Shown: positions 1 through 64,000 of the stretch, one piece after another
Layout: each line of letters begins with the position of its first letter
Position numbering within the stretch: position 1 is the stretch's first letter
Source of the DNA: Bacteroidota bacterium
GTDB lineage: Bacteria > Bacteroidota > Bacteroidia > 2-12-FULL-35-15
Assembly (NCBI GenBank): GCA_040389865.1
Contig: JAZJZM010000014.1
Location: 39,531 to 103,530 of the forward strand
Length of the DNA stretch: 64,000 bases
Direction: 5' to 3'
Made by a program: the position numbers and the translations under genes
Notes under the pieces: model-generated
Told to the model about the DNA's origin: nothing
The model's input: the letters and a program-made list of their open reading frames with translations, nothing else
The model's database searches: none

Positions 1-6
1 TAATTA

Positions 7-2940
7 ATGCACCTCAATTGTCATACATATTATAGTTTCAAATATGGAACCATGTCGGTATCACAGCTACTGGCAGAGGCTCAGCATAAAGGAATAACAT
101 CTTTTGTATTAACGGATATTAATAATACTTCTGCCTGCTTAGAGTTTATCAGGGAAGCTCCCAAATATGCTATAGCTCCAATTGTAGGCATCGATTTTAG
201 AATTGGTGCGAAACAACACTACATAGGCATTGCAAAAAATAACGAAGGTTTTTTAGAATTAAATCAACACCTTACTTCTTACCTGTCAAACGAAATAATT
301 TTTCAATCGCAGGCGCCTGAATTCCAAAACAGCTATATTATATACCCGTTCAATACTATTCACCCAAAACTATTACGAGAGAATGAATACATAGGCATAC
401 GTATTTCTGATTTAAATAAATTACTTTTTTCGGAACTAAAAAATCATGTTCACAAGCTTGTGATCCTACATCCTGTTACATTCCGGCATAAAAAAGATTT
501 TAGTGCGCACCGTTTATTAAGAGCGATCGATAATAATACGCTTTTAAGCAAACTTCCTTTAACAGAACAAACGGATATAAATGAGATCATGCTTTCAGAG
601 ATGGACTTATGCAAGATCTATGAAATCTATCCTCAATTGATCAGGAATACAAAAAAAATTATTACTGAATGTGAGGTCAGTTTTGAGTTTGGAAAAAGTA
701 AAAATAAAAAAACGTTCACAGGCAGTATCAGCGGAGATGAGTGCCTGATGAAAGAACTATGTTACGAAGGACTTAAATACAGATACCCTGATCCAGGTTC
801 GGCTGTTTACGAACGTTTAGAAAAAGAGTTGGACGCGATCTTTAAAATGAGTTTTTGTTCTTATTTTTTGATCAACTGGGATATTGTAAAGTATGCTCAG
901 CATAAAAATTATTTTTATGTTGGCAGGGGTAGTGGCGCAAATAGCTTAGCCGCTTATTGTTTGAGAATAACAGATGTTGATCCTGTTGACCTTGATCTTT
1001 ATTTCGAACGTTTTATAAATCCATACCGGGTTAATCCTCCCGATTTCGATATTGATTTTTCGTGGAAAGACAGGGATGGTATTATCCAATACATTTTTGA
1101 AAAATATGGCTCAGCTCATACTGCTTTATTAGCAACCTATAGCACCTTCCAATATAACTCGGTGATCAGGGAACTCGGCAAAGTATTTGGATTACCTAAA
1201 GGAGAAATTGATGAATTGGTTGACAATAAAAAATCAAAACAAACGCCTGATAATATCACTCAGCTTATTTTAAAATATAGTCAGCATATCCATGATTTCC
1301 CAAATCATCTAAGTATTCATGCAGGTGGCATTTTAATTTCCGAAAAACCAATCAACTGGTATACCGCTACCAGCATGCCTCCAAAAGGCTTCCCCTTAAC
1401 ACAATTCAGTATGATTGAATCCGAAGACATAGGGCTTTACAAATTTGACATCCTTAGTCAGCGTGGTTTGGGCCATATAAAAGATACTGTTGAAATTGTA
1501 AAAAAAAACAAAGGAATTGATATTGATATTCATAACATCAGTGAGTTTAAAAAAGACGAAAAAATAAAACAGCTGCTGCGTACTGGAAAAACAATGGGTT
1601 GCTTTTATGTGGAATCTCCGGGAATGAGAATGCTTTTAAAAAAACTGGAAACAGATACTTATTTAGGATTGGTTGCAGCAAGCTCTATTATTCGCCCCGG
1701 TGTTGCTCAATCAGGGATGATGCGTGAATATATTTTACGGTTTCGCGATCCTACACGAAGAACATACATTCATCCGAAAATAGGAGAATTGATGAGTGAA
1801 ACGTATGGCATTATGGTATACCAGGAAGATGTCATAAAAGTAGCACACTACTTTGCTGGCCTTACCTTAGCTCAGGCTGATGTGATGCGTAGAGGAATGT
1901 CGGGCAAGTTCAGGGCAAGAGAAGAGTTTCAAAAAGCAAAAGAAGATTTTTTTATTAATTGCAAGAAAAAGGAATACACGGATACTATCACCAACGAAGT
2001 ATGGCGGCAGATAGAGAGCTTTGCAGGATATTCATTTTCCAAAGGACACTCCGCATCCTATGCCGTTGAAAGTTATCAGAGCCTTTATTTAAAAGCATAT
2101 TTTCCAAAAGAATTCATGGTAGCTGTGATCAATAATTTCGGAGGATTTTACAGAACCGAAAATTATATTCATGAAGCAAAGATGTCGGGAGCAAGTGTAT
2201 TAGCACCTTGTGTGAATAGAAGCGAACACCTGACCACGATATATAACGATGATATTTATTTAGGGTTTATTCATTTAGCAGAATTGGAAAAGATAACTGT
2301 TGAGCTATTATTATCAGAGCGGACAGCAAACGGTGATTTCAAAAACCTGGAGAATTTTATTAAACGCGTAAGTATTTCCGTTGAACAACTTAGAATATTA
2401 ATACGTATCGGAGCATTTCGTTTTATCGAAAAATCAAAAAAAGAATTACTATGGGAAATACATAGCATACTTGGAAGTCAGAAAAAAACTATTCCTAAAA
2501 AAGAACTTTTTGAGATCTCTAAAAAGGAATTTCAACTTCCTGAATTACATCATCACCCCTATGATGATGCTTTGGACGAAATTGAAATATTAGGTTTCCC
2601 ATTGTGTTCTCCATTTTCATTGTTAAAAGATCCTGTTAAAAATAATTTGAATGTTCAGGAGTTAATTCAGCATGTAAATGAAACTATTTCTATCGTTGGA
2701 TATTACGTAACGCATAAACTTACAAGAACTGTAAAAGGCCAGGATATGTCATTTGGAACTTTCCTGGATTCGAATGGTTATTTTTTTGACACCACCCATT
2801 TCCCCAATGTACTGGCCAAGTATCCGTTCATTGGTAAAGGATGTTATTTAATAAAAGGCAAAGTTGTGGAAGAATTCGGTTTTCCAAGTATTGAAGTTAA
2901 TTATATGGAAAAATTATCTTTTTTGAATAGAGAGACCTAA
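7..2940 (+). CDS. DNA polymerase III alpha-subunit family protein (PHP domain + pol III alpha core), possibly error-prone DnaE2-type
   Basis: N-terminal PHP motif 'HLNCHTYYSFKYG...SFVLTDINN'. The 977-aa length is shorter than replicative DnaE. The 'GIMVYQEDV' and 'FSKGHSASYA' blocks are typical of pol III alpha. A stop at 1-3 precedes the ATG. Confidence 0.7.
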   Translation: MHLNCHTYYSFKYGTMSVSQLLAEAQHKGITSFVLTDINNTSACLEFIREAPKYAIAPIVGIDFRIGAKQHYIGIAKNNEGFLELNQHLTSYLSNEIIFQSQAPEFQNSYIIYPFNTIHPKLLRENEYIGIRISDLNKLLFSELKNHVHKLVILHPVTFRHKKDFSAHRLLRAIDNNTLLSKLPLTEQTDINEIMLSEMDLCKIYEIYPQLIRNTKKIITECEVSFEFGKSKNKKTFTGSISGDECLMKELCYEGLKYRYPDPGSAVYERLEKELDAIFKMSFCSYFLINWDIVKYAQHKNYFYVGRGSGANSLAAYCLRITDVDPVDLDLYFERFINPYRVNPPDFDIDFSWKDRDGIIQYIFEKYGSAHTALLATYSTFQYNSVIRELGKVFGLPKGEIDELVDNKKSKQTPDNITQLILKYSQHIHDFPNHLSIHAGGILISEKPINWYTATSMPPKGFPLTQFSMIESEDIGLYKFDILSQRGLGHIKDTVEIVKKNKGIDIDIHNISEFKKDEKIKQLLRTGKTMGCFYVESPGMRMLLKKLETDTYLGLVAASSIIRPGVAQSGMMREYILRFRDPTRRTYIHPKIGELMSETYGIMVYQEDVIKVAHYFAGLTLAQADVMRRGMSGKFRAREEFQKAKEDFFINCKKKEYTDTITNEVWRQIESFAGYSFSKGHSASYAVESYQSLYLKAYFPKEFMVAVINNFGGFYRTENYIHEAKMSGASVLAPCVNRSEHLTTIYNDDIYLGFIHLAELEKITVELLLSERTANGDFKNLENFIKRVSISVEQLRILIRIGAFRFIEKSKKELLWEIHSILGSQKKTIPKKELFEISKKEFQLPELHHHPYDDALDEIEILGFPLCSPFSLLKDPVKNNLNVQELIQHVNETISIVGYYVTHKLTRTVKGQDMSFGTFLDSNGYFFDTTHFPNVLAKYPFIGKGCYLIKGKVVEEFGFPSIEVNYMEKLSFLNRET

Positions 2941-3057
2941 ATCAATATTTTACGAAAATTCCAAATCGTTAACACGTCATACGATATTAAAGCATGAATT
3001 TGTGATCAATCATTAATTCCTTTCAGAAAAATTCCTTATACTTTTTATCTTTACACT

Positions 3058-3312
3058 ATGCAAAAAACAATAACCTATCCACAATATCGCAAATACCCTC
3101 ATGAACGAACGTATTTTAAGGTCATTTCTAAAGACGAATGGGAAGAAATTCAAGTGATGGGGAACAAATTCAGCATCCATCAATTTAAAGTTGCCATTTT
3201 ACCGGACCGAAATTATATTTATGATCTCACTTTTGATTATGAAAAAAATTGGGTAAAAATAACAGAGGAAGAATATGAAGCTGTTAAGAAAAAAATGACC
3301 GACATTGTCTGA
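3058..3312 (+). CDS. hypothetical small protein
   Basis: 84-aa ORF with balanced composition, sitting in the convergent gap between the polymerase and dtd. No recognisable motif. Confidence 0.35.
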   Translation: MQKTITYPQYRKYPHERTYFKVISKDEWEEIQVMGNKFSIHQFKVAILPDRNYIYDLTFDYEKNWVKITEEEYEAVKKKMTDIV

Positions 3313-3317
3313 TATAT

Positions 3318-3770
3318 TTACTCCCTGTTTTTTGTATCAATAATAATTGTAACTGGTCCATCATTCAACAATTCAACTTTCATATCGGTTCCAAACTGTC
3401 CTGTTTGTATCGGTTTCCCTAAATCAATTTGCAACTGATCAATTAGGTTTTCGTAAAGAGGAATTGCAATTTCAGGTTTGGATGCTTTGAGGTATGATGG
3501 TCGGTTTCCTTTTTTTGTTGAAGCCTGTAATGTAAATTGAGAAATAAGAAGCAGCTCTGCATCTATATCTTTTAAAGATAAATTCATCACATCTTTTTCA
3601 TCATTAAAGATCCGCAGATTAATAATTTTTGAACTCAACCAGGTAATATCCTCTATCGTATCGGCATCTTCAATACCCACTAAAACAAGCAGTCCCCTGC
3701 CAATGGAACTTTTTAATTTCCCATCGATAGTGACAGAACTTTTAGTAACACGTTGAATTACAACTTTCAT
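3318..3770 (-). CDS. dtd: D-aminoacyl-tRNA deacylase
   Basis: 150 aa, starts 'MKVVIQRV', contains the 'SQFTL' and 'NDGPVT' signature blocks of Dtd. Confidence 0.9.
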   Translation of the reverse strand: MKVVIQRVTKSSVTIDGKLKSSIGRGLLVLVGIEDADTIEDITWLSSKIINLRIFNDEKDVMNLSLKDIDAELLLISQFTLQASTKKGNRPSYLKASKPEIAIPLYENLIDQLQIDLGKPIQTGQFGTDMKVELLNDGPVTIIIDTKNRE

Positions 3771-3791
3771 AAAAATATTTCTGTGGAGGAA

Positions 3792-4721
3792 TTAATGCGG
3801 AGTATCCAGCTCTTCTCCGTTCATTATTCCAATATAACTATTGTATCTCGACTGCGCTATTCTACCTTGTTCAACCGCTTCAATAACGGCACATTTAGGC
3901 TCATTGAGGTGTACACAATTATTAAACTTACATTGATTTTTTAAAGCGCGCATTTCCGGAAAATAATTTGAAATTTCTTCCTTCGACATATTCACCAAAC
4001 CTAATTCTTTTATACCCGGTGTATCAATTATAAATCCACCATAAGCCAATGGATGCATCTCGGCAAAAGTGGTAGTGTGTTTTCCTTTAAAATGGACATC
4101 CGAAATTTCACCAACGGTTAAATCCAGATTAAAATCCATCGCATTTACTAATGTGGATTTACCTACTCCGGAATGCCCTGATACCAATGTGATCTTATCT
4201 TTTGTTAATTCTTTCAACAAATCAACATCCGTTTTTTCTGTAGCAGAAACTTTATAACATTGGTATCCGATCTTCTGATAAACACTTATAAATTCATCCA
4301 ATTCAGTCATCATTTTCGCATCCTTTTCAAACAAATCAATTTTATTAAAAATAATGTTTGTAGGAATCTGGTAAGCTTCAGCCGTTAATAAGAATCTATC
4401 AATAAAACCGGCCGATGTGCGCGGGAATGCAAGTGTTACTATCAGAAATGCCTGATCCATATTTGCAGCAATAATATGCGATTGCTTGGATAAATTTATA
4501 GATTTACGAATGATATAATTTTTGCGGTTTTCTATCGCATGAATCACACCCCGTCCGTCATTTTCCATTTCAAACGCTACCTTATCACCAACAGCAATAG
4601 GATTAGTGGTTTTAATGCCCTGGATACGAAACTTCCCTTTGATGCCGCATTCCACTATTGTTCCGCTTTCGTTTAAAACGGTATACCAGCTACCGGTTGA
4701 TTTTATTACTACGCCTTTCAT
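3792..4721 (-). CDS. rsgA: ribosome small-subunit-dependent GTPase A
   Basis: P-loop 'GHSGVGKSTL', C-terminal zinc-finger 'CKFNNCVHLNEPKCAV', about 310 aa. Confidence 0.85.
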   Translation of the reverse strand: MKGVVIKSTGSWYTVLNESGTIVECGIKGKFRIQGIKTTNPIAVGDKVAFEMENDGRGVIHAIENRKNYIIRKSINLSKQSHIIAANMDQAFLIVTLAFPRTSAGFIDRFLLTAEAYQIPTNIIFNKIDLFEKDAKMMTELDEFISVYQKIGYQCYKVSATEKTDVDLLKELTKDKITLVSGHSGVGKSTLVNAMDFNLDLTVGEISDVHFKGKHTTTFAEMHPLAYGGFIIDTPGIKELGLVNMSKEEISNYFPEMRALKNQCKFNNCVHLNEPKCAVIEAVEQGRIAQSRYNSYIGIMNGEELDTPH

Positions 4722-4976
4722 TTCATTTCTCCCTATCCCCTTTATTATTCATACCAAAGAAATAAATTCATTCCTTCGGAAGGAAAAGGATTTTTTAACG
4801 ATTTTTAGAACATCAAATTTATTAAAAAGAATTAGCTTTGTGTGAACAATTAAAACAATTGAACAATTTTGCCTAGGCAATTTAACAATTGACAAAAAAA
4901 TGAACAGTTGGCAATTGGCAATGAGCAGTTGCCAAACATCGTTTCGTAAATTCGTAATAATTCGTTATCCGTAATC

Positions 4977-5885
4977 ATGTCAATAATAGTAAGCAATATA
5001 ACAAAAACGTATGGTGATCAACGTGCACTGGATAATGTATCCTTTGAGGTACATACAGGTGAAGTTGTTGGTTTTCTGGGCCCTAACGGTGCCGGGAAAT
5101 CTACCATGATGAAAATTTTAACCTGTTTTATCCCACAAACCTCAGGCGAAGCTTCTGTTTGCGGTTATGATGTGGCAGAAAACAGTCTGGAAGTACGAAA
5201 AAATGTAGGTTATCTTCCGGAGCACAATCCTCTTTATCTGGATATGTACGTAAAAGAATATCTCGAATTTATTTCGGGTTTACATCATTTAAAAAATGTG
5301 AAATCACGTATTTCCGAAATGATTGAAATGACCGGCTTACAAATTGAACAAAAAAAGAAGATCGGTGCACTTTCAAAAGGCTATCGCCAACGTGTAGGGC
5401 TTGCACAAGCCTTAATTCATGACCCCAAAGTATTAATACTGGATGAACCTACAACAGGTTTAGATCCAAATCAGTTAGCCGAAATACGCAACCTGATCAT
5501 TGAAATAGGAAAACAAAAAACGATACTTCTTTCCACACATATCATGCAGGAAGTAGAAGCGGTTTGTAATCGCGTGATCATAGTTAACAATGGAAAAATT
5601 GTTGCTAATGACATTACTTCCGTTTTACAAAATTCACAATCCAACAACACACAATATATCACCGTGGAGTTTGATAAAGAAACATCATTGATCACCTTGA
5701 AAAATATTGAAGGAATATTTGATGCTAAAAATATAAAAGGAAACATCTGGCAAATTGAAGCACGAACTGAAAAAGATATCCGCACTGATATTTTTCAATT
5801 TGCTGTAAAAAACGGAATGGCTGTACTTACACTTCACAAAGAGGAGCAGCGGTTAGAAGATGTTTTTAAACAATTAACAAAATAA
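4977..5885 (+). CDS. ABC transporter ATP-binding protein
   Basis: Walker A 'GPNGAGKST', ABC signature 'LSKGYRQRV', Walker B 'ILDEPTTGLD'. GldA-like size (302 aa), but no gldF/gldG partner is visible. Confidence 0.85.
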   Translation: MSIIVSNITKTYGDQRALDNVSFEVHTGEVVGFLGPNGAGKSTMMKILTCFIPQTSGEASVCGYDVAENSLEVRKNVGYLPEHNPLYLDMYVKEYLEFISGLHHLKNVKSRISEMIEMTGLQIEQKKKIGALSKGYRQRVGLAQALIHDPKVLILDEPTTGLDPNQLAEIRNLIIEIGKQKTILLSTHIMQEVEAVCNRVIIVNNGKIVANDITSVLQNSQSNNTQYITVEFDKETSLITLKNIEGIFDAKNIKGNIWQIEARTEKDIRTDIFQFAVKNGMAVLTLHKEEQRLEDVFKQLTK

Positions 5886-5943
5886 CCCCTCACCCCACCC
5901 TTCGGGCACCCCTCTCCAATTGGAGAGGGGAAGGGGGTGAGGT
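5886..5943. terminator. GC-rich nested inverted repeat downstream of the ABC gene (putative terminator)
   Basis: 'cctcacccc...cccctctccaattggagagggg...ggggtgagg' forms a nested perfect hairpin. No clean U-tract follows on the + strand. Confidence 0.4.
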
Positions 5944-6035
5944 AAAAAACAATCATTAGCCAATAAACGTAAAATGGGGATGAAAATTTATAATCTATGT
6001 AATCTATTTTAAAAATCTGTGTAATCATTTTTCAA

Positions 6036-8087
6036 ATGAAAAAAATCCTAATCCTACTTACAACACCGGCAATTCTTCTTTTTGCCTGCAACAACTCAAC
6101 AAAAAAATCAGAAGCCACAATTGATCTATCTGACCCAATTGCAGAACATATTGATTCTTCTTTTACTCCGGGTCAAAATTTCTTTTTGTTTGCAAACAAT
6201 AATTGGTTTAAACAAAATCCAATTCCTTCATCAGAAAAAAGCAACGGGATTTTCCGAACCATACAGGATACTATCAATGAATCGATCCGCAAGATATGTG
6301 AATCGTCAGTTTCTGATACTCAATTAAAAAAGGGAAGCAACAAACAAAAAATCGGTGATTTCTATTTTTCCGGAATGGATACGGTAACCATTGAAAAGGC
6401 CGGCTATTCGGGCTTAAATGAAGAATTCATTAAAATTGATGCTGTAAAAAATATTCCGGAATTACTTGGAGCTGTTGCTCACCTGCAAACGCTAGACGTT
6501 TCATCAATGTTTTCATTTGGAATAAGTCCGGATGAAAAAAACAGCTCCAAGAATGCTGTTTACATTGCACAAGCCAATTTAGGTTTGCCCGAACGTGATT
6601 ATTATTTTAATACAGATTCCCGTACAAGTGATATCCGCAAGGAGTATGCGAAACATATAAAATCAATGTTCCGGTTAATAGGTACGGATGAAAAAACTTC
6701 TTCGGCAAATAGCGAAAGTATTATTAAGCTGGAAACAGCTATTGCCAAAGCCAGTAGAAAAATGGAAGACTTACGTGATCCATATAAAAACTACAATAAA
6801 ATGTCAATTTCGGAAGTCAACAAATTAACGCCATCTATCCAATGGCCTGAAATTATGACTGGTTTAGGTTTAAAAAACGTGGATACAATTATAGTTGGAC
6901 AGCCTGAATTTTTTACTGCTTTGGAAACAGATCTAAAAAAAATAAATATTGCCGATTGGAAACTCTATTTAAAATGGACATTATTAAACGACTATGCTGC
7001 TTGTTTAAACAAAAAAATTGAAGACGAACATTTCTATTTTTATTCAACAGTACTTGAAGGCGTAAAAGAACAAAAAACACGTTTAAAAAAGATCGTTGAA
7101 AGCACAGACGCTGCACTTGGCGAGCTGATCGGACAAGTTTATGTAGATGAGTATTTACCGAAAGGCACCAAAGAAAAATTACTGGAAATAGGCAACAATA
7201 TCCGTGATGTATATGCCGATCATATCAAGGCGTTGGATTGGATGACGGATGCTACTAAACAAAAAGCATTAAGTAAATTGAGTAAAATAAATATGAAAGT
7301 AGGTTATCCTGATAAATGGAAAGATATGTCCAACTTGGAGATTGATAGGAGCAGTTATGTTCAAAACACAATAAATGTAAGTAAATGGGAGTATAATTTT
7401 ATGATCAATAAATACGGCAAACCTGTTGATCGTAACGAATGGAATATGTCTCCGCAAACATACAATGCCTATTACAGCCCCACAAACAATGAAATTGTGG
7501 TTCCTGCATGCAATATCATTGTTCCTGGATTTGAAGGCCGGATGCCTGATGATGCTGTATTATATGGCATTGTAGGCGGCTCCACATTCGGGCATGAAAT
7601 CACGCACGGCTTTGATGACCAGGGAAGTTTGTATGATGAAAAAGGAAACCTAAAAGACTGGTGGACAAAAGAAGACCGTGAAAAATTTGTTGTTAAAACA
7701 AAATTAATAGTTCAGCAGTTCAATGATTATAAGGTGCTTGACAATATACACGTAAAAGGAGAAAATTCACAAGGTGAAAACATTGCAGATCTTGGTGGTG
7801 TAATTATGGGTTATGAAGCATTCAAAAAAACAAAGCAAGGTCAATCTACAGAAAAGATGCATGGACATACCCCCGATCAGCGCTACTTTTTGTCCTATGC
7901 CTATGCCTGGATGGTGAACCGCACCGATGCATCATTAGCAAAACAAATAATGAGCGATGTACACTCCCCTGCTGAGTTTCGCATCAACGGCCCCCTTTCC
8001 GATATTGATGAATTTTACCAGGCTTTTAATATAATTAAGAGTGATGCAATGTATCGTGATGAAAATATCAGAGTTAAGATATGGTAG
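6036..8087 (+). CDS. M13-family zinc metallopeptidase (neprilysin/PepO-like), lipoprotein
   Basis: Lipobox 'LLFACNNS', zinc motif 'HEITHGFDDQG' and 'ENIADLGG' typical of M13 peptidases. 683 aa. Confidence 0.85.
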   Translation: MKKILILLTTPAILLFACNNSTKKSEATIDLSDPIAEHIDSSFTPGQNFFLFANNNWFKQNPIPSSEKSNGIFRTIQDTINESIRKICESSVSDTQLKKGSNKQKIGDFYFSGMDTVTIEKAGYSGLNEEFIKIDAVKNIPELLGAVAHLQTLDVSSMFSFGISPDEKNSSKNAVYIAQANLGLPERDYYFNTDSRTSDIRKEYAKHIKSMFRLIGTDEKTSSANSESIIKLETAIAKASRKMEDLRDPYKNYNKMSISEVNKLTPSIQWPEIMTGLGLKNVDTIIVGQPEFFTALETDLKKINIADWKLYLKWTLLNDYAACLNKKIEDEHFYFYSTVLEGVKEQKTRLKKIVESTDAALGELIGQVYVDEYLPKGTKEKLLEIGNNIRDVYADHIKALDWMTDATKQKALSKLSKINMKVGYPDKWKDMSNLEIDRSSYVQNTINVSKWEYNFMINKYGKPVDRNEWNMSPQTYNAYYSPTNNEIVVPACNIIVPGFEGRMPDDAVLYGIVGGSTFGHEITHGFDDQGSLYDEKGNLKDWWTKEDREKFVVKTKLIVQQFNDYKVLDNIHVKGENSQGENIADLGGVIMGYEAFKKTKQGQSTEKMHGHTPDQRYFLSYAYAWMVNRTDASLAKQIMSDVHSPAEFRINGPLSDIDEFYQAFNIIKSDAMYRDENIRVKIW

Positions 8088-8094
8088 TTTTCTA

Positions 8095-8225
8095 AAGAAT
8101 TAGAGAAATAGAGAATTGGAGAGTTGGAGAATTGGAAAGGTTACAAAATCGAAAATTGAACTTTAAACAAAAGACTATATCTCTAATTCAATAAATCACT
8201 AAACTCCATTTCTCTATTTCACTAA
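8095..8225. repeat. imperfect palindromic array built from 'agagaattggagagttgg' units with an inverted partner
   Basis: Forward 'agaattagagaaatagagaattggagagttggagaattgg', then inverted 'tctctaattc...atttctctatttc...aatctctattt'. The same unit recurs at 61542-61600. Confidence 0.5.
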
Positions 8226-8242
8226 ATCTCTATTTTTTTATA

Positions 8243-9421
8243 ATGTTAACACAACGCCAGCTTTTTTTTAATCATCTTGCTCAAACAAGTGAAACACCTT
8301 TAGCTTTAGAAATTGAAAAGGCGGAAGGCATCTATTTAATTGATGTTTCCGGAAAACGGTATATTGATTTAATTTCGGGCATTTCCGTTAGCAATGTAGG
8401 GCATCGTCATCCGAAGGTGTTAGCTGCTATTCAAAATCAATTGGATAAATACATGCACCTGATGGTGTATGGCGAATTTATTCAAAGTCCTCAAGTACAA
8501 CTTGCCAAACTTTTATCAGACCACCTTCCTGAAAATTTAAGTTCAGTTTATTTTGTTAATTCGGGCAGCGAAGCAATAGAAGGAGCAATGAAACTGGCTA
8601 AACGTTTTACCGGCCGAACAGAGATCATATCTTTCAAAAATGCATATCACGGCAGTACGCATGGTAGTTTAAGTATAATGGGTAATGAAGAATTTAAAAA
8701 TGCATTCCGCCCCCTGTTACCGGATATCCGGCAAATTGAATACAATAATATAAGTGACTTAAAACAAATAACAACTAATACTGCAGCTGTTATAATAGAA
8801 ACAATTCAAGGCGAAGCCGGTGCTATTATTCCACAAAATGATTTTTTAAAAATTCTTAAAAAACGCTGTGACGAAGTGGGAGCAATGCTTGTAACCGATG
8901 AAATACAATGTGGATTTGGGAGAACAGGAAAACTATTTGCTTTTGAACATTATGATTTCATTCCTGATATACTTTGTTTAGCAAAAGGAATGGGTGGCGG
9001 AATGCCTGTTGGAGCCTTCATTTCCTCTAAAGAGATCATGCATTCGCTCACCAACAACCCGCATCTGGGACACATTACCACATTTGGAGGACATCCGGTT
9101 TCTTGCGCTGCAAGCGCAGCTACATTAACTGTTTTGATGGAAGAAAAATTAATTGAGCAGGTCGAAAACAAAGAAAAATTATTTCGCAGCTTATTAAAAC
9201 ATTCCCGAATAAAATCAATAAACGGTAAAGGATTACTGCTTGCTATAGAGTTCGAAAGCTATGAACAAAACAAAAAAATAATTGATAAGTGTATTGAAAA
9301 AGGTGTAATTACGGATTGGTTCTTATTTAATTCACATTCCATGCGTATTGCACCGCCTCTCACTATTACCGAAGAAGAAATCACAAATGCTTGTGAAATT
9401 ATTTTGGACTGTATTGGTTAA
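8243..9421 (+). CDS. class-III (PLP-dependent) aminotransferase, acetylornithine/ornithine aminotransferase-like
   Basis: 'TDEIQCGFGRTG' and 'LAKGMGGGMPVGA' class-III motifs. 392 aa. Confidence 0.8.
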   Translation: MLTQRQLFFNHLAQTSETPLALEIEKAEGIYLIDVSGKRYIDLISGISVSNVGHRHPKVLAAIQNQLDKYMHLMVYGEFIQSPQVQLAKLLSDHLPENLSSVYFVNSGSEAIEGAMKLAKRFTGRTEIISFKNAYHGSTHGSLSIMGNEEFKNAFRPLLPDIRQIEYNNISDLKQITTNTAAVIIETIQGEAGAIIPQNDFLKILKKRCDEVGAMLVTDEIQCGFGRTGKLFAFEHYDFIPDILCLAKGMGGGMPVGAFISSKEIMHSLTNNPHLGHITTFGGHPVSCAASAATLTVLMEEKLIEQVENKEKLFRSLLKHSRIKSINGKGLLLAIEFESYEQNKKIIDKCIEKGVITDWFLFNSHSMRIAPPLTITEEEITNACEIILDCIG

Positions 9422-9473
9422 GAGTAAGGAACAAAAAAAAATTACGAAAAGGTATTTGCCATTTTTAATTTGT

Positions 9474-9732
9474 GCCGTTTCGAGGGCAAACGCATTTAAA
9501 AATTTTTAATTTTTTTAGGCTTTTAGACAAAGAGCCGTAGGCTCTGTTTATTTTATAAGGATGGACTTTAGTCCATCCACTAAAGTAAGACCGACATACT
9601 TAAAGAGTCGTAGGCTCGGTTCATATAATTACAATATCATTCGCTCCGGAGTTTATCCTGACGAAGGAAGGGGAACTCTGTATTTGAAAATATTGAGCAT
9701 TGCTAAATTTAGATGCGTTTGCCCTAGTTTCG
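9474..9732. repeat. about 260-bp hairpin-rich intergenic element bounded by 11-bp inverted repeats (MITE/sRNA-like)
   Basis: 'agggcaaacgc' at 9483-9493 and 'gcgtttgccct' at 9715-9725 enclose three hairpins: 'caaagagccgtaggctctgttt', 'gatggactttagtccatc / actttagtccatccactaaagt', and 'gagtcgtaggctcgg'. Confidence 0.3.
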
Positions 9733-9763
9733 TAAATTACTGATCATTCGTAATTCGTAACTA

Positions 9764-10123
9764 TTAGTAATTCCCGATCGACAACATCACCAATGTACAT
9801 CCCACAATAGTTTCAATTTTATTCTGTTTTAGCAATTGTTCAAACTCGGGATTTTCTGTTCCCGGATTAAAGATCACGCGCTTAGGCTTTAAACCAATGA
9901 TATATTCAAACCAGAACGGTTGATTTTTGGGCCCTACATAAAGCGTTATTGTGTCAACATTATCTATATCCACTTTCTCCTTAAGGATCTTTAATCCGTT
10001 AATTTCGCCATCATGAATACCAACAGGTATTACTTCATGATTGCGTCTTTGCAAGGCTATTGTGGCTTTATAGGCATACCTGTTTGGATTATCGGAAGCT
10101 CCTATTACAACAGTTTTTTTCAT
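9764..10123 (-). CDS. CoA-binding domain protein
   Basis: 119 aa, 'VIGASDNPNRYAYKA' N-terminal CoA-binding (YccU-like) pattern. Confidence 0.75.
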   Translation of the reverse strand: MKKTVVIGASDNPNRYAYKATIALQRRNHEVIPVGIHDGEINGLKILKEKVDIDNVDTITLYVGPKNQPFWFEYIIGLKPKRVIFNPGTENPEFEQLLKQNKIETIVGCTLVMLSIGNY

Positions 10124-10136
10124 CTGAAATTAGTCA

Positions 10137-10283
10137 ATGGTTGTTAGTTGTTAGTTGTTAGTTGTTAGCTGATGGTAGATGCCATTATCAATTGTCAATT
10201 GTTAATTGATTCCTTTTGATGGTTGTTAGTTGTTGTTACCTAAATGCCCAATTGCCTATTGCTTAATTGCCTACTGCTAAATT
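10137..10283. repeat. tandem 'gttgttagtt' x4 followed by 'caattg'/'aattgcct' word repeats
   Basis: 'gttgttagttgttagttgttagttgttagct', 'caattgtcaattgttaattg' and 'caattgcctattgcttaattgcctactg' read directly. The inverted counterpart 'caactaacaa' array is at 28022-28080. Confidence 0.7.
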
Positions 10284-10288
10284 GATCC

Positions 10289-11596
10289 TTACTCCACCTC
10301 CATATAATCAAGATCCTTCCCATGTGTTTCATCCAGAAAAAATGTTGCCATAATGGCGAGTGGAATTACAACCCCACCCACGATCATTGCTGATTGTACT
10401 ATTCCTATACCCACCGACATATAATTCCACCATATTATCATCAATACCGTAGATCCCCTCACAAAATTAGGGACAGTGGTAGTAACGGTCGACCGGATAT
10501 TGGTACCGAACTGTTCGGAAGCCACCGTAACAAAAACGGCCCAATAGCCCATTGCTATTCCCATTACAAAAATGATGCTATAAAACAATTGGGGAGAAAC
10601 TCCTGAGGCTGCAAAAAACCAGGAACAGAATATTCCCAGGCAAACCAAGGCAATTACCAGGGCCTTTTTTCTTGACTTTAATTTTTGACTGATAAAACCG
10701 GTTAAAATACTTCCGAAAGCAGCACCAATATAATGAAACATAACAGATTTGCCCGTATTCACCGAACCCGTAACTCCAAGCGCTTCACCAAATTCTTTTG
10801 AAAAAGTGACCAGGATACCAACAGCAAACCAAACAGGAACACCTACAAATATGCAGCAGATATATTTGAAAAAACGTTTACCATTTTTAAATAAACCTAT
10901 AAAATCACCTCGTTTTACCGAAGATGTTTTCATTTTTTCAAACATTCCCGATTCATGAATATAAACGCGCAACAAAAGCAATACTAATCCGAGTCCTCCT
11001 CCAACCCAATAGGCTTCTCTCCAGCCCCATTCGGCCATATAAAAAGCCAATACAGCGCCCAGTATCCCTATACCCGAAACAATACTGGTGCCCCATGCAC
11101 GCGTTTCCTTTGTCATTACTTCCGAAACAAGCGTAACCCCTATCCCCAATTCACCGGCAAGACCAAAGCCTGCTATCACACGCAGCCAGGCGTATTGATT
11201 AAGATTTTGAACAAAACCATTTGCAATATTTGCCAGCGAATAAAGTAAAATAGTAAGAAAAAGTGTAGATAATCGTCCTTTTTTATCACCTAAAACTCCC
11301 CAAGCAATTCCACCAAGAAGCATGCCTATCATTTGCATATTAATAAGGAAAATACCGGAATCTTTAATTTGGTCGGCCGGGATCCCGATCGCCTGTAAGC
11401 TCGGAACCCGAACAATACTAAATAGAATTAGATCATAAATATCAACAAAGTAACCAAGGGCGGCTATAATAACCACTATGTTGAAAGGATTGCTGCTTCC
11501 GTTTTTAAGCATAAAGCTATTTTTTGAGTGCTTAAATGTAATAATAAAAAGTCCTCTTTTTCTGAAATTTAATTTGGGTTTCAGGCACCTGTTCAT
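10289..11596 (-). CDS. MFS transporter
   Basis: 435 aa, about 12 predicted TM segments, 'GVLGDKKGR' MFS motif-like loop. Confidence 0.8.
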   Translation of the reverse strand: MNRCLKPKLNFRKRGLFIITFKHSKNSFMLKNGSSNPFNIVVIIAALGYFVDIYDLILFSIVRVPSLQAIGIPADQIKDSGIFLINMQMIGMLLGGIAWGVLGDKKGRLSTLFLTILLYSLANIANGFVQNLNQYAWLRVIAGFGLAGELGIGVTLVSEVMTKETRAWGTSIVSGIGILGAVLAFYMAEWGWREAYWVGGGLGLVLLLLRVYIHESGMFEKMKTSSVKRGDFIGLFKNGKRFFKYICCIFVGVPVWFAVGILVTFSKEFGEALGVTGSVNTGKSVMFHYIGAAFGSILTGFISQKLKSRKKALVIALVCLGIFCSWFFAASGVSPQLFYSIIFVMGIAMGYWAVFVTVASEQFGTNIRSTVTTTVPNFVRGSTVLMIIWWNYMSVGIGIVQSAMIVGGVVIPLAIMATFFLDETHGKDLDYMEVE

Positions 11597-11685
11597 ACAT
11601 TGTTAATTAAAATTTGTAACGCTTCCTGCTTTTGTTCGTACTAAGTTATATTCCGCTTAAGTCTTAACCTCTAAAACTTACCGCC

Positions 11686-11982
11686 ATGATGAACACTACT
11701 TATACAAATGGGCCTCTCTCAGTTGAAAAAGAGAATATTCGTTCTTTAAGATTTCCGGCCAATGAAGTTTTAACATCAGCGGATGAAATTAAGATCAGGT
11801 ACTCCGATCTGGAAAGAGCTTTGAAACTTGGTAATCTGGAGCACAATAAAATCAAGATCGTGTTTGAAGATGAGCATGGTTTAAAACAAGTAGAAACCAC
11901 TGTTTGGGGAGTAACCGACAAACGGGTGATATTAAAACAAGGAGTTCTTATTCCAATCCACCGAATACACGAGATCAGGTAA
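11686..11982 (+). CDS. hypothetical protein
   Basis: 98-aa ORF with normal composition and no recognisable motif. Confidence 0.35.
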   Translation: MMNTTYTNGPLSVEKENIRSLRFPANEVLTSADEIKIRYSDLERALKLGNLEHNKIKIVFEDEHGLKQVETTVWGVTDKRVILKQGVLIPIHRIHEIR

Positions 11983-12140
11983 TTTTCCACTATTAGATAC
12001 AAAACAACAACCCGAATTGCCTTTATGGTCATTTGATTACAAAACCATGTCTTTGCAGGAAGGAAACGGGCCTAGTTAGGAAATAATTTTTATTTTAAAA
12101 GGGAATTTAAATTTTAATTAAAAAAGTTATACACATTATT

Positions 12141-12178
12141 TGTTAGCAACAAGTATTTTTATACCTTTGCCGACAAAT
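12141..12178 (+). promoter_or_regulatory. putative Bacteroidetes sigma-A promoter (-7 'TAccTTTG') upstream of phasin-like gene 1
   Basis: 'tgttagcaacaagtatttttaTACCTTTGccgacaaat'. A near-identical block lies upstream of the second paralog at 13042-13078. Confidence 0.5.
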
Positions 12179-12230
12179 ATCGATTATTAGTCATAATTTA
12201 TATAGGTTTAATCTAACTAAAACAAAAAAA

Positions 12231-12821
12231 ATGAATAGCACATTAAACGAAAAGTCAGAAAAAATAAAGAACAGTATTAAAGGTACTGCTGAGAAATCGA
12301 AAGAAACAATAAGAGAGATCATTGACTCTAACACAAAACACATTGGAGAGGCTTTGAATTCCAACAAAAAAATTGTTGATTCAATAAAAGAAAAATTTAA
12401 TCAGCAAGAAATGGACGACTCTGTTACAGATACATTGAAAAGCACTTTTGGAAAATCAGTGGAGCTTGCAGAAGACGCCCTTGACAGCATTATAAATTCA
12501 TACACACGACAAATGGAAATGAATGTAGACTTCAACACCAAGTTGGTTGATGCTCTTAAAGAATCAAACACTGCTCATCCCGAAAAAGTGTTGGAACTAA
12601 TTCACGAAAATTTTGAAGCGTCACACCAGTTGACCATCAGAAACACAAAAGAAATACTTGATTTCTACAATAAGCACACCAACCTGGCTGTAAATTTCAA
12701 TCAGAAATTTGGAGAAAGCATAAATGCTCAAATAGAATCACTTTTTAATCTTCAGAACAAAGGCTTGAATAAATTTACAAATTGGGCTTCTGAATGGTGG
12801 AAACAGGAAAGTAAAAAATAA
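12231..12821 (+). CDS. all-helical K/E-rich protein, putative phasin (PHA granule-associated) paralog A
   Basis: 196 aa of low-complexity amphipathic helix. About 90% identical to ORF 14012-14617. Lies 2.5 kb upstream of phaC. Confidence 0.6.
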   Translation: MNSTLNEKSEKIKNSIKGTAEKSKETIREIIDSNTKHIGEALNSNKKIVDSIKEKFNQQEMDDSVTDTLKSTFGKSVELAEDALDSIINSYTRQMEMNVDFNTKLVDALKESNTAHPEKVLELIHENFEASHQLTIRNTKEILDFYNKHTNLAVNFNQKFGESINAQIESLFNLQNKGLNKFTNWASEWWKQESKK

Positions 12822-13041
12822 GGCATACAACACTTAATTTGCAGATTTAAATCCCCCTTTCAAGAAGGACAAGAAATAAAACACGCACGCTAATGATTTT
12901 GTTATCAGCCAATTAAAACTAAAAAGCTGAATTAAAACGATATATTTTTATTCGAATTAATTCAGTTTTTTTTATGTTTTAACAAAGAGCCGCATTTAGT
13001 AAAATTATTTGAAAATAGTATTAAAAGTTATAAACATCGTC

Positions 13042-13078
13042 TGTTAGTAAGATATATGTCTTACCTTTGCGGACAAAT
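13042..13078 (+). promoter_or_regulatory. putative promoter (-7 'TAccTTTG') upstream of phasin-like gene 2
   Basis: 'tgttagtaagatatatgtctTACCTTTGcggacaaat', conserved with the 12141-12178 block. Confidence 0.5.
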
Positions 13079-13101
13079 TAATCAAAAAAAAACCAAAAAA
13101 A

Positions 13102-13854
13102 ATGATAACAGAAAAATTCACTGATGCAACAGAAACATTCAAAAAGAATGTAAGCGAAACAATGAAATGGTTACAGGATACCACTGCAACGATCATTGAA
13201 ACTCAAAACAAACAAATGAAATCTGCAAGTGATATTTATAATAAAACTATGAATACTGCATTCGCGGGAATCAACAAAGATAATTTCAGTAGTTCATTCG
13301 GAGTTTCAGAAAAAGTTGCTGAAATTTTGCAAAAAAATATTGAAACGATCACCAATATGTCAAAAACTACAATGAAAACTGCAATGGATTTTGGTAAACA
13401 AGCCAGTTCAGAAACATTTTCAAAAGATTCAACAACAAAAATTGTTGATTCATACAAAAAGCAAGTAGAAGAGATTACTGCTTACAATAAAAAATCATTT
13501 GAGTCATTAACAAAGGAGTGGGATGTTACAAAAACAACTACTGCTGAATGGACTGCAAAATGGAAAAAAGAATTTGAAACTACTGTTGCAACTTCTAAAG
13601 AAAAAATCCAGTCAATTGTTGATTCATATACCAAAGTTGCTACGCCTTCTGTTGAAACCAACAAAGAATTGTTCAACAAATTGAATGACCAAATGAACAC
13701 TAATTTTAATACTAATTTAAAATTTTGGTCAGATCTAACAAATTCTTACAACACAAAAGGGTTTGAAACAAAAAATGTTGTAGATTTTTTCAAAAACAAC
13801 ACTTTCACCGGGACAAACGGAACTAAAAAACAAACAACTACTGCGAATAATTAA
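13102..13854 (+). CDS. all-helical T/K/E-rich protein, putative phasin-like protein B
   Basis: 250 aa, repeated 'KxxxExxT' helical periodicity, same promoter block as neighbour A. Confidence 0.55.
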   Translation: MITEKFTDATETFKKNVSETMKWLQDTTATIIETQNKQMKSASDIYNKTMNTAFAGINKDNFSSSFGVSEKVAEILQKNIETITNMSKTTMKTAMDFGKQASSETFSKDSTTKIVDSYKKQVEEITAYNKKSFESLTKEWDVTKTTTAEWTAKWKKEFETTVATSKEKIQSIVDSYTKVATPSVETNKELFNKLNDQMNTNFNTNLKFWSDLTNSYNTKGFETKNVVDFFKNNTFTGTNGTKKQTTTANN

Positions 13855-14011
13855 TAGGCACAATTAAACAATTTTGCAATTTTTCAGTAGGCAATAAGGA
13901 TATGTTAAATTACATAATTGCCTACTGATTAATTGTAAAATTAAATAATTGCCTACTGAAAAATTGTTTTAAATTGCTCAATTAGGGTAAATAACCATAA
14001 ACACAGGTCAG

Positions 14012-14617
14012 ATGAACATCACATTAAATGAAAAAGCTGAAAAGATTAAAAGCAGCATTAAAGGAACTGCCGAAAAATCGAAAGAAACAATAAGAGAGAT
14101 CATTGTTTCAAACACAAAACACATTGGCGATGCGTTGGATTCTAATAAAAAAATAGTTGATTCGATCAAAGAAAAATTGAATCAGCAAGAAATCCAGGAT
14201 TCTGTTACTGACACGCTGAAAAGTACTTTTGGGAAATCAGTTGAATTAGCAGAAGATGCTCTTGATAGTATCATCAATTCATACACAAGACAAATGGAAA
14301 TGAATGTTGATTTTAACACAAAATTAGTTGACGCTCTTAAAGAATCTAATAGCGCTCAACCGGAAAAAGTGTTGGAATTAATTCACGAAAATTTTGAAGC
14401 ATCACACCAGTTAACGATTAGAAATACAAAAGAAATCCTTGATTTCTATAATAAACATACAAACCTTGCTGTGAATTTCAACGAAAAATTCGGAGCAAGT
14501 ATCAATGCTCAAATTGAATCACTATTTAATTTACAAAGCAAAGGTTTGAATAAATTTACAAACTGGGCTTCTGAATGGTGGAAACAAGAAAGTAAAGATA
14601 AAAAAGAGACCGTTTAA
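14012..14617 (+). CDS. putative phasin paralog A' (near-duplicate of 12231-12821)
   Basis: 201 aa, 'MNITLNEKAEKIKSSIKGTAEKSKETIREII...' aligns almost residue-for-residue with paralog A. Confidence 0.6.
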   Translation: MNITLNEKAEKIKSSIKGTAEKSKETIREIIVSNTKHIGDALDSNKKIVDSIKEKLNQQEIQDSVTDTLKSTFGKSVELAEDALDSIINSYTRQMEMNVDFNTKLVDALKESNSAQPEKVLELIHENFEASHQLTIRNTKEILDFYNKHTNLAVNFNEKFGASINAQIESLFNLQSKGLNKFTNWASEWWKQESKDKKETV

Positions 14618-14754
14618 TTTAAACCGAAAAATGAGAGTTTCAGGTTTCAGGTTCTGTGTTAAACAAACTTGAAATTTGAAACTTTTTTAAAATTTGAACA
14701 CATTTCTTATATTTTAAGGTCATTTATAGTAGTTAAACTCAAAAATCCAAAAAT

Positions 14755-15231
14755 ATGACTAACACTTACAAATCAAAAAGCAAGAACAGTATTTTATGGT
14801 TATTAAGCACTGCTACAGTGTGTTTATTAGCAGTATCGAACAGCGCTTACGCTCAAAAAAAACCAGCACCTGATAAGCTTTTGGCCGGAAAAATTTATAC
14901 AATTGAACTGGCTGAACAAGGAAAAAAAGCGGGTGACCCTGAACCGGATGAACTAACTTTTAAATCAGATAAGTTTACATCAAAAGTAATGAAACTCGAT
15001 GAAAAATTCCTTCCTTCGGCTTATACTGCCGAACTTGATACTTCTGATGCAGCTAACAAAATAATTACTTTTGAAACTGAAAGTAAAAACCCGGGTGAAG
15101 AACTTTTAAAATGGACAGGCACTATTACCGGAGAAGAAATTGAAGGTACTGCTGTATGGACAAATAAAAAAGGTAAACTGAAAAGAGAATACACTTTTAC
15201 CGGCACCTTAAAAGGTAAAAAGAAGAAATAA
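14755..15231 (+). CDS. secreted hypothetical protein
   Basis: Signal peptide 'LLSTATVCLLAVSNSAYAQ'. 158 aa, Lys-rich. Confidence 0.5.
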   Translation: MTNTYKSKSKNSILWLLSTATVCLLAVSNSAYAQKKPAPDKLLAGKIYTIELAEQGKKAGDPEPDELTFKSDKFTSKVMKLDEKFLPSAYTAELDTSDAANKIITFETESKNPGEELLKWTGTITGEEIEGTAVWTNKKGKLKREYTFTGTLKGKKKK

Positions 15232-15239
15232 AAATAAAA

Positions 15240-15280
15240 AGCCCCTCCCATCCTCCCCGAAGGGAGGGGTTTGTGTTTAC
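15240..15280 (+). terminator. intrinsic terminator
   Basis: 'cccctccc atcctccccgaa gggagggg' followed by 'tttgtgttt'. Confidence 0.6.
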
Positions 15281-15331
15281 ACCGGTATATAATCCAGGTT
15301 TTGTGTATTACCAACCCCTACTTTGGAGTAG

Positions 15332-16363
15332 TTGAGTGGGGCTTCTTTTATCAATTATCAAATGAGCGCAGCAAAAAAAAAGATCATTCGTAATGTAAAA
15401 ATTTCAGGCACCGGCTCTTATGCGCCTTCCGGAGTTTATACAAATGAATATCTTGAAACCATTGTAGATACTAAAGCTCCATGGATTTATGAAAACCTGG
15501 GTATCAAACAACGACATATTGTTGCAAAAGGAGAAACCACATCTGACCTTGGTGCAAAAGCAGCTCTCAAAGCCATTGCTGATGCTAAACTTAGCCCGGA
15601 AGACATTGACCTCATCATTTTTGCCACTACCACGCCTGATATGAAGGCGCCCTCCACAGCTTGTTTTGTTCAGGAAAAAATAGGCGCTTTTAATGCCGGA
15701 GCCTTTGATGTGGTAGCGGTTTGTACCGGTTTTTTATATGCGATAAGTCTGGCAACGGATTGTTTAAGCAATGGAAATTACAAACATATCCTTGTAATAG
15801 GAGCTGATACTTTTTCAACAATAACCGATTGGACGCGCAGAGATGCTGTGTTTTTTGGTGATGGTGCAGGAGCTGTTGTTCTTTCCCGTGTAGATGATGA
15901 ATCAGGTTTTGTTATTTCCAAAGTAGGTGCTGACGGACGTGGAAAGATGATCTGGCACATCCCTGCCGGTGGATCACAACACCCGATTGATGAAAACACA
16001 GCAAAAGACCGTTTGCAATATTGGCAAATGGATGGAAAAGGAATATACAACACCGCTGTGCGCGTATTACCACAGGTTATTACAGAAGTATTAGCCGATT
16101 CTGGATTAAAAATGGATGATATCAAATACATGATCCCTCATCAGCCAAGTCTTAAGATCCTTAAGAAAACTGCCGAACTTATAAATTTTGATTTTGATAA
16201 AGTATTGACCAATATGGATCAATACGGAAATACTTCTGCAGCATCTATTCCAATTTTATTGGATGAGACCAATAAAGCCGGAAAGTTAACCCGTGGCGAT
16301 ACCTTATTATTTGCCGCTGTTGGGTCTGGAATGGCTTGGGGTGCAATGATATTAAAATGGTAG
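15332..16363 (+). CDS. KAS-III (FabH)-like condensing enzyme
   Basis: Cys block 'DVVAVCTGFLYAISLA', His block 'IPHQPS', Asn block 'YGNTSAAS', giving an intact Cys-His-Asn triad. Its stop TAG abuts the phaC ATG. Confidence 0.8.
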   Translation: MSGASFINYQMSAAKKKIIRNVKISGTGSYAPSGVYTNEYLETIVDTKAPWIYENLGIKQRHIVAKGETTSDLGAKAALKAIADAKLSPEDIDLIIFATTTPDMKAPSTACFVQEKIGAFNAGAFDVVAVCTGFLYAISLATDCLSNGNYKHILVIGADTFSTITDWTRRDAVFFGDGAGAVVLSRVDDESGFVISKVGADGRGKMIWHIPAGGSQHPIDENTAKDRLQYWQMDGKGIYNTAVRVLPQVITEVLADSGLKMDDIKYMIPHQPSLKILKKTAELINFDFDKVLTNMDQYGNTSAASIPILLDETNKAGKLTRGDTLLFAAVGSGMAWGAMILKW

Positions 16364-18292
16364 ATGAAGAAAACTGAAATAAAAAACACTACAAAAATGA
16401 AGAGCAAGCCGAAAAGTCCGAAGTCTGAAATGAAAACTGAAAACACTAAAAAAACAGAAAAAGCTAAAACAACGGAAAATACTAAAAATACAGAAAAAAC
16501 CGAAAAAACAAAAATGGAAGAATTAACAGAGAGTATCACAAAAGCAAGTCAGAAAATTATTCAAAATTATTTTGAAAATAAATCAGGCGGTAACCATGAT
16601 AACAGGGATATAGCTCATACATTTGGTGAGTTAGGTACCAAATTAATGAACGAGCCCAAAGAAATGGAGAAAGTTCAGGAACTATACAAGGGATTCTTTA
16701 ACAGTCAGCAGGAATTATGGAAACGAATTACTGATCGCCAATCTAAACCGGAAGAATATAGTCCGGTTATTCAACCTGCCGAAGGTGATAAACGTTTTAA
16801 AGCACCTGAATGGGATGAAGCACCGTATTACTTTGATTTTGTTAAGCAAAATTACTTATTGGTTTCTCAATTAATGAAACAGATCATTGCTACTTCTGAA
16901 ATAGATGAAAAAGTTAAAAAGAAATTGAACTTTTATTCTCAACAGTATATTGATATGCTTTCGCCATCCAATTTTATTGCAACAAACCCTGAAGCAATTA
17001 AATTAGCACAGGAAACCAATGGTCAGAGTTTAATTGACGGATTTAAAAACTTATTGACCGATATCGAAAAAGGTGGTATCACTCAAACGGACATGTCAGC
17101 ATTTGAAGCTGGTAAGAATATAGCAACCACGCCTGGTGCAGTCGTTTTTGAAAATGAATTGATGCAACTTATTCAATACACCCCTTCTACTAAAAATGTG
17201 TTTGAAACACCTGTAGTAATAATACCACCTTGGATCAACAAATATTATATTCTTGATTTGCGTCCTGAAAATTCTTTTGCAAAATTTGTGGTGGATCAAG
17301 GATTTACAACCTTTATCATTTCCTGGAAAAATCCAAGTGCGGACTTACGTCACATCACTTTTGATGATTATGTGGAGATGGCTGCTTTAAAGGCTTTTGA
17401 AGTTGCAAAAACAATTACGAAATCTAAAAAAGTAAATACTATTGGATATTGTTTAGGTGGAACGTTGCTTAGCACTTCACTTGCTGTACTTGCTGCTCGT
17501 GAAAAAACAGAGGAAAACCCTGTTAACACTGCAACATTCCTTGCCACAATGATCGACTTTTCGGATGTTGGCCCAATGGGTGATGTTATTGACAATGCCT
17601 TATTAAAAAAACTAGAACGTGGCGAATTACTAGAGCAAGGCGTTATGCATGGTCATGATATGGAAAAAGCTTTCAATCTGATCAGAGCAAATGACCTGGT
17701 ATGGAGCTTTGTAATAAATAATTATTTGAAAGGCAAAACACCTACTCCTTTTGATGTTCTTTATTGGACAAATGATAATACGAATTTACCTGCAAAAATG
17801 TATTTGTATTATTTGAGATACATGGTTTTGGAAAATAAATTAAGCAGAAAAAATGCGTTGCGTATTTGTAATACCCCTATTGATATTGGCAAGATAGACA
17901 TTCCTGTTTACGTAATTGGCCTTCAGGAAGACCATATCGCACCACCACAAACAACATTTACAACAACAGAGCTTGTTAGTGGACCGGTTGAATTTATACT
18001 TGGCGGATCTGGTCACGTAATGGGTGTTGCTAATCCTCCATCAAAAAAGAAATATGGTTATTATTTAGATGGTAAACTGGAAAATGGATTTGCTGCATGG
18101 AAAGACTCTGCTAAATTTCACGAAGGTAGCTGGTGGACTGCATGGACAGAACGTCTTGCAAAAAAATCAGGAAAACAAATTGTAGCTGCTAAAACGTTGG
18201 GTAATGCTAAATTCAAAGTTATAGAAGCTGCTCCGGGCAGATATGTAAAAGAAAAATGTGCTCCGCACCATCCAGAAAATGGTAAGCATTAA
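16364..18292 (+). CDS. phaC: class-I poly(3-hydroxyalkanoate) synthase
   Basis: Lipase-box 'GYCLGGTLL' and alpha/beta-hydrolase core. 642 aa with a roughly 50-aa 'KTEK/TENTK' Lys-rich N-terminal extension. Confidence 0.85.
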   Translation: MKKTEIKNTTKMKSKPKSPKSEMKTENTKKTEKAKTTENTKNTEKTEKTKMEELTESITKASQKIIQNYFENKSGGNHDNRDIAHTFGELGTKLMNEPKEMEKVQELYKGFFNSQQELWKRITDRQSKPEEYSPVIQPAEGDKRFKAPEWDEAPYYFDFVKQNYLLVSQLMKQIIATSEIDEKVKKKLNFYSQQYIDMLSPSNFIATNPEAIKLAQETNGQSLIDGFKNLLTDIEKGGITQTDMSAFEAGKNIATTPGAVVFENELMQLIQYTPSTKNVFETPVVIIPPWINKYYILDLRPENSFAKFVVDQGFTTFIISWKNPSADLRHITFDDYVEMAALKAFEVAKTITKSKKVNTIGYCLGGTLLSTSLAVLAAREKTEENPVNTATFLATMIDFSDVGPMGDVIDNALLKKLERGELLEQGVMHGHDMEKAFNLIRANDLVWSFVINNYLKGKTPTPFDVLYWTNDNTNLPAKMYLYYLRYMVLENKLSRKNALRICNTPIDIGKIDIPVYVIGLQEDHIAPPQTTFTTTELVSGPVEFILGGSGHVMGVANPPSKKKYGYYLDGKLENGFAAWKDSAKFHEGSWWTAWTERLAKKSGKQIVAAKTLGNAKFKVIEAAPGRYVKEKCAPHHPENGKH

Positions 18293-19491
18293 TTGGAATA
18301 ACCATTAGATTTCAATATTAGTTTTGATCGTTAAAATTGAAGTTTCAGGTTTTTATGTTTGGTAACAAACATAAAAATCTGAAACTTTTTTTATTATTAA
18401 ACTGTGCTATAAATTCTTAAAACATCTTTTGAGCTTGAGTTCAATCAATAAAATAAAATTGAAAAAAGAATTTTTATTTTGACGTTTCCCTTTCTTGAAG
18501 AAATAAAAAGAGTGGCTCGGCCAAACTGTCAATACCTTCGTGTAATGTGGCTGCAGCCCATTTTGGTCTCATTGCCGTCTTGCTTTAGGACTTTAATCAT
18601 AACAAATTAGATAATTTTCGCTAACTTTACTATGTGAAAAAATTTGCTTACATATTTATTCTATTATCATGTTTTGGGTTTAGATCCATGCATGCAGAAT
18701 CTGTGCAAATGTTCAAGGCAAAGTACAGCTCTGAATTAAATAGATCTGAAAAAAAACATATTCAGAAGACTCCCGCGCTTTCATTAAGTATAATTACTTC
18801 GAAAGAGTCGGACGAAAATCCATTTTCAAAAAAAAGAAAGAGAGCAAAAAAAGGCCTATCACCAATCTTTTTTTGTCTTACAGATCAACCCCATTTAAAA
18901 ATTATTTTTTTTGAAATTGACTTAGTTTATGCTCCCCAGTCATTTCATTTCTCACACCTTCATTACGCCTGTGGTGAACGTGGTCCGCCCACCATTTCCC
19001 TTTCTTAAAACCCCACATTTTATTTATTCATTTTAGAACATAGCGCTATGCGTTTGTTCCGCCAACAATTTTAATCATGAAAAGCTGGAAAGTTGTCATA
19101 TACTATTTCGGAGATACACTCGAAGTAATAATCGAAGCAAGATCTTATGCTGAGGCCTGTTTCTCAGCAGAGCGGATCTATTCAGGTTGCACTATTAACG
19201 AAATTTCCGAGATCAAATATTAAAAAAAAATCCATTTTTTTTACCGAGACTAACAACATCACCTTTGGGATATGTTGGTTTTCTGTATGTAACAATTTGG
19301 AAAATAAGGGTTCACTATTGAAAAAACAGAGCATTAATTTTAATAAAAAATTAAAATCAGGCCTATACACAAACAGCATAAAACCATTGACATTAGACTG
19401 TTTCACTCATATATGTAATTAAAAAAAAAGCCCTCCTGAACATTAAAGATCTAATAGGGAATATTTTTTTATGATTCATATACGCAATTCG

Positions 19492-19499
19492 TATATTTG
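19492..19499 (+). promoter_or_regulatory. candidate -7 element 'TATATTTG' upstream of phaB, adjacent to the 'atacg-n5-cgtat' inverted repeat
   Basis: 'atacgcaattcgtatatttgtcatcg' lies about 55 bp upstream of the ATG at 19551. Confidence 0.35.
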
Positions 19500-19550
19500 T
19501 CATCGATTTAAAATTTAGAATTTAATCTTTAGACTTTTTCAATATATTTT

Positions 19551-20318
19551 ATGAGAGAAAAAAATAACAAAGTTGCATTGGTTACAGGCGGTACAGGTGG
19601 TATGGGTACTGCAATATGCGAAAGATTATATAAAGATGGATATACAGTAGTTGCCAATTACAAAGATTTTACCAAGGCGATGAAATGGAGAGAAGAAGCA
19701 AAAAAATGGCGTGATGACCAACTTAAAATGGGTTTTGATTTGAAAATTGTTCAAGGAGATATTTCAAATTGGAAATCTGCCGAAAAGATGATGAAGCAGA
19801 TCAATGATGAAGTTGGACAAGTGGATGTTTTGATAAATAATGCCGGTATAACAAGAGATTCAGCGCTTCATAAAATGAGCCCTGAGCAATGGTATGAAGT
19901 TATTGATACCAACCTTAACAGTGTATTTATTTGCACTCGCCTTGTAATTGAAGGTATGATAGCAAAAGGATGGGGACGTATTGTAAGTATCTCTTCTGTG
20001 AACGGACAAAAAGGACAATTCGGACAAACAAATTATGCTGCAACTAAAGCAGCTATGTATGGTTTCTCCAAATCACTTGCTTTGGAAGTTGCTAAAAAAG
20101 GTATTACTGTAAATACGGTTTCTCCGGGATATGTTGGCACTGCTATGGTAATGGCTATAAAAGAAGAAATACGTGATAAGATCATCGCTCAGGTACCACA
20201 AGGGCGCTTAGGTTCACCGGAAGAGATTGCAGGTGCTGTGGCTTATTTAACATCTGAGGAAGGACGTTATATTACAGGTGCCAATATTGCTATCAATGGT
20301 GGGTTGCATATGTTCTAA
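19551..20318 (+). CDS. phaB: SDR-family acetoacetyl-CoA reductase
   Basis: 'VALVTGGTGGMGTAI' Rossmann motif, 'NNAGIT', catalytic 'YAATKAA'. 255 aa with pha-locus context. Confidence 0.8.
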   Translation: MREKNNKVALVTGGTGGMGTAICERLYKDGYTVVANYKDFTKAMKWREEAKKWRDDQLKMGFDLKIVQGDISNWKSAEKMMKQINDEVGQVDVLINNAGITRDSALHKMSPEQWYEVIDTNLNSVFICTRLVIEGMIAKGWGRIVSISSVNGQKGQFGQTNYAATKAAMYGFSKSLALEVAKKGITVNTVSPGYVGTAMVMAIKEEIRDKIIAQVPQGRLGSPEEIAGAVAYLTSEEGRYITGANIAINGGLHMF

Positions 20319-20335
20319 GTTTAATTCACAAAGTA

Positions 20336-20395
20336 CAAAACCCAACAAAAATGAATATTGATTTTATTCATTTTTGTTGGGTTTTTCTTTTTCTA
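20336..20395. terminator. strong bidirectional intrinsic terminator
   Basis: Perfect 19-bp stem 'aaacccaacaaaaatgaat / attcatttttgttgggttt' followed by 'ttctttttc'. Sits between convergent phaB and the ATP-grasp gene. Confidence 0.8.
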
Positions 20396-20435
20396 ACAAT
20401 TGTAAAATTTTTAACGGATCAAATAATCTCCCCCC

Positions 20436-21914
20436 CTACAACATCTTAAAATCCCCGGCCTCCATCAAATCTTCTTCAGTTAATAATCCTGCATCAATAA
20501 TATCTGATTTGTATTGAGCACGTAAAGCTCTGATCCATCTTTTGCCACGGTCGGATAGCTTAAAATCATCGGACATCAAACGGCCTCTCATTACAAGAAT
20601 CCCCAGATCTGCACCTTCGTATAAATAGCCATCTTTTTGTGTGATCTGAAAAAAAAATGCTTCATTATCATCTACCACGGATTGACGGTGAGCATCCATC
20701 TTTTTGAATTTTATTTTTCCATTTTTTTTCATTTCCCAAATTCCGGATGATGGAGCTTCGGTAACAATTGCTAATGTTTTTTTTGTATGCTTAATTATCA
20801 GTTGACTCCAACTGTCATTATTTTCAGGTTGTGCCCAGCGGTCAGTTAATTCCTTTACATCTATTTCGTAAGGAACATCCATCCATTCCAATAAGTGAAA
20901 CAGAAAAAGAGGCACATCTTTCATTGCAAACAGTGCATGATTAGTTATGGAGCTTGCCCCTGAAATCCTTGGATTCAGCTCACCAAGATAAATTTCACCA
21001 TTATCCTGATCGATTAAAAAATCAAGTTCAAAATATCCTTTATATCCTTCCTTACGAAGCTGATCACCAAAAAGCTGAGTATATTTTGTTGCTTTTTCTC
21101 GTATGTCGGGAGTAAAGGCATTTGCATAAACCTCATTTCCGCACCAACCGCCTTTGTATGGGGTTAATTCTTTAAAACCTACCAATTCGGTCATTAAAGG
21201 AGCAACCAGGGTTCCGTGTTTTGTAACACATCCTTCAATAGCAGTTCCATAACAATTGATACGCTTCATTATTTTAACTTCTTTCTCCTTAATGATTTCT
21301 TCTTTGTGAAGATCGAATTCTTCTTCATTGGAAATAAAAAAAGTTGTATGTCCCGAATCACCAAATGGGGTTTGAACCACTAAATTTTCACCAAGCTTTT
21401 CAGAAATTTTACGTAATTGAGCATAATTTTCTAGTGAAGAAAGTACATAGGGAACACAAGCTACACCTGCCTTTTCAGCTATCCGGTTTGTATTTACTTT
21501 ATTGTCGAGAAAAGTTCTAAGCTTAGCGGAAGGAAAACATACATCAAGCCCCAATACTTTTGCAGCCTCTTCTGTTTTTTCATTGAACATCAAAAACAAA
21601 GCCTTCCCGGCTTTTCCATCCACACTTCTTGATTTTATAAAATCTTTTACTTCTGCATGTTGAAGTAAATAGTTATTTATATCCTCAATGCTTTGGAATT
21701 CTTCGTGAAGCATCTCTACTTTCGGAGAAAACAAATTAGGATGTAAGCCGTCAAAAGAATCGATATGACTGATGTATTTAAAATTATTTATCCATTCATC
21801 AATCCCTAATAAATTAAAGCTGGTAGCACTTATAAAGTAAATAGGTGTTTCATTAGATTTGAAAAACTGTTTTATTTCAGATAATCCTTTTAAAGTTTTT
21901 TGCTCTTTCATCAT
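20436..21914 (-). CDS. ATP-grasp-fold ligase of unknown specificity
   Basis: 492 aa. Central block 'GENLVVQTPFGDSGHTTFFI...' and 'GYFELDFLIDQDNGEIYLGELNPRISG' resemble ATP-grasp B/C subdomains. Lies downstream of and co-oriented with the decarboxylase. Confidence 0.55.
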   Translation of the reverse strand: MMKEQKTLKGLSEIKQFFKSNETPIYFISATSFNLLGIDEWINNFKYISHIDSFDGLHPNLFSPKVEMLHEEFQSIEDINNYLLQHAEVKDFIKSRSVDGKAGKALFLMFNEKTEEAAKVLGLDVCFPSAKLRTFLDNKVNTNRIAEKAGVACVPYVLSSLENYAQLRKISEKLGENLVVQTPFGDSGHTTFFISNEEEFDLHKEEIIKEKEVKIMKRINCYGTAIEGCVTKHGTLVAPLMTELVGFKELTPYKGGWCGNEVYANAFTPDIREKATKYTQLFGDQLRKEGYKGYFELDFLIDQDNGEIYLGELNPRISGASSITNHALFAMKDVPLFLFHLLEWMDVPYEIDVKELTDRWAQPENNDSWSQLIIKHTKKTLAIVTEAPSSGIWEMKKNGKIKFKKMDAHRQSVVDDNEAFFFQITQKDGYLYEGADLGILVMRGRLMSDDFKLSDRGKRWIRALRAQYKSDIIDAGLLTEEDLMEAGDFKML

Positions 21915-21920
21915 TTTGTA

Positions 21921-22036
21921 TTTAGATCTTGGATTTTAGATGTTGGACGTTAGATGTTGGACGTTAGATGCTGGATTTTAGATGGGTTTAAATGTGTGGC
22001 TCTAATATCTAAAATCCTATATCTAACATCTAACTA
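21921..22036. repeat. palindromic 'tagatgttgg' satellite between the decarboxylase and ATP-grasp genes
   Basis: Forward 'ttttagatgttggacgttagatgttggacgttagatgctggattttagatgg' and inverted 'ctaaaatcctatatctaacatctaac'. Confidence 0.7.
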
Positions 22037-24778
22037 CTATTTCTTAGCTTTAGCTTTACTCTCATTTAACTGCATCATCGCTCCCATTGCAGAAATTGTG
22101 TTTTTACGATTTAGCGCCTCTTCAGTAAATACTTTCAAACCAAGTTCAACACGGTAACCATGAATTTCCTTTACATCCAAAGCGATCATGAATCGGATAA
22201 TTTCTTCACTAACCACCTGCCCCGGCACTAATATTGGAAAGCCTGGTGGATATGGGATTACAAAGGAAGTAGAAACCAGCTCTCTTTTATTTGCTAACTC
22301 ATTTAAACATTGACTCAAGGGAACATAATCACACAATTCCTCTTCATACGCTAAAAAAAATGCTTCTCTGATATTACCACCCGGTACTCCTGGCGAAGCC
22401 TGAAATGAACGATGGAAATAGCTGAAATCAGGTAATGGCGGCACATCATTTATCAATGACAAAATCTGTTTTTGTGAAATTTCAGATTCCCTTTTATTTA
22501 ATGATCGGTTACTTTCATCCAATTCATCAGCAATTTGTAACAACGCATTTATCAAAAATGTAACACTGCCCCGTGTTGTACCAATATTGGTCATTAACAA
22601 AACAGTGTTGCGTGATGTTTTATTTACCTGGATATTGAAACGATCCATTAAGTAAGTATTCTTAAACGCATCCCCTGTTATTCCTGCCTTTCCAACTGAA
22701 AGGGTAATTTTTGTCGGATCCAATACAAACTCATCTTTCTCCCAGGATTCTTCCATCCGGGCCCATCCATCTTCAACAGTGTAATATTCGTTTGGTCCGC
22801 ATTCACGGTACTCCTCAGGTATAGTGTCTTTTACGGTAAGTATATGAAAGTACTTATTTAATTTAGGGTGGTTTTGTATCGTAGAACGCACGATCATTGC
22901 CATCTCAATACTTTTTTCAACCAATTCATATCCTTCCAATTCAACCTGTCTGCGCCCAGCATCCATTGATGCTAAGATCTGATAATTGGGTGAAGTGGTG
23001 GTATGTGTCATGTAAGATTCCTGAAAATTATCTGCAACCCTGCGGCTATACTCTTCATCCCAGATCTGTATCATCGATCCCTGGCGGAAACAAGAAAGTG
23101 TTTTATGTGTACTTTGTGTTGCATACACCCTGATCTTAACCTTTTCCGGATCAGGCATAGAAGGGATTTCATTGGGTTTTAACCCGGCAATATGTTCTTT
23201 GTATTTTGTTTTATACTCTTCGCTCCGGTATTTATGAAATAATTTTTGTGCCACATACATTCCTGTTCGTTGCTTGTAGGTGTATGTAAAACTTGCAAAT
23301 GCAAACCAGGCTTCATCCCATAAAAAAACCATATCGGGTTTAATGGCAAGCACTGTTTCCATTACCTTTTCAACATTATATACCAATCCATCGAAAGTAC
23401 AATTGGTAAGTAATAACATTTTCACTTTATCTAATCTGCCCGCTGTTTTTAACGCGATCAGTTTTTCTTTAATAACTCTCAATGGCACTGCGCCATACAT
23501 CGAATATTCTTCAATAGGATAAGAATCCAAATACGCGGGAAATGCGCCTGCTAAAACAAGTCCATAGTGATGCGACTTATGACAATCTCTATCTACGAGT
23601 ACTACATCACCCGGTTTTATTAATGCTTGTTGAACAATTTTATTTGCAGTAGATGTTCCGTTGGTAACAAAAAATGTATGCTCTGCTCCATAAGCTTTCG
23701 CTGCTTTTTCCTGAGCCTTTTTTAATGGACCTTTGGGTTGTAAAAGCGAATCAAGACCTCCATTGGTTGCCGATGTTTCTGCTAAAAAAACATTTCTCCC
23801 ATAAAACTCACCAAAATCAGCTATCCATCGCGATTTAAATACGGAGTTCCCTCTGGATATCGGCAATGCGTGAAACACGCTTGTCGGTTTTTTGGAGTAT
23901 TCTGTTAATGCAGTATAGAAAGGCGTTTCGAAGCGTTCATTGATTCCACTAATAATTGTTAAGTGAAGCTCCTGAACATCTTCCATCCGATAAAATATTC
24001 TTCTGAATGCCTTTTGTGTAGAATCTTTTAAATGAGTTAATGAAGTATCGGTGATATAATAAATATCTAATTCAGGTCGGAACTGATGGATATATTTCCC
24101 TAAAAGAGGCCCGATTTCAGCATCCGTTACATCCGACAGATCGATTTTTAAAACATTTTGAATAAATGGTTTTATAAGTTTGGTAATATTTGTTGAGGAA
24201 TGCAAAGGCGCATATCTAATACATGCGGCTTGTATGTTGTAATTAAAAAAAAGACATATTAAGGCATCCTGAAAAGAATGCTGCACCACCAGATCATACG
24301 TTAAGGAACTATTCGGATTAATCAGTTCCTTTATTTTATTTTTAAGAACCATCTCTTCATTAGCAGACATGTCTTCTACATAGAGTACTTCAAAATAATT
24401 TTTTTTAGAGCTGCTTGAATGTTTATCTTTTTTACTGTCGAGAGGAATGCCGGCATTATAATTTTCACCCAACATCTCCGGGTGAGTTCTATAATTATCG
24501 CTTACCAAAAGTTGAACTATTTCAGCAACCTGATTGCTAACGGCTTTTAATTCGCCCTTTTTAACAGATTTAATAATTCTCCTGACAAGGGTAGACCCCG
24601 GAAAAGAAAAATATTGCTCGATGCTTAATAAGTTTTGGAGAATTTCGTTCAATTCACTTAAACGTTCATCTAATAATGTTTCATTTGATTGAATACGGGT
24701 TATCAGATTACTTTTTTCTTTAAGCTCATTCCACAAATCAATTCTTAACTGATTTATATTGTAATGTTTTGAATTCAT
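22037..24778 (-). CDS. large-form Orn/Lys/Arg decarboxylase family (PLP, fold-I, OKR_DC_1) protein with N-terminal extension
   Basis: PLP-lysine block 'YATQSTHKTLSCFRQGS' and 'FFVTNGTSTANKIV' major-domain motifs. 913 aa against about 715-755 for AdiA/LdcC, with about 120 extra N-terminal coiled-coil residues. Confidence 0.8.
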   Translation of the reverse strand: MNSKHYNINQLRIDLWNELKEKSNLITRIQSNETLLDERLSELNEILQNLLSIEQYFSFPGSTLVRRIIKSVKKGELKAVSNQVAEIVQLLVSDNYRTHPEMLGENYNAGIPLDSKKDKHSSSSKKNYFEVLYVEDMSANEEMVLKNKIKELINPNSSLTYDLVVQHSFQDALICLFFNYNIQAACIRYAPLHSSTNITKLIKPFIQNVLKIDLSDVTDAEIGPLLGKYIHQFRPELDIYYITDTSLTHLKDSTQKAFRRIFYRMEDVQELHLTIISGINERFETPFYTALTEYSKKPTSVFHALPISRGNSVFKSRWIADFGEFYGRNVFLAETSATNGGLDSLLQPKGPLKKAQEKAAKAYGAEHTFFVTNGTSTANKIVQQALIKPGDVVLVDRDCHKSHHYGLVLAGAFPAYLDSYPIEEYSMYGAVPLRVIKEKLIALKTAGRLDKVKMLLLTNCTFDGLVYNVEKVMETVLAIKPDMVFLWDEAWFAFASFTYTYKQRTGMYVAQKLFHKYRSEEYKTKYKEHIAGLKPNEIPSMPDPEKVKIRVYATQSTHKTLSCFRQGSMIQIWDEEYSRRVADNFQESYMTHTTTSPNYQILASMDAGRRQVELEGYELVEKSIEMAMIVRSTIQNHPKLNKYFHILTVKDTIPEEYRECGPNEYYTVEDGWARMEESWEKDEFVLDPTKITLSVGKAGITGDAFKNTYLMDRFNIQVNKTSRNTVLLMTNIGTTRGSVTFLINALLQIADELDESNRSLNKRESEISQKQILSLINDVPPLPDFSYFHRSFQASPGVPGGNIREAFFLAYEEELCDYVPLSQCLNELANKRELVSTSFVIPYPPGFPILVPGQVVSEEIIRFMIALDVKEIHGYRVELGLKVFTEEALNRKNTISAMGAMMQLNESKAKAKK

Positions 24779-24792
24779 CTTTTTTGTATTGT

Positions 24793-24984
24793 GATGTTGG
24801 GGTATTAGATGTTGGATATTAGATGTTGGATATTAGATGTTGGATATTAGATGTTGGATGTTAGATGTTAGATGTTAGATGTTAGATGTTAGATATTGGA
24901 TGTTGGATGTTGGATGTTGGATATTTAATTCGGGTAAAGACACTTTTACAACCATAGCCTCCAACATCTAACATCCAACATCTA
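24793..24984. repeat. palindromic 'tagatgttgga' satellite array immediately upstream of the decarboxylase start
   Basis: About 13 tandem units 'attagatgttggat / gttagatgtta' over 24793-24925, then the inverted copy 'ccaacatctaacatccaacatcta' at 24961-24984. Confidence 0.75.
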
Positions 24985-24988
24985 TTCT

Positions 24989-25426
24989 TTAATGTTTCGA
25001 GTGAAGAGCCAACCTGTTTCCTTCTGAATCAATAAACAGGGCAAAATAACCAGCTGTATCGCTTAGGTAGCTCTTTTCCATCACTACCCTGCCGCCAGCT
25101 TCATTTACTTTCGATAATACGTTATTTAGATCAAATCCTCCATTTAAATAAATCAATGGACCAATTTCGCTCGGTACACAACCTTGTCCGGTCACTATTG
25201 CCCCTCCTATGCCGTTTTCGGCAGGAAAAAAGCCCATAGCAAATCCATTAAGTTCTACTGTTGTAATTTCGATCCCATAGATATAATTAAAAAAAGCAAC
25301 CGATCTGTAATGATTATAGGCCGGAATTTCAAACCAGGTCACAAAATCTTTGAATTCGGATTGTTCTTTCAATTTCAATAAATTGGCTTCTTTTATTTTT
25401 TCTTTTAAATTGACGGTGGATCCCAT
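24989..25426 (-). CDS. VOC/glyoxalase-family protein
   Basis: 145 aa, 'WFEIPAYNHYRSVAFFNYIYGIE' and a C-terminal 'GGRVVMEK...GYFALFIDSEGNRLAL' glyoxalase-like fold pattern. Confidence 0.65.
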   Translation of the reverse strand: MGSTVNLKEKIKEANLLKLKEQSEFKDFVTWFEIPAYNHYRSVAFFNYIYGIEITTVELNGFAMGFFPAENGIGGAIVTGQGCVPSEIGPLIYLNGGFDLNNVLSKVNEAGGRVVMEKSYLSDTAGYFALFIDSEGNRLALHSKH

Positions 25427-25776
25427 TGCTTTTGAATATTTTGTTTTTAATAATTCTATGTCCTGAAATAGAGCTGGGCTCTATAATTTGAAATATTTTG
25501 TCGTTATTCGCAGGCTGCTTTTACCCGTTTTTTACAGGAAATTTAATCAATTACTTTACACTCAAATTTACATTAAATATAACAATTAAAGCGATTAAAC
25601 GATTATTTAGACTTACGAAGACATTAGCGTTATGTTGATAAAGATACAGAAAGGTATTTAATATAAATTCAAATAAAACTCTAAATTTATAACCTGTTAA
25701 AAAAAAGCGAAATTTGATTTTATATTAAAACAAGGTCAGTTTAAAAAATTATCACATAAAATTTTTACAAAATATT

Positions 25777-27984
25777 TTGGCAACAACACTCGAAAAACTA
25801 AAGACAAATTATTGGTTTCAATCTATTTTGAATAGCTATAGTTTGATGTTTTTTTCTTTAAATAATGTTCTTGCGGCTATTATTTTAATAGTGACTTTTT
25901 TTTCGCCTTATGTAGGATTGTCGGGCTTGGCAGCAATCGTTCTAATAAACCTATCTGCCTATTTTATAGGATTTAACAGGGATGAAATACTGAACGGACT
26001 TTTTGGTTTCAATGCCTTATTTCTTGGCCTTGCTTTGGGGTATGAGTTTTCATTTAACCTACCCTTTATAGCATTATTTATAACAGCGGTTTTGATCCTG
26101 CTTCTAATTACTGTATGGCTGAAAGGATTGTTTTCCCTATACAATTTGCCATTTTTATCCTTTCCATTCATTCTTACGTATTGGATCATTTCTTTAGCAG
26201 CCTCCAATCTTACAAATGTTTATTTAGATGAAGATCACATTTATATTGCAAATGAACTGATACTTAATCAATCCTCTTCATTTTATCAGTTCGTTCATTC
26301 TTTCGACAACATCAACGTTTTCCCGTTTATTCTTATTTACTTTAAAACGCTTGCAGGTACTTTTTTTCAAAGTAGTGTTTTAGGCGGTATGTTAATTGCA
26401 GCCGGATTACTTTACTTTTCACGTATTGCTTTTTCCCTGAGCCTCATAGGTTTTTCTTCTGCTTTTTTTTTCTATTCAATATTTGGTGCGGATGTAAATG
26501 ACTTAAATTATAATTTACTTGGATCCAACTTCATGTTTCTCGCAATTGCGATTGGTTGCTTTTTTCTAATTCCCAACACCTATAGTTATATAACCGTTCT
26601 TATTCTCACACCTATACTAATGTTGGTATTATTATCATTTGGTAAAATGTTGGCAGTTTTTCAACTCAAAGCCTTTACCTTTTCATTTAGTGTTATCTGC
26701 ACCGCTTTCCTCTTTACATTGAATCAACGATGGTTTCAAAAGTATTTACATGTTGTTACCATTCAGTATTTTTCAGCAGAAAAAACCATTTATAAATACC
26801 TGAATTCCATTCAGCGTTTCAAAAACGAACATCTTCTTAAGATCATACTTCCATTTTCCGGAGAATGGAATGTAAGCCAGGGCTATGATGGAAAAATAAC
26901 GCATTTAGGCGATTGGAGTAAAGCCTTGGATTTTGTGATCGTTGATTCCAAATCCAAAACCTATCATGAGCCATCCAACTACAGAGAAGGTTTTTCCACC
27001 GAAAATTTTTATTGCTATAATAAAGAGATCTTTTCTCCTTATGATGGTTATGTGTATGACATCATTAATACTGTTGAAGAAAATGATGTTGGGGAAGTGG
27101 ATACAGCGCATAACTGGGGAAATACTGTTATTCTGAATCATCTTAATGGATTGTTTTCACAAATAAGTCACATTAAAAAAGATTCATTTAATGTTTTTAT
27201 CGGACAATATATTTATAAGGGCTCATTTATTGCAACCTGCGGAAATTCGGGACGTTCGCCTGAACCGCATATCCATTTTCAATTGCAAACAATTCCCTCT
27301 ATTGGGGCAAAAACATTAGCCTACCCTATTTCATATTTTATTGAACGGGAAGGAAAAAAGAAAACGCTAAAAATTTCGGAGATCCCTAAAGAAGGCTCCT
27401 TCATAAGTAATGTGCAGGTAAATGAAATATTGATCTTAAGCTTTTCATTTTTACCGGGACATAAAATTACCTTTCAAAAGGAAAACACCGCTTCTACTAT
27501 CATCTGGGAAGTTTTTACAGATGCCTGGAACAGAACGTATATTTATTGCCAGGAAAGCAAATCATACGCTTACTTTATCAATGATGGTGTAATGTTATAT
27601 TTTACCGATTTTGAAGGGGATCGAAAATCATTGTTGTTTAATTTCTATCTGGCGGCTTACAGGCAGCTGCTTGGATATTATGAAAACATTAAAATAAAAG
27701 ACAATGTTCCTTTAATTCATTTCAATAGTAAATGGCTACAGTTTTTTCAGGATTTTGTTGCTCCTTTTTACCTGTTCACGAAAGCCAATTTCAGCTCCAC
27801 ATTTACGTATACTGATAATATTTATGCCCCGCAAAAATTAATTATTAATGCTGAAGTTGAAACTAAACTTATAAACTATACATTTAAAAAAATTAATTTT
27901 GAGTTTGAATTAAAGGACAATAAAATTCATCGTTTCACCATTCATGGTAAAAATAAAACCGAATCCTATATACTCAATCGATAA
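25777..27984 (+). CDS. polytopic membrane protein fused to an M23 (LytM) peptidase domain
   Basis: TTG start. Residues 1-330 form about 9-10 TM helices. M23 blocks 'HLGDWSKALDFV', 'DGYVYDI' and 'GNSGRSPEPHIHFQLQ', then about 230 further residues. Confidence 0.7.
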   Translation: MATTLEKLKTNYWFQSILNSYSLMFFSLNNVLAAIILIVTFFSPYVGLSGLAAIVLINLSAYFIGFNRDEILNGLFGFNALFLGLALGYEFSFNLPFIALFITAVLILLLITVWLKGLFSLYNLPFLSFPFILTYWIISLAASNLTNVYLDEDHIYIANELILNQSSSFYQFVHSFDNINVFPFILIYFKTLAGTFFQSSVLGGMLIAAGLLYFSRIAFSLSLIGFSSAFFFYSIFGADVNDLNYNLLGSNFMFLAIAIGCFFLIPNTYSYITVLILTPILMLVLLSFGKMLAVFQLKAFTFSFSVICTAFLFTLNQRWFQKYLHVVTIQYFSAEKTIYKYLNSIQRFKNEHLLKIILPFSGEWNVSQGYDGKITHLGDWSKALDFVIVDSKSKTYHEPSNYREGFSTENFYCYNKEIFSPYDGYVYDIINTVEENDVGEVDTAHNWGNTVILNHLNGLFSQISHIKKDSFNVFIGQYIYKGSFIATCGNSGRSPEPHIHFQLQTIPSIGAKTLAYPISYFIEREGKKKTLKISEIPKEGSFISNVQVNEILILSFSFLPGHKITFQKENTASTIIWEVFTDAWNRTYIYCQESKSYAYFINDGVMLYFTDFEGDRKSLLFNFYLAAYRQLLGYYENIKIKDNVPLIHFNSKWLQFFQDFVAPFYLFTKANFSSTFTYTDNIYAPQKLIINAEVETKLINYTFKKINFEFELKDNKIHRFTIHGKNKTESYILNR

Positions 27985-28080
27985 TGGATAATGGATATTG
28001 GATAATTGATAATGGACAATCACCTAACAACTAACAACCATCAACTAGCAACTAACAACCATCAACTAACAACCAAACTA
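27982..28080. repeat. 'ataatggata' and 'caactaacaa' tandem word repeats
   Basis: 'ataatggataatggatattggataattgataatggac' followed by 'cacctaacaactaacaaccatcaactagcaactaacaaccatcaactaacaacc', the reverse complement of the 10137 array. Confidence 0.7.
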
Positions 28081-28082
28081 AA

Positions 28083-28697
28083 ATGAAACTATTAAAAAAA
28101 TCGATCAGCGTTCTTGTAATTTTAACATCATTAAATTTACATGCTCAGGACAAGGCGTTAATGAATGCTTTTAGCCAATCTTACGACTATGAAGCAATTC
28201 AAAAATACGAAGTGGCAATATCAACACTAAATGCTGTTTATAGCCCAACATCGTATGAAATTAATATTAGGATGGGATGGTTAAATTACCTTGCAGGTAA
28301 ACATAAAGAATCAATAACCTTTTATCAAAAAGCGATAGCCTTGATGCCCGCGGCCACCGAACCATTATGGGCCATCATTAATCCACTGACTAAATTAGAA
28401 AACTGGAATGAAATTGAAAAAACCTATCTCTCAATTTTAAAATTAGATTCGAAAAATGCAACGGCAAATTATAATTTGGGCATGATCTATTATTATCGTA
28501 AAGATTATGTAAATGCAAAGAAACACTTTGATACATCTTTAAATCTTTATCCATTTGGATATAATAATATGCTGATGAGTGCCTGGACAAATTACTTCCT
28601 TGGAAATAAAAATCAGGCAATAACTTTATTCAACAAATCATTATTATACAGTCCTAATAACAAATCCGCTTTAGAAGGATTAAGTTTGATCAAATAA
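28083..28697 (+). CDS. secreted TPR-repeat protein (paralog 1)
   Basis: Signal peptide and TPR-like repeats. Paralogous to 30071-30691 (shared 'GWLNY.AG', 'ANYN/KMG.I.Y.RKD', 'LYPFGY', 'EGLSL.K'). Confidence 0.65.
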   Translation: MKLLKKSISVLVILTSLNLHAQDKALMNAFSQSYDYEAIQKYEVAISTLNAVYSPTSYEINIRMGWLNYLAGKHKESITFYQKAIALMPAATEPLWAIINPLTKLENWNEIEKTYLSILKLDSKNATANYNLGMIYYYRKDYVNAKKHFDTSLNLYPFGYNNMLMSAWTNYFLGNKNQAITLFNKSLLYSPNNKSALEGLSLIK

Positions 28698-28760
28698 GCC
28701 AAAAAAATATCAATTTTGAAATTCCGGGAGACGATTTAAAATCGTCTCCTCTTCAGCTGA

Positions 28761-30083
28761 ATGTATAAACTATTTTTATTTATTTATTTATTTTTCTTTT
28801 TTGCCAAAGGGCAGGCTCAAACCATGGCCAATTCAGCCATGGTTGATCAAAATAGCACCGAGCTATATTTTGACGAAAACTGGACTGGTCTGGCAAAATA
28901 TGGAGAAAAAGCAATTGCAAACGGATACGATTATTTTTATTTACGCAACAGGACAGGTATCGCCTATTACCAACAAAAAAAGTATAAAAAAGCGGTCAGG
29001 CATTTTGAAAAAGCGGTTAAATTTAATTCGGGTGATAAACTTGCACTCGAATATCTATATTACAGCTATATTTTTTCCGGTAGAGAAAGTGAAGCGCGGG
29101 CATTAACTTCACTATTCCCTGTAGAGTTAAAAAAACGTATAAATCCACCTAAAAACAAAATCATTGAAAGTGTTTATTGCGAGGGCGGAGTTGCTTCGGG
29201 AAACTTATATTCTATTTATAAAAACACAGATATTAATGGGCCGGCAAATATTTATGGCGAAGCTACTATCACCAATAATATGCAGTATTGGCATTTCGGA
29301 TTAAACCATCAGTTGGGCAATAAATTGTCTGTTTATCATGGTTATAGCAATATCAAAATAGATCTGACAAGAAGGATTGGCATTTACCTGAAAGATACTC
29401 TTGACAATTATAGCCTTACACAGCACGATTATTATTTAAGCTGCATGCAGCAATTCAAACATTTTGCTCTTTCTCCGGCTGTTCATTTTATTAATGTGAA
29501 TTTTGGTAAATTAACTGCCAGCAAAAACCTATTCACAAATAAATATGTTTTTACTAAAAAAGACACCTCATTTATAAATTATGCCACTTCGCTTTCTCTA
29601 ATAAAAAACATTGGAATTTATACCTATAATTTATCCGCAGGATTTGCTCAATTAAATGGGCTTACACAAATACAAGCCGGACTGGCCCTTACCTATTATC
29701 CCTTTAAAAATACAAACATTTATGGAACGTCCTCTCTTGTTTATTTGAATGAAAACTATACAAATCGTATTATTTCCATACAAAAAATAGGATTTAAAGT
29801 AATGCCAAAACTTTGGACAGAAATTGGAGTAACATACGGAAACCTTCAAAACTATAGCGAAAACAATGCTTTTGTCGTTTTCAATACCGGAGATAAAATT
29901 TTGTACAAATGTGGAATTTCTATTACATCCCCTTTATTAAAACATTTTGAATTCTCCGTACGGTATGATTACTTTAACCGGGAAAACACCTATTATCGCA
30001 CGAATGATCTATTTAAGACAGAATCATTAAGAATTAATTATAAAACCCAAACAATAATAGGAGGAGTAAAATGGAAAATCTAA
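28761..30083 (+). CDS. secreted protein with N-terminal TPR-like region and C-terminal beta-rich (putative outer-membrane barrel) domain
   Basis: Signal peptide 'LFFFFAKGQAQ'. About 100 aa TPR-like, then about 300 aa of alternating hydrophobic/polar Y/N/T-rich strands ending '...GGVKWKI'. Overlaps the next gene's ATG (30071). Confidence 0.5.
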   Translation: MYKLFLFIYLFFFFAKGQAQTMANSAMVDQNSTELYFDENWTGLAKYGEKAIANGYDYFYLRNRTGIAYYQQKKYKKAVRHFEKAVKFNSGDKLALEYLYYSYIFSGRESEARALTSLFPVELKKRINPPKNKIIESVYCEGGVASGNLYSIYKNTDINGPANIYGEATITNNMQYWHFGLNHQLGNKLSVYHGYSNIKIDLTRRIGIYLKDTLDNYSLTQHDYYLSCMQQFKHFALSPAVHFINVNFGKLTASKNLFTNKYVFTKKDTSFINYATSLSLIKNIGIYTYNLSAGFAQLNGLTQIQAGLALTYYPFKNTNIYGTSSLVYLNENYTNRIISIQKIGFKVMPKLWTEIGVTYGNLQNYSENNAFVVFNTGDKILYKCGISITSPLLKHFEFSVRYDYFNRENTYYRTNDLFKTESLRINYKTQTIIGGVKWKI

Positions 30084-30691
30084 AAAAAATAATATTTATA
30101 ACATTGATCGCATTTTCTTCCGTAAGTACTATTTATTCACAAGAAGGATCACTACAAGAGGCTTTTAACAACAGTTACACCTTTGAGTATAACGGTGAAT
30201 ACACAAAAGCGGTTGAAGCAATAAAAAAAGGGTATGACGAAAAATCATATGGGACCAATTTGAGAGCAGGCTGGTTGAATTATGAAGCGGGACTTTACAT
30301 AGAATCCCAAAATTATTATAAAAAAGCAATTGCATTAAAGTCAAATTCACTTGAAGCAAAATTTGGATATATATATCCTGCAACTGCCTTAGGCAATATG
30401 GATCAGGTAATAGCGCAATACAAAAAAATCCTGGAAATAGACCCACAAAATTCAACAGCAAATTACAAGATGGGATTAATTTTTTACGATAGAAAAGATT
30501 TTAAATCTGCTTATAATTATTTTGAAAAAGTAGTAGATCTTTACCCTTTTGGATACGATGCGTTATTAATGTATGCCTGGTCAAACTATCAACTTGGAAA
30601 AAATAAGGAAGCAAAAATTTTATTTAAAAACGCCATGCTGTTATCGCCTTACAATCAATCTGCAATAGACGGATTAAGTTTAACTAAGTGA
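30071..30691 (+). CDS. secreted TPR-repeat protein (paralog 2)
   Basis: Signal peptide plus the same TPR architecture as 28083-28697. Translationally coupled to the upstream gene. Confidence 0.65.
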   Translation: MENLKKIIFITLIAFSSVSTIYSQEGSLQEAFNNSYTFEYNGEYTKAVEAIKKGYDEKSYGTNLRAGWLNYEAGLYIESQNYYKKAIALKSNSLEAKFGYIYPATALGNMDQVIAQYKKILEIDPQNSTANYKMGLIFYDRKDFKSAYNYFEKVVDLYPFGYDALLMYAWSNYQLGKNKEAKILFKNAMLLSPYNQSAIDGLSLTK

Positions 30692-30710
30692 GTTTAAGTT
30701 AAAGCACTGT

Positions 30711-30762
30711 TATACTGAACTTGTTTCAGCATCTAAAGAGATTCCGAACAAGTTCGGAATGA
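30711..30762. repeat. double-hairpin repeat, copy 1
   Basis: 'atactgaacttgtttcagcatc ... attccgaacaagttcggaat'. An inverted copy sits at 37454-37503. Confidence 0.7.
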
Positions 30763-30858
30763 CGTTTTCTTCATGAATGTTCGTGGTTGGTTCTCTCATC
30801 TCAATACTATCAAGGATTCTTCGTAAATTTGTATATTATCACTTAAATTATTGATTAA

Positions 30859-31320
30859 ATGGCGAAACCTAGTTTTGATGAAATTTATATGGAATTGGCA
30901 GAAAACCTTGCTAAGCGCTCGCATTGCGTAAAAGCTAAAGTTGGTGCTGTTCTTACAAAAGATACACGTATTATTTCTTTAGGATACAATGGGCCACCTG
31001 CAGGCACCCACAATTGTGATGAAGTATGGCCGGATGTTGGATGCCCAAGGGATAGTAAAGGCAGCTGTTCTTTAGCTTTGCATGCCGAACAAAACGCTAT
31101 TTTATATGCCGCAAAAAGTAATATCTCTATTGAAGGCTCTACCCTGTATGTAACTCTTTCACCATGTATATCTTGTGCCAGAGTTATATTTACCATAGGT
31201 ATAAAAAAAGTATATTACCTGAATTCCTATGCCGATTTTAAAGGCTTACAAAGTGATGAAGGGGTTGATTTCCTCCAAAAATTCGGTGTAGAAGTGGTGA
31301 GGTATATTAAAAAACAATAG
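30859..31320 (+). CDS. dCMP (deoxycytidylate) deaminase
   Basis: Zinc-binding 'HAEQNAI' and 'SPCISCARVI' CMP/dCMP deaminase motifs. 153 aa. Confidence 0.8.
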   Translation: MAKPSFDEIYMELAENLAKRSHCVKAKVGAVLTKDTRIISLGYNGPPAGTHNCDEVWPDVGCPRDSKGSCSLALHAEQNAILYAAKSNISIEGSTLYVTLSPCISCARVIFTIGIKKVYYLNSYADFKGLQSDEGVDFLQKFGVEVVRYIKKQ

Positions 31321-31519
31321 GCAATTTTTACGCTAAGCAAATTTGCAATAGGCAATTTAACTGTAGACAAGGCTGAAATTTTAATACATAATTTTAACAA
31401 AAAATGGCTTAATTAAATGCTACTTCACCAACACGTGATTGTAAAATTGTATTCAAATACTTATATTTGTATAAGCAAATTGCCCATTGATTAATTGTAT
31501 AATTGCCTAATTAAAAATA

Positions 31520-33121
31520 ATGAATCGCCCAAAAATTTATGTTTACCTTCCTATAATATTTGCACTTGTTTTAATTCTTGGAATTTATATTGGAACTACC
31601 TTTCACCTTAATAATAATCTTGGAACTATTTCGGTTGATCCTAATAACAAATATAATAAAATAGAAGAAATATTACACTACATTCAAGAGGAATATGTGG
31701 ATACTGTGAATAATGAGCAATTAGTTGAAAAAACAATTGTATCAATGCTTCAAAATCTTGATCCGCATTCCAGTTATATTTCTGCCAATGAATTACAAGC
31801 CAATAACGAACCACTCAAAGGGAATTTTGAGGGAATTGGTATTGAATTTAACATTGTGGAAGATACTATATGCGTAATTGCTGCTATTCCGGGAGGGCCT
31901 TCTGAAAAAGTGGGTATACAAGCCGGTGACAAAATAGTAAAAGTAGATGGCAAAAAAATTGCGGGGATAAAAATCACCAATAAGGATGTTCTGGATAAAC
32001 TGAAAGGAAAAAGTAAAACGAAAGTAAAAGTGGCAATTAAACGTGGTGGAAAGCCTCAATTGCTTGATTTTACGATCACACGTGGTACCATTCCTATATT
32101 CAGTATTGATGTAGCCTATATGGTAAGTCCTAAAACAGGATATATTAAGATCAGCCGTTTTGCAGCCACTACGTATGATGAATATCTTAAAGCATTTGAT
32201 AAATTAAAAAAGCACGGGATGCAACAATTGATCATTGATTTGCGCGGAAACGGTGGCGGATATTTAAATACGGCAGTTGATATTGCTGATGAATTTTTAA
32301 GTGAAGGCAAAGAGATCGTTTATACACAAGGTAAAGCTCGTCCGCGAAAAGGTTACCAGGCAACCGACAAAGGAAATTTTGAAAATGGGAAATTAACCAT
32401 ATTAATTGATGATGGCTCTGCATCAGCAAGTGAGATCCTTGCAGGCGCTGTTCAGGATAACGACAGGGGAACTATTGTTGGCAGGCGCTCCTTTGGAAAA
32501 GGCCTTGTTCAGGAGCAAAGTGAATTCAGTGATGGATCGGCAATTCGCTTAACTATTGCGCGTTATTATACGCCAACAGGGCGTTGCATCCAAAAACCAT
32601 ACACCGAAGGCGCAGAAGCATACTATAATGAAGAATACAATCGTTTACAAAGCGGAGAGCTTGAAAATGCAGACAGTATGAAGATCGCAGATTCATTAAA
32701 ATTTGTAACTCCGGGAGGTAAAATTGTATATGGCTGTGGTGGTGTTACCCCTGATGTATTTGTTCCACTTGATACGGCTGGCCGTTCACGGTTTTTAACC
32801 GAAGTGCTGTACAGTGGCCTTGTAAATGATTTTGCTTTTGGTTATGCCGACAGGGAACGAAAAAAACTGAATGAATATAAAACCTTTCAAAATTTTAACA
32901 CCTCATTTGTTATATTACCTGCTGTTTTTGATGAATTTGTGGCGTATACCCAAAAGAACAAAATTGTTGCAAATGCTAAACAAATTCAAGCCTCAGCAGA
33001 AATAATAAAAATACAGTTAAAAGCCTTGATCGCCCGTAATATATGGAGTAGTGAAGGATATTACCCTGTGATCCAAAGTAGGGATAATGTTCTTAAAAAG
33101 GCAATTGAATTGATGAAATAG
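31520..33121 (+). CDS. S41-family carboxyl-terminal processing peptidase (PDZ-containing)
   Basis: 'IDLRGNGGGYL' and 'GSASASEILAGAVQDNDRGTIVGRRSFGKGLVQ' S41 catalytic blocks. N-terminal TM anchor. Confidence 0.85.
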   Translation: MNRPKIYVYLPIIFALVLILGIYIGTTFHLNNNLGTISVDPNNKYNKIEEILHYIQEEYVDTVNNEQLVEKTIVSMLQNLDPHSSYISANELQANNEPLKGNFEGIGIEFNIVEDTICVIAAIPGGPSEKVGIQAGDKIVKVDGKKIAGIKITNKDVLDKLKGKSKTKVKVAIKRGGKPQLLDFTITRGTIPIFSIDVAYMVSPKTGYIKISRFAATTYDEYLKAFDKLKKHGMQQLIIDLRGNGGGYLNTAVDIADEFLSEGKEIVYTQGKARPRKGYQATDKGNFENGKLTILIDDGSASASEILAGAVQDNDRGTIVGRRSFGKGLVQEQSEFSDGSAIRLTIARYYTPTGRCIQKPYTEGAEAYYNEEYNRLQSGELENADSMKIADSLKFVTPGGKIVYGCGGVTPDVFVPLDTAGRSRFLTEVLYSGLVNDFAFGYADRERKKLNEYKTFQNFNTSFVILPAVFDEFVAYTQKNKIVANAKQIQASAEIIKIQLKALIARNIWSSEGYYPVIQSRDNVLKKAIELMK

Positions 33122-33140
33122 AAAAAAACAGCACAAAAAA

Positions 33141-33172
33141 AAAGCATTCTTGTTGAAGAATGCTTTTTTTTG
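33141..33172. terminator. bidirectional intrinsic terminator
   Basis: 'aagcattctt gttg aagaatgctt' flanked by an A-run and a T-run, between convergent genes. Confidence 0.7.
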
Positions 33173-33187
33173 TACCGTAAAATAGAA

Positions 33188-33406
33188 TTAGTGTTTTTCT
33201 TCTACAGCTGGAGCAACTGGTTCTGCAGGAGCAACTGGAGCAACTGAATCTAAAGCAGTAGTCATAGATTGACTTGCAGCGTTAAATAAAGAATCCATTT
33301 TTGCTTTTGCTTCAGCTTCCATTTTAGCTTTTTCTTCAGCGCTTGGTCCGCAAGCAACAATACTCATTGCAACGGCAACAAATAATAAAGTAAATAATTT
33401 TTTCAT
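33188..33406 (-). CDS. small Pro/Ala-rich lipoprotein
   Basis: Signal peptide + lipobox 'IVACG'. 72 aa. Confidence 0.5.
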   Translation of the reverse strand: MKKLFTLLFVAVAMSIVACGPSAEEKAKMEAEAKAKMDSLFNAASQSMTTALDSVAPVAPAEPVAPAVEEKH

Positions 33407-33731
33407 TTTTGTTTGTTTTGTTTAAATTTATAATAGTATCTGGTGCAAAGATAATAATAAAATCAATTACATCCATCACTGATTTTGAATTAGTTGACAA
33501 ATTATATTTTTCAATGATGCTTTAAATGGATAAAAAAGGACAATTTACATAACAACAGGTGAAAATACCGCCTCATGAATACCGCCATAATTGTTGATTT
33601 AATTGAAATAGCCGCATTTTTTACCCCGAATTAACCAACAAAATACCCCATGATTAAATGTTGAACTTTTTTTATTTGCAACCTGGTGATCTTTATCAAG
33701 TCGTTTTTTCAGTCAAGAAACCAAAATGTTG

Positions 33732-33739
33732 TACCTTTG
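33732..33739 (+). promoter_or_regulatory. candidate -7 promoter element 'TACCTTTG' upstream of sod
   Basis: Same 8-mer as the phasin promoters, about 45 bp upstream of the ATG. Confidence 0.35.
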
Positions 33740-33784
33740 AGGAGCAATTAAAACAAAAAGTTTAACCTAAAAACTCTCAAAAAC

Positions 33785-34414
33785 ATGGCTTTTGAATTAC
33801 CAAAATTAACATATGCATATGATGCATTAGAACCACATATCGATGCACGCACAATGGAAATACATCACAGTAAGCATCACCAGGCATATGTAACAAATTT
33901 AAACAATGCAATTGCAGGCACTGATGCTGAAAAATTAAGCATCGAAGAGATTTGTAAAAACATTTCTAAATACCCGGTTGCTGTTCGTAATAATGGTGGC
34001 GGGCATTATAATCATTCATTATTCTGGTCCCTTATGGCTCCAAACGCAGGTGGTACACCTTCCGGTGACTTAGCTACTGCTATTGATACAGCTTTTGGCT
34101 CTTTCGAGGAATTTAAAAAACTATTTGCTGCTGCCGGTACTACTCGTTTCGGGTCAGGTTGGGCATGGTTAATTGTAAAAGACGGAAAGTTAGTTATCAG
34201 TTCAACGCCAAATCAGGATAATCCATTGATGGATGTTGCTGAAGTAAAAGGCACTCCTGTATTAGGAATTGATGTTTGGGAACATGCGTATTATTTAAAT
34301 TATCAGAACAGACGTCCTGATTACATTGCAGCTTTTTGGAATGTAATTAACTGGGCTGAAGTAACGAAATTATATAAAAACGAAATGGCCAAATTGTTAA
34401 AAGAAGCAAAATAA
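33785..34414 (+). CDS. sodA: Fe/Mn superoxide dismutase
   Basis: '[32 protein letters not shown]' and 'DVWEHAYYL' hallmark blocks. Confidence 0.9.
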
Positions 34415-34442
34415 GTTATTTAATGATAATTGAAGATTAAAA

Positions 34443-34482
34443 TAAAAGAGGCTGAGGTAACTCATCCTCTTTTTATTTTTTA
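34443..34482 (+). terminator. intrinsic terminator
   Basis: 'aaaagagg ctgaggtaactcat cctctttt' + 'tattttttaat'. Confidence 0.5.
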
Positions 34483-34486
34483 ATAA

Positions 34487-34945
34487 ATGTACAAAACCAT
34501 AAGTTCCATACTCCTTTTAGTACTGATGTTTGCTGCTTTTTCAACAGTTTCAGCTAACCCATCTTGCCTATCTTATGAAGAAGATAGTGTGGTAATATGC
34601 GTATTGGAAATTCAACCTGGTGATTCTATCCTAAATTCAATCGCAACAGATACTTTAGCACTTCAATTAAACCAAAAAGAAGTTGCGCTTGCATCCGTTT
34701 TGCCTTCAGATGATCTGAAACAGAAGAAACGGGTATGTGCATTTTTTGCCTTTCCTTTCCCTTTTGGTTTTGTAGGGGCTCACCGCGTTATGTTGGGCAC
34801 TAAACCCTGGATCCCGATCGTATACGTTGCTACGTTTGGTGGCTGCTTTGGGCTGCTTCCTTTAATTGATTTTTTAGTGATTTTAAATGCGAAGGATATG
34901 GAACAATATGAAAACAATCCCAATCTTTTTATGTGGATCAAATAG
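34487..34945 (+). CDS. TM2-domain membrane protein with signal peptide
   Basis: 'FPFGFVGAHRVMLG' TM2-domain signature and two TM helices. 152 aa. Confidence 0.55.
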   Translation: MYKTISSILLLVLMFAAFSTVSANPSCLSYEEDSVVICVLEIQPGDSILNSIATDTLALQLNQKEVALASVLPSDDLKQKKRVCAFFAFPFPFGFVGAHRVMLGTKPWIPIVYVATFGGCFGLLPLIDFLVILNAKDMEQYENNPNLFMWIK

Positions 34946-35150
34946 TTACAGATAAACATTGGTTACGGATAAACGAATCTATACAAATTTACGAAACGGT
35001 GTGTAAAAAAACAGCAAAGATAGTTTCGTAAATTTGTTATTAGTAACCATAAGGAGCAATCTGTATATTGGGAATGATTTCATTATCTATAACAAACATA
35101 GATTCGTAAATTCGTAAAAATTCGATATTCGTAACCAGTAATTCGTAGTA
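34946..35150. repeat. 'ttcgtaa/ttacgaa' palindromic word element (about 95-bp core shared with 44405-44490)
   Basis: 'ggttacggataaacgaat...atttacgaaac...tttcgtaaattt...gtaacc' then 'gattcgtaaattcgtaaaaattcgatattcgtaaccagtaattcgtag'. Confidence 0.65.
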
Positions 35151-35152
35151 GT

Positions 35153-35728
35153 ATGAAAGTAGGTTTGTTTTTCGGTTCGTTCAATCCTATCCATGCAGGC
35201 CATTTGGTGCTTGCTAATTATATGCTTGAGTATACCGATTTGGAGCGCATTTGGTTTGTTGTTTCGCCCCATAATCCATTAAAAAAGAAAAGTACACTTC
35301 TTGATGAAAAGCAGCGTTTACAACTAGTGGATCTTGCCATTGGAGATAACACAAAATTAAAATCAAGCAATATTGAGTTTAACCTCCCGCAGCCGTCTTA
35401 TACTATTGTTACTTTAACCTACCTGAAAGAAAAACATCCTCAACACGAATTTGTACTGATAATGGGAGCCGATAACCTGGAAAGTTTTCATAAATGGAAA
35501 AATTATGAAGAGATATTAAAACACCACCAACTGTATATTTACCCAAGGCCTGGGAGTGAGGGTGGGAACCTAAAAGATCATCCTCAAATAAAATTGGTAA
35601 ACGCTCCAGTAATGGAAATATCATCTACCGCTATACGGCAAGCAATAAAAGAAAAAAAAGATATGCGTTATTTTATGCCGGAAGCTGTTTGGCAATACAT
35701 TAAAGAAATGCATTTTTACGAAAAGTAA
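35153..35728 (+). CDS. nadD: nicotinate-nucleotide adenylyltransferase
   Basis: 'GLFFGSFNPIHAGHL' HxGH nucleotidyltransferase motif, 191 aa. Confidence 0.85.
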   Translation: MKVGLFFGSFNPIHAGHLVLANYMLEYTDLERIWFVVSPHNPLKKKSTLLDEKQRLQLVDLAIGDNTKLKSSNIEFNLPQPSYTIVTLTYLKEKHPQHEFVLIMGADNLESFHKWKNYEEILKHHQLYIYPRPGSEGGNLKDHPQIKLVNAPVMEISSTAIRQAIKEKKDMRYFMPEAVWQYIKEMHFYEK

Positions 35729-35835
35729 ACTGTTTTGAAGAGACAGTTCATAAATTCATTTTGAAAACTGAACCACTCTGCACTAAATTGCAGAGGTTCA
35801 AAAAAAAAATAATGAAATTATTTTTAGCGATATTA

Positions 35836-35918
35836 AATCGAGAACGTCATTGCGAGGAACGAAGCAATCTCATATTATGCTTTGGTTGAGATTGCTTCGT
35901 TCCTCGCAATGACGGCAA
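35836..35918. repeat. perfect 27-bp-stem inverted repeat
   Basis: 'cgtcattgcgaggaacgaagcaatctc' + 16-nt loop + 'gagattgcttcgttcctcgcaatgacg', read directly. No U-tract follows. Confidence 0.75.
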
Positions 35919-36048
35919 CAAGTCAAATTTTGTAGAAACTGAATTCTTGCACTGAATGTGCATAGTTTTGAACTAACGAACTGAAACAATAAAACAATAC
36001 CATCCTACTATTTATTGCAAATAATAAATAATTCACAATCCAACCTTA

Positions 36049-37410
36049 ATGATCATCCATCTGTTAGTTGATAGTTTTAAAAATAAGTTCAGCCGGTTTG
36101 TCCGGATGTTTCTTCTATCTACCCTATTGATAGGCTGTAATCAAGCACCTCAAAAAAAGGAAGCAGAAAAAGAAATAAAAAAAGACACATCAAAAACTCT
36201 TTCATTAAAAAAAGCGATCCCTCAAAAAAGCTCTCTTCAAAAAAAAGAATTTGTTAGGATTTACAATGACAATGCGCGTTTCATCGCAGGCTTGAAAAGT
36301 GAAGAAGGAAGCGACTTTTCAAAGTTCGAAAAAAATCAGGATTGGAAACAATATGCTGCATGGTATAATAATACCTGGGCACGTTTAGAAAAAGGTCCGT
36401 TACAAAAAACTAAATCCTGGGCAGAGCAGGAATTGGTATTTAATAATCCATCTTTGGTTTCTCAAAAAAACAATTCAAATCAGTCGCAAGCACCAACCAT
36501 TTTTTATCCTTTCAGCGGTGCCGATTTTTTATATGCAACTACACTTTTCCCTGCCGCTGAACAATATATAATGATTGGCTTGGAGCCCGTAGGCAAAGTT
36601 CCTGATATTAGAAAAATACCTGTCGACTTCTGGGAAAATTATTTCCTTGCTCTTCGAACCGCACAAGATGATATCCTTACGGCTTCTTTCTTCAAAACCA
36701 AAGATATGAAAGTAGATTTTCGGATCCAGGAACTAAAAGGGACATTACCAATACTAATGATCTTTTTAACCCGCACCGGAAATAAAATCATCACGGTGGA
36801 GCCGGTGCAAATAAACGATAGCGGAAAAGTTGTTGAAAGCAGTCTTGAAAAAATTGCTAATCATCAGTTCAGCCAAATGAATGGGATTAGAATTACATTC
36901 GAAAAAGATAATGAACAAGCCGCAGACTCTATTAACCTGAAGAATGACGGTAAAAATGAAAATGTACAAAAAACACTTTATTATTTTTCAATTGATCTAT
37001 CAGATAATTCCTTGATAAAAAAACCGCATTTTGAAAGTTTCATGAACAGCTTTGGGGAGGTAATTACTTTTATTAAATCTGCTTCCTATTTGATGCACCA
37101 AAATGATTTTTCAATGATCCGGAAATCAATTTTAAATCACAGCAGTATTCTTCTTCAGGATGATTCAGGTATTCCTTTGAAATACTTTGCTGATAAGGGT
37201 CCCAATGGACTTGAACAAACTTGGTCAGAGCTAACATTTTATGGTGCCTACAAAGAGCCAATCCGTTTATTCAAAAATTTTTATCAGGAAGATCTGAAAA
37301 AAAATTATGCGGATACCACAAAAACAAAACCTCTTCTTTTCAGAATTGGCTATCAAACCCCAACAAATAAATCAAATTTGCTGCTTGCAAAAAAAACAAT
37401 CATCAAATGA
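36049..37410 (+). CDS. hypothetical lipoprotein (true start probably the internal Met at about 36106)
   Basis: Internal 'MFLLSTLLIGCNQ' is a lipoprotein signal. 430-450 aa with no recognised domain. Confidence 0.55.
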   Translation: MIIHLLVDSFKNKFSRFVRMFLLSTLLIGCNQAPQKKEAEKEIKKDTSKTLSLKKAIPQKSSLQKKEFVRIYNDNARFIAGLKSEEGSDFSKFEKNQDWKQYAAWYNNTWARLEKGPLQKTKSWAEQELVFNNPSLVSQKNNSNQSQAPTIFYPFSGADFLYATTLFPAAEQYIMIGLEPVGKVPDIRKIPVDFWENYFLALRTAQDDILTASFFKTKDMKVDFRIQELKGTLPILMIFLTRTGNKIITVEPVQINDSGKVVESSLEKIANHQFSQMNGIRITFEKDNEQAADSINLKNDGKNENVQKTLYYFSIDLSDNSLIKKPHFESFMNSFGEVITFIKSASYLMHQNDFSMIRKSILNHSSILLQDDSGIPLKYFADKGPNGLEQTWSELTFYGAYKEPIRLFKNFYQEDLKKNYADTTKTKPLLFRIGYQTPTNKSNLLLAKKTIIK

Positions 37411-37453
37411 TTCCCTTGTGATTAGTTAAGTTTGCTTTGTTCTATTGATTGGC

Positions 37454-37503
37454 ATTCCGAACTTGTTTCGGAATCTCATGGATGCTGAAACAAGTTCAGC
37501 ATG
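37454..37503. repeat. double-hairpin repeat, copy 2 (reverse complement of 30711-30762)
   Basis: 'attccgaacttgtttcggaat ctcatgg atgctgaaacaagttcagcat'. Confidence 0.7.
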
Positions 37504-37533
37504 ACCTCGATCAATTTATGATTTACTATGTCG

Positions 37534-38421
37534 CTAGTATCCGGCTTTCGCAGAACCAATATTTTCAATAGGATGCCAGGTTGTTTTTATTTCCTGGTTA
37601 TCAAAAATTAAATATGGGCTTTGCGCTTTATCAGAAGCAAGAATAAGTTTATCGTAAATAAAAATCCGTTTCACATTCAATGAAGCGTTTTCTTTGATCG
37701 TTTTTATTTCATTTTTATTTTTACGATAATAGGTCAATGCATTTACATCCATGTGTGAAGAAAAATGAGAATGTAATTCTTCGCTGCTCCCTGTAAGAAT
37801 GTTTACTACACCACCCGGTAAGTCGGAAGAATTCAACACTTCCGCAAAAGTTACCGCACATAAAGGTTTGCTTTCAGATGCAAGAACAATACAAGAATTT
37901 CCTCCAGCGATAACGGGAGCAATTGCAGTTACCAATCCAAGCAAAGAGCTTTCTTCCGGTGCAATAATTGCCACCACTCCTGTTGGTTCAGGAACCGAAA
38001 AATTAAAATGTGATGACGCTACCGGGTTCACAGAACTGAATACTGCTTGATATTTATCACACCATCCGGCATAATACACCAAGCGATCAACAGAAAGCGA
38101 CACCTCATCATTAGCAGCTTTTTCTGTTAAACCTTGAAGTATAAGTTCCGAAATAAATTGTTCTTTACGGCCTTCCAGCATTTCAGCAATACGATATAAG
38201 ATCTGACTACGGTTAAATCCGGCACGCGCACTCCACCCGCCAAATGCCCCACGCGCAGCTACTACAGCATTACGAAAATCTTTACGGGATGATTGACAAA
38301 TATTTGCCATGATATCTCCTTTTTTATTTTTTAAAGGATAAAATCTTCCTGATTCTGTTCTCGGGAATTGACCTCCAATATATATTTTGTATGTTTTTTG
38401 AATTTCCAATCTTGTTGCCAT
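37534..38421 (-). CDS. aldehyde-dehydrogenase-like protein lacking the catalytic domain (truncated paralog or pseudogene)
   Basis: 295 aa. The first about 230 aa align with the NAD-binding half of ALDHs ('GGNSCIVLASE', 'GVVNILTGS'). No 'ELGG' or Cys-motif is present and the C-terminal 60 aa are unrelated. Confidence 0.5.
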   Translation of the reverse strand: MATRLEIQKTYKIYIGGQFPRTESGRFYPLKNKKGDIMANICQSSRKDFRNAVVAARGAFGGWSARAGFNRSQILYRIAEMLEGRKEQFISELILQGLTEKAANDEVSLSVDRLVYYAGWCDKYQAVFSSVNPVASSHFNFSVPEPTGVVAIIAPEESSLLGLVTAIAPVIAGGNSCIVLASESKPLCAVTFAEVLNSSDLPGGVVNILTGSSEELHSHFSSHMDVNALTYYRKNKNEIKTIKENASLNVKRIFIYDKLILASDKAQSPYLIFDNQEIKTTWHPIENIGSAKAGY

Positions 38422-47400: not shown

Positions 47401-50400
47401 TTCATTCGCTTCCGGCCATACTTTGTATTGATCATCTGAGTTGGTTCCATTGTAACTACCGGCAGCGGTTACAAGCATTGGGATATCATATTCGTAATAG
47501 TTATCGGTATAATCGGTACCTAAACGGATAAAAGTATGCAGATCGTTGTGATTCAAAATTTCAGCTGTATTGGCTGATGCTTCCGCATGAATATACATTA
47601 ATAATTTTTTGTATGAACGTACATCCAATTCCGTATTTTTAAAAGCAGCCCGAGCCTCTCCATCCTTTAGGTTGCACACTGTAAGTGACATCGCCTGTTC
47701 ATTTAAAGCAATTAAATTAGCTGATGCCGCATTTATTTCACGAGTGATATTTGGTGGTAAAACATAGTTTACCGGTTGTTTACTACCATCCACTTCAATA
47801 CTCACAGCCGAAACATCAAACTGAGTAATTGCCTCATCATTGGGAACATAAATACCGGGCTGCAATAGATCAAACCCATATTTCCGCCATTCGCCACGCA
47901 CCAACTCTAACCGTGCGAAACGCAAAATAATTGGTTTATCCACATTTTTATAGAACATACGAATAAAACGTATGGACTGGAAATTTTCAATTGACCCAAC
48001 CCTTTTTTCAGGTGTTTTAATTGGGATCCTGAATTGGTACCAGGTAATGGGTTTTGCAGTTCCGTCCTTAATGTTTTGCCCCGAAGTAGAGAACACATTT
48101 GTAATAAAATTAGTACCAACCCCTGAAGCAAAATCGCCTGGTTTTAAGCTGATATGATATTGGAAATAACTTTCCACTGTACTTAAGTTATTATCGCGGT
48201 TGATGTCCTCAACGTTGGGTGTTAAAGAAGCTGATGTAGGATAGCTTTCAGGCGATTGCTCTGTGGTACGGGAATTGTTTTCCATACCATTGAATTTTTT
48301 ATACCGCTCCACTGTTTTTACATTTGCCGCATCATAATCACTTCCCCTGAAATAATGAAAATCATCATTGGAAGGATCCGCACCGATTAAAGCAGCAGCA
48401 GCAGGTGTAACAACACCTGATAGGGAGCTTAAATAATTACCGAAAAAACTTTGTTCTGTAATACTTGTTGAAGCACCTACCCCATCTAAACCAACATCCT
48501 GAAAAGGGCGCTCAACGGGATCATTATTAAATGTATTTAAAAGTGGCTGTACAGCTGGCACAAGCCCCCAAGGCGTAGTAACAGTAGCGGCAGGGTTAAC
48601 GGTTGTTGGCAATCCATTTTCAGCACTTTTGTAGTTATCACGTAAAATATCTTCCGACACATTACCAATGTTAAAATACAATTCACCAGTTGTACTGGGT
48701 GCGGGATTATCAACATTAAAAGGATCCATAACCCAAAACTGGATGTATTCCACATTTGCAGTTTCAAAATCATTGGTTTGGATCGAGCGCATTATGCCTC
48801 CCCACCTTGTTTCCGGATCGTTCAAATTTCCATTTGCATCTAAACCTGCTGATATACCAGGGAGAGGAGCCACATCATAGTTATATGGTCCGCGCTCATT
48901 AGGGTAATAGGCCATATCTAAGGTTGCAATATTGGGTGGTATACCATTCGGAACCGGTTTGTTTGGAAAAACCTCCGTTTCAGGAACTTCACGGGCAAAG
49001 TTGTTCGACATGTCGGCATCTGTAATACCACCTGGCGTCAAACTTGTGGTTTGACGGAGAAACAAAGGATCAATAACATACCAGGCCAGCTTGGCGCGGT
49101 TGTATCCGTTAGGTAAGCTATCCGCCAGATTTCCTTCCGGGAACAAAGCCGTTTGTCCCTGAGGGGTACTTGCCAGTGTCCATGAGCTTTGTGAGCGCAG
49201 ATCTATGGTTGACTGGCTTCCTTCAAAATCATCAATGTATGAATTCCCCTTTTTACCAATTGCTTTACTGTGGCCCGGAATAAGGTATGCATATTCAGCG
49301 GCAGCAGTAATTGTACTCATTTCTTTGGTTTCAATAAAAGGAATTTTATCTACCCAACGTGTAAGGAAAGGGGCTTCCGTTCTATAATTACCATCTAACC
49401 CCACTATGGTATTTTTGATGGCCTCATCCCCAATGTTTACCTTTTGTGTCAATGGGCGTTCCGTTAAATTCATTACCGTCCCACCTATATTAAAATCTTT
49501 ATTAATTCTATAATCAAGGTGGGCAGCCATCAATGTTTTTTGCTGAATGGCAAATAGTGCATTACTCTCCAAAGCTATTTTAATAGGGGTTCCTGAGTTT
49601 AAAATACCATCATTAATAATTTTAACCCTTCCTAAGGTATAATCAACCGTATAATCAACGTTTTCGGTAAGCTTAACACCACCGGCAGTAACGGTTACAG
49701 AACCTTGCGGAACATTTGGCGCACCCAATGAAATATCGGAGCTGGAGGAGGATTGATACTGCCCTTTTAATTTGAAACGGTTCAATTGAGGGAATTGCTG
49801 GGCAACTATTCTTGTGGAATCGTATAACTGATCGAACACATAACTGTTTGCCACTGTACCGGGAGGAACAAATTTGGAACGTAAATAATCTCCAAATGGC
49901 TCTACAACTGGGAAGATCACACGTCCATTACTGGCATTGATCGTTACTCCATCAATAAAATCGAAAACACCATCCGCTATCTGGTCGGTCTGCTGATTGA
50001 GGCGATCCAAACTTAATACCTGGAGAAGGGTTCTTCCTTTGATAGCTGTTTCAGAAGCGGGAACCGGCAAATAATTAATATCGGTGCCGGTTTGCAAGTT
50101 ATTGTAAAGTACATTTAATTTAAAATCCTGCGGATTGATCTGATACGCACCAATGGAATATACGTTTTTCATCATCAAATTCCACATCGGATGTTTGGTA
50201 TTGGTTGCAGTACTTTTCAGCATCTTTGTATACAATGCTTTTGGGGCGCTTATCCCACCATCCGAAAACTCACCCACCTGGTAAACCTGCCCATTAATGG
50301 TATATTGGTAGGCCACAGAAAGTGCCTGATCGGGGTTTAATTGTTGATTTAAAGATACAAAACCCAATCTTGAATTTAAGGTGTATTCCGATGGCTGTAA

Positions 50401-51750
50401 TTTCCTTGCAGAAGCAGTTAATTCGTAGTTTATTGTTTGTTTAAGGGTGTTCCCCGAAAGCGTATTAAGTTTAGAAACAGTAGTATTGATGGTTCTTACA
50501 ACCGAGTCCCCCGAAAGGTTGCCATACAAATTATTTTGTCCGTTAAAAGGCAAAATTCCCGGATCGATATCACTCAGGTAGGTTTGATTAGCAGGAATAT
50601 GAGCAGCATCTTCGGCTAATTCAGAAAAAGAAACAATGCTTCGGATATCATTGGTTGAATTATTAGTATTGGAGATCCAAACTTCAATACGATTAATATT
50701 TACTTCCGAATTAACAAAAGGTAAACCTGACAAAGCGGTATTAAAATGATCACGAAAATAATGCGCTAAAAAAAAGTGTTTATTGGATTCATAAGCATCG
50801 CCTGCTACTTCAAACTTACTGATCTGGGCGCCACCGGTAACTTCCACCTCTGATTTCTTACCTTTTTGCTGTGAAAGTAAACCTGTAACAGTTAAGCGGC
50901 CAAACTGAAGCTGAGTTTTAACACCAAACAGTGTTTGGCTGCCGGTAATCAAAGATCCGTTCAAAGGCATGCTTACATTCCCTGCTTCAATTTTTTTAAT
51001 GATATCATCTTCCTCACCGGTGTATGCTAATTTCATTTGATTTTCAAAATCAAACATTGCTTCGGTGTTATAGGCCGTGGTTAACGTTAACTTAGTTCCA
51101 ATTTTACCTATTACATTCAACTGGATCCGTTCATTAAAATCGAATGTATTTACTTTCCGGTTCCTTTCCGGGATAGCAGGGTTTTCTGTTTTGGTTCCGT
51201 TATAGGCAAATATTAATTCGGCCGAACCGTTGGGGCGGATATCAACCGTATTACCACCAAATATCCGATCAAAAATTTCTCCCCCTACATTTAATTTAGG
51301 GATAGTAGGTTTACTCTGATTGTTTTGAGTTTCGGCATCTGAACGGGCATTCCAATAGTTTTTTACCTGTTTTTTAAACATGTAATCCTGATATTCCTCG
51401 CTCTCCATGTATGTAGGAGGGCGATAATTAGCACCACCTATTTTTTGGCCAATATTATAATTTCCCGTAGTGGGGTCATATTCAACATCTGTTGTAACGT
51501 TGGAAGGATTGTTTAGCATCAATCCACCTGAATTGGGATAATTCAAGGGGTCTCCGGTTGATTGATCCTGAAAACTATAAGGAAGAACAACAGGGGTTTG
51601 AGGAGTATCAACAACAAAGAGAGGTTGCTTCGCGTCAATAATAGCCGCGTGATTAAAGGAACTAACCTTTGCATCAGTGCCTACAATGAGCGACAGCAAT
51701 CCAATAGAAAGCCCTCCTATACCTATATATTTAGTTACGGTTTTTGTCAA
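44497..51750 (-). CDS. sprA: T9SS/gliding-motility cell-surface translocon protein SprA
   Basis: 2417-aa beta-rich giant ORF with an N-terminal signal/TM. Conserved ruvA-sprA synteny of Bacteroidota. Confidence 0.85.
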   Translation of the reverse strand: MTKTVTKYIGIGGLSIGLLSLIVGTDAKVSSFNHAAIIDAKQPLFVVDTPQTPVVLPYSFQDQSTGDPLNYPNSGGLMLNNPSNVTTDVEYDPTTGNYNIGQKIGGANYRPPTYMESEEYQDYMFKKQVKNYWNARSDAETQNNQSKPTIPKLNVGGEIFDRIFGGNTVDIRPNGSAELIFAYNGTKTENPAIPERNRKVNTFDFNERIQLNVIGKIGTKLTLTTAYNTEAMFDFENQMKLAYTGEEDDIIKKIEAGNVSMPLNGSLITGSQTLFGVKTQLQFGRLTVTGLLSQQKGKKSEVEVTGGAQISKFEVAGDAYESNKHFFLAHYFRDHFNTALSGLPFVNSEVNINRIEVWISNTNNSTNDIRSIVSFSELAEDAAHIPANQTYLSDIDPGILPFNGQNNLYGNLSGDSVVRTINTTVSKLNTLSGNTLKQTINYELTASARKLQPSEYTLNSRLGFVSLNQQLNPDQALSVAYQYTINGQVYQVGEFSDGGISAPKALYTKMLKSTATNTKHPMWNLMMKNVYSIGAYQINPQDFKLNVLYNNLQTGTDINYLPVPASETAIKGRTLLQVLSLDRLNQQTDQIADGVFDFIDGVTINASNGRVIFPVVEPFGDYLRSKFVPPGTVANSYVFDQLYDSTRIVAQQFPQLNRFKLKGQYQSSSSSDISLGAPNVPQGSVTVTAGGVKLTENVDYTVDYTLGRVKIINDGILNSGTPIKIALESNALFAIQQKTLMAAHLDYRINKDFNIGGTVMNLTERPLTQKVNIGDEAIKNTIVGLDGNYRTEAPFLTRWVDKIPFIETKEMSTITAAAEYAYLIPGHSKAIGKKGNSYIDDFEGSQSTIDLRSQSSWTLASTPQGQTALFPEGNLADSLPNGYNRAKLAWYVIDPLFLRQTTSLTPGGITDADMSNNFAREVPETEVFPNKPVPNGIPPNIATLDMAYYPNERGPYNYDVAPLPGISAGLDANGNLNDPETRWGGIMRSIQTNDFETANVEYIQFWVMDPFNVDNPAPSTTGELYFNIGNVSEDILRDNYKSAENGLPTTVNPAATVTTPWGLVPAVQPLLNTFNNDPVERPFQDVGLDGVGASTSITEQSFFGNYLSSLSGVVTPAAAALIGADPSNDDFHYFRGSDYDAANVKTVERYKKFNGMENNSRTTEQSPESYPTSASLTPNVEDINRDNNLSTVESYFQYHISLKPGDFASGVGTNFITNVFSTSGQNIKDGTAKPITWYQFRIPIKTPEKRVGSIENFQSIRFIRMFYKNVDKPIILRFARLELVRGEWRKYGFDLLQPGIYVPNDEAITQFDVSAVSIEVDGSKQPVNYVLPPNITREINAASANLIALNEQAMSLTVCNLKDGEARAAFKNTELDVRSYKKLLMYIHAEASANTAEILNHNDLHTFIRLGTDYTDNYYEYDIPMLVTAAGSYNGTNSDDQYKVWPEANEMVLEFGKLSSAKQQRNLAVGNTSISEYTVMDGNRKITVKGNPNLSAIKTIMIGIRNPKKEGIDGGDDGLSKCAQVWVNELRLSDFDESGGGAATARVTAKLADFGTLSLSGNYYAPGFGSLENKVSERKRATLKQYDITSSFELGKFLPDDFKIHVPMYVGYSESYITPQYNPLDPDILLAPVLKDPTIPAAIRDSVKLATQDYTQRKSINFTNVKKEKGKGAKKSHIYDIENWAASYSFNQLYKRNVNLEYDSTRNYKAGLIYSFAPSPKNIRPFAKTKIVQAKSLLLIKDINFYLFPNKLGFSTDVERGYNTAKTRNTTEGEMLIIPTFNKRFTMNRSYDLKYDITKALKLDFVATNEARILEPQGAIDTQEKKDTLRDNFLGLGKTTQYNQQLNVNYAIPINKLPLLDFTTASVRYTGTYNWTRAPFNFDSLGNTIQNSRVIQFTGALNMVTLYNKIPYFKKINQGANKKTNKKVVVPPIKTKINPTPKDSTKKEREPSIALEYVARIIMSLKNVNITYSMNNGTILPGYSHFTNMMGMDPNFAGPTPGFIFGDQRDIRDDAVKNDWLVKTPSINTPYTRTSSDNLNIRANIEPIPNLKIEVTAVKTTSLNESEFFRWRVNDTLEDGSIGDRFKHQSAMQTGNFSMSFLAFGTSFKDGDSTFSRFLNGRSEISTRLGAENDSSFSTINGYAEGYNETSQDVLIPAFVAAYSGKNPITVGLNAFPTLPKPNWRITYDGLSKIESIKKYFKSITLSHAYRSTYNVSSYTSNLLFTDPDNDGYTGRKEAVSSIPTNRNFLAKDLINTITVSEQWSPLIKVDVTLNNSVLVNFEYKKDRNLSLGLTSKTITEVGGREIVIGTGYRLKDLSLGKRLQIKGKPIKSDLNMKVDLSFRKNETIIRRIVEEVSQSTGGTNIISIKVSADYVINERINIRLFYDRIINKPVVSNSFPTTNTNAGISLRLTLSN

Positions 51751-51914
51751 AACTTATAAATACTACTTTTTAGTAATTTTCATGCCATGGGCAATAATTT
51801 AGAAGTTCTGACAATTTCTATATTTTTTTTGAATCTTTAAAAGGCAAGTAATTGAATATGGCATATATCTTATTTTTCTTATCAGATTGATTTACAACCT
51901 GTTGGTTTGTTAAT

Positions 51915-52502
51915 TTATAAACTTTTAAGCGCTGCTTTTATAAGTTGTTCTACCGTTTGTCCGGTTCCTTCCGTTCTGATAATTTTGTCTAATGCTTTAT
52001 CTGCAGCTCCTTTGTTGAAGCCCAGCATAACAAGCGCAGATAACGCCTCTTCTTTTAAAATATTGTTTGAGGACACAAAAAATTCTGGTGATAAGCTTCC
52101 TTTGCCTATTTTATCTTTTAAATCAACGATGATACGCTGTGCCGTTTTTTCTCCAATACCTTTTACACTTTTAAGGAGTGTTACATTTCCGGTAGCAATG
52201 GCATTTTGTATTTCGGCTGCACTCAACGAAGAAAGCATTAGCAGTGCACTGGTACCTCCAACACCAGATACCGAAACTAACTGGCGGAACAGATTACGTT
52301 CGGCTATGTCAGCAAAGCCAAAAAAACGCGGCATATCATCGCGTATATAAACTTGTTCGGTAAATAATTTGCAATTTTCGCTGTCACCGATCTTTGTAAA
52401 GGTATTTAATGAAATTTGCATGATATACCCTACTCCCGATGCATCTATTACAGCATAAGTGGGTGTTTTCTCAACTAATTTTCCTTCTACGTGATAAATC
52501 AT
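51915..52502 (-). CDS. ruvA: Holliday-junction DNA helicase subunit RuvA
   Basis: 'MIYHVEGKL...DASGVGY' OB domain, tandem HhH 'LLSVSGVG' and 'LKSVKGIGEKTAQRI'. 195 aa. Confidence 0.9.
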   Translation of the reverse strand: MIYHVEGKLVEKTPTYAVIDASGVGYIMQISLNTFTKIGDSENCKLFTEQVYIRDDMPRFFGFADIAERNLFRQLVSVSGVGGTSALLMLSSLSAAEIQNAIATGNVTLLKSVKGIGEKTAQRIIVDLKDKIGKGSLSPEFFVSSNNILKEEALSALVMLGFNKGAADKALDKIIRTEGTGQTVEQLIKAALKSL

Positions 52503-52528
52503 TTTTTCATTTAATTAATATATTTAGA

Positions 52529-52646
52529 GTCAGGATTTAAGAATCAAGACGCAAGATGTTGTTCGTGTACTAAATTCATTTGTCTTAACTCTTGATTCTT
52601 AGATCTTGGTTCTTAGATCTTGGTTCTTAAATCTTAACTCTAACAT
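52529..52646. repeat. palindromic satellite built on 'tcttggttcttaga' units
   Basis: 'ttaagaatcaagac...gtcttaactcttgattcttagatcttggttcttagatcttggttcttaaatcttaactc'. Confidence 0.6.
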
Positions 52647-52647
52647 A

Positions 52648-54918
52648 TTACTTCCTCGACTGAGCATCCACAACCGCAATGGTGATCATATTCACAATTT
52701 CTCTTACAGAACTTCCTAATTGTAAAATGTGAACCGGTTTTTTCATTCCAATTAAAATTGGTCCAATTGCTTCGGCACCACCTAATTCCTGCATTAGTTT
52801 GTAGGCAATATTTCCTGAAGCTAAATTCGGAAAAATGAGTGTGTTTACTTTTTTATCAACCAGATCGGAGAATGGAAACTGTTCTTTTAATAATTCGTTG
52901 TTAACAGCAAAATTCGCCTGCATTTCACCATCCACAATTAATCCGGGGTAATTCTTATGAAGGATCTCCGTTGCATCACGCATTTTGTTTGGCACTTCAC
53001 CATCCGTTGATCCGAAATTAGAATAGGATAATAATGCAATGCGTGGCGTAATGTTAAATTGTTTTACACTGTTGGCTGTAAGTACCGTAATATCTACCAG
53101 ATCCTGAACGGAAGGATTTACATTCATGGTGGTATCTGCAAAAAAGAATGGTCCCCGTTTGGTGTTCAGAATATACATCCCTGCCACACGACTTGTACCT
53201 TCCTGCACTCCAATAATTTGCAATGCGGTGCTGATAGGGTCTCCGTACTTGCGGGTAAGTCCTGAGATCAATGCATCAGCAGCACCTGTTTCCACCATCA
53301 TGGCACCAAAATGATTTCGCTCACGCATTATTTTACGTGCTTCGTACTGAGTAAAACCTCTGCGTTTACGCTTGTTAAAGAAGATATCTCCAAACGCGAT
53401 CCTTCTGTCCTCTTCCGAAGCACTTCTTGGGTCAATAATGGTAATGTCGGCTAAACCCAAATTGTGCTCTTCTATTAACTTTTTGATCTTTTCAACATCG
53501 CCCAACAATATTGGTTTTGCAATACCCTCATCTGCAACTTGTTGAGCTGCTTTTAAAATTTTATAATGATCGGCCTCCGCAAATACCACACGTTTAGGGT
53601 TTTGTTTTGCTTTGTTGGTAAGGCTTCTGATAAGTTTACTATCAAGCCCCAAACGATTGATCAATACTTGTTTGTAAGCATCCCAATCCGTTATTTTATG
53701 CTGTGCCACACCTGATTCAATAGCCGCTTTGGCAACAGCTGGTGCAACCGTGTATATTAATCGTGAATCAATTGGTTTAGGGATAATGTATTGAGGACCA
53801 AAAGTTATATTCTTCGAATCATAGGCTAAGTTTACAGCGTCAGGCACCGGTTCCTTTGCCAGTTGCGCAATGGCATACACTGCTGCAAGCTTCATTTCTT
53901 CATTAATTTGAGTAGCACGCACATCCAGGGCGCCACGGAAAATGAAAGGAAAACCAAGCACATTGTTCACCTGGTTAGGATGATCGCTTCTGCCGGTTGC
54001 CATAATGATATCAGGTCGGGCTGCTATTGCATCCGCATAAGGTATCTCAGGATCAGGGTTGGCCAAAGCAAATACAATTGGGTTATTTGCCATGGATTGA
54101 ATCATTTGTTGATCCACAACATTGCCTTTGGAAAGACCAATAAATACATCGGCACCTTTGATTGCCTCTGCAAGCGTTTTTGCTTTTGTGGTGGAGGAAG
54201 CAAAAAACTGTTTTTGTATATCTAAATCAGTACGATCAGTACTCAACACTCCTTTGCTGTCGAGCATTACAATGTTTTCCTTTTTAGCACCAACTGCAAT
54301 ATAAAGCTTAGCACATGAAATGGCAGAAGCTCCTGCACCATTCACTACTATTTTTACTTTTTCAATTTTTTTCTTTGCAACTTCACAAGCATTTAATAGT
54401 GCCGCAGATGAAATAATGGCTGTACCATGCTGATCATCATGCATCAATGGAATGTTTAATTCTTCTTTTAATCTGCGTTCGATCTCAAAGCATTCCGGTG
54501 ATTTAATATCTTCTAAATTTATACCTCCGAATGTTGGTGCTATTGCTTTAACAGTGTTTACAAATAGATCAATATCGGTTGCATCTACTTCAATGTCGAA
54601 TACATCAATATCGGCAAAAATTTTAAAAAGTAATCCTTTACCTTCCATAACCGGTTTTGATGCCAGAGCACCAATATTACCAAGTCCGAGAACGGCAGTA
54701 CCGTTTGATATTACAGCTACTAAATTACCTTTGGCTGTGTATTTATATGCATCTTCCGGATTTTTTTCAATTTCTAAACAAGGCTCTGCAACGCCCGGTG
54801 AATATGCTAATGATAAATCGCGCTGTGAACTATGTGGTTTTGTTGGTACAACTTCAATCTTCCCCGGTTTGCCTTGTGAATGATAATCTAATGCTTCCTG
54901 CTTTCTTAATTTTGACAT
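52648..54918 (-). CDS. maeB: NADP-dependent malic enzyme (malic enzyme + phosphate-acetyltransferase-like domain)
   Basis: 756 aa. 'MSKLRKQEALDYH', NAD(P)-binding 'VVNGAGASAI', C-terminal PTA-like domain. Confidence 0.9.
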   Translation of the reverse strand: MSKLRKQEALDYHSQGKPGKIEVVPTKPHSSQRDLSLAYSPGVAEPCLEIEKNPEDAYKYTAKGNLVAVISNGTAVLGLGNIGALASKPVMEGKGLLFKIFADIDVFDIEVDATDIDLFVNTVKAIAPTFGGINLEDIKSPECFEIERRLKEELNIPLMHDDQHGTAIISSAALLNACEVAKKKIEKVKIVVNGAGASAISCAKLYIAVGAKKENIVMLDSKGVLSTDRTDLDIQKQFFASSTTKAKTLAEAIKGADVFIGLSKGNVVDQQMIQSMANNPIVFALANPDPEIPYADAIAARPDIIMATGRSDHPNQVNNVLGFPFIFRGALDVRATQINEEMKLAAVYAIAQLAKEPVPDAVNLAYDSKNITFGPQYIIPKPIDSRLIYTVAPAVAKAAIESGVAQHKITDWDAYKQVLINRLGLDSKLIRSLTNKAKQNPKRVVFAEADHYKILKAAQQVADEGIAKPILLGDVEKIKKLIEEHNLGLADITIIDPRSASEEDRRIAFGDIFFNKRKRRGFTQYEARKIMRERNHFGAMMVETGAADALISGLTRKYGDPISTALQIIGVQEGTSRVAGMYILNTKRGPFFFADTTMNVNPSVQDLVDITVLTANSVKQFNITPRIALLSYSNFGSTDGEVPNKMRDATEILHKNYPGLIVDGEMQANFAVNNELLKEQFPFSDLVDKKVNTLIFPNLASGNIAYKLMQELGGAEAIGPILIGMKKPVHILQLGSSVREIVNMITIAVVDAQSRK

Positions 54919-54935
54919 CTTTCTAAAATTTTATG

Positions 54936-54992
54936 AATTGCGAATATAGGAAACTTCCTACGAATTACGAATAAAAAACGAATTACGAATAT
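54936..54992. repeat. 'ttcgtaa/ttacgaa' word element
   Basis: 'gaattgcgaatataggaaacttcctacgaattacgaataaaaaacgaattacgaatatg'. Confidence 0.6.
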
Positions 54993-55101
54993 GTATGTTT
55001 TTAAATGGGGCGCTACTTTACAGCGCTTGTGTATGGTAAGGGCTGGATTTGTGAAGGTCGAACTTAGTCACATCATTCTTTTTTGAAAAAAAACCAAACA
55101 A

Positions 55102-55130
55102 AAACCCCACCTTTTGAGATGGGGTTTTTG
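55102..55130 (-). terminator. intrinsic terminator (bidirectional)
   Basis: 'aaacccca ccttttgaga tggggttt' with T-runs on both strands. Confidence 0.65.
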
Positions 55131-55158
55131 GTACTAAAAACAGTAAAAACAGAAAAGG

Positions 55159-56121
55159 TTAATACGGTAAAACAACCTGTTGAGGCACATTATTAATATC
55201 AACCCAGTTGAACTTATAACCAAAAGGACATCCTGAGGTCATAACATTACCAAAAAGATCCACACCATAGGTTGTAGTAAGCGTGAATGCTGTTGTGTAA
55301 CTCACAACAACGCCTGGCATTGGTCTGTACAAACAAACAGAACCTGCCATGTAATAGGAAATAGAAGTAGGTATGTCAACAGTAAAAGGTTGACCTAATC
55401 TGTTAGTCCCCCAAACAGCTGCATGGCTATAAGAACCAAAAGTAGTATCTCCGGCAATGGTATTTGTGATCAAACCAAGTGCATGGGTAAATGTTCTTGT
55501 TTTTGCAACCATCCATGTGCGGGTGGTTCCATCGTCAAAAGTTATTACCATATTTGCTCTTACCTGATGAACAATTGTATTACCCATTAAAAGTTGTACA
55601 ATTCCACCTCCATTAACATTTTTAATACTGTGGAAACCATTAAAGGTGAGAGATTTATTATCAGAAAGGCGGGTAACCTTATAATTGTTGAAGGTAATGA
55701 TCGCTCTGGCACCAACTGTTGTCCAGGTAGTTACTATTCCATTATAGGGAAGTTGAATAACGATAGAACCTGTACGTGATGTCAGGTTCAGGCAATCGTT
55801 ACCGGTATACGTTAAGGTGATCTTACCTACAGATGCCATAGAAGTATCAACGGTCATATTACAAACAGCTTGCACATCTCTGGTTTGAGAACAATCCTGC
55901 ATAGCGTTGATCGCATCATCCATTGCACGGTTACTTTCACTATCGAAACTGTTCTGATCCTTAGCTTTTTGAGTCTGTTGAGAAGTGCTACCATCCGGAG
56001 TTGGCTGAGTAACAGGTGTTGGCGTTGGGATTTGAGCCTCCTCCTTTTTACATCCTGCTATTGTTAATCCAATAAATGCAATAGCTAAAACAAGTTTAAA
56101 GATCGATTTTTTTGTGTTCAT
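55159..56121 (-). CDS. lipoprotein of unknown function (tandem paralog 1)
   Basis: Lipobox 'LTIAGCKKEE'. 320 aa, beta-rich. Shares 'TFNGFHS', 'ITFDDGTTRTW' and a C-terminal '...LPY' with 56347-57297. Confidence 0.6.
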   Translation of the reverse strand: MNTKKSIFKLVLAIAFIGLTIAGCKKEEAQIPTPTPVTQPTPDGSTSQQTQKAKDQNSFDSESNRAMDDAINAMQDCSQTRDVQAVCNMTVDTSMASVGKITLTYTGNDCLNLTSRTGSIVIQLPYNGIVTTWTTVGARAIITFNNYKVTRLSDNKSLTFNGFHSIKNVNGGGIVQLLMGNTIVHQVRANMVITFDDGTTRTWMVAKTRTFTHALGLITNTIAGDTTFGSYSHAAVWGTNRLGQPFTVDIPTSISYYMAGSVCLYRPMPGVVVSYTTAFTLTTTYGVDLFGNVMTSGCPFGYKFNWVDINNVPQQVVLPY

Positions 56122-56287
56122 GATTTTTTGAGTTTTTTATGGTGCTTTAAGTCGAAAAAAAGGTTTTAAGTATAAGCGAAATTATAGAAAAAACAATTAC
56201 TGCACAAATATATTTTTTTGATTTATAACAAGTTACAACTAATTAAGGGCTGCTACTGATTAGCATTTTCGAAAAATTGAGCAAACA

Positions 56288-56316
56288 AAACCCCCATTTT
56301 TTTGGGAATGGGGGCT
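56288..56316 (-). terminator. intrinsic terminator
   Basis: 'cccccatt tttttggg aatggggg' with a T-rich tail on the minus strand. Confidence 0.6.
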
Positions 56317-56346
56317 TGCTTTAAAAGGCAGAATTAATATATTATC

Positions 56347-57297
56347 TTAATATGGTAGAATAAGTTGTTGGTTTGCGCCATTACCATCTGTCCAGGAGAA
56401 TTTGTATCCAAAAGGACAAGAGGTTGCAGTATAACCGCTTGCATCAACACCATACGTAAGAGTAAGTTGGTGAGCAACACCGTAATGTACAATAACTCCG
56501 GTTAAGGGCTTATAAATACAATTTGTTATTGGATTATTTATGTCATAGGAAAAAGATGTTGGCATATCAATAATAAAACTTTCTCCTATTCTGTTTACTC
56601 CCCAAAATGCAACATTATTATGCCCACTTATAGCTGTATCTCCAATTGTGGAAGCTTTAAGCACTTCAGTTACATTATTGTAGTTTAGTGTTCTTTTCAC
56701 TTTGGCATTCCACAAACGAGTAGTACCATCGTCAAATGTTAACTGTATATTTGCCCGTACTTCATGAACAATTGGAGTCCCGAAATATAGTTGGATCCAT
56801 CCCCCTCCATTCACATTTGTAACGCTATGAGTGCCATTAAAAGTAAGAGATTTATTATTCGATACGTACGTAACTTTGTAGTTATTAAACGTAAGTTTTG
56901 CAATAGCACCGGCAGTTGACCAGGTGGTTATAATACCATTGGAATATGGAAGCTGCACAGTGATAGAGCCGGTACGAATTTTACCGGAACAAGCTGTACC
57001 ATCATAATTCAATGTGATTTTACCAATACTTTTGTAAGTTGAATCGATGGTCATACCACAAGATTGTACACTTCTTGTTGTTGACACAGCTCCTAAGGCT
57101 GAATTGGCTTCATCCATCGCCTGATTAGATTCATTCTCTGTATTTGACTGGTCGGATGCTCTTGTAGTTTGGCTTGCATTTTCAGCAGGAGTTACTATTG
57201 GAGCTACTGGCTCTTCCTCCTTTTTACAGCCTACTATTAAGAAGGCAGCAAAAGCAACCGCAACAATACTCTTAAAAATTGTTTTGTTTGTTTTCAT
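56347..57297 (-). CDS. lipoprotein of unknown function (tandem paralog 2)
   Basis: Lipobox 'LIVGCKKEE'. 316 aa, about 45% identical to paralog 1. Confidence 0.6.
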   Translation of the reverse strand: MKTNKTIFKSIVAVAFAAFLIVGCKKEEEPVAPIVTPAENASQTTRASDQSNTENESNQAMDEANSALGAVSTTRSVQSCGMTIDSTYKSIGKITLNYDGTACSGKIRTGSITVQLPYSNGIITTWSTAGAIAKLTFNNYKVTYVSNNKSLTFNGTHSVTNVNGGGWIQLYFGTPIVHEVRANIQLTFDDGTTRLWNAKVKRTLNYNNVTEVLKASTIGDTAISGHNNVAFWGVNRIGESFIIDMPTSFSYDINNPITNCIYKPLTGVIVHYGVAHQLTLTYGVDASGYTATSCPFGYKFSWTDGNGANQQLILPY

Positions 57298-57655
57298 GTT
57301 TTTTTATTTTTTTTAAGTTAAAAAAGCTAATTTGAAATATTGATAAGGCCGGAGTTTTTTCTTATTCTAAAATTTAAGATGTTATTTAAAATAACATCGT
57401 TGTTGAGCAAATTTATGTAATCATTAGTTATTAAACAAATAAATAAGTGTTATTTGATTTAGTGATTTACTATTAGAGTTTACATATTTAAGATGCATTC
57501 CACTATTTACAAAGAAAATCTTCAACAAAAACGCTTACACACATTTTCTCGACAAGCTCGAAATGACAGCGCAGTGGGCATTTATAACTCATAGAGAATG
57601 AGCGTTGATTTCATTACAAACTAAATAAATAACGTTTATTGTTTAATTTTCAATG

Positions 57656-64000: not shown

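What the first reader, a model, noticed from the sequence alone, without database searches (positions are those of the whole stretch)
8095..8225. 'gttggaga' tandem word arrays at two unrelated intergenic sites
61542-61600 is a clean 7x 'agttggaga' array between yidD and the S41 peptidase. 8095-8140 carries the same unit ('agagaattggagagttggagaattgg') followed about 60 nt later by an inverted partner, between the M13 peptidase and the aminotransferase. The recurring architecture across this window is a forward array, a spacer, then an inverted copy, each site using its own word. This suggests a genome-specific mechanism that generates such repeats rather than ordinary terminators.
Basis: seen in the sequence. 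Interest (0 to 1): 0.5.

Follow-up and report, generated by a model that had tools for sequence, protein, structure and literature searches.

The report
Fast-evolving octamer repeat hairpins between genes
The two 'gttggaga' arrays are real copies of a fast-changing family of 8-base tandem repeats that fill gaps between genes in an uncultured Bacteroidota bacterium; similar repeats have been described in other bacteria, their function is still unknown, and they are not ordinary terminators.

Summary
Both arrays exist and are far beyond chance, but the unit is 8 nt (AGTTGGAR), not 9. Site 61543-61600 has 7 clean units starting at the yidD stop codon and no inverted partner. Site 8088-8242 has about 5 degenerate units, of which only 2-3 are TTGGAGAG-like. 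Its 75-86% complementary partner lies 74-82 nt downstream and pairs mainly with the TAGAGAAA units.

At least seven other spacers in the window carry period-7/8/14 arrays, several with inverted partners. Close relatives show whole-unit indels, a lost partner arm, and complete replacement of the same orthologous spacer by hairpins built from other words. More distant relatives have only 12-40-nt spacers at three of these sites.

The same octamer array, often with the same forward/inverted layout, occurs in more than 118 loci from a very wide taxonomic range. So the mechanism is not genome-specific. In about 30 of 31 pairs the C-free arm comes first and the G-free arm second. Rehm et al. 2015 reported the same polarity and convergent pairing for Xanthomonas and Nostoc heptamers, with function unknown.

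Best reading: slippage-driven long simple-sequence repeats with template-switched inverted arms, tolerated inside operon spacers. They are a new member of a known but unexplained kind.

The parts
8088..8145 (+). C-free arm of the site-A element. It holds about 6 degenerate 8-nt units (TCTAAAGA ATTAGAGA AATAGAGA ATTGGAGA GTTGGAGA ATTGGAAA) and starts 1 nt after the TAG stop codon of the M13 peptidase gene.
   Evidence: an 8-nt indel and 80% identity versus the ortholog L120
8146..8174 (+). Non-repetitive middle segment (loop) of the site-A element.
8175..8242 (+). G-free arm of the site-A element, with 8-nt periodic complementary units (ATCTCTAA TTCAATAA ATCACTAA ACTCCATT TCTCTATT TCACTAAA TCTCTATT). 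It is followed by T7 and then the aminotransferase ATG at 8243. It is 97% identical to L120, more conserved than the flanking genes (91%).
61543..61600 (+). Seven clean AGTTGGAR units starting at the yidD stop codon. This is the homogenised C-free arm of the site-G element.
61601..61632 (+). Degenerate units followed by a remnant of the G-free arm (TTCCAAAATCACTAAATC). The full arm survives in the orthologs L122 and L123.
61633..61666 (+). Conserved leader of the S41 peptidase gene, with TAAATTTG at 61636-61643. It matches TAnnTTTG, which I recall (own knowledge) as the Bacteroidetes -7 promoter box. This is context, not part of the repeat.
   Evidence: the motif assignment rests on own knowledge
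10124..10288 (-). Spacer filled with GTTGTTA x4, ATTGTCA-type units, GTTGTTAGTTGTTGTTA and AATTGCCTACTGCTA x2.3. It stands where three relatives carry an extra 418-aa gene.
21915..22036 (-). Hairpin element of TTAGATG/TTGGAC words between the decarboxylase gene and the next gene (RNA z -6.4). Two relatives have a 12-nt spacer here.
24779..24988 (-). Short C-free arm followed by about 19 units of CATCCAA/CATCTAA on the sense strand, ending about 30 nt before the decarboxylase ATG (z -6.2). Relatives have 13-41-nt spacers.
27976..28082 (+). ATAATGG x6 overlapping the stop codon, followed at once by G-free CTAACAA-type units x7 up to the next ATG. The two arrays are not complementary to each other. 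The sense RNA is almost unstructured (-5.1 kcal/mol).
52503..52647 (-). 14-nt period array (TCTTGGTTCTTAGA x3.3) with an inverted partner, between the malic enzyme/PTA gene and ruvA.
13885..13958 (+). CAGTAGGCAAT / AATTGCCTACTG word hairpin. The same word family is at 10250-10276 and 31315-31512, and it fills the orthologous site-A spacer of relative L121.
31315..31512 (+). A further CAATAGGCAATT ... AATTGCC word hairpin, between the deaminase gene and a second S41 peptidase gene.

Best explanation
The two sites are probably copies of one family of fast-evolving intergenic repeat elements in an uncultured Bacteroidota lineage. They belong to the broader, already described class of prokaryotic long simple-sequence repeats with 5-11-nt units, which often occur as convergent inverted pairs.

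Anatomy (shown). An element starts at, or a few nt after, the upstream gene's stop codon with a C-free arm of 8-nt units (TTAGAGAA, ATAGAGAA, TTGGAGAG). A unique segment of roughly 15-75 nt follows. Then comes a G-free arm of roughly complementary 8-nt units (ATTCTCTA, ATTCAAYA, AATCACTA) running toward the next start codon.

Dynamics (shown). Arrays gain and lose whole units, arms are homogenised or lost, and whole spacers are replaced between genomes that are about 90% identical in their genes.

Mechanism (inferred).
- Units expand and contract by replication slippage.
- The second arm arises and is kept similar by intrastrand template switching, as in quasi-palindrome correction.
- Words recur at unrelated loci, so there is either some copy-and-paste dispersal or a strongly sequence-biased expansion process.

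Consequence (inferred). The elements are co-transcribed inside operon-like spacers. They place a G-free and therefore nearly unstructured, start-codon-free leader in front of the downstream gene. In some copies they also form a long hairpin. They are tolerated passengers or mild RNA-level modulators, not terminators.

Polarity (rule shown, reason inferred). The C-free arm comes first and the G-free arm second. The strands that read outward into both neighbours therefore contain no G. I suggest this persists because such strands cannot carry ATG/GTG/TTG start codons or the TTG of -35/-33 promoter boxes.
For: Arrays are real and non-random.

Whole-unit change.
- Window versus L120 at site A shows an exact 8-nt indel. 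The C-free arm is 80% identical and the G-free arm 97%, against 91% for the flanking genes.
- Site-G orthologs L122 and L123 keep 6-7.5 degenerate units plus a G-free arm. The window has 7 clean units and has lost most of that arm.

Turnover.
- The orthologous M13-peptidase/aminotransferase spacer carries three unrelated word hairpins in four genomes. All are C-free arm first, and their RNA fold z-scores run from -2.7 to -8.4.
- Sites at 21915, 24779 and 27985 are 12-81 nt in 87%-identity relatives. Single-copy candidate seeds (atccaacat, ctaacaa) lie in two of those short spacers.

Same family at unrelated loci.
- The 17-mer TTCAAYAAATCACTAAA is shared by sites A and G, with about 0.015 expected by chance (the expectation is my hand estimate from base composition, not a tool result).
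- Two more copies occur in relative L046, one of them between accB and accC.

Class behaviour across bacteria.
- More than 118 loci from many lineages hold the octamer, and periods 8 and 7 dominate in them.
- Among C-free arrays the inverted partner lies downstream in 31 cases and upstream in 1. Among G-free arrays it lies upstream in 27 and downstream in 1.
- After stop codons the sense strand of the array is C-free in 63 cases and G-free in 16. Before start codons it is G-free in 33 and C-free in 14. The rule also holds for arrays without a detectable partner.
- Array-free UTRs of this lineage show the opposite skew after stops (C 17.9% versus G 14.2%), so the polarity is specific to the arrays.

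The same polarity, convergent pairs and length variation were published for GGGAATC and GGGGAYT repeats (PMC4692102). G-free sense leaders are almost unstructured.
Against: - Slippage alone does not explain why one word recurs at unrelated loci, or in many contigs of one genome (for example UBA876).
- Homology of the copies beyond the repeated word is only suggestive: leave-one-site-out nhmmer gives E values of 0.007-0.5.
- No direct evidence of transcription, processing or any effect on expression is available.
- The polarity explanation is an argument, not a test. It does not obviously explain convergent gene pairs better than a DNA-level generator would.
- Gene calls in the foreign loci are simple ORF calls and are unreliable at high GC.
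- The loci were selected for one word and several come from the same genomes, so the counts are not independent.
Confidence: 0.55

Rival explanations
1. They are non-autonomous mobile elements (REPIN-, REP/BIME- or MITE-like hairpins) moved by a transposase encoded elsewhere, such as a RAYT/IS200-type enzyme that acts on single-stranded hairpins. The tandem periodicity is then secondary decoration.
For: - Similar elements sit at four or more unrelated loci in the lineage.
- The CAGTAGGCAATT word family occurs at several loci and in several genomes.
- An orthologous spacer is occupied by different families in different genomes.
- The same spacers host small selfish-looking genes (PDDEXK_3, 23S_rRNA_IVP) in relatives, so they are insertion hot spots.
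Against: - No target-site duplication or defined ends could be recognised.
- No transposase is encoded in the 64-kb window.
- Short single-copy seeds of the word exist in relatives' spacers, which suggests growth in place.
- Similarity outside the repeated word is weak.
- This reading is not exclusive with slippage.
Confidence: 0.15
2. They are transcription terminators or 3'-end stabilising hairpins, built from AU/GU-rich repeats because the genome is AT-rich.
For: - Site A and its L119 counterpart end in T7 and T10 runs after the hairpin.
- Spacers 14618-14754 and 18293-18420 have GTTTCAG-word hairpins followed by T-runs.
- Arrays are twice as frequent between convergent as between divergent genes (32 versus 16, against a baseline of 86 versus 89).
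Against: - Site G has no hairpin.
- Sites at 21915 and 24779 and the accB-accC copy lie inside operon-like gene pairs and have no T-run.
- The middle segments are tens of nt long and stems are weak per base pair.
- 3 of 7 copies of this family fold no better than shuffles, at z above -1.2.
- Compact GC-rich terminators with T-runs exist elsewhere in the window, for example 20337-20385.
Confidence: 0.1
3. They are cis-acting binding arrays for a conserved factor. Candidates are GGA motifs for CsrA, ATTGG/CCAAT for cold-shock proteins, G-free C-rich tracts as Rho loading sites, or S1-binding translational enhancers.
For: - The same octamer recurs across a very wide taxonomic range, even in 65% GC genomes.
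- The G-free arm/leader is more conserved than the flanking genes.
- Long G-free, C-containing unstructured leaders precede some genes.
- MacGregor proposed S1, Csp or CsrA binding for TAACTGA repeats (PMC4679880).
Against: - One genome uses many unrelated words.
- Copy number and sequence change quickly.
- From own knowledge, cyanobacteria lack Rho, yet the polarity rule holds in Nostoc (PMC4692102).
Confidence: 0.1
4. They are scars of DNA break repair. GT-rich repeats would be added to, or preserved on, both 3' tails of a break (telomere-healing-like, or Chi/RecA-biased processing of palindromes cut at the centre). Rejoining would then leave convergent G-strand arrays.
For: - The arm order is strand-symmetric and nearly invariant at about 30:1, which is what two 3'-tail extensions joined head to head would give.
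- Arrays mark rearrangement points. A 418-aa gene present in three relatives is replaced by arrays at 10124-10288, and the arrays are the breakpoints of otherwise collinear alignments.
- From own knowledge, GTTGGAGR resembles the Haemophilus Chi variant GSTGGAGG.
Against: - Many different words occur in one genome.
- Arrays begin exactly at stop codons and fill spacers that were 12 nt long, an unlikely target for random breaks.
- Whole-unit indels and seeds fit slippage.
- No enzyme candidate was identified.
Confidence: 0.05

Closest known systems
G-rich heptamer repeats GGGAATC (Xanthomonas) and GGGGA(C/T)T (Nostoc), Rehm et al. 2015, PMC4692102
   Same: - Tandem 7-nt units in non-coding DNA with variable copy number between close relatives.
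[quoted passage not shown]
- There are many convergent inverted pairs (70-75 per genome).
- They are under-represented between divergent genes, and no function is known.
- The window's arrays and the 118 foreign loci follow the same positional and polarity rules.
   Different: - Units here are 8 nt (also 7, 14 and 15) and have only GG, never GGG, so the G-quadruplex rationale does not apply.
- Several unrelated words coexist in one genome.
- The lineage is Bacteroidota.
- Copies share a non-identical but recognisable G-free arm.
Long simple sequence repeats with 5-11-nt units (LSSR5-11), Mrazek et al. 2007, as summarised in PMC4679880 and PMC4692102
   Same: Head-to-tail short units with heptamers most common, sporadic phylogenetic distribution, an intergenic bias, and attribution to polymerase slippage rather than to a specific function.
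   Different: As summarised in those two papers, that survey does not mention inverted partner arms, arm polarity or replacement of orthologous spacers.
TAACTGA heptamer direct repeats (Beggiatoaceae, cyanobacteria, five Bacteroidetes), MacGregor 2015, PMC4679880
   Same: - Intergenic heptamer arrays lie just upstream of start codons.
- Indels come in 7-nt steps between strains.
- Flavobacteriia (Elizabethkingia, Gramella, Aequorivita) have spacers with assemblages of several heptamer repeats that are absent from close relatives.
   Different: That study covers a single mixed-composition word and almost only direct repeats (one indirect repeat among 170 sets). It proposes a translational regulator. 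Neither the octamer word nor arm polarity is described.
REP/BIME and REPIN elements of Proteobacteria (for example PMC2817692)
   Same: Dispersed imperfect palindromes in extragenic space, often between co-transcribed genes and at 3' ends, with families that differ between strains.
   Different: REPs are 20-40-nt units without internal 7-8-nt tandem periodicity, are present in hundreds of near-identical copies, and are linked to RAYT transposases. None of this could be shown here.
Rho-independent terminators
   Same: A hairpin after a stop codon, and a T-run in some copies (site A, L119).
   Different: Arms are long, weak and repeat-built, the middle segments are tens of nt long, most copies lack a T-run, and they lie inside operon-like spacers.

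Membership tests
Long SSR with 5-11-nt units (LSSR5-11) | At least 3 head-to-tail copies of a 5-11-nt unit, longer than chance allows | tested here: met
   7.1 and 5.1 copies of 8-nt units. 12 arrays against 0.99 in shuffles. 9 word matches against 0.99 expected.
Long SSR with 5-11-nt units (LSSR5-11) | Copy number varies between related genomes in whole units | tested here: met
   Exact 8-nt indel between window and L120. Different unit counts in L122, L123 and the window.
Long SSR with 5-11-nt units (LSSR5-11) | Bias toward non-coding DNA | tested here: met
   Every period-7/8/14 array with score >=50 in the window lies in a spacer or overlaps only a stop codon, although 86% of the window is coding.
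Xanthomonas/Nostoc-type convergent G-rich heptamer repeats (PMC4692102) | The G-rich strand is next to its 5' neighbouring ORF: after a stop on the coding strand, or before a start on the non-coding strand | tested here: met
   Both sites start at the stop codon with the C-free strand as sense. Pooled counts are 63:16 after stops and 33:14 before starts.
Xanthomonas/Nostoc-type convergent G-rich heptamer repeats (PMC4692102) | Frequent pairs in convergent (plus-then-minus) orientation | tested here: met
   Site A, 21915, 24779 and 52503 in the window. Pooled partner positions are 31:1 and 27:1. Site G lacks the partner in the window but has it in L122 and L123.
Xanthomonas/Nostoc-type convergent G-rich heptamer repeats (PMC4692102) | GGG tracts able to form G-quadruplexes, with a preference for four units | tested here: not met
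   Units contain at most GG. No four-unit preference is seen: copy numbers run from about 3 to 19.
Rho-independent terminator | Compact GC-rich stem with a short loop, followed by a U-tract | tested here: not met
   The terminator scan of 7000-11000 reports nothing at site A. The arms are 74-82 nt apart. Site G has no hairpin. A T-run is present only at site A.
Rho-independent terminator | Located at the end of a transcription unit | tested here: not met
   Sister elements lie in spacers that are 12-40 nt in relatives and between accB and accC. For sites A and G themselves the transcription units are unknown.
REP/BIME/REPIN | Many near-identical dispersed palindromic copies per genome | tested here: inconclusive
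   Four loci carry related copies in about 223 kb of lineage sequence. Similarity beyond the repeated word is weak, and the whole genome was not available.
REP/BIME/REPIN | Linked RAYT (Y1 transposase) gene | not testable with these tools
   None is encoded in the window. The rest of the genome could not be read.
MITE | Terminal inverted repeats with a target-site duplication | tested here: inconclusive
   The arms themselves are inverted repeats. No consistent duplication was seen at the junctions of five copies.
CRISPR array | Repeats of 24-48 nt separated by unique spacers of similar length | tested here: not met
   The units are 8 nt and contiguous.
Any Rfam RNA family | Match at the family's gathering score | tested here: not met
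   0 matches in the whole window.

The most novel reading that the evidence does not exclude
The near-invariant, strand-symmetric arm order (C-free array first, G-free array second) is seen here for non-quadruplex words across a very wide taxonomic range. It may be the signature of a conserved DNA-level process that writes convergent GT-rich arrays into spacers. One such process would be repeat extension or preferential survival of both 3' tails at a break or cleaved hairpin, a bacterial analogue of telomere healing with Chi/RecA-type bias. On this reading the order would not be the outcome of selection on transcripts, and the recurrence of AGTTGGAR across distant lineages would reflect the sequence preference of that machinery.
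Probability: 0.07. Interest if true: 0.85.

Novelty: new member of a known kind. Interest (0 to 1): 0.42.

Why it matters
Short 7-8-nt tandem repeats in bacterial spacers have been catalogued since 2007 without an accepted function or origin.

This case adds three things:
- The positional and polarity rules described for quadruplex-forming heptamers also hold for words that cannot form quadruplexes, and in many bacterial lineages. That undercuts the quadruplex explanation.
- Orthologous spacers between genes that are about 90% identical can be rewritten completely with different repeat words. These are among the fastest-evolving parts of these genomes and could serve as strain markers.
- The elements sit inside operon-like spacers, so any function is more likely to concern the transcript (leader structure, processing) than termination.

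For annotation, the practical message is that these are not terminators, CRISPRs or small RNAs.

Tried and rejected
- **Exact-protein look-ups** of two window proteins found nothing. The source genome is not in that collection, so relatives were reached through homolog searches instead.
- **Rfam** gave no family in the window.
- **Literature search for the literal repeat strings** gave no paper.
- **Word-specificity control.** The counts were 0, 2 and 2 hits, so viruses hardly carry such arrays and the control is uninformative. Whether AGTTGGAR is commoner than other octamers remains untested.
- **Sense-specific RNA selection.** I asked whether G-U pairs make the sense hairpin more stable than the antisense one. 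There is no consistent difference across 16 sites, so I dropped this as evidence for a structured-RNA function.
- **General UTR composition as the cause of polarity** is rejected. Array-free regions after stops have C above G, the opposite of the arrays.
- **Arm polarity of canonical terminators.** My strict finder returned too few sites to compare (7 in the lineage loci), so no claim is made.
- **Leave-one-site-out homology test** of the G-free arm gave only weak hits, so 'same element family' is stated as probable, not proven.
- **G-quadruplex, CRISPR and small-ORF readings** are rejected from the sequence itself.
Full report
**1. Observation**

The window has 35% GC.

Site G (61543):
- TRF reports 61542-61598 as 7.1 copies of the 8-nt unit AGTTGGAG, with 95% matches.
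- The units read AGTTGGAG/AGTTGGAA and begin at the last base of the yidD stop codon, TAA 61540-61542.
- There is no inverted partner. The RNA from 61536-61670 folds no better than shuffles (z +1.5).

Site A (8088-8242):
- The M13-peptidase gene ends at TAG 8085-8087 and the aminotransferase gene starts at 8243.
- TRF reports 8096-8136 as 5.1 copies of an 8-nt unit with 84% matches. The units read AGAATTAG AGAAATAG AGAATTGG AGAGTTGG AGAATTGG, so only the last 2-3 carry the TTGGAG word.
- The inverted partner is 8204-8243. Arms are 29 nt at 86% or 40 nt at 75% complementary, 74-82 nt apart. It mainly complements the TAGAGAAA units.
- The spacer folds at -35.5 kcal/mol, z -3.2.

Significance:
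- GTTGGAGAGTTGGAG with up to 3 mismatches gives 9 hits against 0.99 expected. No shuffle of 100 reached 9.
- The window has 12 TRF arrays with score >=50, against 0.99 in locally composition-preserving shuffles.

**2. The rest of the window**

Arrays of period 7, 8, 14 or 15 fill several other spacers. All lie between co-directional genes.

| Spacer | Content |
|---|---|
| 10124-10288 | GTTGTTA x4 and others |
| 21915-22036 | TTAGATG/TTGGAC words with inverted partner, RNA z -6.4 |
| 24779-24988 | short arm plus about 19 CATCCAA/CATCTAA units, z -6.2 |
| 27976-28082 | ATAATGG x6 overlapping the stop codon, then CTAACAA x7 up to the ATG |
| 52503-52647 | 14-nt period array with inverted partner |
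| 10250, 13885-13958, 31315-31512 | CAGTAGGCAAT/AATTGCCTACTG word hairpins |

On the sense strand of the flanking genes the arm after the stop codon is C-free. The arm that runs toward the next start codon is G-free. No transposase is encoded in the window; the genes are housekeeping. Rfam finds nothing.

**3. Source and relatives**

The closest proteins are labelled as coming from uncultured 'Bacteroidota/Bacteroidia bacterium' MAGs. Three syntenic relatives (L119-L121) are about 90% identical in genes. They align collinearly except at the repeat-bearing spacers.

The M13/aminotransferase spacer in four genomes:

| Genome | Spacer | Content | RNA z |
|---|---|---|---|
| window | 155 nt | TAGAGAAA/TTGGAGAG element | -3.2 |
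| L120 | 148 nt | same element as the window | -4.0 |
| L119 | 85 nt | TTCGGAATGCGGATTG / CAATCCGCA hairpin followed by T10 | -2.7 |
| L121 | 199 nt | CAGTAGGCAATTT / AATTGCCTACTG hairpin | -8.4 |

All four have the C-poor arm first.

Window versus L120:
- There is an exact 8-nt indel plus 8 substitutions in 41 nt of the C-free arm (80% identity).
- The G-free arm and leader are 97% identical, more conserved than the flanking genes at 91%.

Site G orthologs:
- L122 and L123 (96% protein identity) have 6-7.5 degenerate units, a loop, and a G-free arm such as ATCTCTTAATCTCCTATTCAACAAATCACTAAATC.
- The window has homogenised the first arm and lost most of the second.
- Relatives at 77-81% identity have no array there.

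Sites 21915, 24779 and 27985:
- In relatives at about 87% identity these spacers measure 12-81 nt where no gene has been inserted.
- Two of the short spacers contain single copies of the later-repeated words (atccaacat, ctaacaa).
- Two relatives instead carry small PDDEXK_3 or 23S_rRNA_IVP genes in the same spacers.

At 10124-10288 the window has arrays where three relatives have a 418-aa gene.

**4. Are sites A and G the same element?**

- Besides the TTGGAGAG word they share TTCAAYAAATCACTAAA in the G-free arm. My hand estimate from base composition is about 0.015 chance occurrences in 223 kb.
- A more distant relative (L046, about 84% identity) has two further copies: one after a stop codon upstream of accB, and one between accB and accC. 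Both start TA(A/G)-TTAGAGAA.
- Six copies align over their full length.
- A model built only from the site-A G-free arm finds the other copies as its best non-self hits, but only weakly (E 0.007-0.5).

I therefore treat 'one dispersed family' as probable, not proven. Folding of this family is inconsistent, with z from +1.5 to -4.0. A conserved RNA structure is therefore not its defining property.

**5. Beyond this lineage**

By the record titles they include:
- Acidobacteriota/Aminicenantes
- Bacteroidota and Ignavibacteriae
- Clostridia-type Firmicutes
- Geobacteraceae, Deferribacteres and Chloroflexi
- Cyanobacteria
- Parcubacteria, Myxococcales and Pirellula
- Verrucomicrobiota and Gemmatimonadales
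- Betaproteobacteria
- Thermodesulfovibrio and ANGP1

Cultured isolates and 65% GC genomes are among them.

What these loci show:
- Periods 8 (136 arrays) and 7 (54) dominate.
- Many arrays are followed within tens of bases by the reverse-complement array, for example AGTTGGAG...CTCTCCAA in L091, L094, L024, L040, L049 and L057.
- Arm order: C-free arrays have their partner downstream in 31 cases and upstream in 1. G-free arrays have it upstream in 27 and downstream in 1. This order reads the same on both strands, so it is a true asymmetry.
- Relative to the nearest ORF, the sense strand is C-free after stops in 63 cases against 16. It is G-free before starts in 33 against 14.
- The rule also holds for arrays without a detectable partner. 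In co-directional spacers the counts are 20 and 14 following the rule against 6 and 4 breaking it; in convergent spacers, 19 against 4.
- Arrays are twice as common between convergent as between divergent genes (32 versus 16). The baseline number of spacers is equal (86 versus 89).
- Arrays often start at the stop codon itself.

Caveats: gene calls are plain ORF calls, the loci were chosen for one word, and several come from the same genomes.

In array-free spacers of the window's lineage the 30 nt after stops have C 17.9% against G 14.2%. This is the opposite of the arrays (G 19.6%, C 7.5%). The polarity is therefore specific to the arrays.

**6. What is known**

- Mrazek et al. 2007, as summarised in PMC4679880, defined long SSRs of 5-11 nt. 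Heptamers were commonest. The repeats were sporadic across bacteria and were attributed to slippage.
- MacGregor 2015 described TAACTGA repeats before start codons, 7-nt-step indels, and Flavobacteriia spacers full of assorted heptamer repeats that are absent in close relatives.
- Rehm et al. 2015 described GGGAATC (Xanthomonas) and GGGGAYT (Nostoc) repeats. They are intergenic and variable between close relatives. [quoted passage not shown] There are 70-75 convergent inverted pairs per genome, and they are rare between divergent genes. The function is 'still to be elucidated', and the authors favoured G-quadruplexes.

The window's arrays obey the same rules but cannot form quadruplexes, since they contain at most GG.

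**7. Explanation**

Shown:
- whole-unit gain and loss
- arm loss and homogenisation
- spacer replacement
- location in operon-like spacers
- the polarity rule

Inferred:
- Slippage drives unit number.
- Intrastrand template switching creates and maintains the inverted arm.
- Words spread to other spacers either by an unknown copy mechanism or by a strong sequence bias.
- The elements are co-transcribed.

The G-free sense leaders are almost unstructured: -5.1 kcal/mol over 107 nt at 27976-28082, against -17.8 for the antisense. There is no consistent sense-over-antisense hairpin advantage, so I do not claim a selected RNA hairpin.

My proposed reason for the polarity is an inference. With the C-free arm first, both strands that read outward into the neighbours lack G. 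They therefore cannot contain ATG/GTG/TTG start codons or the TTG of -35/-33 promoter elements, so the element is silent toward its neighbours. The reverse order would be harmful and would be purged. A DNA-level generator that only makes this order is not excluded (see the novel case).

**8. Verdict**

It is wrong that the mechanism is genome-specific.

These are a new member (octamer, non-quadruplex, Bacteroidota) of a known but unexplained class. Interest is moderate. The generality of the polarity rule and the wholesale rewriting of orthologous spacers are the points worth following up.

Noticed in passing
window 7-2940 (+): The first gene is a 977-aa DNA polymerase III alpha-type protein (PHP, NTPase, finger and HHH domains), a size I associate with error-prone DnaE2-type polymerases. 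The three syntenic relatives have other genes (PAS/HisKA kinase, esterase) upstream of the shared 84-aa ORF.
   Followed up: no
window 4940-4976, 9725-9763, 30810-30835, 34946-35152, 44400-44496, 54940-54990, 61630-61660: A TTCGTAAATTCGTAA-like motif (ATTCGTA/ACGAAT repeats) recurs in many spacers, usually just upstream of genes. At 30692-30858, 34946-35152 and 61636-61643 it reads TAAATTTG, which fits the TAnnTTTG motif I recall as the Bacteroidetes -7 promoter box. TRF picks up some of these as period-7/8 mini-arrays.
   Followed up: no
window 39915-40896; 30700-30790 and 37450-37520; 41809-42109 and 57298-57655: Three other dispersed palindromic families of REP-like look: (1) ACCCTGACAGGGTTTCAAACCCTGTTAGG, which includes an 82-nt direct repeat at 39915-40076; (2) TTCCGAACTTGTTTCGGAA next to CTGAAACAAGTTCAGCATGAC; (3) CTCGACAGGCTCGAAATGAC.
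   Followed up: no
L133 9877-10284 and L134 6617-6979 (orthologous to window spacers 21915-22036 and 24779-24988): In two relatives the spacers flanking the decarboxylase gene carry small inserted genes (PDDEXK_3, 23S_rRNA_IVP), where the window carries repeat hairpins. These junctions look like insertion hot spots.
   Followed up: partly
window 10124-10288 versus L119 11662-12918, L120 12342-13598, L121 11362-12618: A 418-aa gene with no Pfam hit lies between the CoA-binding and MFS genes in three relatives. It is absent from the window, where the 165-nt spacer is made entirely of tandem words. A 790-aa TPR/SpoIIE gene is likewise present only in L120 and L121, downstream of the aminotransferase gene.
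   Followed up: partly
window 5886-5943: A GC-rich hairpin after the ABC-transporter gene is conserved in all four syntenic genomes. It contains the perfect palindrome CTCTCCAATTGGAGAG, which is the TTGGAGAG word and its complement in the opposite (C-arm first) order.
   Followed up: no
window 33190-33420 (-): The 663-nt 'spacer' 33122-33784 probably holds an unlisted small gene on the minus strand. It would encode a lipoprotein-like peptide starting MKKLFTLLFVAVAMSIVACG. The TRF repeats at 33208-33246 and 33294-33340 would then be coding repeats, not spacer arrays.
   Followed up: no
L089 5387-6075; L012 63-827; L021 11-227: Some foreign loci carry very long arrays of related words: about 690 nt of TGAAAGTTGGAAAGT starting at a TGA stop codon (L089), 22 copies of a 32-nt unit in Arthrospira (L012), and 29 copies of TTGAAAG (L021).
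   Followed up: no
L094 2610-2800: In a 64% GC genome an AGTTGGAG / CTCTCCAA hairpin sits between two sequences that look like tRNA genes. Such elements are therefore not restricted to spacers between protein-coding genes.
   Followed up: no

Follow-up and report, generated by a model that had tools for sequence, protein, structure and literature searches.

The question raised by this locus is whether three tandem genes upstream of PHA synthesis genes encode phasins, as the initial annotation proposed, and whether the sequence shared by two of their promoters is an operator. Much is known about PHA storage in Proteobacteria and Bacillota and hardly anything about it in Bacteroidota, a phylum that is abundant in lakes, soils, and wastewater sludge. 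Our literature search found no description of a Bacteroidota phasin, in agreement with the annotation, which had called phasins essentially undescribed in this phylum. The window analysed here is the whole stretch of 64,000 nt, and all three ORFs called in it are present:

12231..12821, + strand: P1, 196 aa, with four long helices of amphipathic character; belongs to an unnamed family of Bacteroidia
13102..13854, + strand: P2, 250 aa, T/K/N-rich helical protein, distant paralog of P1
14012..14617, + strand: P3, 201 aa, without a box/-7 promoter block of its own

Three paralogous helical proteins

The identity of P1 and P3, put at about 90% in the initial annotation, is 93% for the proteins and 84.6% for the DNA. 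With dN 0.037, dS 1.59, and dN/dS 0.023, the pair is an old duplication with strong purifying selection on both copies. The paralogy claimed for all three genes also holds, P2 being a true, distant paralog of P1 and P3: BLASTP gave 24% identity (E 1e-6), hhalign gave a probability of 91.6% (E 8e-7), and the P1-family HMM matches the P2 family, and vice versa, at ~1e-13. The description as K/E-rich is correct for P1 and P3 (K 12%, N 11%, E 11%) but not for P2, which is T/K/N-rich with a pI of 8.9. The composition is hydrophilic and K/N/E/T-rich (GRAVY about -0.8), and the helical hydrophobic moment of the proteins exceeds that of shuffled sequences (z = 6.0-7.3). AF2 models, with modest confidence (pLDDT 67 and 55), consist of 4-5 long helices; fold searches with these models returned generic helical bundles only, and a PDB sequence profile search returned designed helical proteins only. 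No enzyme domain of Pfam or NCBIfam was matched in P1, P2, or P3.

The P1 family carries the invariant motifs YNKHTNLA.NFN.KF and WASEWWK. A profile search with the broadened P1 alignment retrieved 334 clusters, all of them unnamed; the family they form is closed, and no intermediate connected it to a named one. Every one of the relatives, 300+ in all, is an unnamed protein of uncultured bacteria, and all carriers are uncultured MAGs, with freshwater and groundwater among their source habitats (e.g. JAURXZ01 and JAZKBF01). We assign P1, P2, and P3 to a single superfamily, specific to Bacteroidia, whose members are small, cytosolic, amphipathic, and helical throughout.

As for the assignment to phasins, it is plausible from the pha context, but homology to known phasins is not demonstrable. 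The Phasin_2 profile, named in the initial annotation as a check, did not place the proteins in that family, all scores being below curated cut-offs. P2 scored 21.8 bits against Phasin_2 (PF09361; cut-off 24.9), and P1 and P3 had no Phasin_2 match in Pfam at E <= 1. The top NCBIfam match of all three proteins was a phasin model, likewise below threshold; TIGR01985 gave 18.9, 17.2, and 14.4 bits (cut-off 99.7). Against annotated TIGR01841 phasins (8 proteins including C. necator PhaP2, a Burkholderiales-heavy set), hhalign gave 2.7% for the P2 family, 0.4% for the P1 family, and 1.1% for a wide P2 alignment.

The sub-threshold similarity recurs among relatives. Phasin_2 was touched at E < 0.01 by 20 of 30 P2-family members. 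The P2 profile found 106 remote relatives among 1.84 billion representatives, and at E < 1e-4 Phasin_2 was the Pfam family that these matched most often (7/106, best 6e-6; Apolipoprotein 3/106); matches of comparable strength fall on unrelated coiled coils. Matches as weak as those to Phasin_2 were obtained with apolipoprotein, the ZorA tail, JetC, and tape-measure coiled coils. The PHROGs and PADLOC matches (tape measure, ZorA, JetC) were set aside as coiled-coil noise and served to calibrate the equally weak Phasin_2 matches. Other candidates for the P1 family were rejected: VitK2_biosynth matched 25/29 members in the C-terminal helices only (~16 bits, below cut-off), bpX0 was sub-threshold in 8/29 members, and the protein is too short for an MqnA/D fold.

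Linkage to PHA synthesis genes and probable function

Two genes of PHA synthesis follow in the window:

16364..18292, + strand: PhaC, class I PHA synthase (TIGR01838, 667 bits), which anchors the functional inference
19551..20318, + strand: PhaB, acetoacetyl-CoA reductase (TIGR01829, 357 bits), a context gene

The linkage to pha genes on which the initial annotation relied proved far stronger than the window alone had shown. We compared 55 loci from Bacteroidia MAGs, 30 of which contain phaC-phaB. A P1-type gene lies immediately 5' of class I phaC-phaB, on the same strand, in 30/30 of these loci, and the exact order P2-P1-phaC-phaB, found in 18 of the 30, is the usual one. One independent metagenome locus has an arrangement identical to that of the genome loci. 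The order is retained among loci whose P1 identity ranges from 95% to 48%. From locus to locus, the identity of P1 (48-95%) follows that of PhaC (54-98%), and P2 diverges about twice as fast. By position, P3 is orthologous to the P1-type gene that lies directly 5' of phaC elsewhere; the window P1 is an additional copy further upstream, which only the window's clade has; and the ancestral P2-P1-phaC-phaB cluster begins with P2. Of the 55 copies, 22 are located away from phaC, as several scattered paralogs per genome in varying contexts, an arrangement that we take to be comparable to the several scattered phaP paralogs of Cupriavidus necator.

We consider it moderately probable (roughly 60%) that P1, P2, and P3 are PHA-granule surface proteins, i.e. 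functional phasins, a reading that rests on context and not on homology. The polymer would be synthesized by PhaB and class I PhaC, and granules, with their hydrophobic surface, would be coated by P2 and P1/P3 through their amphipathic helices. Since it is as conserved as PhaC and always adjoins phaC, the P1 type probably has a second role in contacting or activating the synthase. Proteins of 196-250 aa that are non-enzymatic and amphipathic alpha-helical agree in structure with the functional class of phasins, and the linkage in all 30 phaC-bearing loci, 18 with the full gene order, agrees with it in context. Besides the lack of demonstrable homology, several points count against a phasin function: conservation within the P1 family greatly exceeds what is usual for phasins, the scattered copies (22/55) lie away from phaC, and co-transcription with phaC is unlikely in the window.

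Compared with Phasin_2/PhaP proteins such as PhaP1-PhaP7 of Cupriavidus necator, the present proteins are likewise ~20-27 kDa, non-catalytic, all-helical, and amphipathic; their genes likewise adjoin PHA synthesis genes, occur as several paralogs per genome, and have sequence features of high expression, and the weak profile similarity is recurrent. Unlike Phasin_2/PhaP, they stay below all curated thresholds and show no homology to annotated phasins in profile-profile comparison; the P1 type stands out by its unusual conservation and by a Trp-rich C-terminus (WASEWWK), and the proteins are N/T/K-rich instead of A-rich and confined to uncultured Bacteroidia.

The proteins could instead serve a general purpose in stress, desiccation, or lipid binding, as amphipathic helical proteins of the LEA, YtxH, or apolipoprotein kind, and adjoin the pha genes only through a lineage-specific accident. 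The Apolipoprotein A1/A4/E model (PF01442) was matched by 20/30 P2-family members (best E 2.6e-7, still under the cut-off) and Perilipin_2 by three, which together with the hydrophilic composition and the copies that are not near phaC is consistent with such a role. However, the window P2 scored 15.1 bits against an apolipoprotein cut-off of 90, and the P2-P1-phaC-phaB order has survived to 48% P1 identity, too long for chance linkage. Apolipoproteins and perilipins themselves coat hydrophobic inclusions, so the likeness points to the same physical role, and we regard this explanation as quite unlikely. P2 relatives match the apolipoprotein and perilipin families (PF01442, PF17316) about as often as Phasin_2, and amphipathic helical repeats covering a hydrophobic inclusion are what those coats would share with the coating proposed here; those families are eukaryotic, so the analogy is one of physical design and not of membership.

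A second alternative concerns a division of labour. The P1 type might be a dedicated PhaC partner (activator, scaffold, or regulatory subunit, comparable to PhaM, PhaE, or class IV PhaR), with only the P2 type phasin-like and with paralogs beside response regulators connecting granule formation to signalling. Like those proteins, P1 is a small helical protein encoded beside the synthase, and its conservation tracks that of the synthase with P2 diverging faster; the dN/dS of 0.023, the invariant motifs, the constant presence of P1 as the phaC neighbor, and one paralog whose start lies 24 nt behind a receiver-domain gene, in a locus rich in LytTR genes, fit as well. We consider this division unlikely, given that the matches listed at E <= 1 include none to the PhaE, PhaM, or PhaR families, that a terminator and two other genes part P3 from phaC in the window, and that signalling neighbors (response-regulator, LytTR, or PP2C genes) accompany only about 6/22 scattered paralogs. 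Class I synthases are normally active without a second subunit, which also counts against a partner; the synthase here is class I, a type that does not need one. A basic DNA-binding tail, a further point of difference from PhaM/PhaE/class IV PhaR, is absent from P1, and a K-rich tail sits on the window PhaC.

Granule coating by all three proteins is the preferred reading, and they likely represent a new, lineage-specific phasin-like family driven from promoters that appear strong. If they are granule coats, they would constitute a new phasin sequence family, would mark PHA-storing Bacteroidia in metagenomes better than phaC alone, and would provide new amphipathic tags for use in granule display or in bioplastic engineering.

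The shared promoter block and its upstream box

The following elements were located in the promoters of P1 and P2:

12123..12137, + strand: P1 upstream box AAAGTTATACACATT, a degenerate AAAGTTATTAACAAT copy, 24 nt 5' of the -7 element
12140..12152, + strand: near-palindrome TTGTTAGCAACAA, over the -33 region of the P1 promoter
12162..12178, + strand: P1 -7 element TACCTTTG (12162-12169) and GCCGACAAAT (-5 to +5)
13024..13038, + strand: P2 upstream box AAAGTTATAAACATC, a degenerate AAAGTTATTAACAAT copy
13042..13050, + strand: TGTTAGTAA, -33 region of the P2 promoter
13062..13078, + strand: P2 -7 element TACCTTTG and GCGGACAAAT

The initial annotation described a shared block of 38 bp. The block is real and present at P1 and P2, with 30/38 identical positions in the part first described, but its similarity reaches 5' to 12122 and 13023, giving ~57 bp, and P3 has none. 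In the window, the exact 17-mer TACCTTTGCSGACAAAT occurs only at 12162-12178 and 13062-13078, and the pattern TGTTAGNAA-N10-14-TANNTTTG occurs only at 12141-12169 and 13042-13069 (0.01 expected).

The Bacteroidota sigma-ABfr promoters of Bayley 2000 and Chen 2007 reportedly carry a -33 TTTG and a -7 TAnnTTTG element. The -7 element recognized in the initial annotation was upheld: TACCTTTG at 12162 and 13062 fits the consensus, including the revised form TAHHTTTG at positions -12 to -5 (Baez 2019, PMC6847099), and is invariant in 18/18 related promoters. The -33 elements are TTTG at 12139-12142 (spacer 19) and TCTG at 13040-13043 (spacer 18), so that in both promoters, each of which precedes a gene, a TTG-type -33 element stands upstream of TAHHTTTG at a distance within the expected 18-21 nt. 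Placed according to PMC6847099, transcription would start at about 12174-12175 for P1 and about 13074-13075 for P2. The leaders are A-rich, with A at -3, -6, -12, and -13, and lack a Shine-Dalgarno sequence; A at these positions is a positive translation determinant in Flavobacterium johnsoniae (PMC6847099). Such a leader behind a sigma-A promoter (upstream AAAGTTAT.AACA box, TTG/TGTTAG -33 region, and TACCTTTG -7 element) would favor high expression in Bacteroidota. The -7 fit, the TTTG or TCTG 18-19 nt upstream, and the A-rich leader are shared with described sigma-ABfr promoters; unlike these, the present promoters have an additional, highly conserved AAAGTTATTAACAAT box at about -52 to -38. 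A sigma-70 promoter scan was set aside as inapplicable to Bacteroidota.

The 'CsGACAAAT' extension, which the initial annotation suggested as an operator, spans -5 to +5 and is free to drift between relatives: across 18 related promoters, conservation at the six positions that follow the -7 G is only 38-55%. The conserved element is the upstream box AAAGTTATTAACAAT, ~25 nt 5' of the -7 element, and both window copies are degenerate. We searched for the box (<=3 mismatches) together with the -7 promoter at a gap of 22-27. In 882 kb of the family's genomes there were 22 occurrences, 21 of them before P1 or P2 genes; shifted-spacing controls gave 1-2.

This near-exclusive association of the composite motif might suggest that the block is the operator of a PHA-specific regulator, acting at GCsGACAAAT or GTTAnTAAC palindromes and defining a small regulon. 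Within the window the block is confined to the P1 and P2 promoters. The P1 and P2 blocks are ~79% identical while P1 and P3 differ by a dS of ~1.6, so the block is under constraint. Two GTTAnTAAC-like sites, the proximal overlapping the -33 region, lie 7 bp apart in the window and in related loci (L011, L047, and L049); the register of TGTTAGTAA at the P2 promoter is that of the distant loci L047 and L049, and the near-palindrome of the P1 promoter is perfect (TTGTTAGTAACAA) in L001, L002, and L007. Nevertheless, an operator of this kind appears unlikely. In addition to the weak conservation after the -7 G, the proximal TGTTAG site is absent in several lineages (including L008, L009, L013, and L017), and no PhaR, PhaD, or other DNA-binding family of Pfam or NCBIfam was found among the nine products scanned in 11686-21914.

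The regulon proposed in the initial annotation is not supported by sequences outside the family. On unrelated metagenome and virome contigs, the box stands at its preferred spacing (25-26 nt) before dnaB, dnaE, mraZ, transposase, and phage genes, and 59/115 non-redundant box matches have this spacing (p = 2e-7), with flat control spacing. In the virome, the total count was 78 for the motif and 70 for the spacing control, the signal lying in the spacing distribution alone. None of the 80 metagenome loci fetched by the box and -7 motif encodes P1, P2, or PhaC. Because the box precedes unrelated genes at the same spacing, it looks like a generic promoter module rather than a PHA regulon site. Tandem box promoters driving tRNA genes were ruled out, as no tRNAs were found.

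The Bacteroidota promoter literature compared (including PMC6847099) does not mention the AAAGTTATTAACAAT box. A full-text search with the box core gave no bacterial-promoter paper among the matches listed, and string searches for the box listed only primers and genome-editing oligonucleotides. In a phylum whose promoters are still poorly defined, the box may be a general strength determinant, and the block offers a compact, apparently strong Bacteroidota promoter. A more speculative combination, which we hold to be fairly unlikely, is a Bacteroidia-only granule system in which the P1 type is an obligatory PhaC partner or organizer, its paralogs are wired to response-regulator modules, and the P2 type is the true coat, with the genes driven via a phylum-wide undescribed upstream element (AAAGTTATTAACAAT, about -52 to -38) that plays an UP-element-like role for the Bacteroidota sigma-A polymerase. 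The UP element is the E. coli counterpart to this proposed role.

Hairpins and transcript units

Strong hairpins part the three genes from one another and from fabH-phaC:

12921..12979, + strand: terminator-like hairpin with U8 after P1 (-18.9 kcal/mol, z -5.2)
13861..13966, + strand: long conserved hairpin between P2 and P3 (-39 kcal/mol, z -7.4)
14633..14692, + strand: terminator-like hairpin with U6 after P3 (-26.2 kcal/mol, z -5.3)

Their positions make co-transcription with phaC unlikely in the window. An Rfam scan of 11500-19700 matched no family, with chance miRNA-like matches at the terminator hairpins only. P1, with its own promoter and terminator, appears to be monocistronic. A promoter of its own also precedes P2. 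Transcription of P3 probably either passes through the conserved hairpin or starts at a weak promoter belonging to P3 itself. The arms of this hairpin are at 13861-13895 and 13917-13951, a second 19-nt copy of the 3' arm is at 13948-13966, and there is no clear U-run; it may act as an attenuator, a partial terminator, or an mRNA-stabilizing element.

Three paralogous genes and the pha cluster

The initial annotation described three K/E-rich tandem paralogs in this region of the window (35.5% G+C), and the three ORFs were recovered on one strand with the same boundaries:

12231-12821, + strand: P1, 196 aa
13102-13854, + strand: P2, 250 aa
14012-14617, + strand: P3, 201 aa

P1 and P3 share 93% protein identity and 84.6% DNA identity. 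Their dN/dS of 0.023 (dN 0.037) and dS of 1.59 indicate that the duplication is old and that strong purifying selection acts on both copies. Although its identity to P1 is only 24%, P2 is clearly homologous to it by profile comparison: profile-profile alignment gave an E-value of 8e-7 and a probability of 91.6% over 178 columns, and HMMs of the P1 and P2 families match each other at about 1e-13 in both directions. No additional copy was found in the 64-kb window. The paralogy thus held, and the K/E-rich composition held for P1 and P3; P2 is basic and T/K/N-rich.

The flanking genes are as follows:

11686-11982: 98-aa ORF, directly upstream of the P1 promoter
14755-15231: 158-aa protein, with an apparent signal peptide at its start (judged by eye)
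15332-16363: FabH-like KASIII, its stop abutting the phaC start
from 16364: class I PHA synthase phaC (TIGR01838, 667 bits)
about 1.26 kb after phaC: acetoacetyl-CoA reductase phaB (TIGR01829, 357 bits)

The context of the genes was surveyed with one genome per species, giving 55 loci, all from MAGs, in which ORFs were searched by tblastn and HMM. A P1-type gene (P1/P3-like) lies immediately upstream of phaC-phaB on the same strand in 30/30 phaC-phaB loci, and the exact order P2-P1-phaC-phaB occurs in 18 loci. This order persists as P1 identity falls from 95% to 48%, and the same arrangement was found on an independent metagenome contig. In the clade of the window (L001, L002, L003 and L007) the order is P1-P2-P1-...-phaC-phaB, so P3 is the positional ortholog of the ancestral P1-type gene and P1 of the window is an added upstream copy. 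Across loci, P1 identity (48-95%) tracks that of PhaC (54-98%), while P2 identity drops to 27-43% there; the P1 type may be the closer partner of the PHA synthase.

The remaining 22 copies are scattered paralogs with varied neighbours, at up to six loci per MAG, and about 6 of the 22 adjoin response regulators, LytTR proteins or PP2C phosphatases. P1-type paralogs beside receiver, LytTR or PP2C/SpoIIE-like genes were seen at L064, L014, L020, L024, L027, L038 and L039; at L064 (7516-8597, JAURXZ010000016.1) the receiver gene stops 24 nt before the paralog.

Several features of the cluster were also observed. The 158-aa protein matches no known family; the clade of the window (L001-L010, L018, L041) keeps it in place between fabH/phaC and the phasin-like genes. 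The 98-aa ORF is 95-99% conserved, though just in the two nearest MAGs, and searches of Pfam, NCBIfam, PHROGs and PADLOC gave it no family. The phaA thiolase is absent from the cluster, and acetoacetyl-CoA may be supplied by the KASIII-type synthase, whose fabH-like gene is found in just part of the related loci. The phaC-phaB gap (18293-19550), about 1.26 kb compared with about 50-180 nt in most relatives, opens with a 20-bp-stem terminator (18342-18385) and contains only short ORFs; phaB is preceded by its own TATATTTG box at 19492. PhaC carries a K/T/E-rich N-terminal extension of 43 aa (16364-16492; the start codon is predicted, M51 being an alternative), which is missing in a 598-aa relative that is 76% identical from residue 44 onward. 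It recalls the basic tails of PhaM and PhaF, two granule proteins that bind the nucleoid.

Relation to known phasins

Relatives of P1 and P2 are unnamed or mis-named and come exclusively from uncultured Bacteroidia/Bacteroidota MAGs and metagenomes. Clustered at 90% identity, the P1 family numbers 303-334 clusters; for the P2 family there are 37 close clusters, and 165 representatives by exhaustive profile search. None of the three proteins reaches a curated cut-off in Pfam or NCBIfam: P2 scores 21.8 bits on Phasin_2 (cut-off 24.9), Pfam gives no Phasin_2 match for P1 or P3, and the phasin family TIGR01985, which is the best NCBIfam match of all three, yields 14-19 bits where the cut-off is 99.7. 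Phasin_2 is matched at E < 0.01 by 20/30 P2 relatives (Apolipoprotein is likewise matched in 20/30), by 2/29 P1 relatives, and at E < 1e-4 by 7/106 remote P2 relatives. A presumed PhaP1 sequence, used as a probe only, retrieved eight genes annotated as phasins on plasmid records, C. necator phaP2 among them. These were aligned as a reference, and hhalign gave probabilities of 2.7%, 0.4% and 1.1% against them for the P2 family, the P1 family and the wide P2 alignment. The Phasin_2 signal is at background level for long helical proteins, because tape-measure, ZorA-tail and JetC coiled coils in PHROGs and PADLOC matched equally weakly. These scores do not support membership of P1, P2 or P3 in Phasin_2.

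AF2 models show four long helices for P1 (pLDDT 67) and five for P2 (pLDDT 55), and fold searches with them returned nothing other than generic or designed bundles. The helices are strongly amphipathic: their hydrophobic moment exceeds that of shuffled sequences by 6-7 sd.

The phasin assignment of the initial annotation is therefore kept as a statement on function ("works like a phasin") and not on Phasin_2 family membership, and synteny with phaC-phaB is the main evidence for it. We give a probability of about 0.6 to a lineage-specific, sequence-orphan family of PHA-granule proteins with strong promoters. A literature search found no description of a Bacteroidota phasin, in agreement with the initial annotation.

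Promoter block and upstream box

The promoter block reported to be shared by P1 and P2 is real and unique in the window. Its 17-mer occurs twice, both times in the two segments given in the initial annotation, and TGTTAGNAA-N10-14-TANNTTTG also has two copies (0.01 expected); the similarity runs further 5', to about 57 bp in all. In Flavobacterium johnsoniae the -7 element spans -12 to -5 (PMC6847099), and by that numbering GCsGACAAAT would fall at -5 to +5, in the initiation region.

Among 18 promoters of P1/P2 genes from different lineages, the -7 element (TAnnTTTG) is invariant, the six bases 3' of it are 38-55% conserved, and each specified position of an upstream box, AAAGTTAT.AACA, reaches 83-100% conservation. 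The canonical 13-mer AAGTTATTAACAA has 8 copies in 818 kb of loci, all before P1- or P2-type genes: it precedes the first phasin-like gene of the cluster in seven loci and a scattered paralog in L011. A looser search, with up to 3 mismatches but a -7 element required 22-27 nt downstream, gave 22 matches, 21 of them before P1/P2 genes, against 1-2 in a shifted-spacing control. The boxes of the window are degenerate, with three mismatches each to the canonical 15-mer:

12123-12137: P1 promoter box, AAAGTTATACACATT
13024-13038: P2 promoter box, AAAGTTATAAACATC
Outside the window, copies of the box lie at L008:6000, L009:9001, L013:9076, L017:3403, L018:9036, L047:9040, L049:9049

A palindrome-like site, TGTTAG(T/C)AA(C), overlaps the -33 region; L047 and L049, though distant, keep it in the same register, and other lineages have lost it.

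A metagenome scan for the box with a -7 element matched at least 80 loci. P1, P2 or PhaC is encoded in 0/80 of the matches listed, among which the genes 3' of the box include dnaB, PHP-domain dnaE, mraZ, an IS1595 transposase and phage-like ORFs. Viral contigs gave 78 matches compared with 70 in the spacing control. The gap to the -7 element is 25-26 nt in 59 of the 115 non-redundant matches listed (binomial p = 2e-7), the control distribution is flat, and the peak-spacing class has longer flanks (AA 5' of the box, TT(G) 3'). Because of this sharp peak and the unrelated downstream genes, the box looks like a generic module of promoters in Bacteroidota and their phages, held at a fixed upstream position. 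A possible reading is an UP-like element, so far undescribed, of sigma-A promoters in Bacteroidota; PMC6847099 and a second promoter study do not mention such an element. The operator and regulon proposed for the bases after the -7 element are not upheld, as these bases are just 38-55% conserved and the box also precedes unrelated genes, which the initial annotation itself had held to count against a regulon. In the metagenome and virome loci (L068-L147 and L188-L265), many unrelated promoters have the box AAAGTTATTAACAAT at the preferred 25-26 nt 5' of TAnnTTTG.

Predicted transcript architecture and leaders

P1 and P2 each have their own predicted promoter, and P1 its own terminator-like hairpin. 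Transcription of P3, which lacks the shared promoter block, may come through the P2-P3 hairpin or start at a TAnnTTGY-like box (13970-13977). The hairpins are:

12921-12979: hairpin then U8, after P1 (z -5.2)
13861-13951: long hairpin without a U-run, after P2 (-39 kcal/mol, z -7.4)
14633-14692: hairpin then U6, after P3

The P2-P3 hairpin is kept at equivalent positions in the closest relatives (L002, L005, L007, L006, L003), and L006 shows at least one compensatory change (CAGTAGGCAAT/ATTGCCTACTG vs GCAGCAGGCAAT/ATTGACTGCTGC). Its 3' arm is doubled in the window (13917-13933 and 13948-13966, within 13861-13966).

A-runs precede the ATG in the leaders, a strong-initiation context in this phylum (PMC6847099). 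In many loci the leaders of P1- and P2-type genes, scattered paralogs included, also share (T)TAATC and then an A-run, about 10-25 nt ahead of the ATG; examples in the window are at 12208-12230 and 13079-13101.

Follow-up and report, generated by a model that had tools for sequence, protein, structure and literature searches.

A KAS-III gene conserved upstream of phaC in a PHB cluster without a thiolase gene: a candidate acetoacetyl thioester supplier in an uncultured clade of Bacteroidota

Introduction

The synthesis of PHB is taught as a succession of three steps catalyzed by a thiolase, a reductase and a synthase. Because the first of these steps is unfavourable on thermodynamic grounds, engineers have replaced it with the irreversible step of NphT7, which is paid for with ATP. 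Acetoacetyl-CoA synthases of the NphT7 type condense acetyl-CoA with malonyl-CoA, not with malonyl-ACP, and lack thiolysis activity. FabH enzymes have a connection of their own with these polymers through an acyl-ACP:CoA transacylase mechanism, as in E. coli engineered with fabH and phaC. NphT7 came to be recognised from its place in the genome, its gene coding for a homologue of KAS-III and being retained where a cluster of mevalonate-pathway genes ends (PMC5509993), and the engineered NphT7-PhaB-PhaC pathway makes PHB (PMC11539682). The genomic logic that links a KAS-III to PHB supply in the present work is the same as that by which NphT7 was discovered (PMC5509993).

The locus described here lies in a 64-kb stretch of DNA from a Bacteroidota bacterium, the whole of which is called the window. 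An earlier note, based on the letters of the window, had described a FabH-like gene translationally coupled to phaC and had proposed that it encodes an NphT7-type acetoacetyl-CoA synthase replacing the PhaA thiolase. A literature search of incomplete coverage returned no paper describing a natural KAS-III gene adjoining phaC.

The PHB cluster of the window

The features of the locus are collected in Table 1. The KAS-III protein is an exact match to MES2140229.1, annotated 'MAG: beta-ketoacyl-ACP synthase III [Bacteroidota bacterium]', and contains the Pfam domains ACP_syn_III and ACP_syn_III_C. Among solved structures the FabH chain 4ryb comes closest to it (270 bits), the solved FabH chains spanning 224-270 bits. 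The intact Cys-His-Asn triad that had been read from the sequence is indeed there: the motifs AVCTGF, HQPS and GNTSAAS are all found, and Cys121, His260 and Asn290 align with C112, H244 and N274 of E. coli FabH and are invariant across 100 aligned sequences. The protein exceeds the cut-offs of two FabH models, NF006829 (371 bits, cut-off 249) and TIGR00747 (337 bits, cut-off 292). The HMM score was nevertheless dropped as a discriminator. NphT7 (Streptomyces sp. CL190, UniProt D7URV0), which shares the KAS-III fold family and the triad, also passes NF006829 (321 bits) and misses TIGR00747 by 3 bits only, so that a match to generic FabH models is weak evidence against an NphT7-like role.

Table 1. 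Features of the PHB cluster and its borders (positions in the window)
Feature	Positions	Strand	Basis or remark
MFS transporter, syntenic left border of the cluster	10289..11596	-	Pfam MFS_1
Phasin-like protein A, 196 aa	12231..12821	+	weak TIGR01985 phasin match, E 0.0016
Phasin-like protein B, 250 aa	13102..13854	+	sub-threshold Pfam Phasin_2 match, E 2e-4; syntenic in relatives
Phasin-like protein A', 201 aa, paralogue ~93% identical to 12231-12821	14012..14617	+	tblastn cross-hits
158-aa protein, hydrophobic N-terminal segment resembling a signal/lipoprotein leader	14755..15231	+	syntenic in relatives
Predicted GC-rich terminator-like hairpin, between the 158-aa ORF and KAS-III	15251..15268	+	consensus scan
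KAS-III (FabH-family) condensing enzyme, 333 aa	15362..16363	+	FabH HMMs, triad, database match; ORF 15332..16363, likelier start ATG 15362 (alternative TTG 15332), end TAG 16363
Class I PHA synthase PhaC	16364..18292	+	TIGR01838 667 bits (cut-off 623); conserved start likelier ATG 16397
9/18-nt tandem repeat encoding the K/T/E-rich PhaC N-terminal extension	16433..16514	+	TRF
Predicted strong terminator-like hairpin, 20-bp stem and T run, 48 nt past the phaC stop	18340..18387	+	pattern match
Spacer of ~1.2 kb without convincing gene, phaC to phaB	18388..19550		short ORFs without relatives only
PhaB-type acetoacetyl-CoA reductase, 255 aa	19551..20318	+	TIGR01829 357 bits (cut-off 302)
Predicted long hairpin, readable as a terminator on either strand, separating phaB from the convergent ATP-grasp gene	20338..20384		

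The KASIII-PhaC-(gap)-PhaB arrangement also stands as it had been described. PhaC combines a PhaC_N domain with an alpha/beta hydrolase domain (Pfam), and its residues Cys363, Asp523 and His551, the first of them within a GYCLGG sequence (G-x-C-x-G-G box), are invariant in an alignment of 12 sequences. Their spacing of 160 and 28 residues matches that of the triad of C. necator PhaC, C319/D480/H508. The reductase remains below the cut-off of the FabG equivalog model (TIGR01830, 264 bits, cut-off 298). Its gene begins 1.26 kb after phaC in the window, where the relatives L008 and L075 have ~130-240 nt, and an Rfam scan covering 9-26 kb of the window, including this spacer, found no family. The 158-aa protein has no Pfam or NCBIfam match.

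The absence of a PhaA thiolase holds for the 64-kb window and for the loci of the clade. A Pfam scan of 40 of the 41 window ORFs of at least 150 aa detected neither a thiolase nor a second KAS-III, a tblastn search with a PhaA-type thiolase gave no match at E<1e-5 in the six frames of the window, and no thiolase was found at any of the clade loci. Unlike a housekeeping FabH gene, the KAS-III gene has no fabD, fabG, acpP or plsX nearby (the 64-kb window yielded no fab, acp or plsX gene) and is set between phasin genes and phaC. The GC content, considered as a sign of recent transfer, gave no clear signal (~40% for KAS-III, ~35% for phaC, ~30% for the phasin genes and 38-40% for the other window genes).

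Conservation of the KAS-III gene in the clade

All seven relatives with contigs reaching far enough (L003, L004, L007, L008, L009, L011 and L075) have the gene order phasins-158-aa ORF-KASIII-phaC-phaB, and along this series the identity to the window falls from 99 to 79% for KAS-III and from 98 to 76% for PhaC. The same order is found in L019, where phaC appears frameshifted. Most members of the clade (L003-L009, L011 and L019) encode a copy of the 158-aa protein, 56-97% identical, just upstream of KAS-III, and the MFS transporter occupies the same position in L003, L004, L008, L009 and L011 (76-94% identity).

In the flanks of 83 other phaC loci, 59 of which have at least 1.5 kb of sequence upstream of phaC, no KAS-III gene was found (0/83), and a thiolase is present in 17 of them. 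The closest outgroup clusters, L079, L080, L083 and L084, are organised as phasin-phaC-phaB(-hydrolase-3HB dehydrogenase). They have in common with the window clade orthologous phasin-like genes, PhaC (71-75% identity) and PhaB (82-85%), phasin-like protein A being encoded upstream of phaC in these four clusters and in the outgroup cluster L090. The putative depolymerase and the 3-hydroxybutyrate dehydrogenase encoded in other members of the window clade are likewise orthologous to those of the sister clusters. The sister clusters and the classical phaC-phaA-phaB clusters are devoid of KAS-III, and in two of the former, L079 and L084, the last gene encodes an acetyl-CoA C-acyltransferase of 393 aa (TIGR01930, 449 bits), whereas in the clade of the window the cluster contains KAS-III but no thiolase. 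Since KAS-III is kept within the clade and is missing from the nearest outgroup clusters and from the 83 other phaC loci, it was presumably recruited into a pre-existing PHB cluster. These data support the view of KAS-III as a conserved part of the PHB cluster of this lineage.

Phylogenetic position of the KAS-III

The phylogeny does not bear out the assignment to the NphT7 type. KAS-III and NphT7 are 36% identical and were never grouped exclusively in 200 NJ bootstraps. The window clade nests instead within a KAS-III family of the FCB group (100% bootstrap), among stand-alone ('solo') KAS-III genes (99.5%), and NphT7 is at best sister to this whole family (89.5%, on a thin sampling of two NphT7-clade sequences). 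From its sequence the enzyme is a member of the FCB-group KAS-III family and not an NphT7-clade enzyme. The FabH proteins encoded next to fabD and fabG form a different branch, and a candidate core FabH of Bacteroidota, found with an enoyl-reductase-like gene among housekeeping genes, belongs to a separate and more distant one. A 7-residue insertion, 'PAGGS...QY', was rejected as a derived feature joining KAS-III to NphT7; it also occurs in fabD/fabG-linked FabH of Planctomycetota and Kiritimatiellota, and E. coli has a deletion.

The helix that docks ACP (E. coli positions 248-258) also separates the two enzymes. In NphT7 it is acidic (V249, D252, E253, G256 and E257, net charge -3), and the two NphT7 sequences suggest that the loss of the basic helix is a defining feature of this type. 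The KAS-III of the window has K249, K252 and K253 (net +2). In its clade, Lys is found at position 249 in 9 of 11 sequences and Gly in the other two, K252 and K253 are present in 11/11, and the mean net charge is +1.8, compared with +1.9 in fabD/fabG-linked FabH and +0.7 in the 'solo' sisters, relative to which the clade gained basic residues. This suggests that KAS-III still docks ACP, which counts against a CoA-only, NphT7-like reading. On the other hand, R249, invariant in fabD/fabG-linked FabH (46/46), is relaxed to K/R/G/A in the superclade of the window KAS-III, and this was counted in favor of the role in PHB supply proposed below.

Like E. coli FabH (1HN9), the KAS-III of the window has the equivalents of W32 and R151 and a basic residue at position 249. 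Unlike it, K214, K256 and K257 are replaced by N, E and L, R36 by Asn, and F87, the residue that closes off the primer pocket of the E. coli enzyme, by Ala. The last substitution is common to the whole FCB family, and that of Arg by Met at position 85 is specific to the window clade. The clade-specific substitutions at otherwise conserved sites number only six, and there is therefore no sign of a shift in specificity upon recruitment.

KAS-III modules in polysaccharide loci

The nearest large homologous subgroup (~60% identity) consists of KAS-III genes that adjoin a FabG/PhaB-like reductase and an acyltransferase in polysaccharide loci. This was the case in the four contexts examined, near none of which an ACP gene was called, and the hosts belong to Bacteroidota, Cloacimonadota and Delongbacteria. 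These abundant FCB proteins of 330 aa were considered as the housekeeping FabH and rejected on account of this neighborhood (4/4). The formation of such modules by the nearest subgroup points to the KAS-III subfamily as an accessory supplier rather than a housekeeping FabH. The modules and the PHB cluster would share, in addition to a common KAS-III family, a ketoreductase partner and the production of a 3-hydroxyacyl thioester for a downstream consumer, which is a sugar acyltransferase in the former and PhaC in the latter. To our knowledge, these modules are uncharacterised so far; the literature search, within its incomplete coverage, returned no paper on KAS-III modules for 3-hydroxybutanoyl sugars.

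Proposed role of the KAS-III and alternative explanations

KAS-III may provide PHB synthesis with its acetoacetyl thioester through a decarboxylative condensation, a role that we put forward tentatively and that would make it a functional analogue of NphT7 outside the NphT7 clade. The ancestor of this uncultured Bacteroidota clade would have placed the gene directly upstream of phaC in an older cluster comprising phasins, phaC, phaB, a putative depolymerase and 3-hydroxybutyrate dehydrogenase. Acetyl-CoA would acetylate Cys121. His260 and Asn290 would then assist the decarboxylation of a malonyl thioester, whose irreversible condensation would yield an acetoacetyl thioester. PhaB would reduce this product to (R)-3-hydroxybutyryl-CoA, to be polymerised by PhaC. 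KAS-III would thus do the job of the PhaA-type thiolase of the sister clusters. In the most likely version of this proposal, acetoacetyl-CoA would be formed directly from malonyl-CoA, the presumed malonyl carrier, by an NphT7-like chemistry that arose independently. A product at the CoA level is favored because the PhaC and PhaB orthologues in L079 and L084 adjoin a thiolase and the intermediates should therefore be CoA thioesters. As with NphT7, the enzyme is encoded in an acetoacetyl-CoA-consuming cluster without a thiolase gene (PMC5509993), but the pathway is that of PHB instead of mevalonate and the host a member of Bacteroidota instead of an actinomycete. The engineered 'non-canonical' NphT7-PhaB-PhaC pathway (PMC11539682; PMC3899235) likewise unites a KAS-III-type enzyme, an acetoacetyl-CoA reductase and a class I PHA synthase. 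It is man-made and relies on NphT7, whereas the present arrangement is natural and involves an unrelated KAS-III branch.

A housekeeping FabH merely relocated in front of phaC would, by contrast, be an ordinary initiator of fatty-acid synthesis, acting on acetyl- or branched acyl-CoA and malonyl-ACP, and the PHB precursors would come from a thiolase encoded elsewhere. The match to both FabH models, the basic docking helix with Lys at the R249 position, the few clade-specific substitutions and the genes inserted before phaC in two genomes all agree with this explanation. So does the supply of thiolases: among the matches listed, PhaA-like enzymes 74-89% identical to that of L079 are very common in Bacteroidia MAGs. 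When the thiolase of the sister lineage was used as query and the NCBI accession blocks were compared, the ten named matches listed (at least 74% identity) all came from other submissions, and ten lack an accession. In addition, the enzyme nests, as an orthologue would, within 'solo' KAS-III genes without pathway context (L002, L077 and L078), and the matches listed include none in the range of 62-79% identity, where a paralogue would be expected, from NCBI MAGs of this lineage. The genome-collection scan, which detects close relatives only, gave one locus per genome. KAS-III could therefore be the only copy of the subfamily in the lineage, simply displaced. Such a relocation is nevertheless unlikely, even if it has to be reckoned with, given that all genomes of the clade, including those with only 76-79% protein identity, have the gene between the phasin genes and phaC, that no gene of fatty-acid synthesis (fab, acp or plsX) was found with it in the window, and that the closest large relatives of the subfamily are clearly accessory. 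The candidate core FabH of Bacteroidota lies on its distant branch, and a housekeeping FabH dependent on ACP would hardly be expected to have the Gly that the 'solo' sisters show at the R249 position.

The basic docking helix, kept and even strengthened in the clade, would also be expected of a malonyl-ACP-dependent KAS-III making acetoacetyl-ACP, from which the C4 unit would reach PhaB and PhaC through the acyl-ACP:CoA transacylase activity of the enzyme itself or through another transacylase. In engineered E. coli, the PHA content rose upon overexpression of fabH (Taguchi 1999, as cited in PMC11539682), and PHA was reportedly obtained from glucose when engineered fabH and phaC were expressed together (Nomura 2004, as listed in PMC3503839). 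Such a bridge is rather improbable, requiring as it does an extra transfer step for which the cluster contains no gene. The close orthologues of PhaB and PhaC in L079 and L084 stand beside a thiolase and should act on CoA thioesters, and no ACP gene was called near any examined member of the subfamily. Finally, the Ala at the F87 position and the Met at position 85 could reflect a different primer (propionyl-, butyryl- or branched acyl-CoA) giving C5-C6 monomers for copolymers, or a product unrelated to PHB. This is very improbable: the former substitution is common to every branch of the family and hence not specific to the clade, PhaB and PhaC are of the ordinary short-chain types according to their HMMs, and the rest of the cluster gives no hint of a different product.

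If KAS-III does supply PHB synthesis as proposed, this conserved natural KASIII-phaC-phaB cluster would mean that bacteria made the substitution of the engineers themselves. Low-GC Bacteroidota of cold freshwater and groundwater would contribute a second and unrelated family of acetoacetyl-CoA synthase candidates, and the lack of phaA in a metagenome could no longer be equated with the lack of the pathway, which would change the scoring of PHB capacity. A broader claim is possible but on balance doubtful, namely that this is the first natural thiolase-independent, malonyl-CoA-driven PHB pathway and that the whole accessory FCB KAS-III branch, PHB-linked, stand-alone and in polysaccharide modules, consists of acetoacetyl-CoA synthases independent of NphT7. 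An ACP-dependent enzyme would provide a natural case of PHB monomers drawn directly from the initiation of fatty-acid synthesis; a relocated housekeeping fabH would make the finding an ordinary one.

The KAS-III-phaC junction

In the window sequence, the TAG of KAS-III (16361-16363) immediately precedes the ATG that opens the phaC frame at 16364, exactly as the earlier note had described it (16361-16366). The translational coupling that it deduced is overstated, resting as it does on a choice of start codon that the relatives do not share. The phaC frame offers three more ATG codons (16397, 16430 and 16514). The PhaC of the window has a database counterpart (P0137, 631 aa, 100% identical) that begins at 16397, and this MKSKPKS start corresponds to the first ATG of phaC in the relatives L004 and L007. 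The conserved start is thus probably ATG 16397. Among the relatives compared, the abutment of TAG and ATG is limited to the window and its 99% relative L003. The two genes are separated by 39-156 nt in five other relatives, and by inserted, unrelated genes in two (919 nt in L011 and 3870 nt in L019); a tight coupling is therefore not required.

KAS-III and phaC are probably co-transcribed in the window, to judge from the hairpin upstream of KAS-III, the gap of at most 33 nt between the two genes and the strong terminator predicted after phaC, which would end the KASIII-phaC transcript. The upstream hairpin is not conserved in the alignment of the relatives, and an alignment of seven relatives revealed no conserved promoter motif upstream of KAS-III. 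A TACTTTG sequence (TAnnTTTG-like), not conserved in the relatives, was noticed by eye ~40 nt upstream of ATG 15362 in the window. The N-terminal repeat extension of PhaC, for its part, varies in length among the relatives.

A KAS-III gene kept in a PHB cluster

The KAS-III protein of the window is identical to MES2140229.1, [quoted passage not shown], encoded on a 300-kb contig; the host is an uncultured member of the Bacteroidota and the DNA of the window is low in G+C (about 30-40%). The ORF listed in the earlier note is present with its TTG start, the annotated ATG at 15362, which yields 333 aa, being the more plausible one. Both KAS-III Pfam domains were found, the cut-offs of two generic NCBIfam FabH models are exceeded (NF006829, 371 bits vs 249; TIGR00747, 337 bits vs 292), and among solved structures the closest are FabH enzymes (chain 4ryb, 270 bits; E. 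coli FabH, 224 bits). The motifs AVCTGF, HQPS and GNTSAAS, noticed earlier as signs of an intact triad, all occur in this protein, in which Cys121, His260 and Asn290 align with C112, H244 and N274 of E. coli FabH.

The following gene encodes a class I PHA synthase, PhaC (TIGR01838, 667 bits, cut-off 623), whose Cys363, Asp523 and His551 are invariant in the PhaC alignment, and a PhaB-type reductase gene lies downstream. Upstream of KAS-III are three phasin-like genes, with weak phasin matches, and a gene whose 158-aa product has a hydrophobic segment near its N-terminus. The absence of a thiolase (PhaA), first claimed for the locus, extends to the whole 64-kb window: Pfam scans, which covered 40 of the 41 ORFs reaching 150 aa or more, detected neither a thiolase nor a second KAS-III, and a six-frame tblastn search for a PhaA-type thiolase gave no match.

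Two of the phasin-like genes flank the third, different one, and their similarity marks them as a recent local duplication; some relatives carry a single copy. Neither a convincing gene nor an Rfam match lies in the gap between phaC and phaB, which begins with a terminator hairpin. The gap is long in L003 and L004 also, two close relatives of the window, and measures only about 130-240 nt in more distant ones, which points to an insertion in the sublineage of the window.

Positions of the features discussed, in the window unless another locus is named
Locus	Position	Strand	Feature	Remarks
Window	12231-12821		Phasin-like gene	About 93% identical to 14012-14617
Window	14012-14617		Phasin-like gene	
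Window	15251-15268		Hairpin ahead of KAS-III	Pattern match only
Window	15332-16363		KAS-III ORF	From TTG
Window	16364-16531		N-terminal extension of PhaC	Lysine/threonine/glutamate-rich, low-complexity
Window	16433-16514		9/18-nt tandem repeat	Encodes part of the extension
Window	18293-19550		phaC-phaB gap	1.26 kb
Window	18340-18387		Terminator after phaC	20-bp stem; pattern match only
Window	19551-20318		PhaB-type acetoacetyl-CoA reductase	TIGR01829, 357 bits, cut-off 302
Window	20436-24778	-	ATP-grasp protein and decarboxylase	492 and 913 aa
Window	25777-27984		Urea transporter/M23 peptidase ORF	
Window	37534-38421	-	Partial aldehyde dehydrogenase	295 aa
Window	38486-39958	-	Full-length aldehyde dehydrogenase	490 aa
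Window	44497-51750	-	Largest ORF	2417 aa
L002	7974-10993		Acetyl-CoA synthetase and solo KAS-III	Same strand, 98 nt apart
L011	6996-7878		Genes between KAS-III and phaC	
L019	4482-8166		Genes between KAS-III and phaC	
L072	8001-10527		KAS-III module, polysaccharide locus	
L074	7156-9681		KAS-III module, polysaccharide locus	
L162	7001-9249		KAS-III module, polysaccharide locus	
L163	7001-9525		KAS-III module, polysaccharide locus	

Linkage of KAS-III to phaC across genomes

One genome per species was scanned, and close KAS-III relatives (82-99% identity) turned up in nine Bacteroidota/Bacteroidia MAGs, whose sources were groundwater, lakes and the like; one further relative, at 79%, was recovered from assemblies of sequencing runs. 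Wherever the contig reaches, the order is constant (phasin-like genes, 158-aa ORF, KAS-III, phaC, phaB) and is bordered on the left by a divergently transcribed MFS transporter gene, other ORFs replacing the 158-aa ORF in the relative L075. The more distant members of the clade have hydrolase and dehydrogenase genes after phaB. The identities of KAS-III, PhaC and PhaB drop in parallel, to 85/80/91% in the relative L008 and 79/76/89% in L075, which argues that these genes were inherited together.

The comparison set consisted of 83 other phaC loci with PhaC 40-77% identical, 80 from a metagenome scan and three from PhaC-homologue look-ups. None of the 83 (in 59 of which the sequence ahead of phaC spans at least 1.5 kb) has a KAS-III match in its flanks, and 17 have a thiolase. 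The nearest outgroup clusters, L079, L080, L083 and L084, encode PhaC (71-75%), PhaB (82-85%) and orthologous phasin-like proteins, together with an alpha/beta hydrolase weakly matching intracellular PHB depolymerase and a 3-hydroxybutyrate dehydrogenase (TIGR01963, 330 bits, cut-off 307). All four are devoid of KAS-III and two of them, L079 and L084, carry instead a 393-aa acetyl-CoA C-acyltransferase at their downstream end (TIGR01930, 449 bits), whereas the clade of the window has KAS-III and no thiolase in the cluster. The linkage of KAS-III to phaC is thus real, and its simplest history is an insertion before phaC, in the ancestor of the clade, into a type of cluster that works elsewhere with a thiolase. 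In this clade, a PHB cluster of a kind that otherwise either uses a thiolase or has none acquired KAS-III and has retained it stably.

The KAS-III/phaC junction

The earlier note had described the two genes as translationally coupled. The TAG of KAS-III (16361-16363) does directly adjoin an ATG of the phaC frame (16364), but outside the window this abutment recurs only in L003, its 99% relative, and the conserved phaC start is probably the ATG at 16397. Indeed, the stored PhaC protein P0137 (631 aa) begins there, and the same start, MKSKPKS, is the first phaC ATG in L004 and in another relative, L007; further in-frame ATGs occur at 16430 and 16514. The segment between the candidate starts is a K/T/E-rich extension, partly encoded by a tandem repeat; in close relatives the extension can be as short as about 8 residues or as long as about 90.

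In five other relatives, KAS-III and phaC are 39-156 nt apart. An unknown 158-aa ORF and a LytTR DNA-binding protein gene are inserted between them in L011, and at least three unrelated genes (YadA-like protein, outer-membrane barrel, M43 peptidase) in L019. The inserted peptidase of L019 bears a T9SS tail, and the phaC of this locus, recovered as two tblastn segments, is apparently frameshifted. A KASIII-phaC transcript is plausible in the window on the basis of the hairpin before KAS-III and the terminator after phaC; the region upstream of KAS-III is not conserved in the alignment of relatives.

Phylogenetic placement

The reference sequence of NphT7, the acetoacetyl-CoA synthase of Streptomyces sp. 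CL190, is an exact match to UniRef100_D7URV0, and that of E. coli FabH was verified against the PDB. The KAS-III of the window shares 36% identity with NphT7 and 37% with E. coli FabH. In a neighbour-joining tree of 100 sequences (200 bootstraps on a 53-sequence subset), the phaC-linked clade is supported at 100%, its union with three stand-alone ("solo") KAS-III genes (66-71% identity) at 99.5%, and the addition of a large group about 60% identical to the window protein at 78.5%. The whole KAS-III family of the FCB group (100%) takes in a Flavobacteriales branch, located among housekeeping genes and followed by an enoyl-reductase-like gene that reaches only 106 bits with FabI models. FabH enzymes of the fabD/fabG-linked type from other phyla (40-45% identity) cluster on their own.

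NphT7 is sister to the whole FCB family (89.5%, with few outgroups sampled), and its exclusive grouping with the phaC-linked clade has a bootstrap of 0%. This result and the nesting in the FCB family place the window enzyme outside the NphT7 clade, so that the NphT7-type assignment first suggested is not upheld as regards descent. The enzyme belongs to the FabH family, in an accessory branch specific to the FCB group. Generic FabH HMM scores were dropped as a discriminator, NphT7 itself passing one model and nearly passing the other.

In a single case, L002, a solo KAS-III (69% identity) lies downstream of an acetyl-CoA synthetase gene, a pairing that makes sense for a condensing enzyme acting at the CoA level.

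KAS-III modules in polysaccharide loci

The four contexts examined for the 60% group (Bacteroidota, Cloacimonadota, Delongbacteria and one 2.2-Mb contig) are all polysaccharide loci, and its candidacy as the housekeeping FabH of Bacteroidota was rejected on that account. Each KAS-III is followed, 2-10 nt downstream, by a 225-227-aa FabG/PhaB-like reductase, and an acyltransferase (three hexapeptide, one GNAT) immediately precedes or follows the pair; no ACP gene was called within 7-8 kb on either side of the four modules. Such a module looks like a self-contained source of a 3-hydroxyacyl thioester that would go into N-acylated sugars, presumably the 3-hydroxybutyryl one. Sugars of this kind are already known (PMC4869667); no paper on the module was found in the literature searched. 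The PHB cluster follows the same logic, KAS-III paired with a ketoreductase, and these contexts indicate that the branch of the window gene serves time and again as an accessory source of C4 units.

Possible roles of the enzyme

On the malonyl carrier, CoA or ACP, the sequence evidence points both ways. R249 of E. coli FabH, the key ACP-docking arginine, is conserved in 46/46 fabD/fabG-linked FabH and 9/10 enoyl-reductase-linked genes; in the 60% group the position holds K, R, G or A, and the solo genes have Gly there. This relaxation favors a CoA-level product, as do the lack of an ACP gene in the modules of the subfamily and the close orthology of PhaB and PhaC to enzymes adjoining a thiolase. 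Against it, the docking helix of the phaC-linked clade is basic like that of true FabH and unlike that of NphT7 (net charge +1.8, +1.9 and -3, respectively). Lys occupies position 249 in 9 of the 11 members and is invariant at 252 and 253, basic residues having been gained relative to the solo sisters (+0.7), and the helix looks ACP-competent. Only six substitutions at otherwise conserved sites are specific to the clade (E41Q, A55G, R85M, Q124D, F125C and I126L, E. coli numbering), which suggests no obvious change of specificity at recruitment; the window enzyme probably does whatever the solo enzymes do.

The proposal that KAS-III replaces PhaA is partly supported, by its stable retention in the PHB cluster and its absence from the 83 other phaC loci, and fails as regards kinship with NphT7. 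A direct supply of acetoacetyl-CoA, making the enzyme a functional analogue of NphT7, is an almost even prospect and our tentative preference. A route to PHB through acetoacetyl-ACP, with which the basic helix would agree and the modules without ACP would not, seems unlikely. Somewhat doubtful too, if a little less so, is a relocated housekeeping FabH without a dedicated role: the scores with FabH models would fit it, and the conserved linkage would sit poorly with it. Some other function takes up the remaining probability.

With regard to further copies, the match list holds no KAS-III homologue at 62-79% identity from the NCBI MAGs of the lineage, which could thus have a single copy of this subfamily. 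A sister-lineage thiolase search returned more than 120 relatives at at least 74% identity among the matches listed; the ten named NCBI matches have accession blocks other than those of three annotated MAGs of the lineage, and ten further matches carry no accession. The KASIII-phaC-phaB arrangement has a well-known engineered equivalent, NphT7-PhaB-PhaC (PMC11539682), and no report of a natural counterpart was found in the literature searched, whose coverage was incomplete.

Other features of the window

The ATP-grasp protein exceeds the cut-off of the "biotin carboxylase" equivalog NF005096 (740 bits, cut-off 684), Pfam finding ATP-grasp domains only. Its gene adjoins that of an Orn/Lys/Arg decarboxylase, and the pair is limited to the nearest relatives, L003 and L004. 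Next to the full-length aldehyde dehydrogenase, a shorter ORF matches the first half only of the domain; it is possibly a pseudogene or else a duplicate that has been truncated. Finally, a urea-transporter domain and an M23 peptidase domain are fused in a single ORF, which is unusual.

Follow-up and report, generated by a model that had tools for sequence, protein, structure and literature searches.

The two repeat arrays that flank a decarboxylase gene in this Bacteroidota contig are, judged by their sequence, real hairpin-forming 7-base tandem repeats of a common and fast-evolving class of spacer repeats. Because this class occurs between many unrelated genes, in this genome and beyond, the arrays are probably not a dedicated decarboxylase switch. 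The analysis covered a 64-kb window (64,000 nucleotides, with positions counted from its first letter). Both arrays, here termed A and B, and both of their inverted partners, as reported in the earlier note, are present at the positions it gave, in the two gaps described below.

The arrays lie within a conserved three-gene unit on the minus strand. The first gene, ORF145 (24989–25426), gave no match against Pfam or NCBIfam. It is followed by a gene for a 913-aa Orn/Lys/Arg-type decarboxylase (OKR_DC_1; 22037–24778) and by a gene for an ATP-grasp protein (20436–21914) that matches the NCBIfam equivalog PRK06524 "biotin carboxylase" with a score of 739.6 bits, where the cut-off is 684. These matches uphold both gene calls made earlier. 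In the relative L196, a gene caller assigned 931 aa to the decarboxylase, for which the true length is 913 aa; such arrays can mislead gene callers. Synteny of ORF145, decarboxylase, and ATP-grasp genes extends to about 70 species, many of which have array-free gaps of 1–20 nt or overlapping genes, and this compact form of the unit, with its 1–20 nt gaps, is probably ancestral. Given this conservation and frequently close spacing, the arrays are best described as intercistronic insertions and not as a promoter-proximal leader. The proposal that array A forms part of such a 5' leader was rejected, as the array sits in the gap between the stop codon of the co-directional ORF145 and the decarboxylase start (gap A). 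A canonical bidirectional intrinsic terminator with a 20-bp stem and T-rich tails on both strands (20338–20384) is located just past the ATP-grasp stop codon and marks the probable end of the transcription unit. The scan that found this terminator returned none in gap A or in the decarboxylase–ATP-grasp gap (gap B). Intrinsic terminator identity was also rejected for the two hairpins, whose AU-rich stems are followed by a C/A-rich array with no U-tract. A scan for the Bacteroidota promoter consensus was uninformative, with 8 matches against 7.2 expected and none of them inside gaps A or B, and Rfam covariance models run over the whole window at gathering thresholds gave no matches.

Gap A is organized as a hairpin followed by surplus repeats. 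On the mRNA (minus) strand, the 5' arm (24960–24984, UAGAUGUUGGAUGUUAGAUGUUGGA) begins 4 nt past the ORF145 stop codon and contains 3.5 G-rich heptads. A spacer of 34 nt of unique sequence (24926–24959) forms the loop, and array A (24793–24925) provides the 3' arm. This array consists of 17 uninterrupted in-register heptads (AUCYAAY) and two degenerate ones, a count that replaces the previous estimate of about 13 units. Its 133 nt include 43 C and no G, and the repetition is perfect over stretches of 38 nt at period 7 and 57 nt at period 14. TRF describes positions 24793–24922 as 9.2 copies of period 14 (93% matches, score 181) or, alternatively, as 16.9 copies of period 7. The 25-nt inverted copy is up to 96% complementary to the array and lies 34–35 nt away, confirming the distance of 35 nt given before.

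Folding of the minus strand, which had been suggested as a check, predicted stable hairpins in both gaps. For gap A, the predicted free energy is −43.9 kcal/mol (z −6.0 against shuffles). In the folding ensemble, the probability that the 5' arm is unpaired is close to zero, and all three AUGs of this arm fall within the stem. Array A pairs over about 25 nt at once, in a register that may slide along the array, and the remaining ~100 nt are single-stranded in the predicted fold. The stem is thus not very long, as had been proposed for this position, because the short partner arm caps it at 25 bp. The array ends 14 nt before the decarboxylase start. These 14 nt (24779–24792, minus strand) form an A-rich translation-initiation region, with CACAAUACAAAAAAG ahead of the AUG and A at positions −3, −6, and −12, and are predicted to be unpaired. 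A 151-nt run without G finishes 1 nt ahead of the ATG. The last 100 nt of gap A contain no AUG, where an inverted array would give eight.

Gap B displays the same arrangement in a smaller space. It measures 122 nt, from the decarboxylase stop codon (22037–22039) to the ATP-grasp start codon (21912–21914), and almost all of it is array, loop, and partner, in line with the earlier description. The 5' arm on the minus strand (22001–22034) begins 2 nt past the stop codon and is built of the G/U-rich heptads UUAGAUG, UUAGAUA, and UAGGAUU. The loop (21985–22000) is followed by array B (21921–21984), in which 14-nt double heptads, C-rich on the mRNA strand, are repeated 4.6 times (TRF period 14, score 86). 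The array ends 6 nt before the ATP-grasp start, with about 35 nt at its 3' end unpaired, and the gap folds at −28.3 kcal/mol (z −7.05 against shuffles). In the folding ensemble, the G-rich arm is paired throughout and the start region stays accessible. The motif TAGATGTTRGA, allowing up to one mismatch, occurs 22 times in the window against 2.5 expected, a number reached in 0 of 100 shuffles, and all 22 matches fall within the two gaps flanking the decarboxylase gene.

Arrays with units of 7 or 8 nt occur in at least five further spacers of the window, beside unrelated housekeeping genes. On the plus strand, a G-rich 8-nt array (AGAATTGG, five copies; 8096–8136) begins 8 nt past the stop codon of an M13 peptidase gene, and its C/U-rich 3' partner arm (8180–8235) abuts an aminotransferase start. 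Four copies of CUAACAA on the mRNA strand (10140–10168, minus) lie 16 nt upstream of the start of a gene for a CoA-binding protein. The gap between a urea-transporter gene and a TPR gene (27976–28073, plus) holds six copies of AAUGGAU, which straddle and trail the urea-transporter stop codon, and then seven copies of CUAACAA/CCAUCAA, which end 9 nt before the TPR start; the sense strand of these arrays scarcely folds. On the minus strand, a purine-rich 14-nt array (52590–52635) trails the malic-enzyme stop codon and a pyrimidine-rich partner (52524–52556) precedes the ruvA start, together spanning 52524–52635. Finally, seven copies of the G-rich unit AGUUGGAG (61542–61598, plus) begin at the final stop-codon base of a 76-aa ORF upstream of an S41 peptidase gene, with a degenerate partner arm. 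Since neither 27985–28082 nor 10124–10288 forms a convincing sense-strand hairpin, the hairpin is not universal in this class. The genes flanking the arrays (among them peptidase, aminotransferase, CoA-binding protein, TPR, RuvA, S41 peptidase, decarboxylase, and ATP-grasp) follow no functional pattern. Arrays with period 7 or 8, or a multiple thereof, were found in 23 of 177 co-directional gaps, in 1 of 78 divergent gaps, and in 0 of 30 convergent gaps.

Within this lineage, the arrays share a fixed polarity. The G-rich arm comes immediately after the stop codon of the upstream gene, and the C/A-rich arm, free of G and AUG and usually longer, abuts the downstream start. Sense-strand GC skew is −0.65 or lower in all 14 start-proximal arrays and ranges from 0 to +1 in stop-proximal ones; these statistics derive from one 64-kb window and 72 copies of a single orthologous region, and roughly six independent start-proximal arrays stand behind the polarity (sign test p ~0.03). 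The polarity is the same for genes on both strands of the window, indicating that it is tied to transcription rather than to the replication strand. Of 19 array gaps, 16 have a sense RNA with less structure than the antisense RNA. Over the 40 nt that precede a start, G accounts for 4–5% of positions where an array is present and 10–12% where it is absent, against 19% in coding sequence. Outside this lineage, the orientation of the motif is unbiased (about 11 sense versus 9 antisense). Bacteroidota start regions lack Shine-Dalgarno sites, and initiation rules have been described for F. johnsoniae (PMC6847099). The start-side composition, with a G-free and AUG-free arm and an A-rich start region, matches these rules.

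Comparison among relatives points to rapid turnover. In sister species at 91–94% nucleotide identity, the same two gaps hold other units, other copy numbers, unrelated palindromes, or nothing. Gap B of L002 contains one additional 14-mer (+14 nt), and the urea-transporter/TPR gap differs by 5 versus 3 TAATGGA units in the comparison with L073. The long perfect sub-tracts within the arrays indicate recent expansion. Among gaps that correspond to those around the decarboxylase gene, one in L001 holds a 23S-rRNA-IVS-protein gene, and nested GC-rich palindromes occur in L016, L019, and L020. Where arrays are retained, their arms co-vary across species, giving a 22-pair consensus stem with five double-change pairs; 87.6% of cells are paired versus 82.3% in shuffles, a level matched by 6 of 500 shuffles of the five sequences. 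This covariation, modest and drawn from five sequences, could stem from templated concerted evolution without selection. At a wider scale, (CATCYAA)n arrays occur in more than 120 unrelated metagenome contigs, several of them arranged as stop-array-start.

An independent short-read assembly of the same sample (Logan contigs) agrees exactly with this contig at the two edges of array A and throughout gap B. Its contigs end inside array A from both sides, so that the exact copy number of this array rests on one assembly. Exact-protein look-ups returned this sample alone, and the differences in repeat number seen were between species. Heptad arrays of this kind break short-read assemblies of such MAGs.

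The earlier note had taken the arrays for a possible phase-variable or structural switch at this locus. This interpretation is supported in part, by the stable predicted hairpins, by whole-unit differences in repeat number between relatives, and by the H. influenzae hmw1A precedent (PMC12721329). A locus-specific role was not borne out: the motif occurs in the unrelated contigs mentioned above and the arrays in the further window spacers, orthologous operons in many species are array-free, and sister species carry other repeats or unrelated palindromes. The same note had reasoned that random scatter of identical arrays without preference for the locus, together with constant copy number among isolates, would speak against its proposal. 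Half of this holds, in that the array motif is scattered widely. As generic spacer repeats, the arrays matter little as a decarboxylase regulator.

We consider it likely, with modest confidence, that these elements are slippage-driven heptanucleotide SSR hairpins, a genome-wide class that resides in spacers, is restricted in orientation, and at most tunes expression within operons. Arrays would arise and grow through slipped-strand mispairing, and the arms may stay complementary because pairing is selected for or because the hairpin templates its own correction. The surviving orientation would be the only one compatible with initiation in the absence of a Shine-Dalgarno site, which calls for an unstructured, A-rich, G-poor, and AUG-poor start region. 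The arrays would be transcribed within the operon mRNA. There, the ~25-bp duplex just past the upstream cistron would be a plausible determinant of RNase III or 3'-exonuclease action, and the ~100-nt single-stranded C/A tract may serve as a ribosome landing region for the decarboxylase. With such a duplex and landing tract, a change in repeat number would tune relative expression quantitatively at most and would not act as an on/off switch.

A selected switch of the hmw1A type would attribute more to the same architecture. An RNase III-cleaved cis hairpin would change with repeat number in the population and thereby shift expression of the decarboxylase (and ATP-grasp) gene, as a phase-variable or tuning device. 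The layout agrees with a characterized 5'-UTR that has a heptad SSR, a G-rich arm, surplus repeats neutral to the hairpin, and RNase III cleavage (PMC12721329). The nearly perfect 25-bp stem (z −6), the 38- and 57-nt perfect tracts that should be prone to slippage, the differing unit numbers between species, and the short-read break within array A all point the same way. This account nevertheless seems rather unlikely, as the arrays are generic and lie beside many unrelated housekeeping genes, the same operon is array-free in many species, and unrelated palindromes replace the arrays in sister species. The flanking genes are, moreover, metabolic, whereas phase variation typically concerns surface or contingency genes, and an assembly break is expected of any repeat that exceeds the assembler k-mer. 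At the opposite end, slippage-prone repeats and quasi-palindromes might simply build up in any spacer that tolerates them, as neutral or selfish DNA that leaves RNA and expression unaffected; their polarity would then reflect only a transcription-linked mutational strand asymmetry. Complete turnover at 91–94% identity, compact repeat-free gaps in many relatives, colonization of the same gaps by unrelated palindromic elements and even a gene cassette, and the widespread motif with unbiased orientation in unrelated genomes are consistent with this idea. We regard it as unlikely, however, because polarity tracks gene direction on both strands and fits initiation constraints (depletion of G and AUG) better than a simple skew. 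Arrays also occur in only 1 of 108 divergent and convergent gaps together, against 23 of 177 co-directional ones, and an insert of 100–200 nt between once-adjacent cistrons would hardly be neutral for expression.

Further explanations address single features of the arrays. A C-rich, G-poor unpaired tract is the classical composition of a rut site, and array A, with 43 C and no G in 133 mostly unpaired nucleotides, could act as a Rho-dependent intra-operon attenuator, with termination over this ~130-nt tract whenever ribosomes fail to load. Such a role is improbable given that only 14 nt separate the tract from a start codon in good A-rich context, so that initiating ribosomes would normally cover it, and that far shorter arrays of the same class (28–55 nt) precede other genes. 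Insertion of a REP/REPIN- or MITE-like element mobilized by a transposase would account for the palindromic, intergenic, and dispersed nature of the repeats in several families, and clearly MITE-like GC-rich palindromes do occupy the same gaps in other species. This origin is nonetheless quite improbable: by eye, hairpins A and B have neither a core nor a loop in common and show no terminal inverted repeats or target-site duplications, the arms consist of variable numbers of tandem units, and homologous arrays evolve in place through unit indels. The proteins scanned, a minority of the window ORFs, included no RAYT or transposase. A collapsed or chimeric repeat in the metagenome-assembled contig might be suspected from the Logan contigs that stop inside array A from both sides. 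Yet the exact match of both array A edges and all of gap B in the independent assembly confines the uncertainty to the copy number of array A, and several sister species, each assembled independently, have homologous arrays at the corresponding positions, which makes an artifact barely credible.

Returning to the favored reading of slippage-driven SSR hairpins in spacers, a bolder version can be formulated, although we offer it as a doubtful extension. Heptad-repeat hairpins may constitute a self-renewing and evolvable module that sets intra-operon expression ratios in Shine-Dalgarno-less Bacteroidota. The upstream cistron would be closed off by an RNase III or exonuclease-barrier duplex involving the G-rich arm, whose AUGs are thereby hidden. 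The C/A tract, expandable and free of both G and AUG, would provide a standby landing platform, and de novo initiation on the following cistron would depend on the length of this platform. Complementarity would be upheld by selection or by an hmw1A-like mechanism dependent on transcription and RNase III. More speculatively, hairpin loops could act as integration sites for cassettes, such as the IVS-protein gene of L001 and the palindromes of L016, L019, and L020, linking mRNA spacers to rRNA intervening sequences. The contrast between G-rich stop-proximal arms and G-free, AUG-free start-proximal arms offers a natural-variation readout of what Shine-Dalgarno-less Bacteroidota ribosomes tolerate upstream of starts. 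The arrays also suggest a simple route by which translationally coupled cistrons become uncoupled and re-tuned.

Several known systems share part of this design. Cyanobacterial STRRs are tandem heptanucleotide arrays dispersed in the intergenic regions of particular lineages; they resemble the present arrays in unit length and intergenic location alone, since the phylum and the unit sequences differ. REP-type 3' stabilizers occur in enterobacterial operons. REPs display a genome-wide consensus and RAYT association, whereas the hairpins described here are built of SSRs. REP or REPIN identity was rejected, considering that only two gaps of the 64 kb contain the motif, other gaps hold different units, and the loops of A and B are unrelated. 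MITE identity was likewise discarded, with arms made of variable numbers of tandem heptads, unit indels in place, and no target-site duplication or shared core visible by eye. SRPS operons contain intercistronic stem-loops that direct selective RNA processing and stabilization (PMC4423207, PMC8219983). Like these and the REP-type stabilizers, the present hairpins are predicted to form stable stem-loops right after an upstream stop codon, without a U-tract, where they may be suitably placed for differential mRNA stability. SRPS stem-loops, however, contain no tandem repeats and are conserved with their genes, while the present ones consist of SSRs, are rich in AU, and undergo fast replacement from one species to the next.

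The hmw1A and hmw2A genes of H. influenzae carry a phase-variable 5'-UTR hairpin of (ATCTTTC)n processed by RNase III (PMC12721329). In both cases (here by prediction) a long hairpin ahead of a start codon joins a transcribed heptad SSR, with a pyrimidine-rich repeat strand, to a G-rich partner, and repeats beyond the stem leave the hairpin unchanged. The order of the arms is reversed, given that the SSR forms the 5' arm and the G-rich segment the 3' arm in hmw1A. That hairpin lies in the promoter-proximal 5'-UTR of a surface adhesin gene with documented within-host changes in copy number, whereas the arrays reported here are intercistronic in a metabolic operon and generic across the genome. 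Assignment to SSRs in the promoter or primary 5'-UTR of surface or contingency genes was rejected, both arrays being intercistronic in a conserved metabolic unit.

MacGregor (2015; PMC4679880) described intergenic direct repeats of the heptamer TAACTGA and related units, oriented toward start codons, in Beggiatoaceae, Cyanobacteria, and some Bacteroidetes. In Gramella, Aequorivita, and Elizabethkingia they appear as mixed assemblages of several heptamers (PMC4679880), and TAACTGA-type repeats belong, in the account given by PMC4679880, to the "long simple sequence repeats" that Mrazek et al. (2007) described, of which they form a subset. Both sets of repeats consist of 7-nt tandem units that are nearly always intergenic, in forward orientation, and a few nucleotides upstream of starts, with unrelated and often housekeeping neighbors. 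In both, relatives with the same neighborhood have shorter, repeat-free gaps, and the indels in 7-nt steps seen there between close strains find a counterpart here in unit-wise differences between species. The units themselves differ (ATCYAAY, CTAACAA, AGTTGGAG, and others versus TAACTGA). Many of the present arrays possess an inverted G-rich partner giving a hairpin of 20–30 bp, whereas TAACTGA repeats by themselves were predicted to be free of secondary structure, and the G-rich-5'/C-rich-3' polarity within co-directional spacers also sets the present arrays apart. The features that define long SSRs (Mrazek et al. 2007; MacGregor 2015) are all found here, namely a unit of 5–11 nt (7 in this case), a length beyond chance, and a forward intergenic location near a start. 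Length differences in multiples of the unit, repeat-free relatives, and flanking genes with no functional pattern complete the match, now in a lineage of uncultured freshwater Bacteroidota outside the coverage of PMC4679880.

Three minus-strand genes make up the locus. ORF145 (24989-25426), which has no family match, is followed by an Orn/Lys/Arg-type decarboxylase of 913 aa (22037-24778; OKR_DC_1, E 5e-79), with a ~280-aa N-terminal extension ahead of the OKR_DC_1 domain, and by an ATP-grasp protein of 492 aa (20436-21914; NCBIfam PRK06524, 739.6 bits against a cut-off of 684). Gap A (24779-24988, minus strand, 210 nt) separates the first two genes. Read on the mRNA strand, the ORF145 stop codon UAA and 4 nt are followed by the G-rich arm UAGAUGUUGGAUGUUAGAUGUUGGA (24960-24984), a 34-nt loop of unique sequence, array A (24793-24925), and finally CACAAUACAAAAAAG and the decarboxylase AUG. 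Array A consists of 17 uninterrupted in-register heptads AUCYAAY, which differ solely by C/U at two positions, plus 2 degenerate ones, and its 133 nt contain no G. Within it, 38 nt are perfectly repetitive at period 7 and 57 nt at period 14, the signature of recent tandem expansion. Gap B (21915-22036, minus strand, 122 nt), between the decarboxylase and ATP-grasp genes, repeats this layout at smaller scale. The motif TAGATGTTRGA (up to 1 mismatch) matches 22 times in the window versus 2.5 expected, and all 22 matches fall inside gaps A and B. The arrays thus bracket the decarboxylase gene as the earlier note described, although its count of about 13 units is too low and its "very long" stem in gap A amounts to a ~25-bp duplex.

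In species-representative genomes, a scan recovered 72 orthologous loci. All belong to uncultured Bacteroidota MAGs, many of them sampled from freshwater, groundwater, or ice. The order ORF145-decarboxylase-ATP-grasp is retained in about 70 of them. Based on naive ORF calls, as in all gap surveys here, the genes in many loci overlap or lie 1-20 nt apart (6 and 3 nt in L017; 2 and 2 nt in L041 and L029; 17 and 1 nt in L043-45). Conserved order and tight spacing suggest that the three genes form an operon, that its compact form is ancestral, and that the arrays were inserted between cistrons and do not form a promoter-proximal leader; the proposed 5' leader at array A would accordingly lie within a conserved three-gene unit. 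Matches to the Bacteroidota promoter consensus TTTG-N17-23-TAnnTTTG occur at chance level in the window (8 versus 7.2 expected) with none in the gaps, which neither places nor excludes a promoter, and a sigma-70 scan gave matches at or below shuffle level.

The stem-loops anticipated from the repeats are borne out by minus-strand RNA folding predictions, as both gaps fold well below their shuffles. Gap A reaches -43.9 kcal/mol against -22.4 +/- 3.6 for shuffles (z -6.0), and gap B -28.3 kcal/mol (z -7.05). In the gap A ensemble, the G-rich arm is always paired, the pairing register slides along array A so that each heptad is paired 20-70% of the time, and the last ~35 nt ahead of the decarboxylase start are mostly open. 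An intrinsic-terminator reading of the two hairpins was ruled out because a U-tract is absent 3' of both. A canonical bidirectional terminator, with a 20-bp stem and T-tails, lies just past the ATP-grasp stop (20338-20384). Rfam and tRNA scans of the window returned no matches.

Comparison with the closest relatives reveals rapid turnover. These share 98-99% amino-acid identity but merely 91-94% nucleotide identity, and are therefore regarded as sister species. At gap A, L054, L003, and L058 carry the UAGAUGUUGGA family of the window at other copy numbers, and L002, L005, and L064 a UAGAUGUGAGA variant in which both arms are altered together. A different hairpin, AAUUUGAAAAU...AUUUUCAAAUU, in some cases with loop cargo, occupies the gap in L004, L001, L006, L056, L016, L019, L020, and L049, and yet another palindrome is found in L021, L022, and L024. 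At gap B, L002 and L072 keep the window's hairpin with an array that differs by whole units (one additional 14-mer in L002); L001 and L004 hold an unrelated palindromic element of ~240 nt. The Fam2 hairpin arm ACATTTTCAAATTAA of sister species was not found in the window. Since sister species differ in the element present at either gap, a bracket specific to the decarboxylase was ruled out.

An RNAalifold consensus of five gap-A hairpins contains 22 pairs, 5 of which are preserved through two-sided changes. Across these five sequences, consensus pairing is 87.6% against 82.3% in column shuffles (reached by 6 of 500), the covariation score is 0.227 against 0.153 (reached by 8 of 500), and pairing collapses to 26-53% in slid registers. 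These alignments lend modest support to covariation of the arms.

Exact-sequence searches with the three encoded proteins gave matches solely in the window's own sample (SRR26324623) or in the L004 species, with no record for the decarboxylase. The exact number of repeats in array A depends on a single assembly, since the only other assembly of the organism stops inside the array from both sides. In a Logan contig from that sample (L196:1-1378), the decarboxylase is called at 931 aa instead of its true 913 because the contig begins inside array A and has no in-frame stop for 54 nt. Such arrays can break assemblies as well as distort start-codon calls.

Window spacers also hold several unrelated GC-rich palindromic fillers, which indicates that colonization by hairpin-forming repeats is a general trait of this genome. 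The family CCCTGACAGGGTTTCAAACCCTGTTAGGG and its variants occupy two neighboring co-directional spacers (40778-40896 and 39959-40099), the region including an 82-nt direct repeat (39915-40076); in one copy, the stem is nearly perfect over ~30 bp (-56.8 kcal/mol for 119 nt). This family looks REP/MITE-like and unrelated to the heptad arrays. Further strong spacer palindromes lie at 35729-36048, 43867-43971, 5886-6035, and 13855-14011, one consisting of GAACGTCATTGCGAGGAACGAAGCAATCTC and its complement (stem ~30 bp) and another being a AATTGCCTACTG-based hairpin whose unit is shared with a 15-nt array at 10250-10284. Spacer elements that form hairpins, from several families, are unusually abundant in this genome. 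The window also contains a very large ORF of 2417 aa (44497-51750, minus strand).

Hairpin loops at gap A accommodate other elements in relatives. In L001 (3566-4000), a 115-aa gene of the 23S rRNA intervening-sequence (IVS) protein family (PF05635, E 9e-22) lies between the two arms of a AATTTGAAAAT...ATTTTCAAATT hairpin. Remnants of such a gene occur at L004:3870-4000, at L073:4439-4569, and in the upstream gap of L056; in L004 and L056, merely the 3' remnant is left in the hairpin loop. This arrangement, with hairpin arms enclosing an IVS-protein ORF, resembles rRNA intervening sequences but sits in an mRNA spacer instead. GC-rich hairpins (e.g., GCCACGGAGGCTGAGCGAAGTCGAAGCC...GGCTTCGGCTCCGCTCAGCCTCCGTGGCG) are nested in the loop of an AT-rich TTTGAAAAT hairpin at L016:334-496, L020:1105-1348, and L019:3777-4000. 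This nesting suggests that other palindromic elements insert preferentially into the loops of spacer hairpins.

Arrays built on 7/8-nt units are found in at least five other window spacers: between an M13 peptidase and an aminotransferase (8096), an MFS transporter and a CoA-binding protein (10140), a urea transporter and a TPR protein (27976/28024), malic enzyme and RuvA (52590), and a 76-aa ORF and an S41 peptidase (61542). The urea-transporter gene encodes 735 aa (25777-27984) and joins a urea-transporter domain (PF03253, residues 15-314) to a peptidase M23 domain (residues 417-504), an unusual fusion conserved in sister species L073-L075. Across the window and the 72 loci, arrays with a TRF score of at least 50 occupy 23 of 177 co-directional, 1 of 78 divergent, and 0 of 30 convergent gaps, counts that are only partly independent because the loci are copies of one region. 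A metagenome-contig scan for CATCYAACATCYAACATCYAACATC returned at least 120 stretches, and most of the matches listed lie on contigs of 55-65% GC from unrelated organisms. AT-rich (CATCYAA)n on high-GC (58-69%) contigs of unrelated organisms often fills the stop-to-start spacer exactly. Examples include L094:1153-1180(-), L101:2957-2991, L120:5212-5232, and L078:2970-3060(-); L120 and L078 carry a G-rich partner arm, and the layout of stop codon, array, and start codon recurs in L094, L101, and L153. Either convergence or transfer could explain this recurrence across phyla. The earlier note named two joint signs that would speak against its regulatory proposal, identical arrays scattered without preference for this locus and a lack of copy-number variation; the first half applies, as identical arrays proved widely scattered, but copy number does vary between relatives.

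Array polarity follows gene borders. In a small and partly non-independent sample, each of the 14 arrays located no more than ~20 nt ahead of a start codon has a sense strand rich in C and poor in G (GC skew -0.65 to -1.0); the skew is 0 to +1 for arrays that follow a stop codon by no more than ~12 nt. Polarity tracks transcription rather than the replication strand, as it is seen for genes on either window strand. It is not universal for (CATCYAA)n, whose orientation is split ~11 to 9 in unrelated metagenome contigs (our own count among the matches listed). G-U wobble was expected to mark sense-strand RNA structure. This expectation failed, since predicted structure is weaker in the sense than in the antisense RNA for 16 of the 19 gaps with arrays, G/U-rich arrays being able to self-pair. 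The result was re-read as evidence that array orientation minimizes mRNA structure.

The 40 nt before starts are A-rich genome-wide, with 10-12% G versus 19% in coding sequence, a trend that arrays exaggerate (4-5% G). In gap A, a G-free run of 151 nt ends 1 nt before the AUG, and the last 100 nt contain no AUG, where the inverted orientation would place eight; the G-rich arm has three AUGs, all locked in the predicted stem. These features match those that ribosome profiling in F. johnsoniae assigns to Bacteroidetes initiation regions, which lack Shine-Dalgarno sequences and have low structure, A at -3/-6/-12/-13, and few extra AUGs (PMC6847099). By analogy with these rules, only the C-rich, G-poor sense orientation may be tolerated or favored next to a start codon.

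Arrays may originate and lengthen through slipped-strand mispairing, as proposed for heptanucleotide long simple-sequence repeats (summarized in PMC4679880), with either selection for pairing or hairpin-templated correction keeping the arms complementary. They would be transcribed as part of the operon mRNA. There, the ~25-bp duplex past the upstream stop is a plausible RNase III or 3'-exonuclease determinant, and the single-stranded C/A tract could substitute a landing region for de novo initiation in place of lost translational coupling. The rival proposal, a switch dedicated to the decarboxylase, has a precedent in hmw1A of H. influenzae, where a repeat paired with a G-rich arm in a hairpin can be regulatory (PMC12721329). 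The arrays here are not locus-specific and are turned over between sister species, and gaps A and B display neither the primary 5'-UTR nor the contingency gene of phase-variable contingency loci. Repeat number would tune expression ratios at most, and the results give no indication of a dedicated on/off switch.

Among known systems, the duplex after the upstream stop codon resembles SRPS operon stem-loops (PMC4423207) and the RNase III-cleaved hairpin of hmw1A (PMC12721329). Memberships in terminators, REP/REPIN elements, MITEs, and Rfam families were each tested and each rejected. The closest description is that of MacGregor 2015, who reported direct repeats of heptamers in intergenic regions, placed in forward orientation immediately 5' of start codons, beside unrelated genes and with strain indels in 7-nt steps; several Bacteroidetes carry mixed heptamer assemblages that are missing from the shorter gaps of close relatives (PMC4679880). 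Since the present arrays show every testable defining feature of this class, we assign them to it. They differ in unit sequences and lineage, in their explicit polarity, and in the frequent inverted G-rich partner, whereas the TAACTGA repeats of that study are predicted to be unstructured.

Follow-up and report, generated by a model that had tools for sequence, protein, structure and literature searches.

Which pathway is served by an outer-membrane barrel with its own TPR domain, encoded between the genes of two secreted TPR proteins? The question is raised by genes A, B and C in a 64,000-nucleotide stretch of DNA from a Bacteroidota bacterium, here analysed as a whole and referred to as the window. 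Based on their neighbourhood in many genomes, we find that A-B-C is the outer half of a widespread Bacteroidota gene module, and that the triad is not itself the functional unit. We tentatively suggest, with confidence a little short of even, that A, B and C form the periplasmic and outer-membrane arm of an envelope-spanning small-molecule module.

Gene organization and the outer-membrane protein B

Table 1. Features of the module in the window
Feature	Positions	Strand	Description	Basis
G1	20436-21914	-	492-aa ATP-grasp ligase, PRK06524 family	NCBIfam NF005096
K	22037-24778	-	913-aa fold-type-I PLP decarboxylase, Orn/Lys/Arg family	Pfam OKR_DC_1, E 4.7e-79
v	24989-25426	-	145-aa protein, encoded first in the divergent v-K-G1 operon	no family match
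Divergent intergenic region	25427-25776		between the v-K-G1 (-) and U-A-B-C (+) operons	gene layout
U	25777-27984	+	735-aa inner-membrane protein, directly upstream of A	domain structure
Heptamer tandem arrays	27976-28020, 28024-28075		AATGGAT x6.4 and CTAACAA x7.1, filling the U-A spacer	
A	28083-28697	+	204-aa predicted secreted soluble TPR protein	ORF list, Pfam, signal peptide
B	28761-30083	+	440-aa predicted outer-membrane protein, TPR + beta-barrel	ORF list, structure model
C	30071-30691	+	206-aa predicted secreted soluble TPR protein	ORF list, Pfam, signal peptide
Terminator-like stem + T-run	30741-30760	+	3' of C, within inverted repeat 30709-30763	

A preliminary description of this locus had proposed a cluster of three genes in which two secreted TPR paralogs flank a TPR-barrel fusion protein. 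All three ORFs are present as described (Table 1). A and C align over their full length with 42% identity (E 8e-55), each has several above-threshold Pfam TPR matches, and signal peptides are found at the N-termini of A, B and C (...LNLHA/QD, ...AKGQA/QT and ...STIYS/QE, respectively), in agreement with secreted paralogs. A lipobox cysteine was looked for in the three signal peptides and none was found; from their sequences, A and C are predicted to be secreted proteins that are not lipoproteins. As also described previously, the end of B overlaps the start of C, by 13 nt (30071-30083). Because this overlap and one between U and B are seen at many loci, we suggest that these genes are translationally coupled. 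The context of B fits an envelope-spanning pathway.

In the AF2 structure model (pLDDT 94), B consists of a signal peptide, ~3 TPR repeats (residues 25-127) and a 14-stranded beta-barrel (residues 137-439). The model thus bears out the proposed TPR-barrel fusion and argues with confidence for an outer-membrane barrel and against a soluble protein. Conservation is highest in the periplasmic TPR domain and in one long loop, the long loop at residues 360-378 being conserved. The barrel falls into the FadL/TodX/OmpG structural class, and its best structural matches, FadL, TodX, CymA and OmpG, are uptake channels, while BcsC, PelBC and PgaA come no higher than mid-list. Sequence identity to the 14-stranded barrels FadL, TodX, OmpG, CymA and PorV is 6-9%, and the TPR domain of B occupies the place of the N-terminal hatch of FadL and TodX. 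The Toluene_X Pfam family (PF03349) has no match in the B family, which places B outside the FadL/TodX family. Scans of B and 77 family members with Pfam and NCBIfam, and a profile search against PDB sequences, returned TPR matches alone, and no barrel Pfam family matches B or any of the 77 members.

U is the conserved inner-membrane partner

The cluster had been described as having no known partner next to it. However, U, directly upstream of A, is a strictly conserved partner. In the databases U is annotated as a plain "urea transporter". It comprises a urea-transporter (UT) fold (residues ~12-316), a linker helix, an M23 domain (~360-505) and a beta-rich C-terminal domain (~518-735). The UT part is a complete 5+5 inverted-repeat fold that scores above the PF03253 family threshold and has intact pore motifs. 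The M23 domain has the M23 fold with zinc ligands and catalytic histidines and is catalytically intact, while the C-terminal domain is an orphan with weak LolA-like matches. Thus, U differs from the urea transporters dvUT, UT-B and UT-A by an extension of ~420 residues that contains the M23 and orphan domains, and by an operon shared with an outer-membrane barrel and TPR proteins.

In UT proteins both termini are cytoplasmic. The charge bias across 62 U homologs (N-terminus +1.15, mid-loop -1.81, post-UT linker +3.35), together with this known topology, leads us to place the M23 and C-terminal domains of U in the cytoplasm, and no additional transmembrane helix was found after the UT fold. With this predicted topology, the periplasmic docking surface for the TPR proteins would be a single loop of ~40 residues. 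A cytoplasmic M23 domain would be, to our knowledge, without precedent: every solved M23/LytM structural match of this domain is extracytoplasmic and is either a cell-wall enzyme or a regulator of such an enzyme.

Two exchangeable enzyme sets are encoded beside U

On the opposite strand to U-A-B-C, the window carries the divergent operon v-K-G1, in which G1 is the final gene. G1 matches NF005096 with E 1e-222 and 739.6 bits (cutoff 684), has a weak Pfam CPSase_L_D2 match, is annotated as "biotin carboxylase-like" and is strongly conserved, its best 120 homologs being at least 74% identical. K has ~130-160 additional N-terminal residues, and its best NCBIfam matches (LdcC, CadA, SpeC and AdiA) are all far under the family cutoffs. 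v has no Pfam or NCBIfam match and matches glyoxalase-family chains in the PDB weakly (E 0.057-0.16), so that a VOC/glyoxalase-fold enzyme is a tentative candidate identity; it was found at 46 loci, in every case between K and U. Together, v, K and G1 lie beside U in 35 of the 56 loci with sufficient upstream sequence.

This type 1 set of OKR_DC_1 decarboxylase, PRK06524 ATP-grasp ligase and 145-aa protein has a type 2 counterpart, in which an Orn_DAP_Arg_deC decarboxylase is accompanied by an ATPgrasp_Ter ligase and a PqqD-like protein. The type 2 decarboxylase is non-homologous to K, takes its place in the locus, and is closest in NCBIfam to FslC and LysA with scores under the family cutoffs. 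Because the enzyme sets have been replaced non-homologously, we argue that the chemistry of ligation and decarboxylation is part of the function of the module. A search of 22 loci for a precursor peptide gave no conserved small ORF upstream of the PqqD-like gene; the apparent precursor ORFs that might have indicated a RiPP pathway in type 2 loci are alternative frames of the 3' end of the regulator gene.

A carboxylate-amine ligase is likewise paired with a diamino-acid decarboxylase in the pathways for rhizoferrin (FslA/FslC) and staphyloferrin B (SbnH), and FslC, an N-citrylornithine decarboxylase, represents, alongside LysA, the nearest family to the type 2 decarboxylase. The tabtoxin pathway (TabA, TblF, TabP) combines a ligase and a decarboxylase with a zinc peptidase as well. 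The siderophore pathways use NIS synthetases, whereas the module has ATP-grasp ligases, and neither a TonB receptor nor other siderophore genes are conserved near the module. We regard the likeness to these ligase-then-decarboxylase pathways as a lead.

The module is conserved as U, B and one TPR protein

Loci were collected with the U alignment, because the B alignment has no stretch conserved enough for a locus scan. Relatives of U are present in 471 species-level genomes; among 80 listed of these, the carriers are all metagenome-assembled genomes of uncultured Bacteroidota or Ignavibacteriota. Among the 70 loci in which 2.6 kb or more of sequence follows U, 68 have B no more than 1.5 kb downstream and 69 have a downstream TPR gene. 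U is likewise present in 5/5 loci fetched via B homologs. Where at least 5.2 kb upstream of U was available, one of the two pairs of ATP-grasp ligase and PLP decarboxylase is encoded beside U (55 of 56 loci).

The earlier view of the three genes as a unit stands in part: B and a TPR gene do occur together in other genomes, but the arrangement with a TPR gene on either side of B is not constant. It is found in 15 type 1 loci with U and B on the contig, compared to 34 with the upstream TPR gene between U and B, and is confined to a sublineage. Downstream of B, a TPR gene in the same direction occurs at 15 type 1 and 28 type 2 loci. In type 1 loci the constant TPR gene is the one in the upstream position, held here by A. 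As for the type 2 loci, the TPR protein encoded 3' of B in locus L001 is 51% identical to C and 41% identity is found between A and the type 2 TPR protein of this locus; BLAST favours C over A as the ortholog of the type 2 TPR gene, and a neighbour-joining tree of the TPR proteins does not cleanly resolve the choice. Overall, U, B and a single TPR protein make up the constant set, which is usually accompanied by an ATP-grasp/decarboxylase pair.

Examination of 85 loci identified U, TPR proteins, decarboxylases, ATP-grasp ligases, PqqD, the 145-aa protein, acyltransferase-3 and LytTR/kinase genes as conserved neighbours. Genes for glycosyltransferases, synthases or c-di-GMP are not among them, in keeping with the lack of an adjacent glycosyltransferase noted previously. 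Near the module there is also no conserved gene for a lipoprotein or other secreted-protein cargo, and no conserved downstream catabolic genes. A literature search for the domain combination and for PRK06524 returned nothing relevant to the module.

A model for an envelope-spanning conduit

In the model that we favour, U would function as a channel of UT fold in the inner membrane with its M23 and C-terminal domains facing the cytoplasm, the soluble TPR proteins A and C would be present in the periplasm, probably as adaptors, and B would contribute the 14-stranded barrel in the outer membrane together with its own periplasmic TPR domain. In the cytoplasm, the ATP-grasp ligase and the PLP-dependent basic-amino-acid decarboxylase encoded next to the module would generate a small amide-linked amine, i.e. 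a decarboxylated conjugate of the Lys/Orn/DAP type. The M23/C-terminal part of U would bind or trim this conjugate at the membrane, the UT-like pore would let it through to the periplasm, from where the TPR proteins together with B would move it out through the outer membrane. What we observe are the domain structures, a strict linkage of the genes, two alternative enzyme sets, and catalytic and pore motifs that are intact; we infer how U is oriented in the membrane, which way transport runs, what the cargo is and which proteins contact each other. Known UT channels pass very small neutral solutes and nothing larger, and a conjugate larger than urea may therefore not fit. Three further observations speak against a conduit of this kind: the nearest structural relatives of B are uptake channels and not exporters, the PqqD-like gene is not accompanied by a conserved precursor peptide, and at two loci (L045 and L084) no enzyme genes adjoin U, B and a TPR gene.

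There is a real, if less than even, prospect that the module represents a previously undescribed pathway with a UT-M23 inner part, a TPR-barrel outer part and a ligase/decarboxylase metabolite as dedicated cargo. To the same degree, it is conceivable that the B family is a new family of outer-membrane barrels with soluble TPR adaptors as part of this new pathway. If so, hundreds of genomes of Bacteroidota and Ignavibacteriota would contain "urea transporter" genes that are mislabelled parts of a dedicated system for secretion or for the envelope, the role of M23 peptidases would extend beyond cell-wall cleavage, and a new outer-membrane barrel family would have a defined set of partners. The U-B-TPR core would then be a compact three-component system for crossing two membranes without an ABC, RND or TonB machine, and the two swappable enzyme modules would give an experimental handle on a probably polyamine-like metabolite of environmental bacteria.

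Alternative functions of the module

The structural matches of B to uptake channels would suit traffic in the opposite direction, in which a small nitrogenous solute or peptide enters through B, passes via the TPR proteins to the UT channel and is then trapped and converted by the cytoplasmic M23 domain, decarboxylase and ligase. As passive channels, UT proteins would suit uptake driven by metabolic trapping; moreover, an imported amide or peptide could be hydrolysed by the M23 domain in its predicted cytoplasmic location. However, ATP-grasp enzymes are ligases and fit a catabolic route poorly, conserved catabolic genes are not found downstream of the module, and we know of no soluble TPR proteins that act as solute-binding shuttles. 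We consider uptake unlikely, though worth keeping in view. Alternatively, the M23 domain of U could be periplasmic and cut peptidoglycan, while A and C, and B through its TPR domain, would scaffold or regulate it. TPR proteins that scaffold M23 endopeptidases are known; NlpI serves MepM/MepS in such a way, and FtsEX serves EnvC. The solved relatives of the M23 domain, all of which cut peptidoglycan or regulate its cleavage, and the weak LolA-like matches of the C-terminal domain fit a role in cell-wall remodelling or tethering, to which the decarboxylase and ligase would furnish a diamine modification, the ATP-grasp enzyme possibly amidating a stem-peptide carboxylate with the diamine. Against this, charge bias and canonical UT topology place the M23 domain in the cytoplasm, there is no transmembrane helix after the UT fold to reverse this, and the conserved, intact UT pore would be left without a role, making this function improbable.

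Two established systems resemble B in outline. Like B, the exopolysaccharide export systems PgaA, BcsC, AlgK/AlgE and PelB/PelC combine a TPR module and an outer-membrane barrel as the outer arm of a pathway, with the barrel gene co-transcribed with that of an inner-membrane partner, and the preliminary description had assigned B to this logic. The barrels of the PgaA/BcsC/AlgE type have 16-18 strands and the systems many TPR repeats, whereas B has 14 and ~3, respectively. No PgaA (TIGR03939/NF007468), BcsC (NF008520) or AlgE model matches B or its family; the PgaA and BcsC models are matched by A and C alone, weakly and via generic TPR. The inner-membrane partner of B combines a UT-fold channel with an M23 domain, and no glycosyltransferase, polysaccharide synthase or c-di-GMP gene is conserved at the 85 loci. 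The assignment and a polysaccharide cargo are therefore not upheld, and we regard an exopolysaccharide porin as scarcely credible. In layout B also resembles Slam (type XI, TXISS) translocons, which have an N-terminal TPR domain, a 14-stranded barrel and a similar size (PMC8406197), and A and C have weak, sub-threshold TPR_Slam matches. That B delivers proteins or lipoproteins to the cell surface nevertheless appears very unlikely: the DUF560 profile matches none of the 77 B-family members at E <= 1, the adjacent lipoprotein or secreted cargo gene that is a feature of Slam has no counterpart beside B, and neither A nor C has a lipobox. Moreover, DUF560 is described as proteobacterial (PMC8406197), while the B family is from Bacteroidota and Ignavibacteriota with a different partner set, a channel and small-molecule enzymes.

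Regulation and repeats

The divergent intergenic region presumably holds a control region shared by the two operons. Neither the window nor the sequence ahead of U contains a match to an Rfam family or a riboswitch, the sole weak RNA matches being plant microRNA models on a heptamer-repeat hairpin, and a sigma-70 scan was uninformative (40 sites vs 30.5 expected). Many type 2 loci have a gene pair for a LytS-type kinase and a LytTR regulator ahead of the operon, as well as a LytTR-style direct repeat; a repeat of this type is absent from the intergenic region of the window.

Repeats do lie on both sides of A-B-C, as noted previously, but the upstream arrays are inside the operon and do not bound it. 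Similar heptamer arrays are present elsewhere in the window (21921-21984 and 24793-24922). Such arrays are missing from, or altered in, relatives that are 95-96% identical; the U-A arrays are absent in a 96%-identical relative (L006) and partly present in L007, and the U-A spacer is 19 nt in L005. Because the arrays vary among near-identical relatives and sit inside the operon, we reject the idea that the flanking repeats are borders of a mobile element; they consist of heptamer microsatellites that vary between strains, and of a hairpin that resembles a terminator. This hairpin (30709-30763) bears a short dispersed motif that occurs again at 37451 and 37488.

B is predicted to be a TPR and β-barrel protein between two secreted TPR paralogs

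The three ORFs of the preliminary description, encoding the paralogous secreted TPR proteins A and C with B between them, are all present on the + strand where it had placed them, and the end of B indeed overlaps the start of C, by 13 nt. As had been proposed, A and C are TPR paralogs, related over their full lengths (42% identity, E 8e-55) and each with several above-threshold TPR Pfam matches. All three proteins have N-terminal signal peptides, none of which contains a lipobox cysteine; on this basis, A and C are expected to be soluble in the periplasm.

Features of the locus and of the adjacent polyhydroxyalkanoate (PHA) cluster
Feature	Position	Strand	Description
phasin-like protein	13102-13854		PHA cluster
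FabH-like ketoacyl synthase	15332-16363		PHA cluster
PhaC synthase	16364-18292		PHA cluster
short-chain dehydrogenase	19551-20318		PHA cluster
G1	20436-21914	-	ATP-grasp, PRK06524 "biotin carboxylase-like" family, NF005096, E 1e-222
K	22037-24778	-	913 aa, OKR_DC_1 Orn/Lys/Arg-type decarboxylase
v	24989-25426	-	145 aa, weak resemblance to glyoxalase family
U	25777-27984	+	window counterpart of UT + Peptidase_M23 gene
A	28083-28697	+	204 aa, TPR Pfam matches, signal peptide
B	28761-30083	+	440 aa, signal peptide, TPR + barrel
C	30071-30691	+	206 aa, TPR Pfam matches, signal peptide

B, which databases name "hypothetical" or "TPR protein", has one significant TPR_1 match (residues 63-90), and neither Pfam nor NCBIfam has a match to its ~300 C-terminal residues. 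The AlphaFold2 model built from an alignment of 77 B homologs (pLDDT 94.2, pTM 0.85) comprises a signal helix, then seven helices (residues 25-127) that make up ~three TPR repeats and, at residues 137-439, 14 beta strands. In agreement with the barrel model, the top Foldseek match is FadL (E 1.6e-10), with BcsC, PelBC and PgaA at ranks 14, 21 and 28. No barrel family in Pfam, such as DUF560, Toluene_X or those for PgaA/BcsC, has a match among the 77 family members, and TPR proteins are the only matches of the B profile among PDB sequences. Together, the model, the Foldseek search and the absent family matches indicate that B is a genuine TPR and barrel outer-membrane protein of a sequence-orphan family, as had been suspected, and not a soluble protein. 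Conservation is highest in the TPR domain (residues 29-112) and in the single long loop (residues 360-378), which is extracellular loop 6 when counted by strands; the remaining loops have only 2-5 residues.

The conserved unit includes U

The cluster had been described as having no known secretion partner adjacent to it. This view has to be revised, because U, a protein with a urea-transporter (UT) fold, an M23 peptidase and a C-terminal domain, is encoded directly upstream of A. In 5/5 loci fetched via B homologs (33-61% identical to B; from uncultured Bacteroidota, a Bacteroidales MAG and Ignavibacteria), a ~700-740-aa UT + Peptidase_M23 protein is encoded directly upstream of the B-bearing genes. 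Pattern scanning of a single genome for each GTDB species identified U relatives in 471 genomes, and the best 80 of these loci, all from MAGs, were kept for synteny, scored by tblastn and all-against-all clustering. B is located <=1.5 kb downstream of U in 68/70 informative loci, the exceptions being L049, with a two-ORF insertion ahead of B, and L024, in which the ~2.6 kb of sequence past U is barely enough to show B; a TPR gene (T) is downstream of U in 69/70. The real unit is larger than the A-B-C triad and takes in U.

Among 56 loci informative for the enzyme pair upstream of U, 35 have a type 1 layout, 20 a type 2 layout and one (L045) neither, and the two never occur together in one locus. 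Type 1, as in the window, has an opposite-strand, divergent operon G1 < K < v, followed by U > T > B > optional extra T, while type 2 is one operon, PqqD > ATP-grasp > decarboxylase > U > B > T. In type-1 loci with U and B both on the contig, a TPR gene lies between U and B in 34 and a second co-directional one follows B in only 15; in the 28 type-2 loci, it always follows B. By these counts, the T-B-T triad is a sublineage elaboration. Thus, of the anticipated co-occurrence, the pairing of B with a TPR gene stands, while the complete triad is limited to a sublineage. The type-2 TPR protein of L001 is 51% identical to C and 41% to A, and a quick tree of TPR genes did not tell apart which of them is its ortholog.

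There is no enzyme pair upstream in L045 and L084, where U, B and a TPR gene have unrelated neighbours: L045 has a UvrB-like helicase and a mechanosensitive channel, and L084 has an outer-membrane barrel protein. The L084 locus, from a Dysgonomonadaceae MAG, has its B homolog divided between two overlapping ORFs of 174 and 285 aa (7145-8475), possibly because the copy is decaying or the assembly is wrong there. The contigs of L022 and L061 carry this Bacteroidota-type module in MAGs labelled 'Candidatus Saccharibacteria' and 'Actinomyces viscosus', probably reflecting binning contamination or mislabelling.

Two non-homologous enzyme pairs flank the same core

The type-2 decarboxylase belongs to the fold-type-III Orn_DAP_Arg_deC family and is unrelated to K; it is nearest to FslC (N-citrylornithine decarboxylase) and LysA, both below cutoffs. 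The type-2 ligase is of the ATPgrasp_Ter type and has only the ATP-grasp motif in common with G1. Two non-homologous ligase/decarboxylase pairs thus flank the same U-B-T core, and no other observation hints as strongly that the function involves carboxylate-amine ligation together with decarboxylation of a basic or diamino acid. No conserved precursor peptide was found beside the PqqD-like gene of type-2 loci.

A further gene, found in 23 type-1 loci (L010:2844-3938, for example) and often placed divergently beside G1, encodes a multi-pass membrane protein of the Acyl_transf_3/HGSNAT family (~344-364 aa; cluster median 344, 364 in L010). The window lacks this gene, whose product might serve the pathway as an accessory acyltransferase. 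A PHA cluster (13102-20318) lies just upstream of the window's G1 gene.

U is predicted to place its peptidase in the cytoplasm

The AlphaFold2 model of U (pLDDT 92.1), named "urea transporter" in databases, aligns end to end with dvUT, and an LP-box-like LPFLSFPF motif is kept. H376, D385, H465, H498 and H500, as well as the NWGN and SGxS motifs, are invariant in 62 diverse homologs, which argues that the peptidase is probably active. A full-library search with residues 330-735 (E <= 1e-30) gave 459 clusters, nearly all of 700-740 aa and matched at ~325-720, and the shorter matches inspected were truncated gene calls; the M23 and C-terminal module thus appears to exist essentially only fused to UT. 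In UT proteins, the N- and C-termini are known to be cytoplasmic and the mid-loop to be external. Combined with this topology, the family-wide charge bias (N-terminus +1.15, loop 116-128 +1.0, mid-loop -1.81, loop 236-247 -1.18, post-UT linker +3.35) predicts that the M23 and C-terminal domains are cytoplasmic.

P0336 (1305 aa, high-GC organism) has the U domains (UT, M23 and C-terminal) and a B-like barrel within a single ORF, separated by a signal-peptide-like hydrophobic segment and then TPR repeats. The ORF may be a genuine fusion, or a stop codon or frameshift may have been missed; should the hydrophobic segment act as a signal anchor, U would necessarily have its C-terminal domain in the cytoplasm.

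A tentative model of the module

We tentatively read the module as an envelope-spanning conduit, the best of several readings, although one to which we give somewhat less than an even chance. In this model, a product made by cytoplasmic ligase and decarboxylase chemistry would be handled at the membrane by the M23 and C-terminal parts of U, cross via the UT-like pore, and then be taken past the outer membrane by the B barrel together with TPR adaptors in the periplasm. That the same components form an uptake route is unlikely, and we are still more doubtful of a peptidoglycan-remodelling or tethering complex, in which the M23 domain would be periplasmic rather than cytoplasmic.

In architecture, B most resembles Slam/TXISS proteins, in which a 14-stranded barrel is likewise joined to a TPR domain (PMC8406197); however, B gives no sequence match to DUF560 and no cargo gene accompanies it, and a Slam-like protein translocon is improbable. 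Exopolysaccharide export, implied by the earlier comparison with PgaA/BcsC/AlgE-type porins, has hardly any probability; B lacks three features that define the class. The B barrel is of the same structural type as FadL/OmpG but without a hatch domain. As the outer arm of an envelope pathway, built from TPR repeats and a barrel, the finding belongs to a known sort of arrangement, while the whole module has a fair chance of being a new kind of pathway; literature searches for the domain combination or for PRK06524 gave nothing relevant.

Regulation and repeats

Many type-2 loci have genes for a LytS-type kinase and a LytTR regulator ahead of the operon. Often after this pair, ~84 nt upstream of the PqqD start, is a conserved direct repeat, CCGATAC(A/T)TTT-N10-CCGATACATTT, in L056, L057, L059, L060 and L062 (degenerate in L050 and L069-L072), whose spacing is typical of LytTR regulator sites. 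Gene pair and repeat suggest two-component control and inducible expression of the type-2 operon; the window has neither.

Heptamer arrays fill the U-A spacer of the window (27976-28075), and similar arrays are found in the G1-K (21921-21984) and K-v (24793-24922) spacers, the latter with inverted copies at 24963-24984. Because they are missing from the 96%-identical relative L006 and different in the 95%-identical L007, the arrays are strain-variable, hypervariable microsatellites rather than mobile-element borders. In L005, the U-A spacer is just 19 nt. The repeat elements that had been noted on both sides of the cluster are these variable arrays upstream and, after C, a terminator-like hairpin.

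The arrays at 24793-24984 can pair as a long hairpin, which leads to spurious plant microRNA matches, and further tandem arrays occupy intergenic spacers at 52590-52635 and 61541-61612. Across all these spacers, the array units are of 7-8 nt (TTAGATG/TTGGATG, AATGGAT, CTAACAA, AGTTGGAG). A short dispersed motif, GAACAAGTTCGGAATGAC, has three copies (30746-30763, 37451-37468 on the - strand, and 37488-37505) versus 0.03 expected, each within a hairpin, and looks like a REP-like element doubling as a terminator. At 39915-40076, an 82-nt unit is tandemly duplicated with 92% identity.
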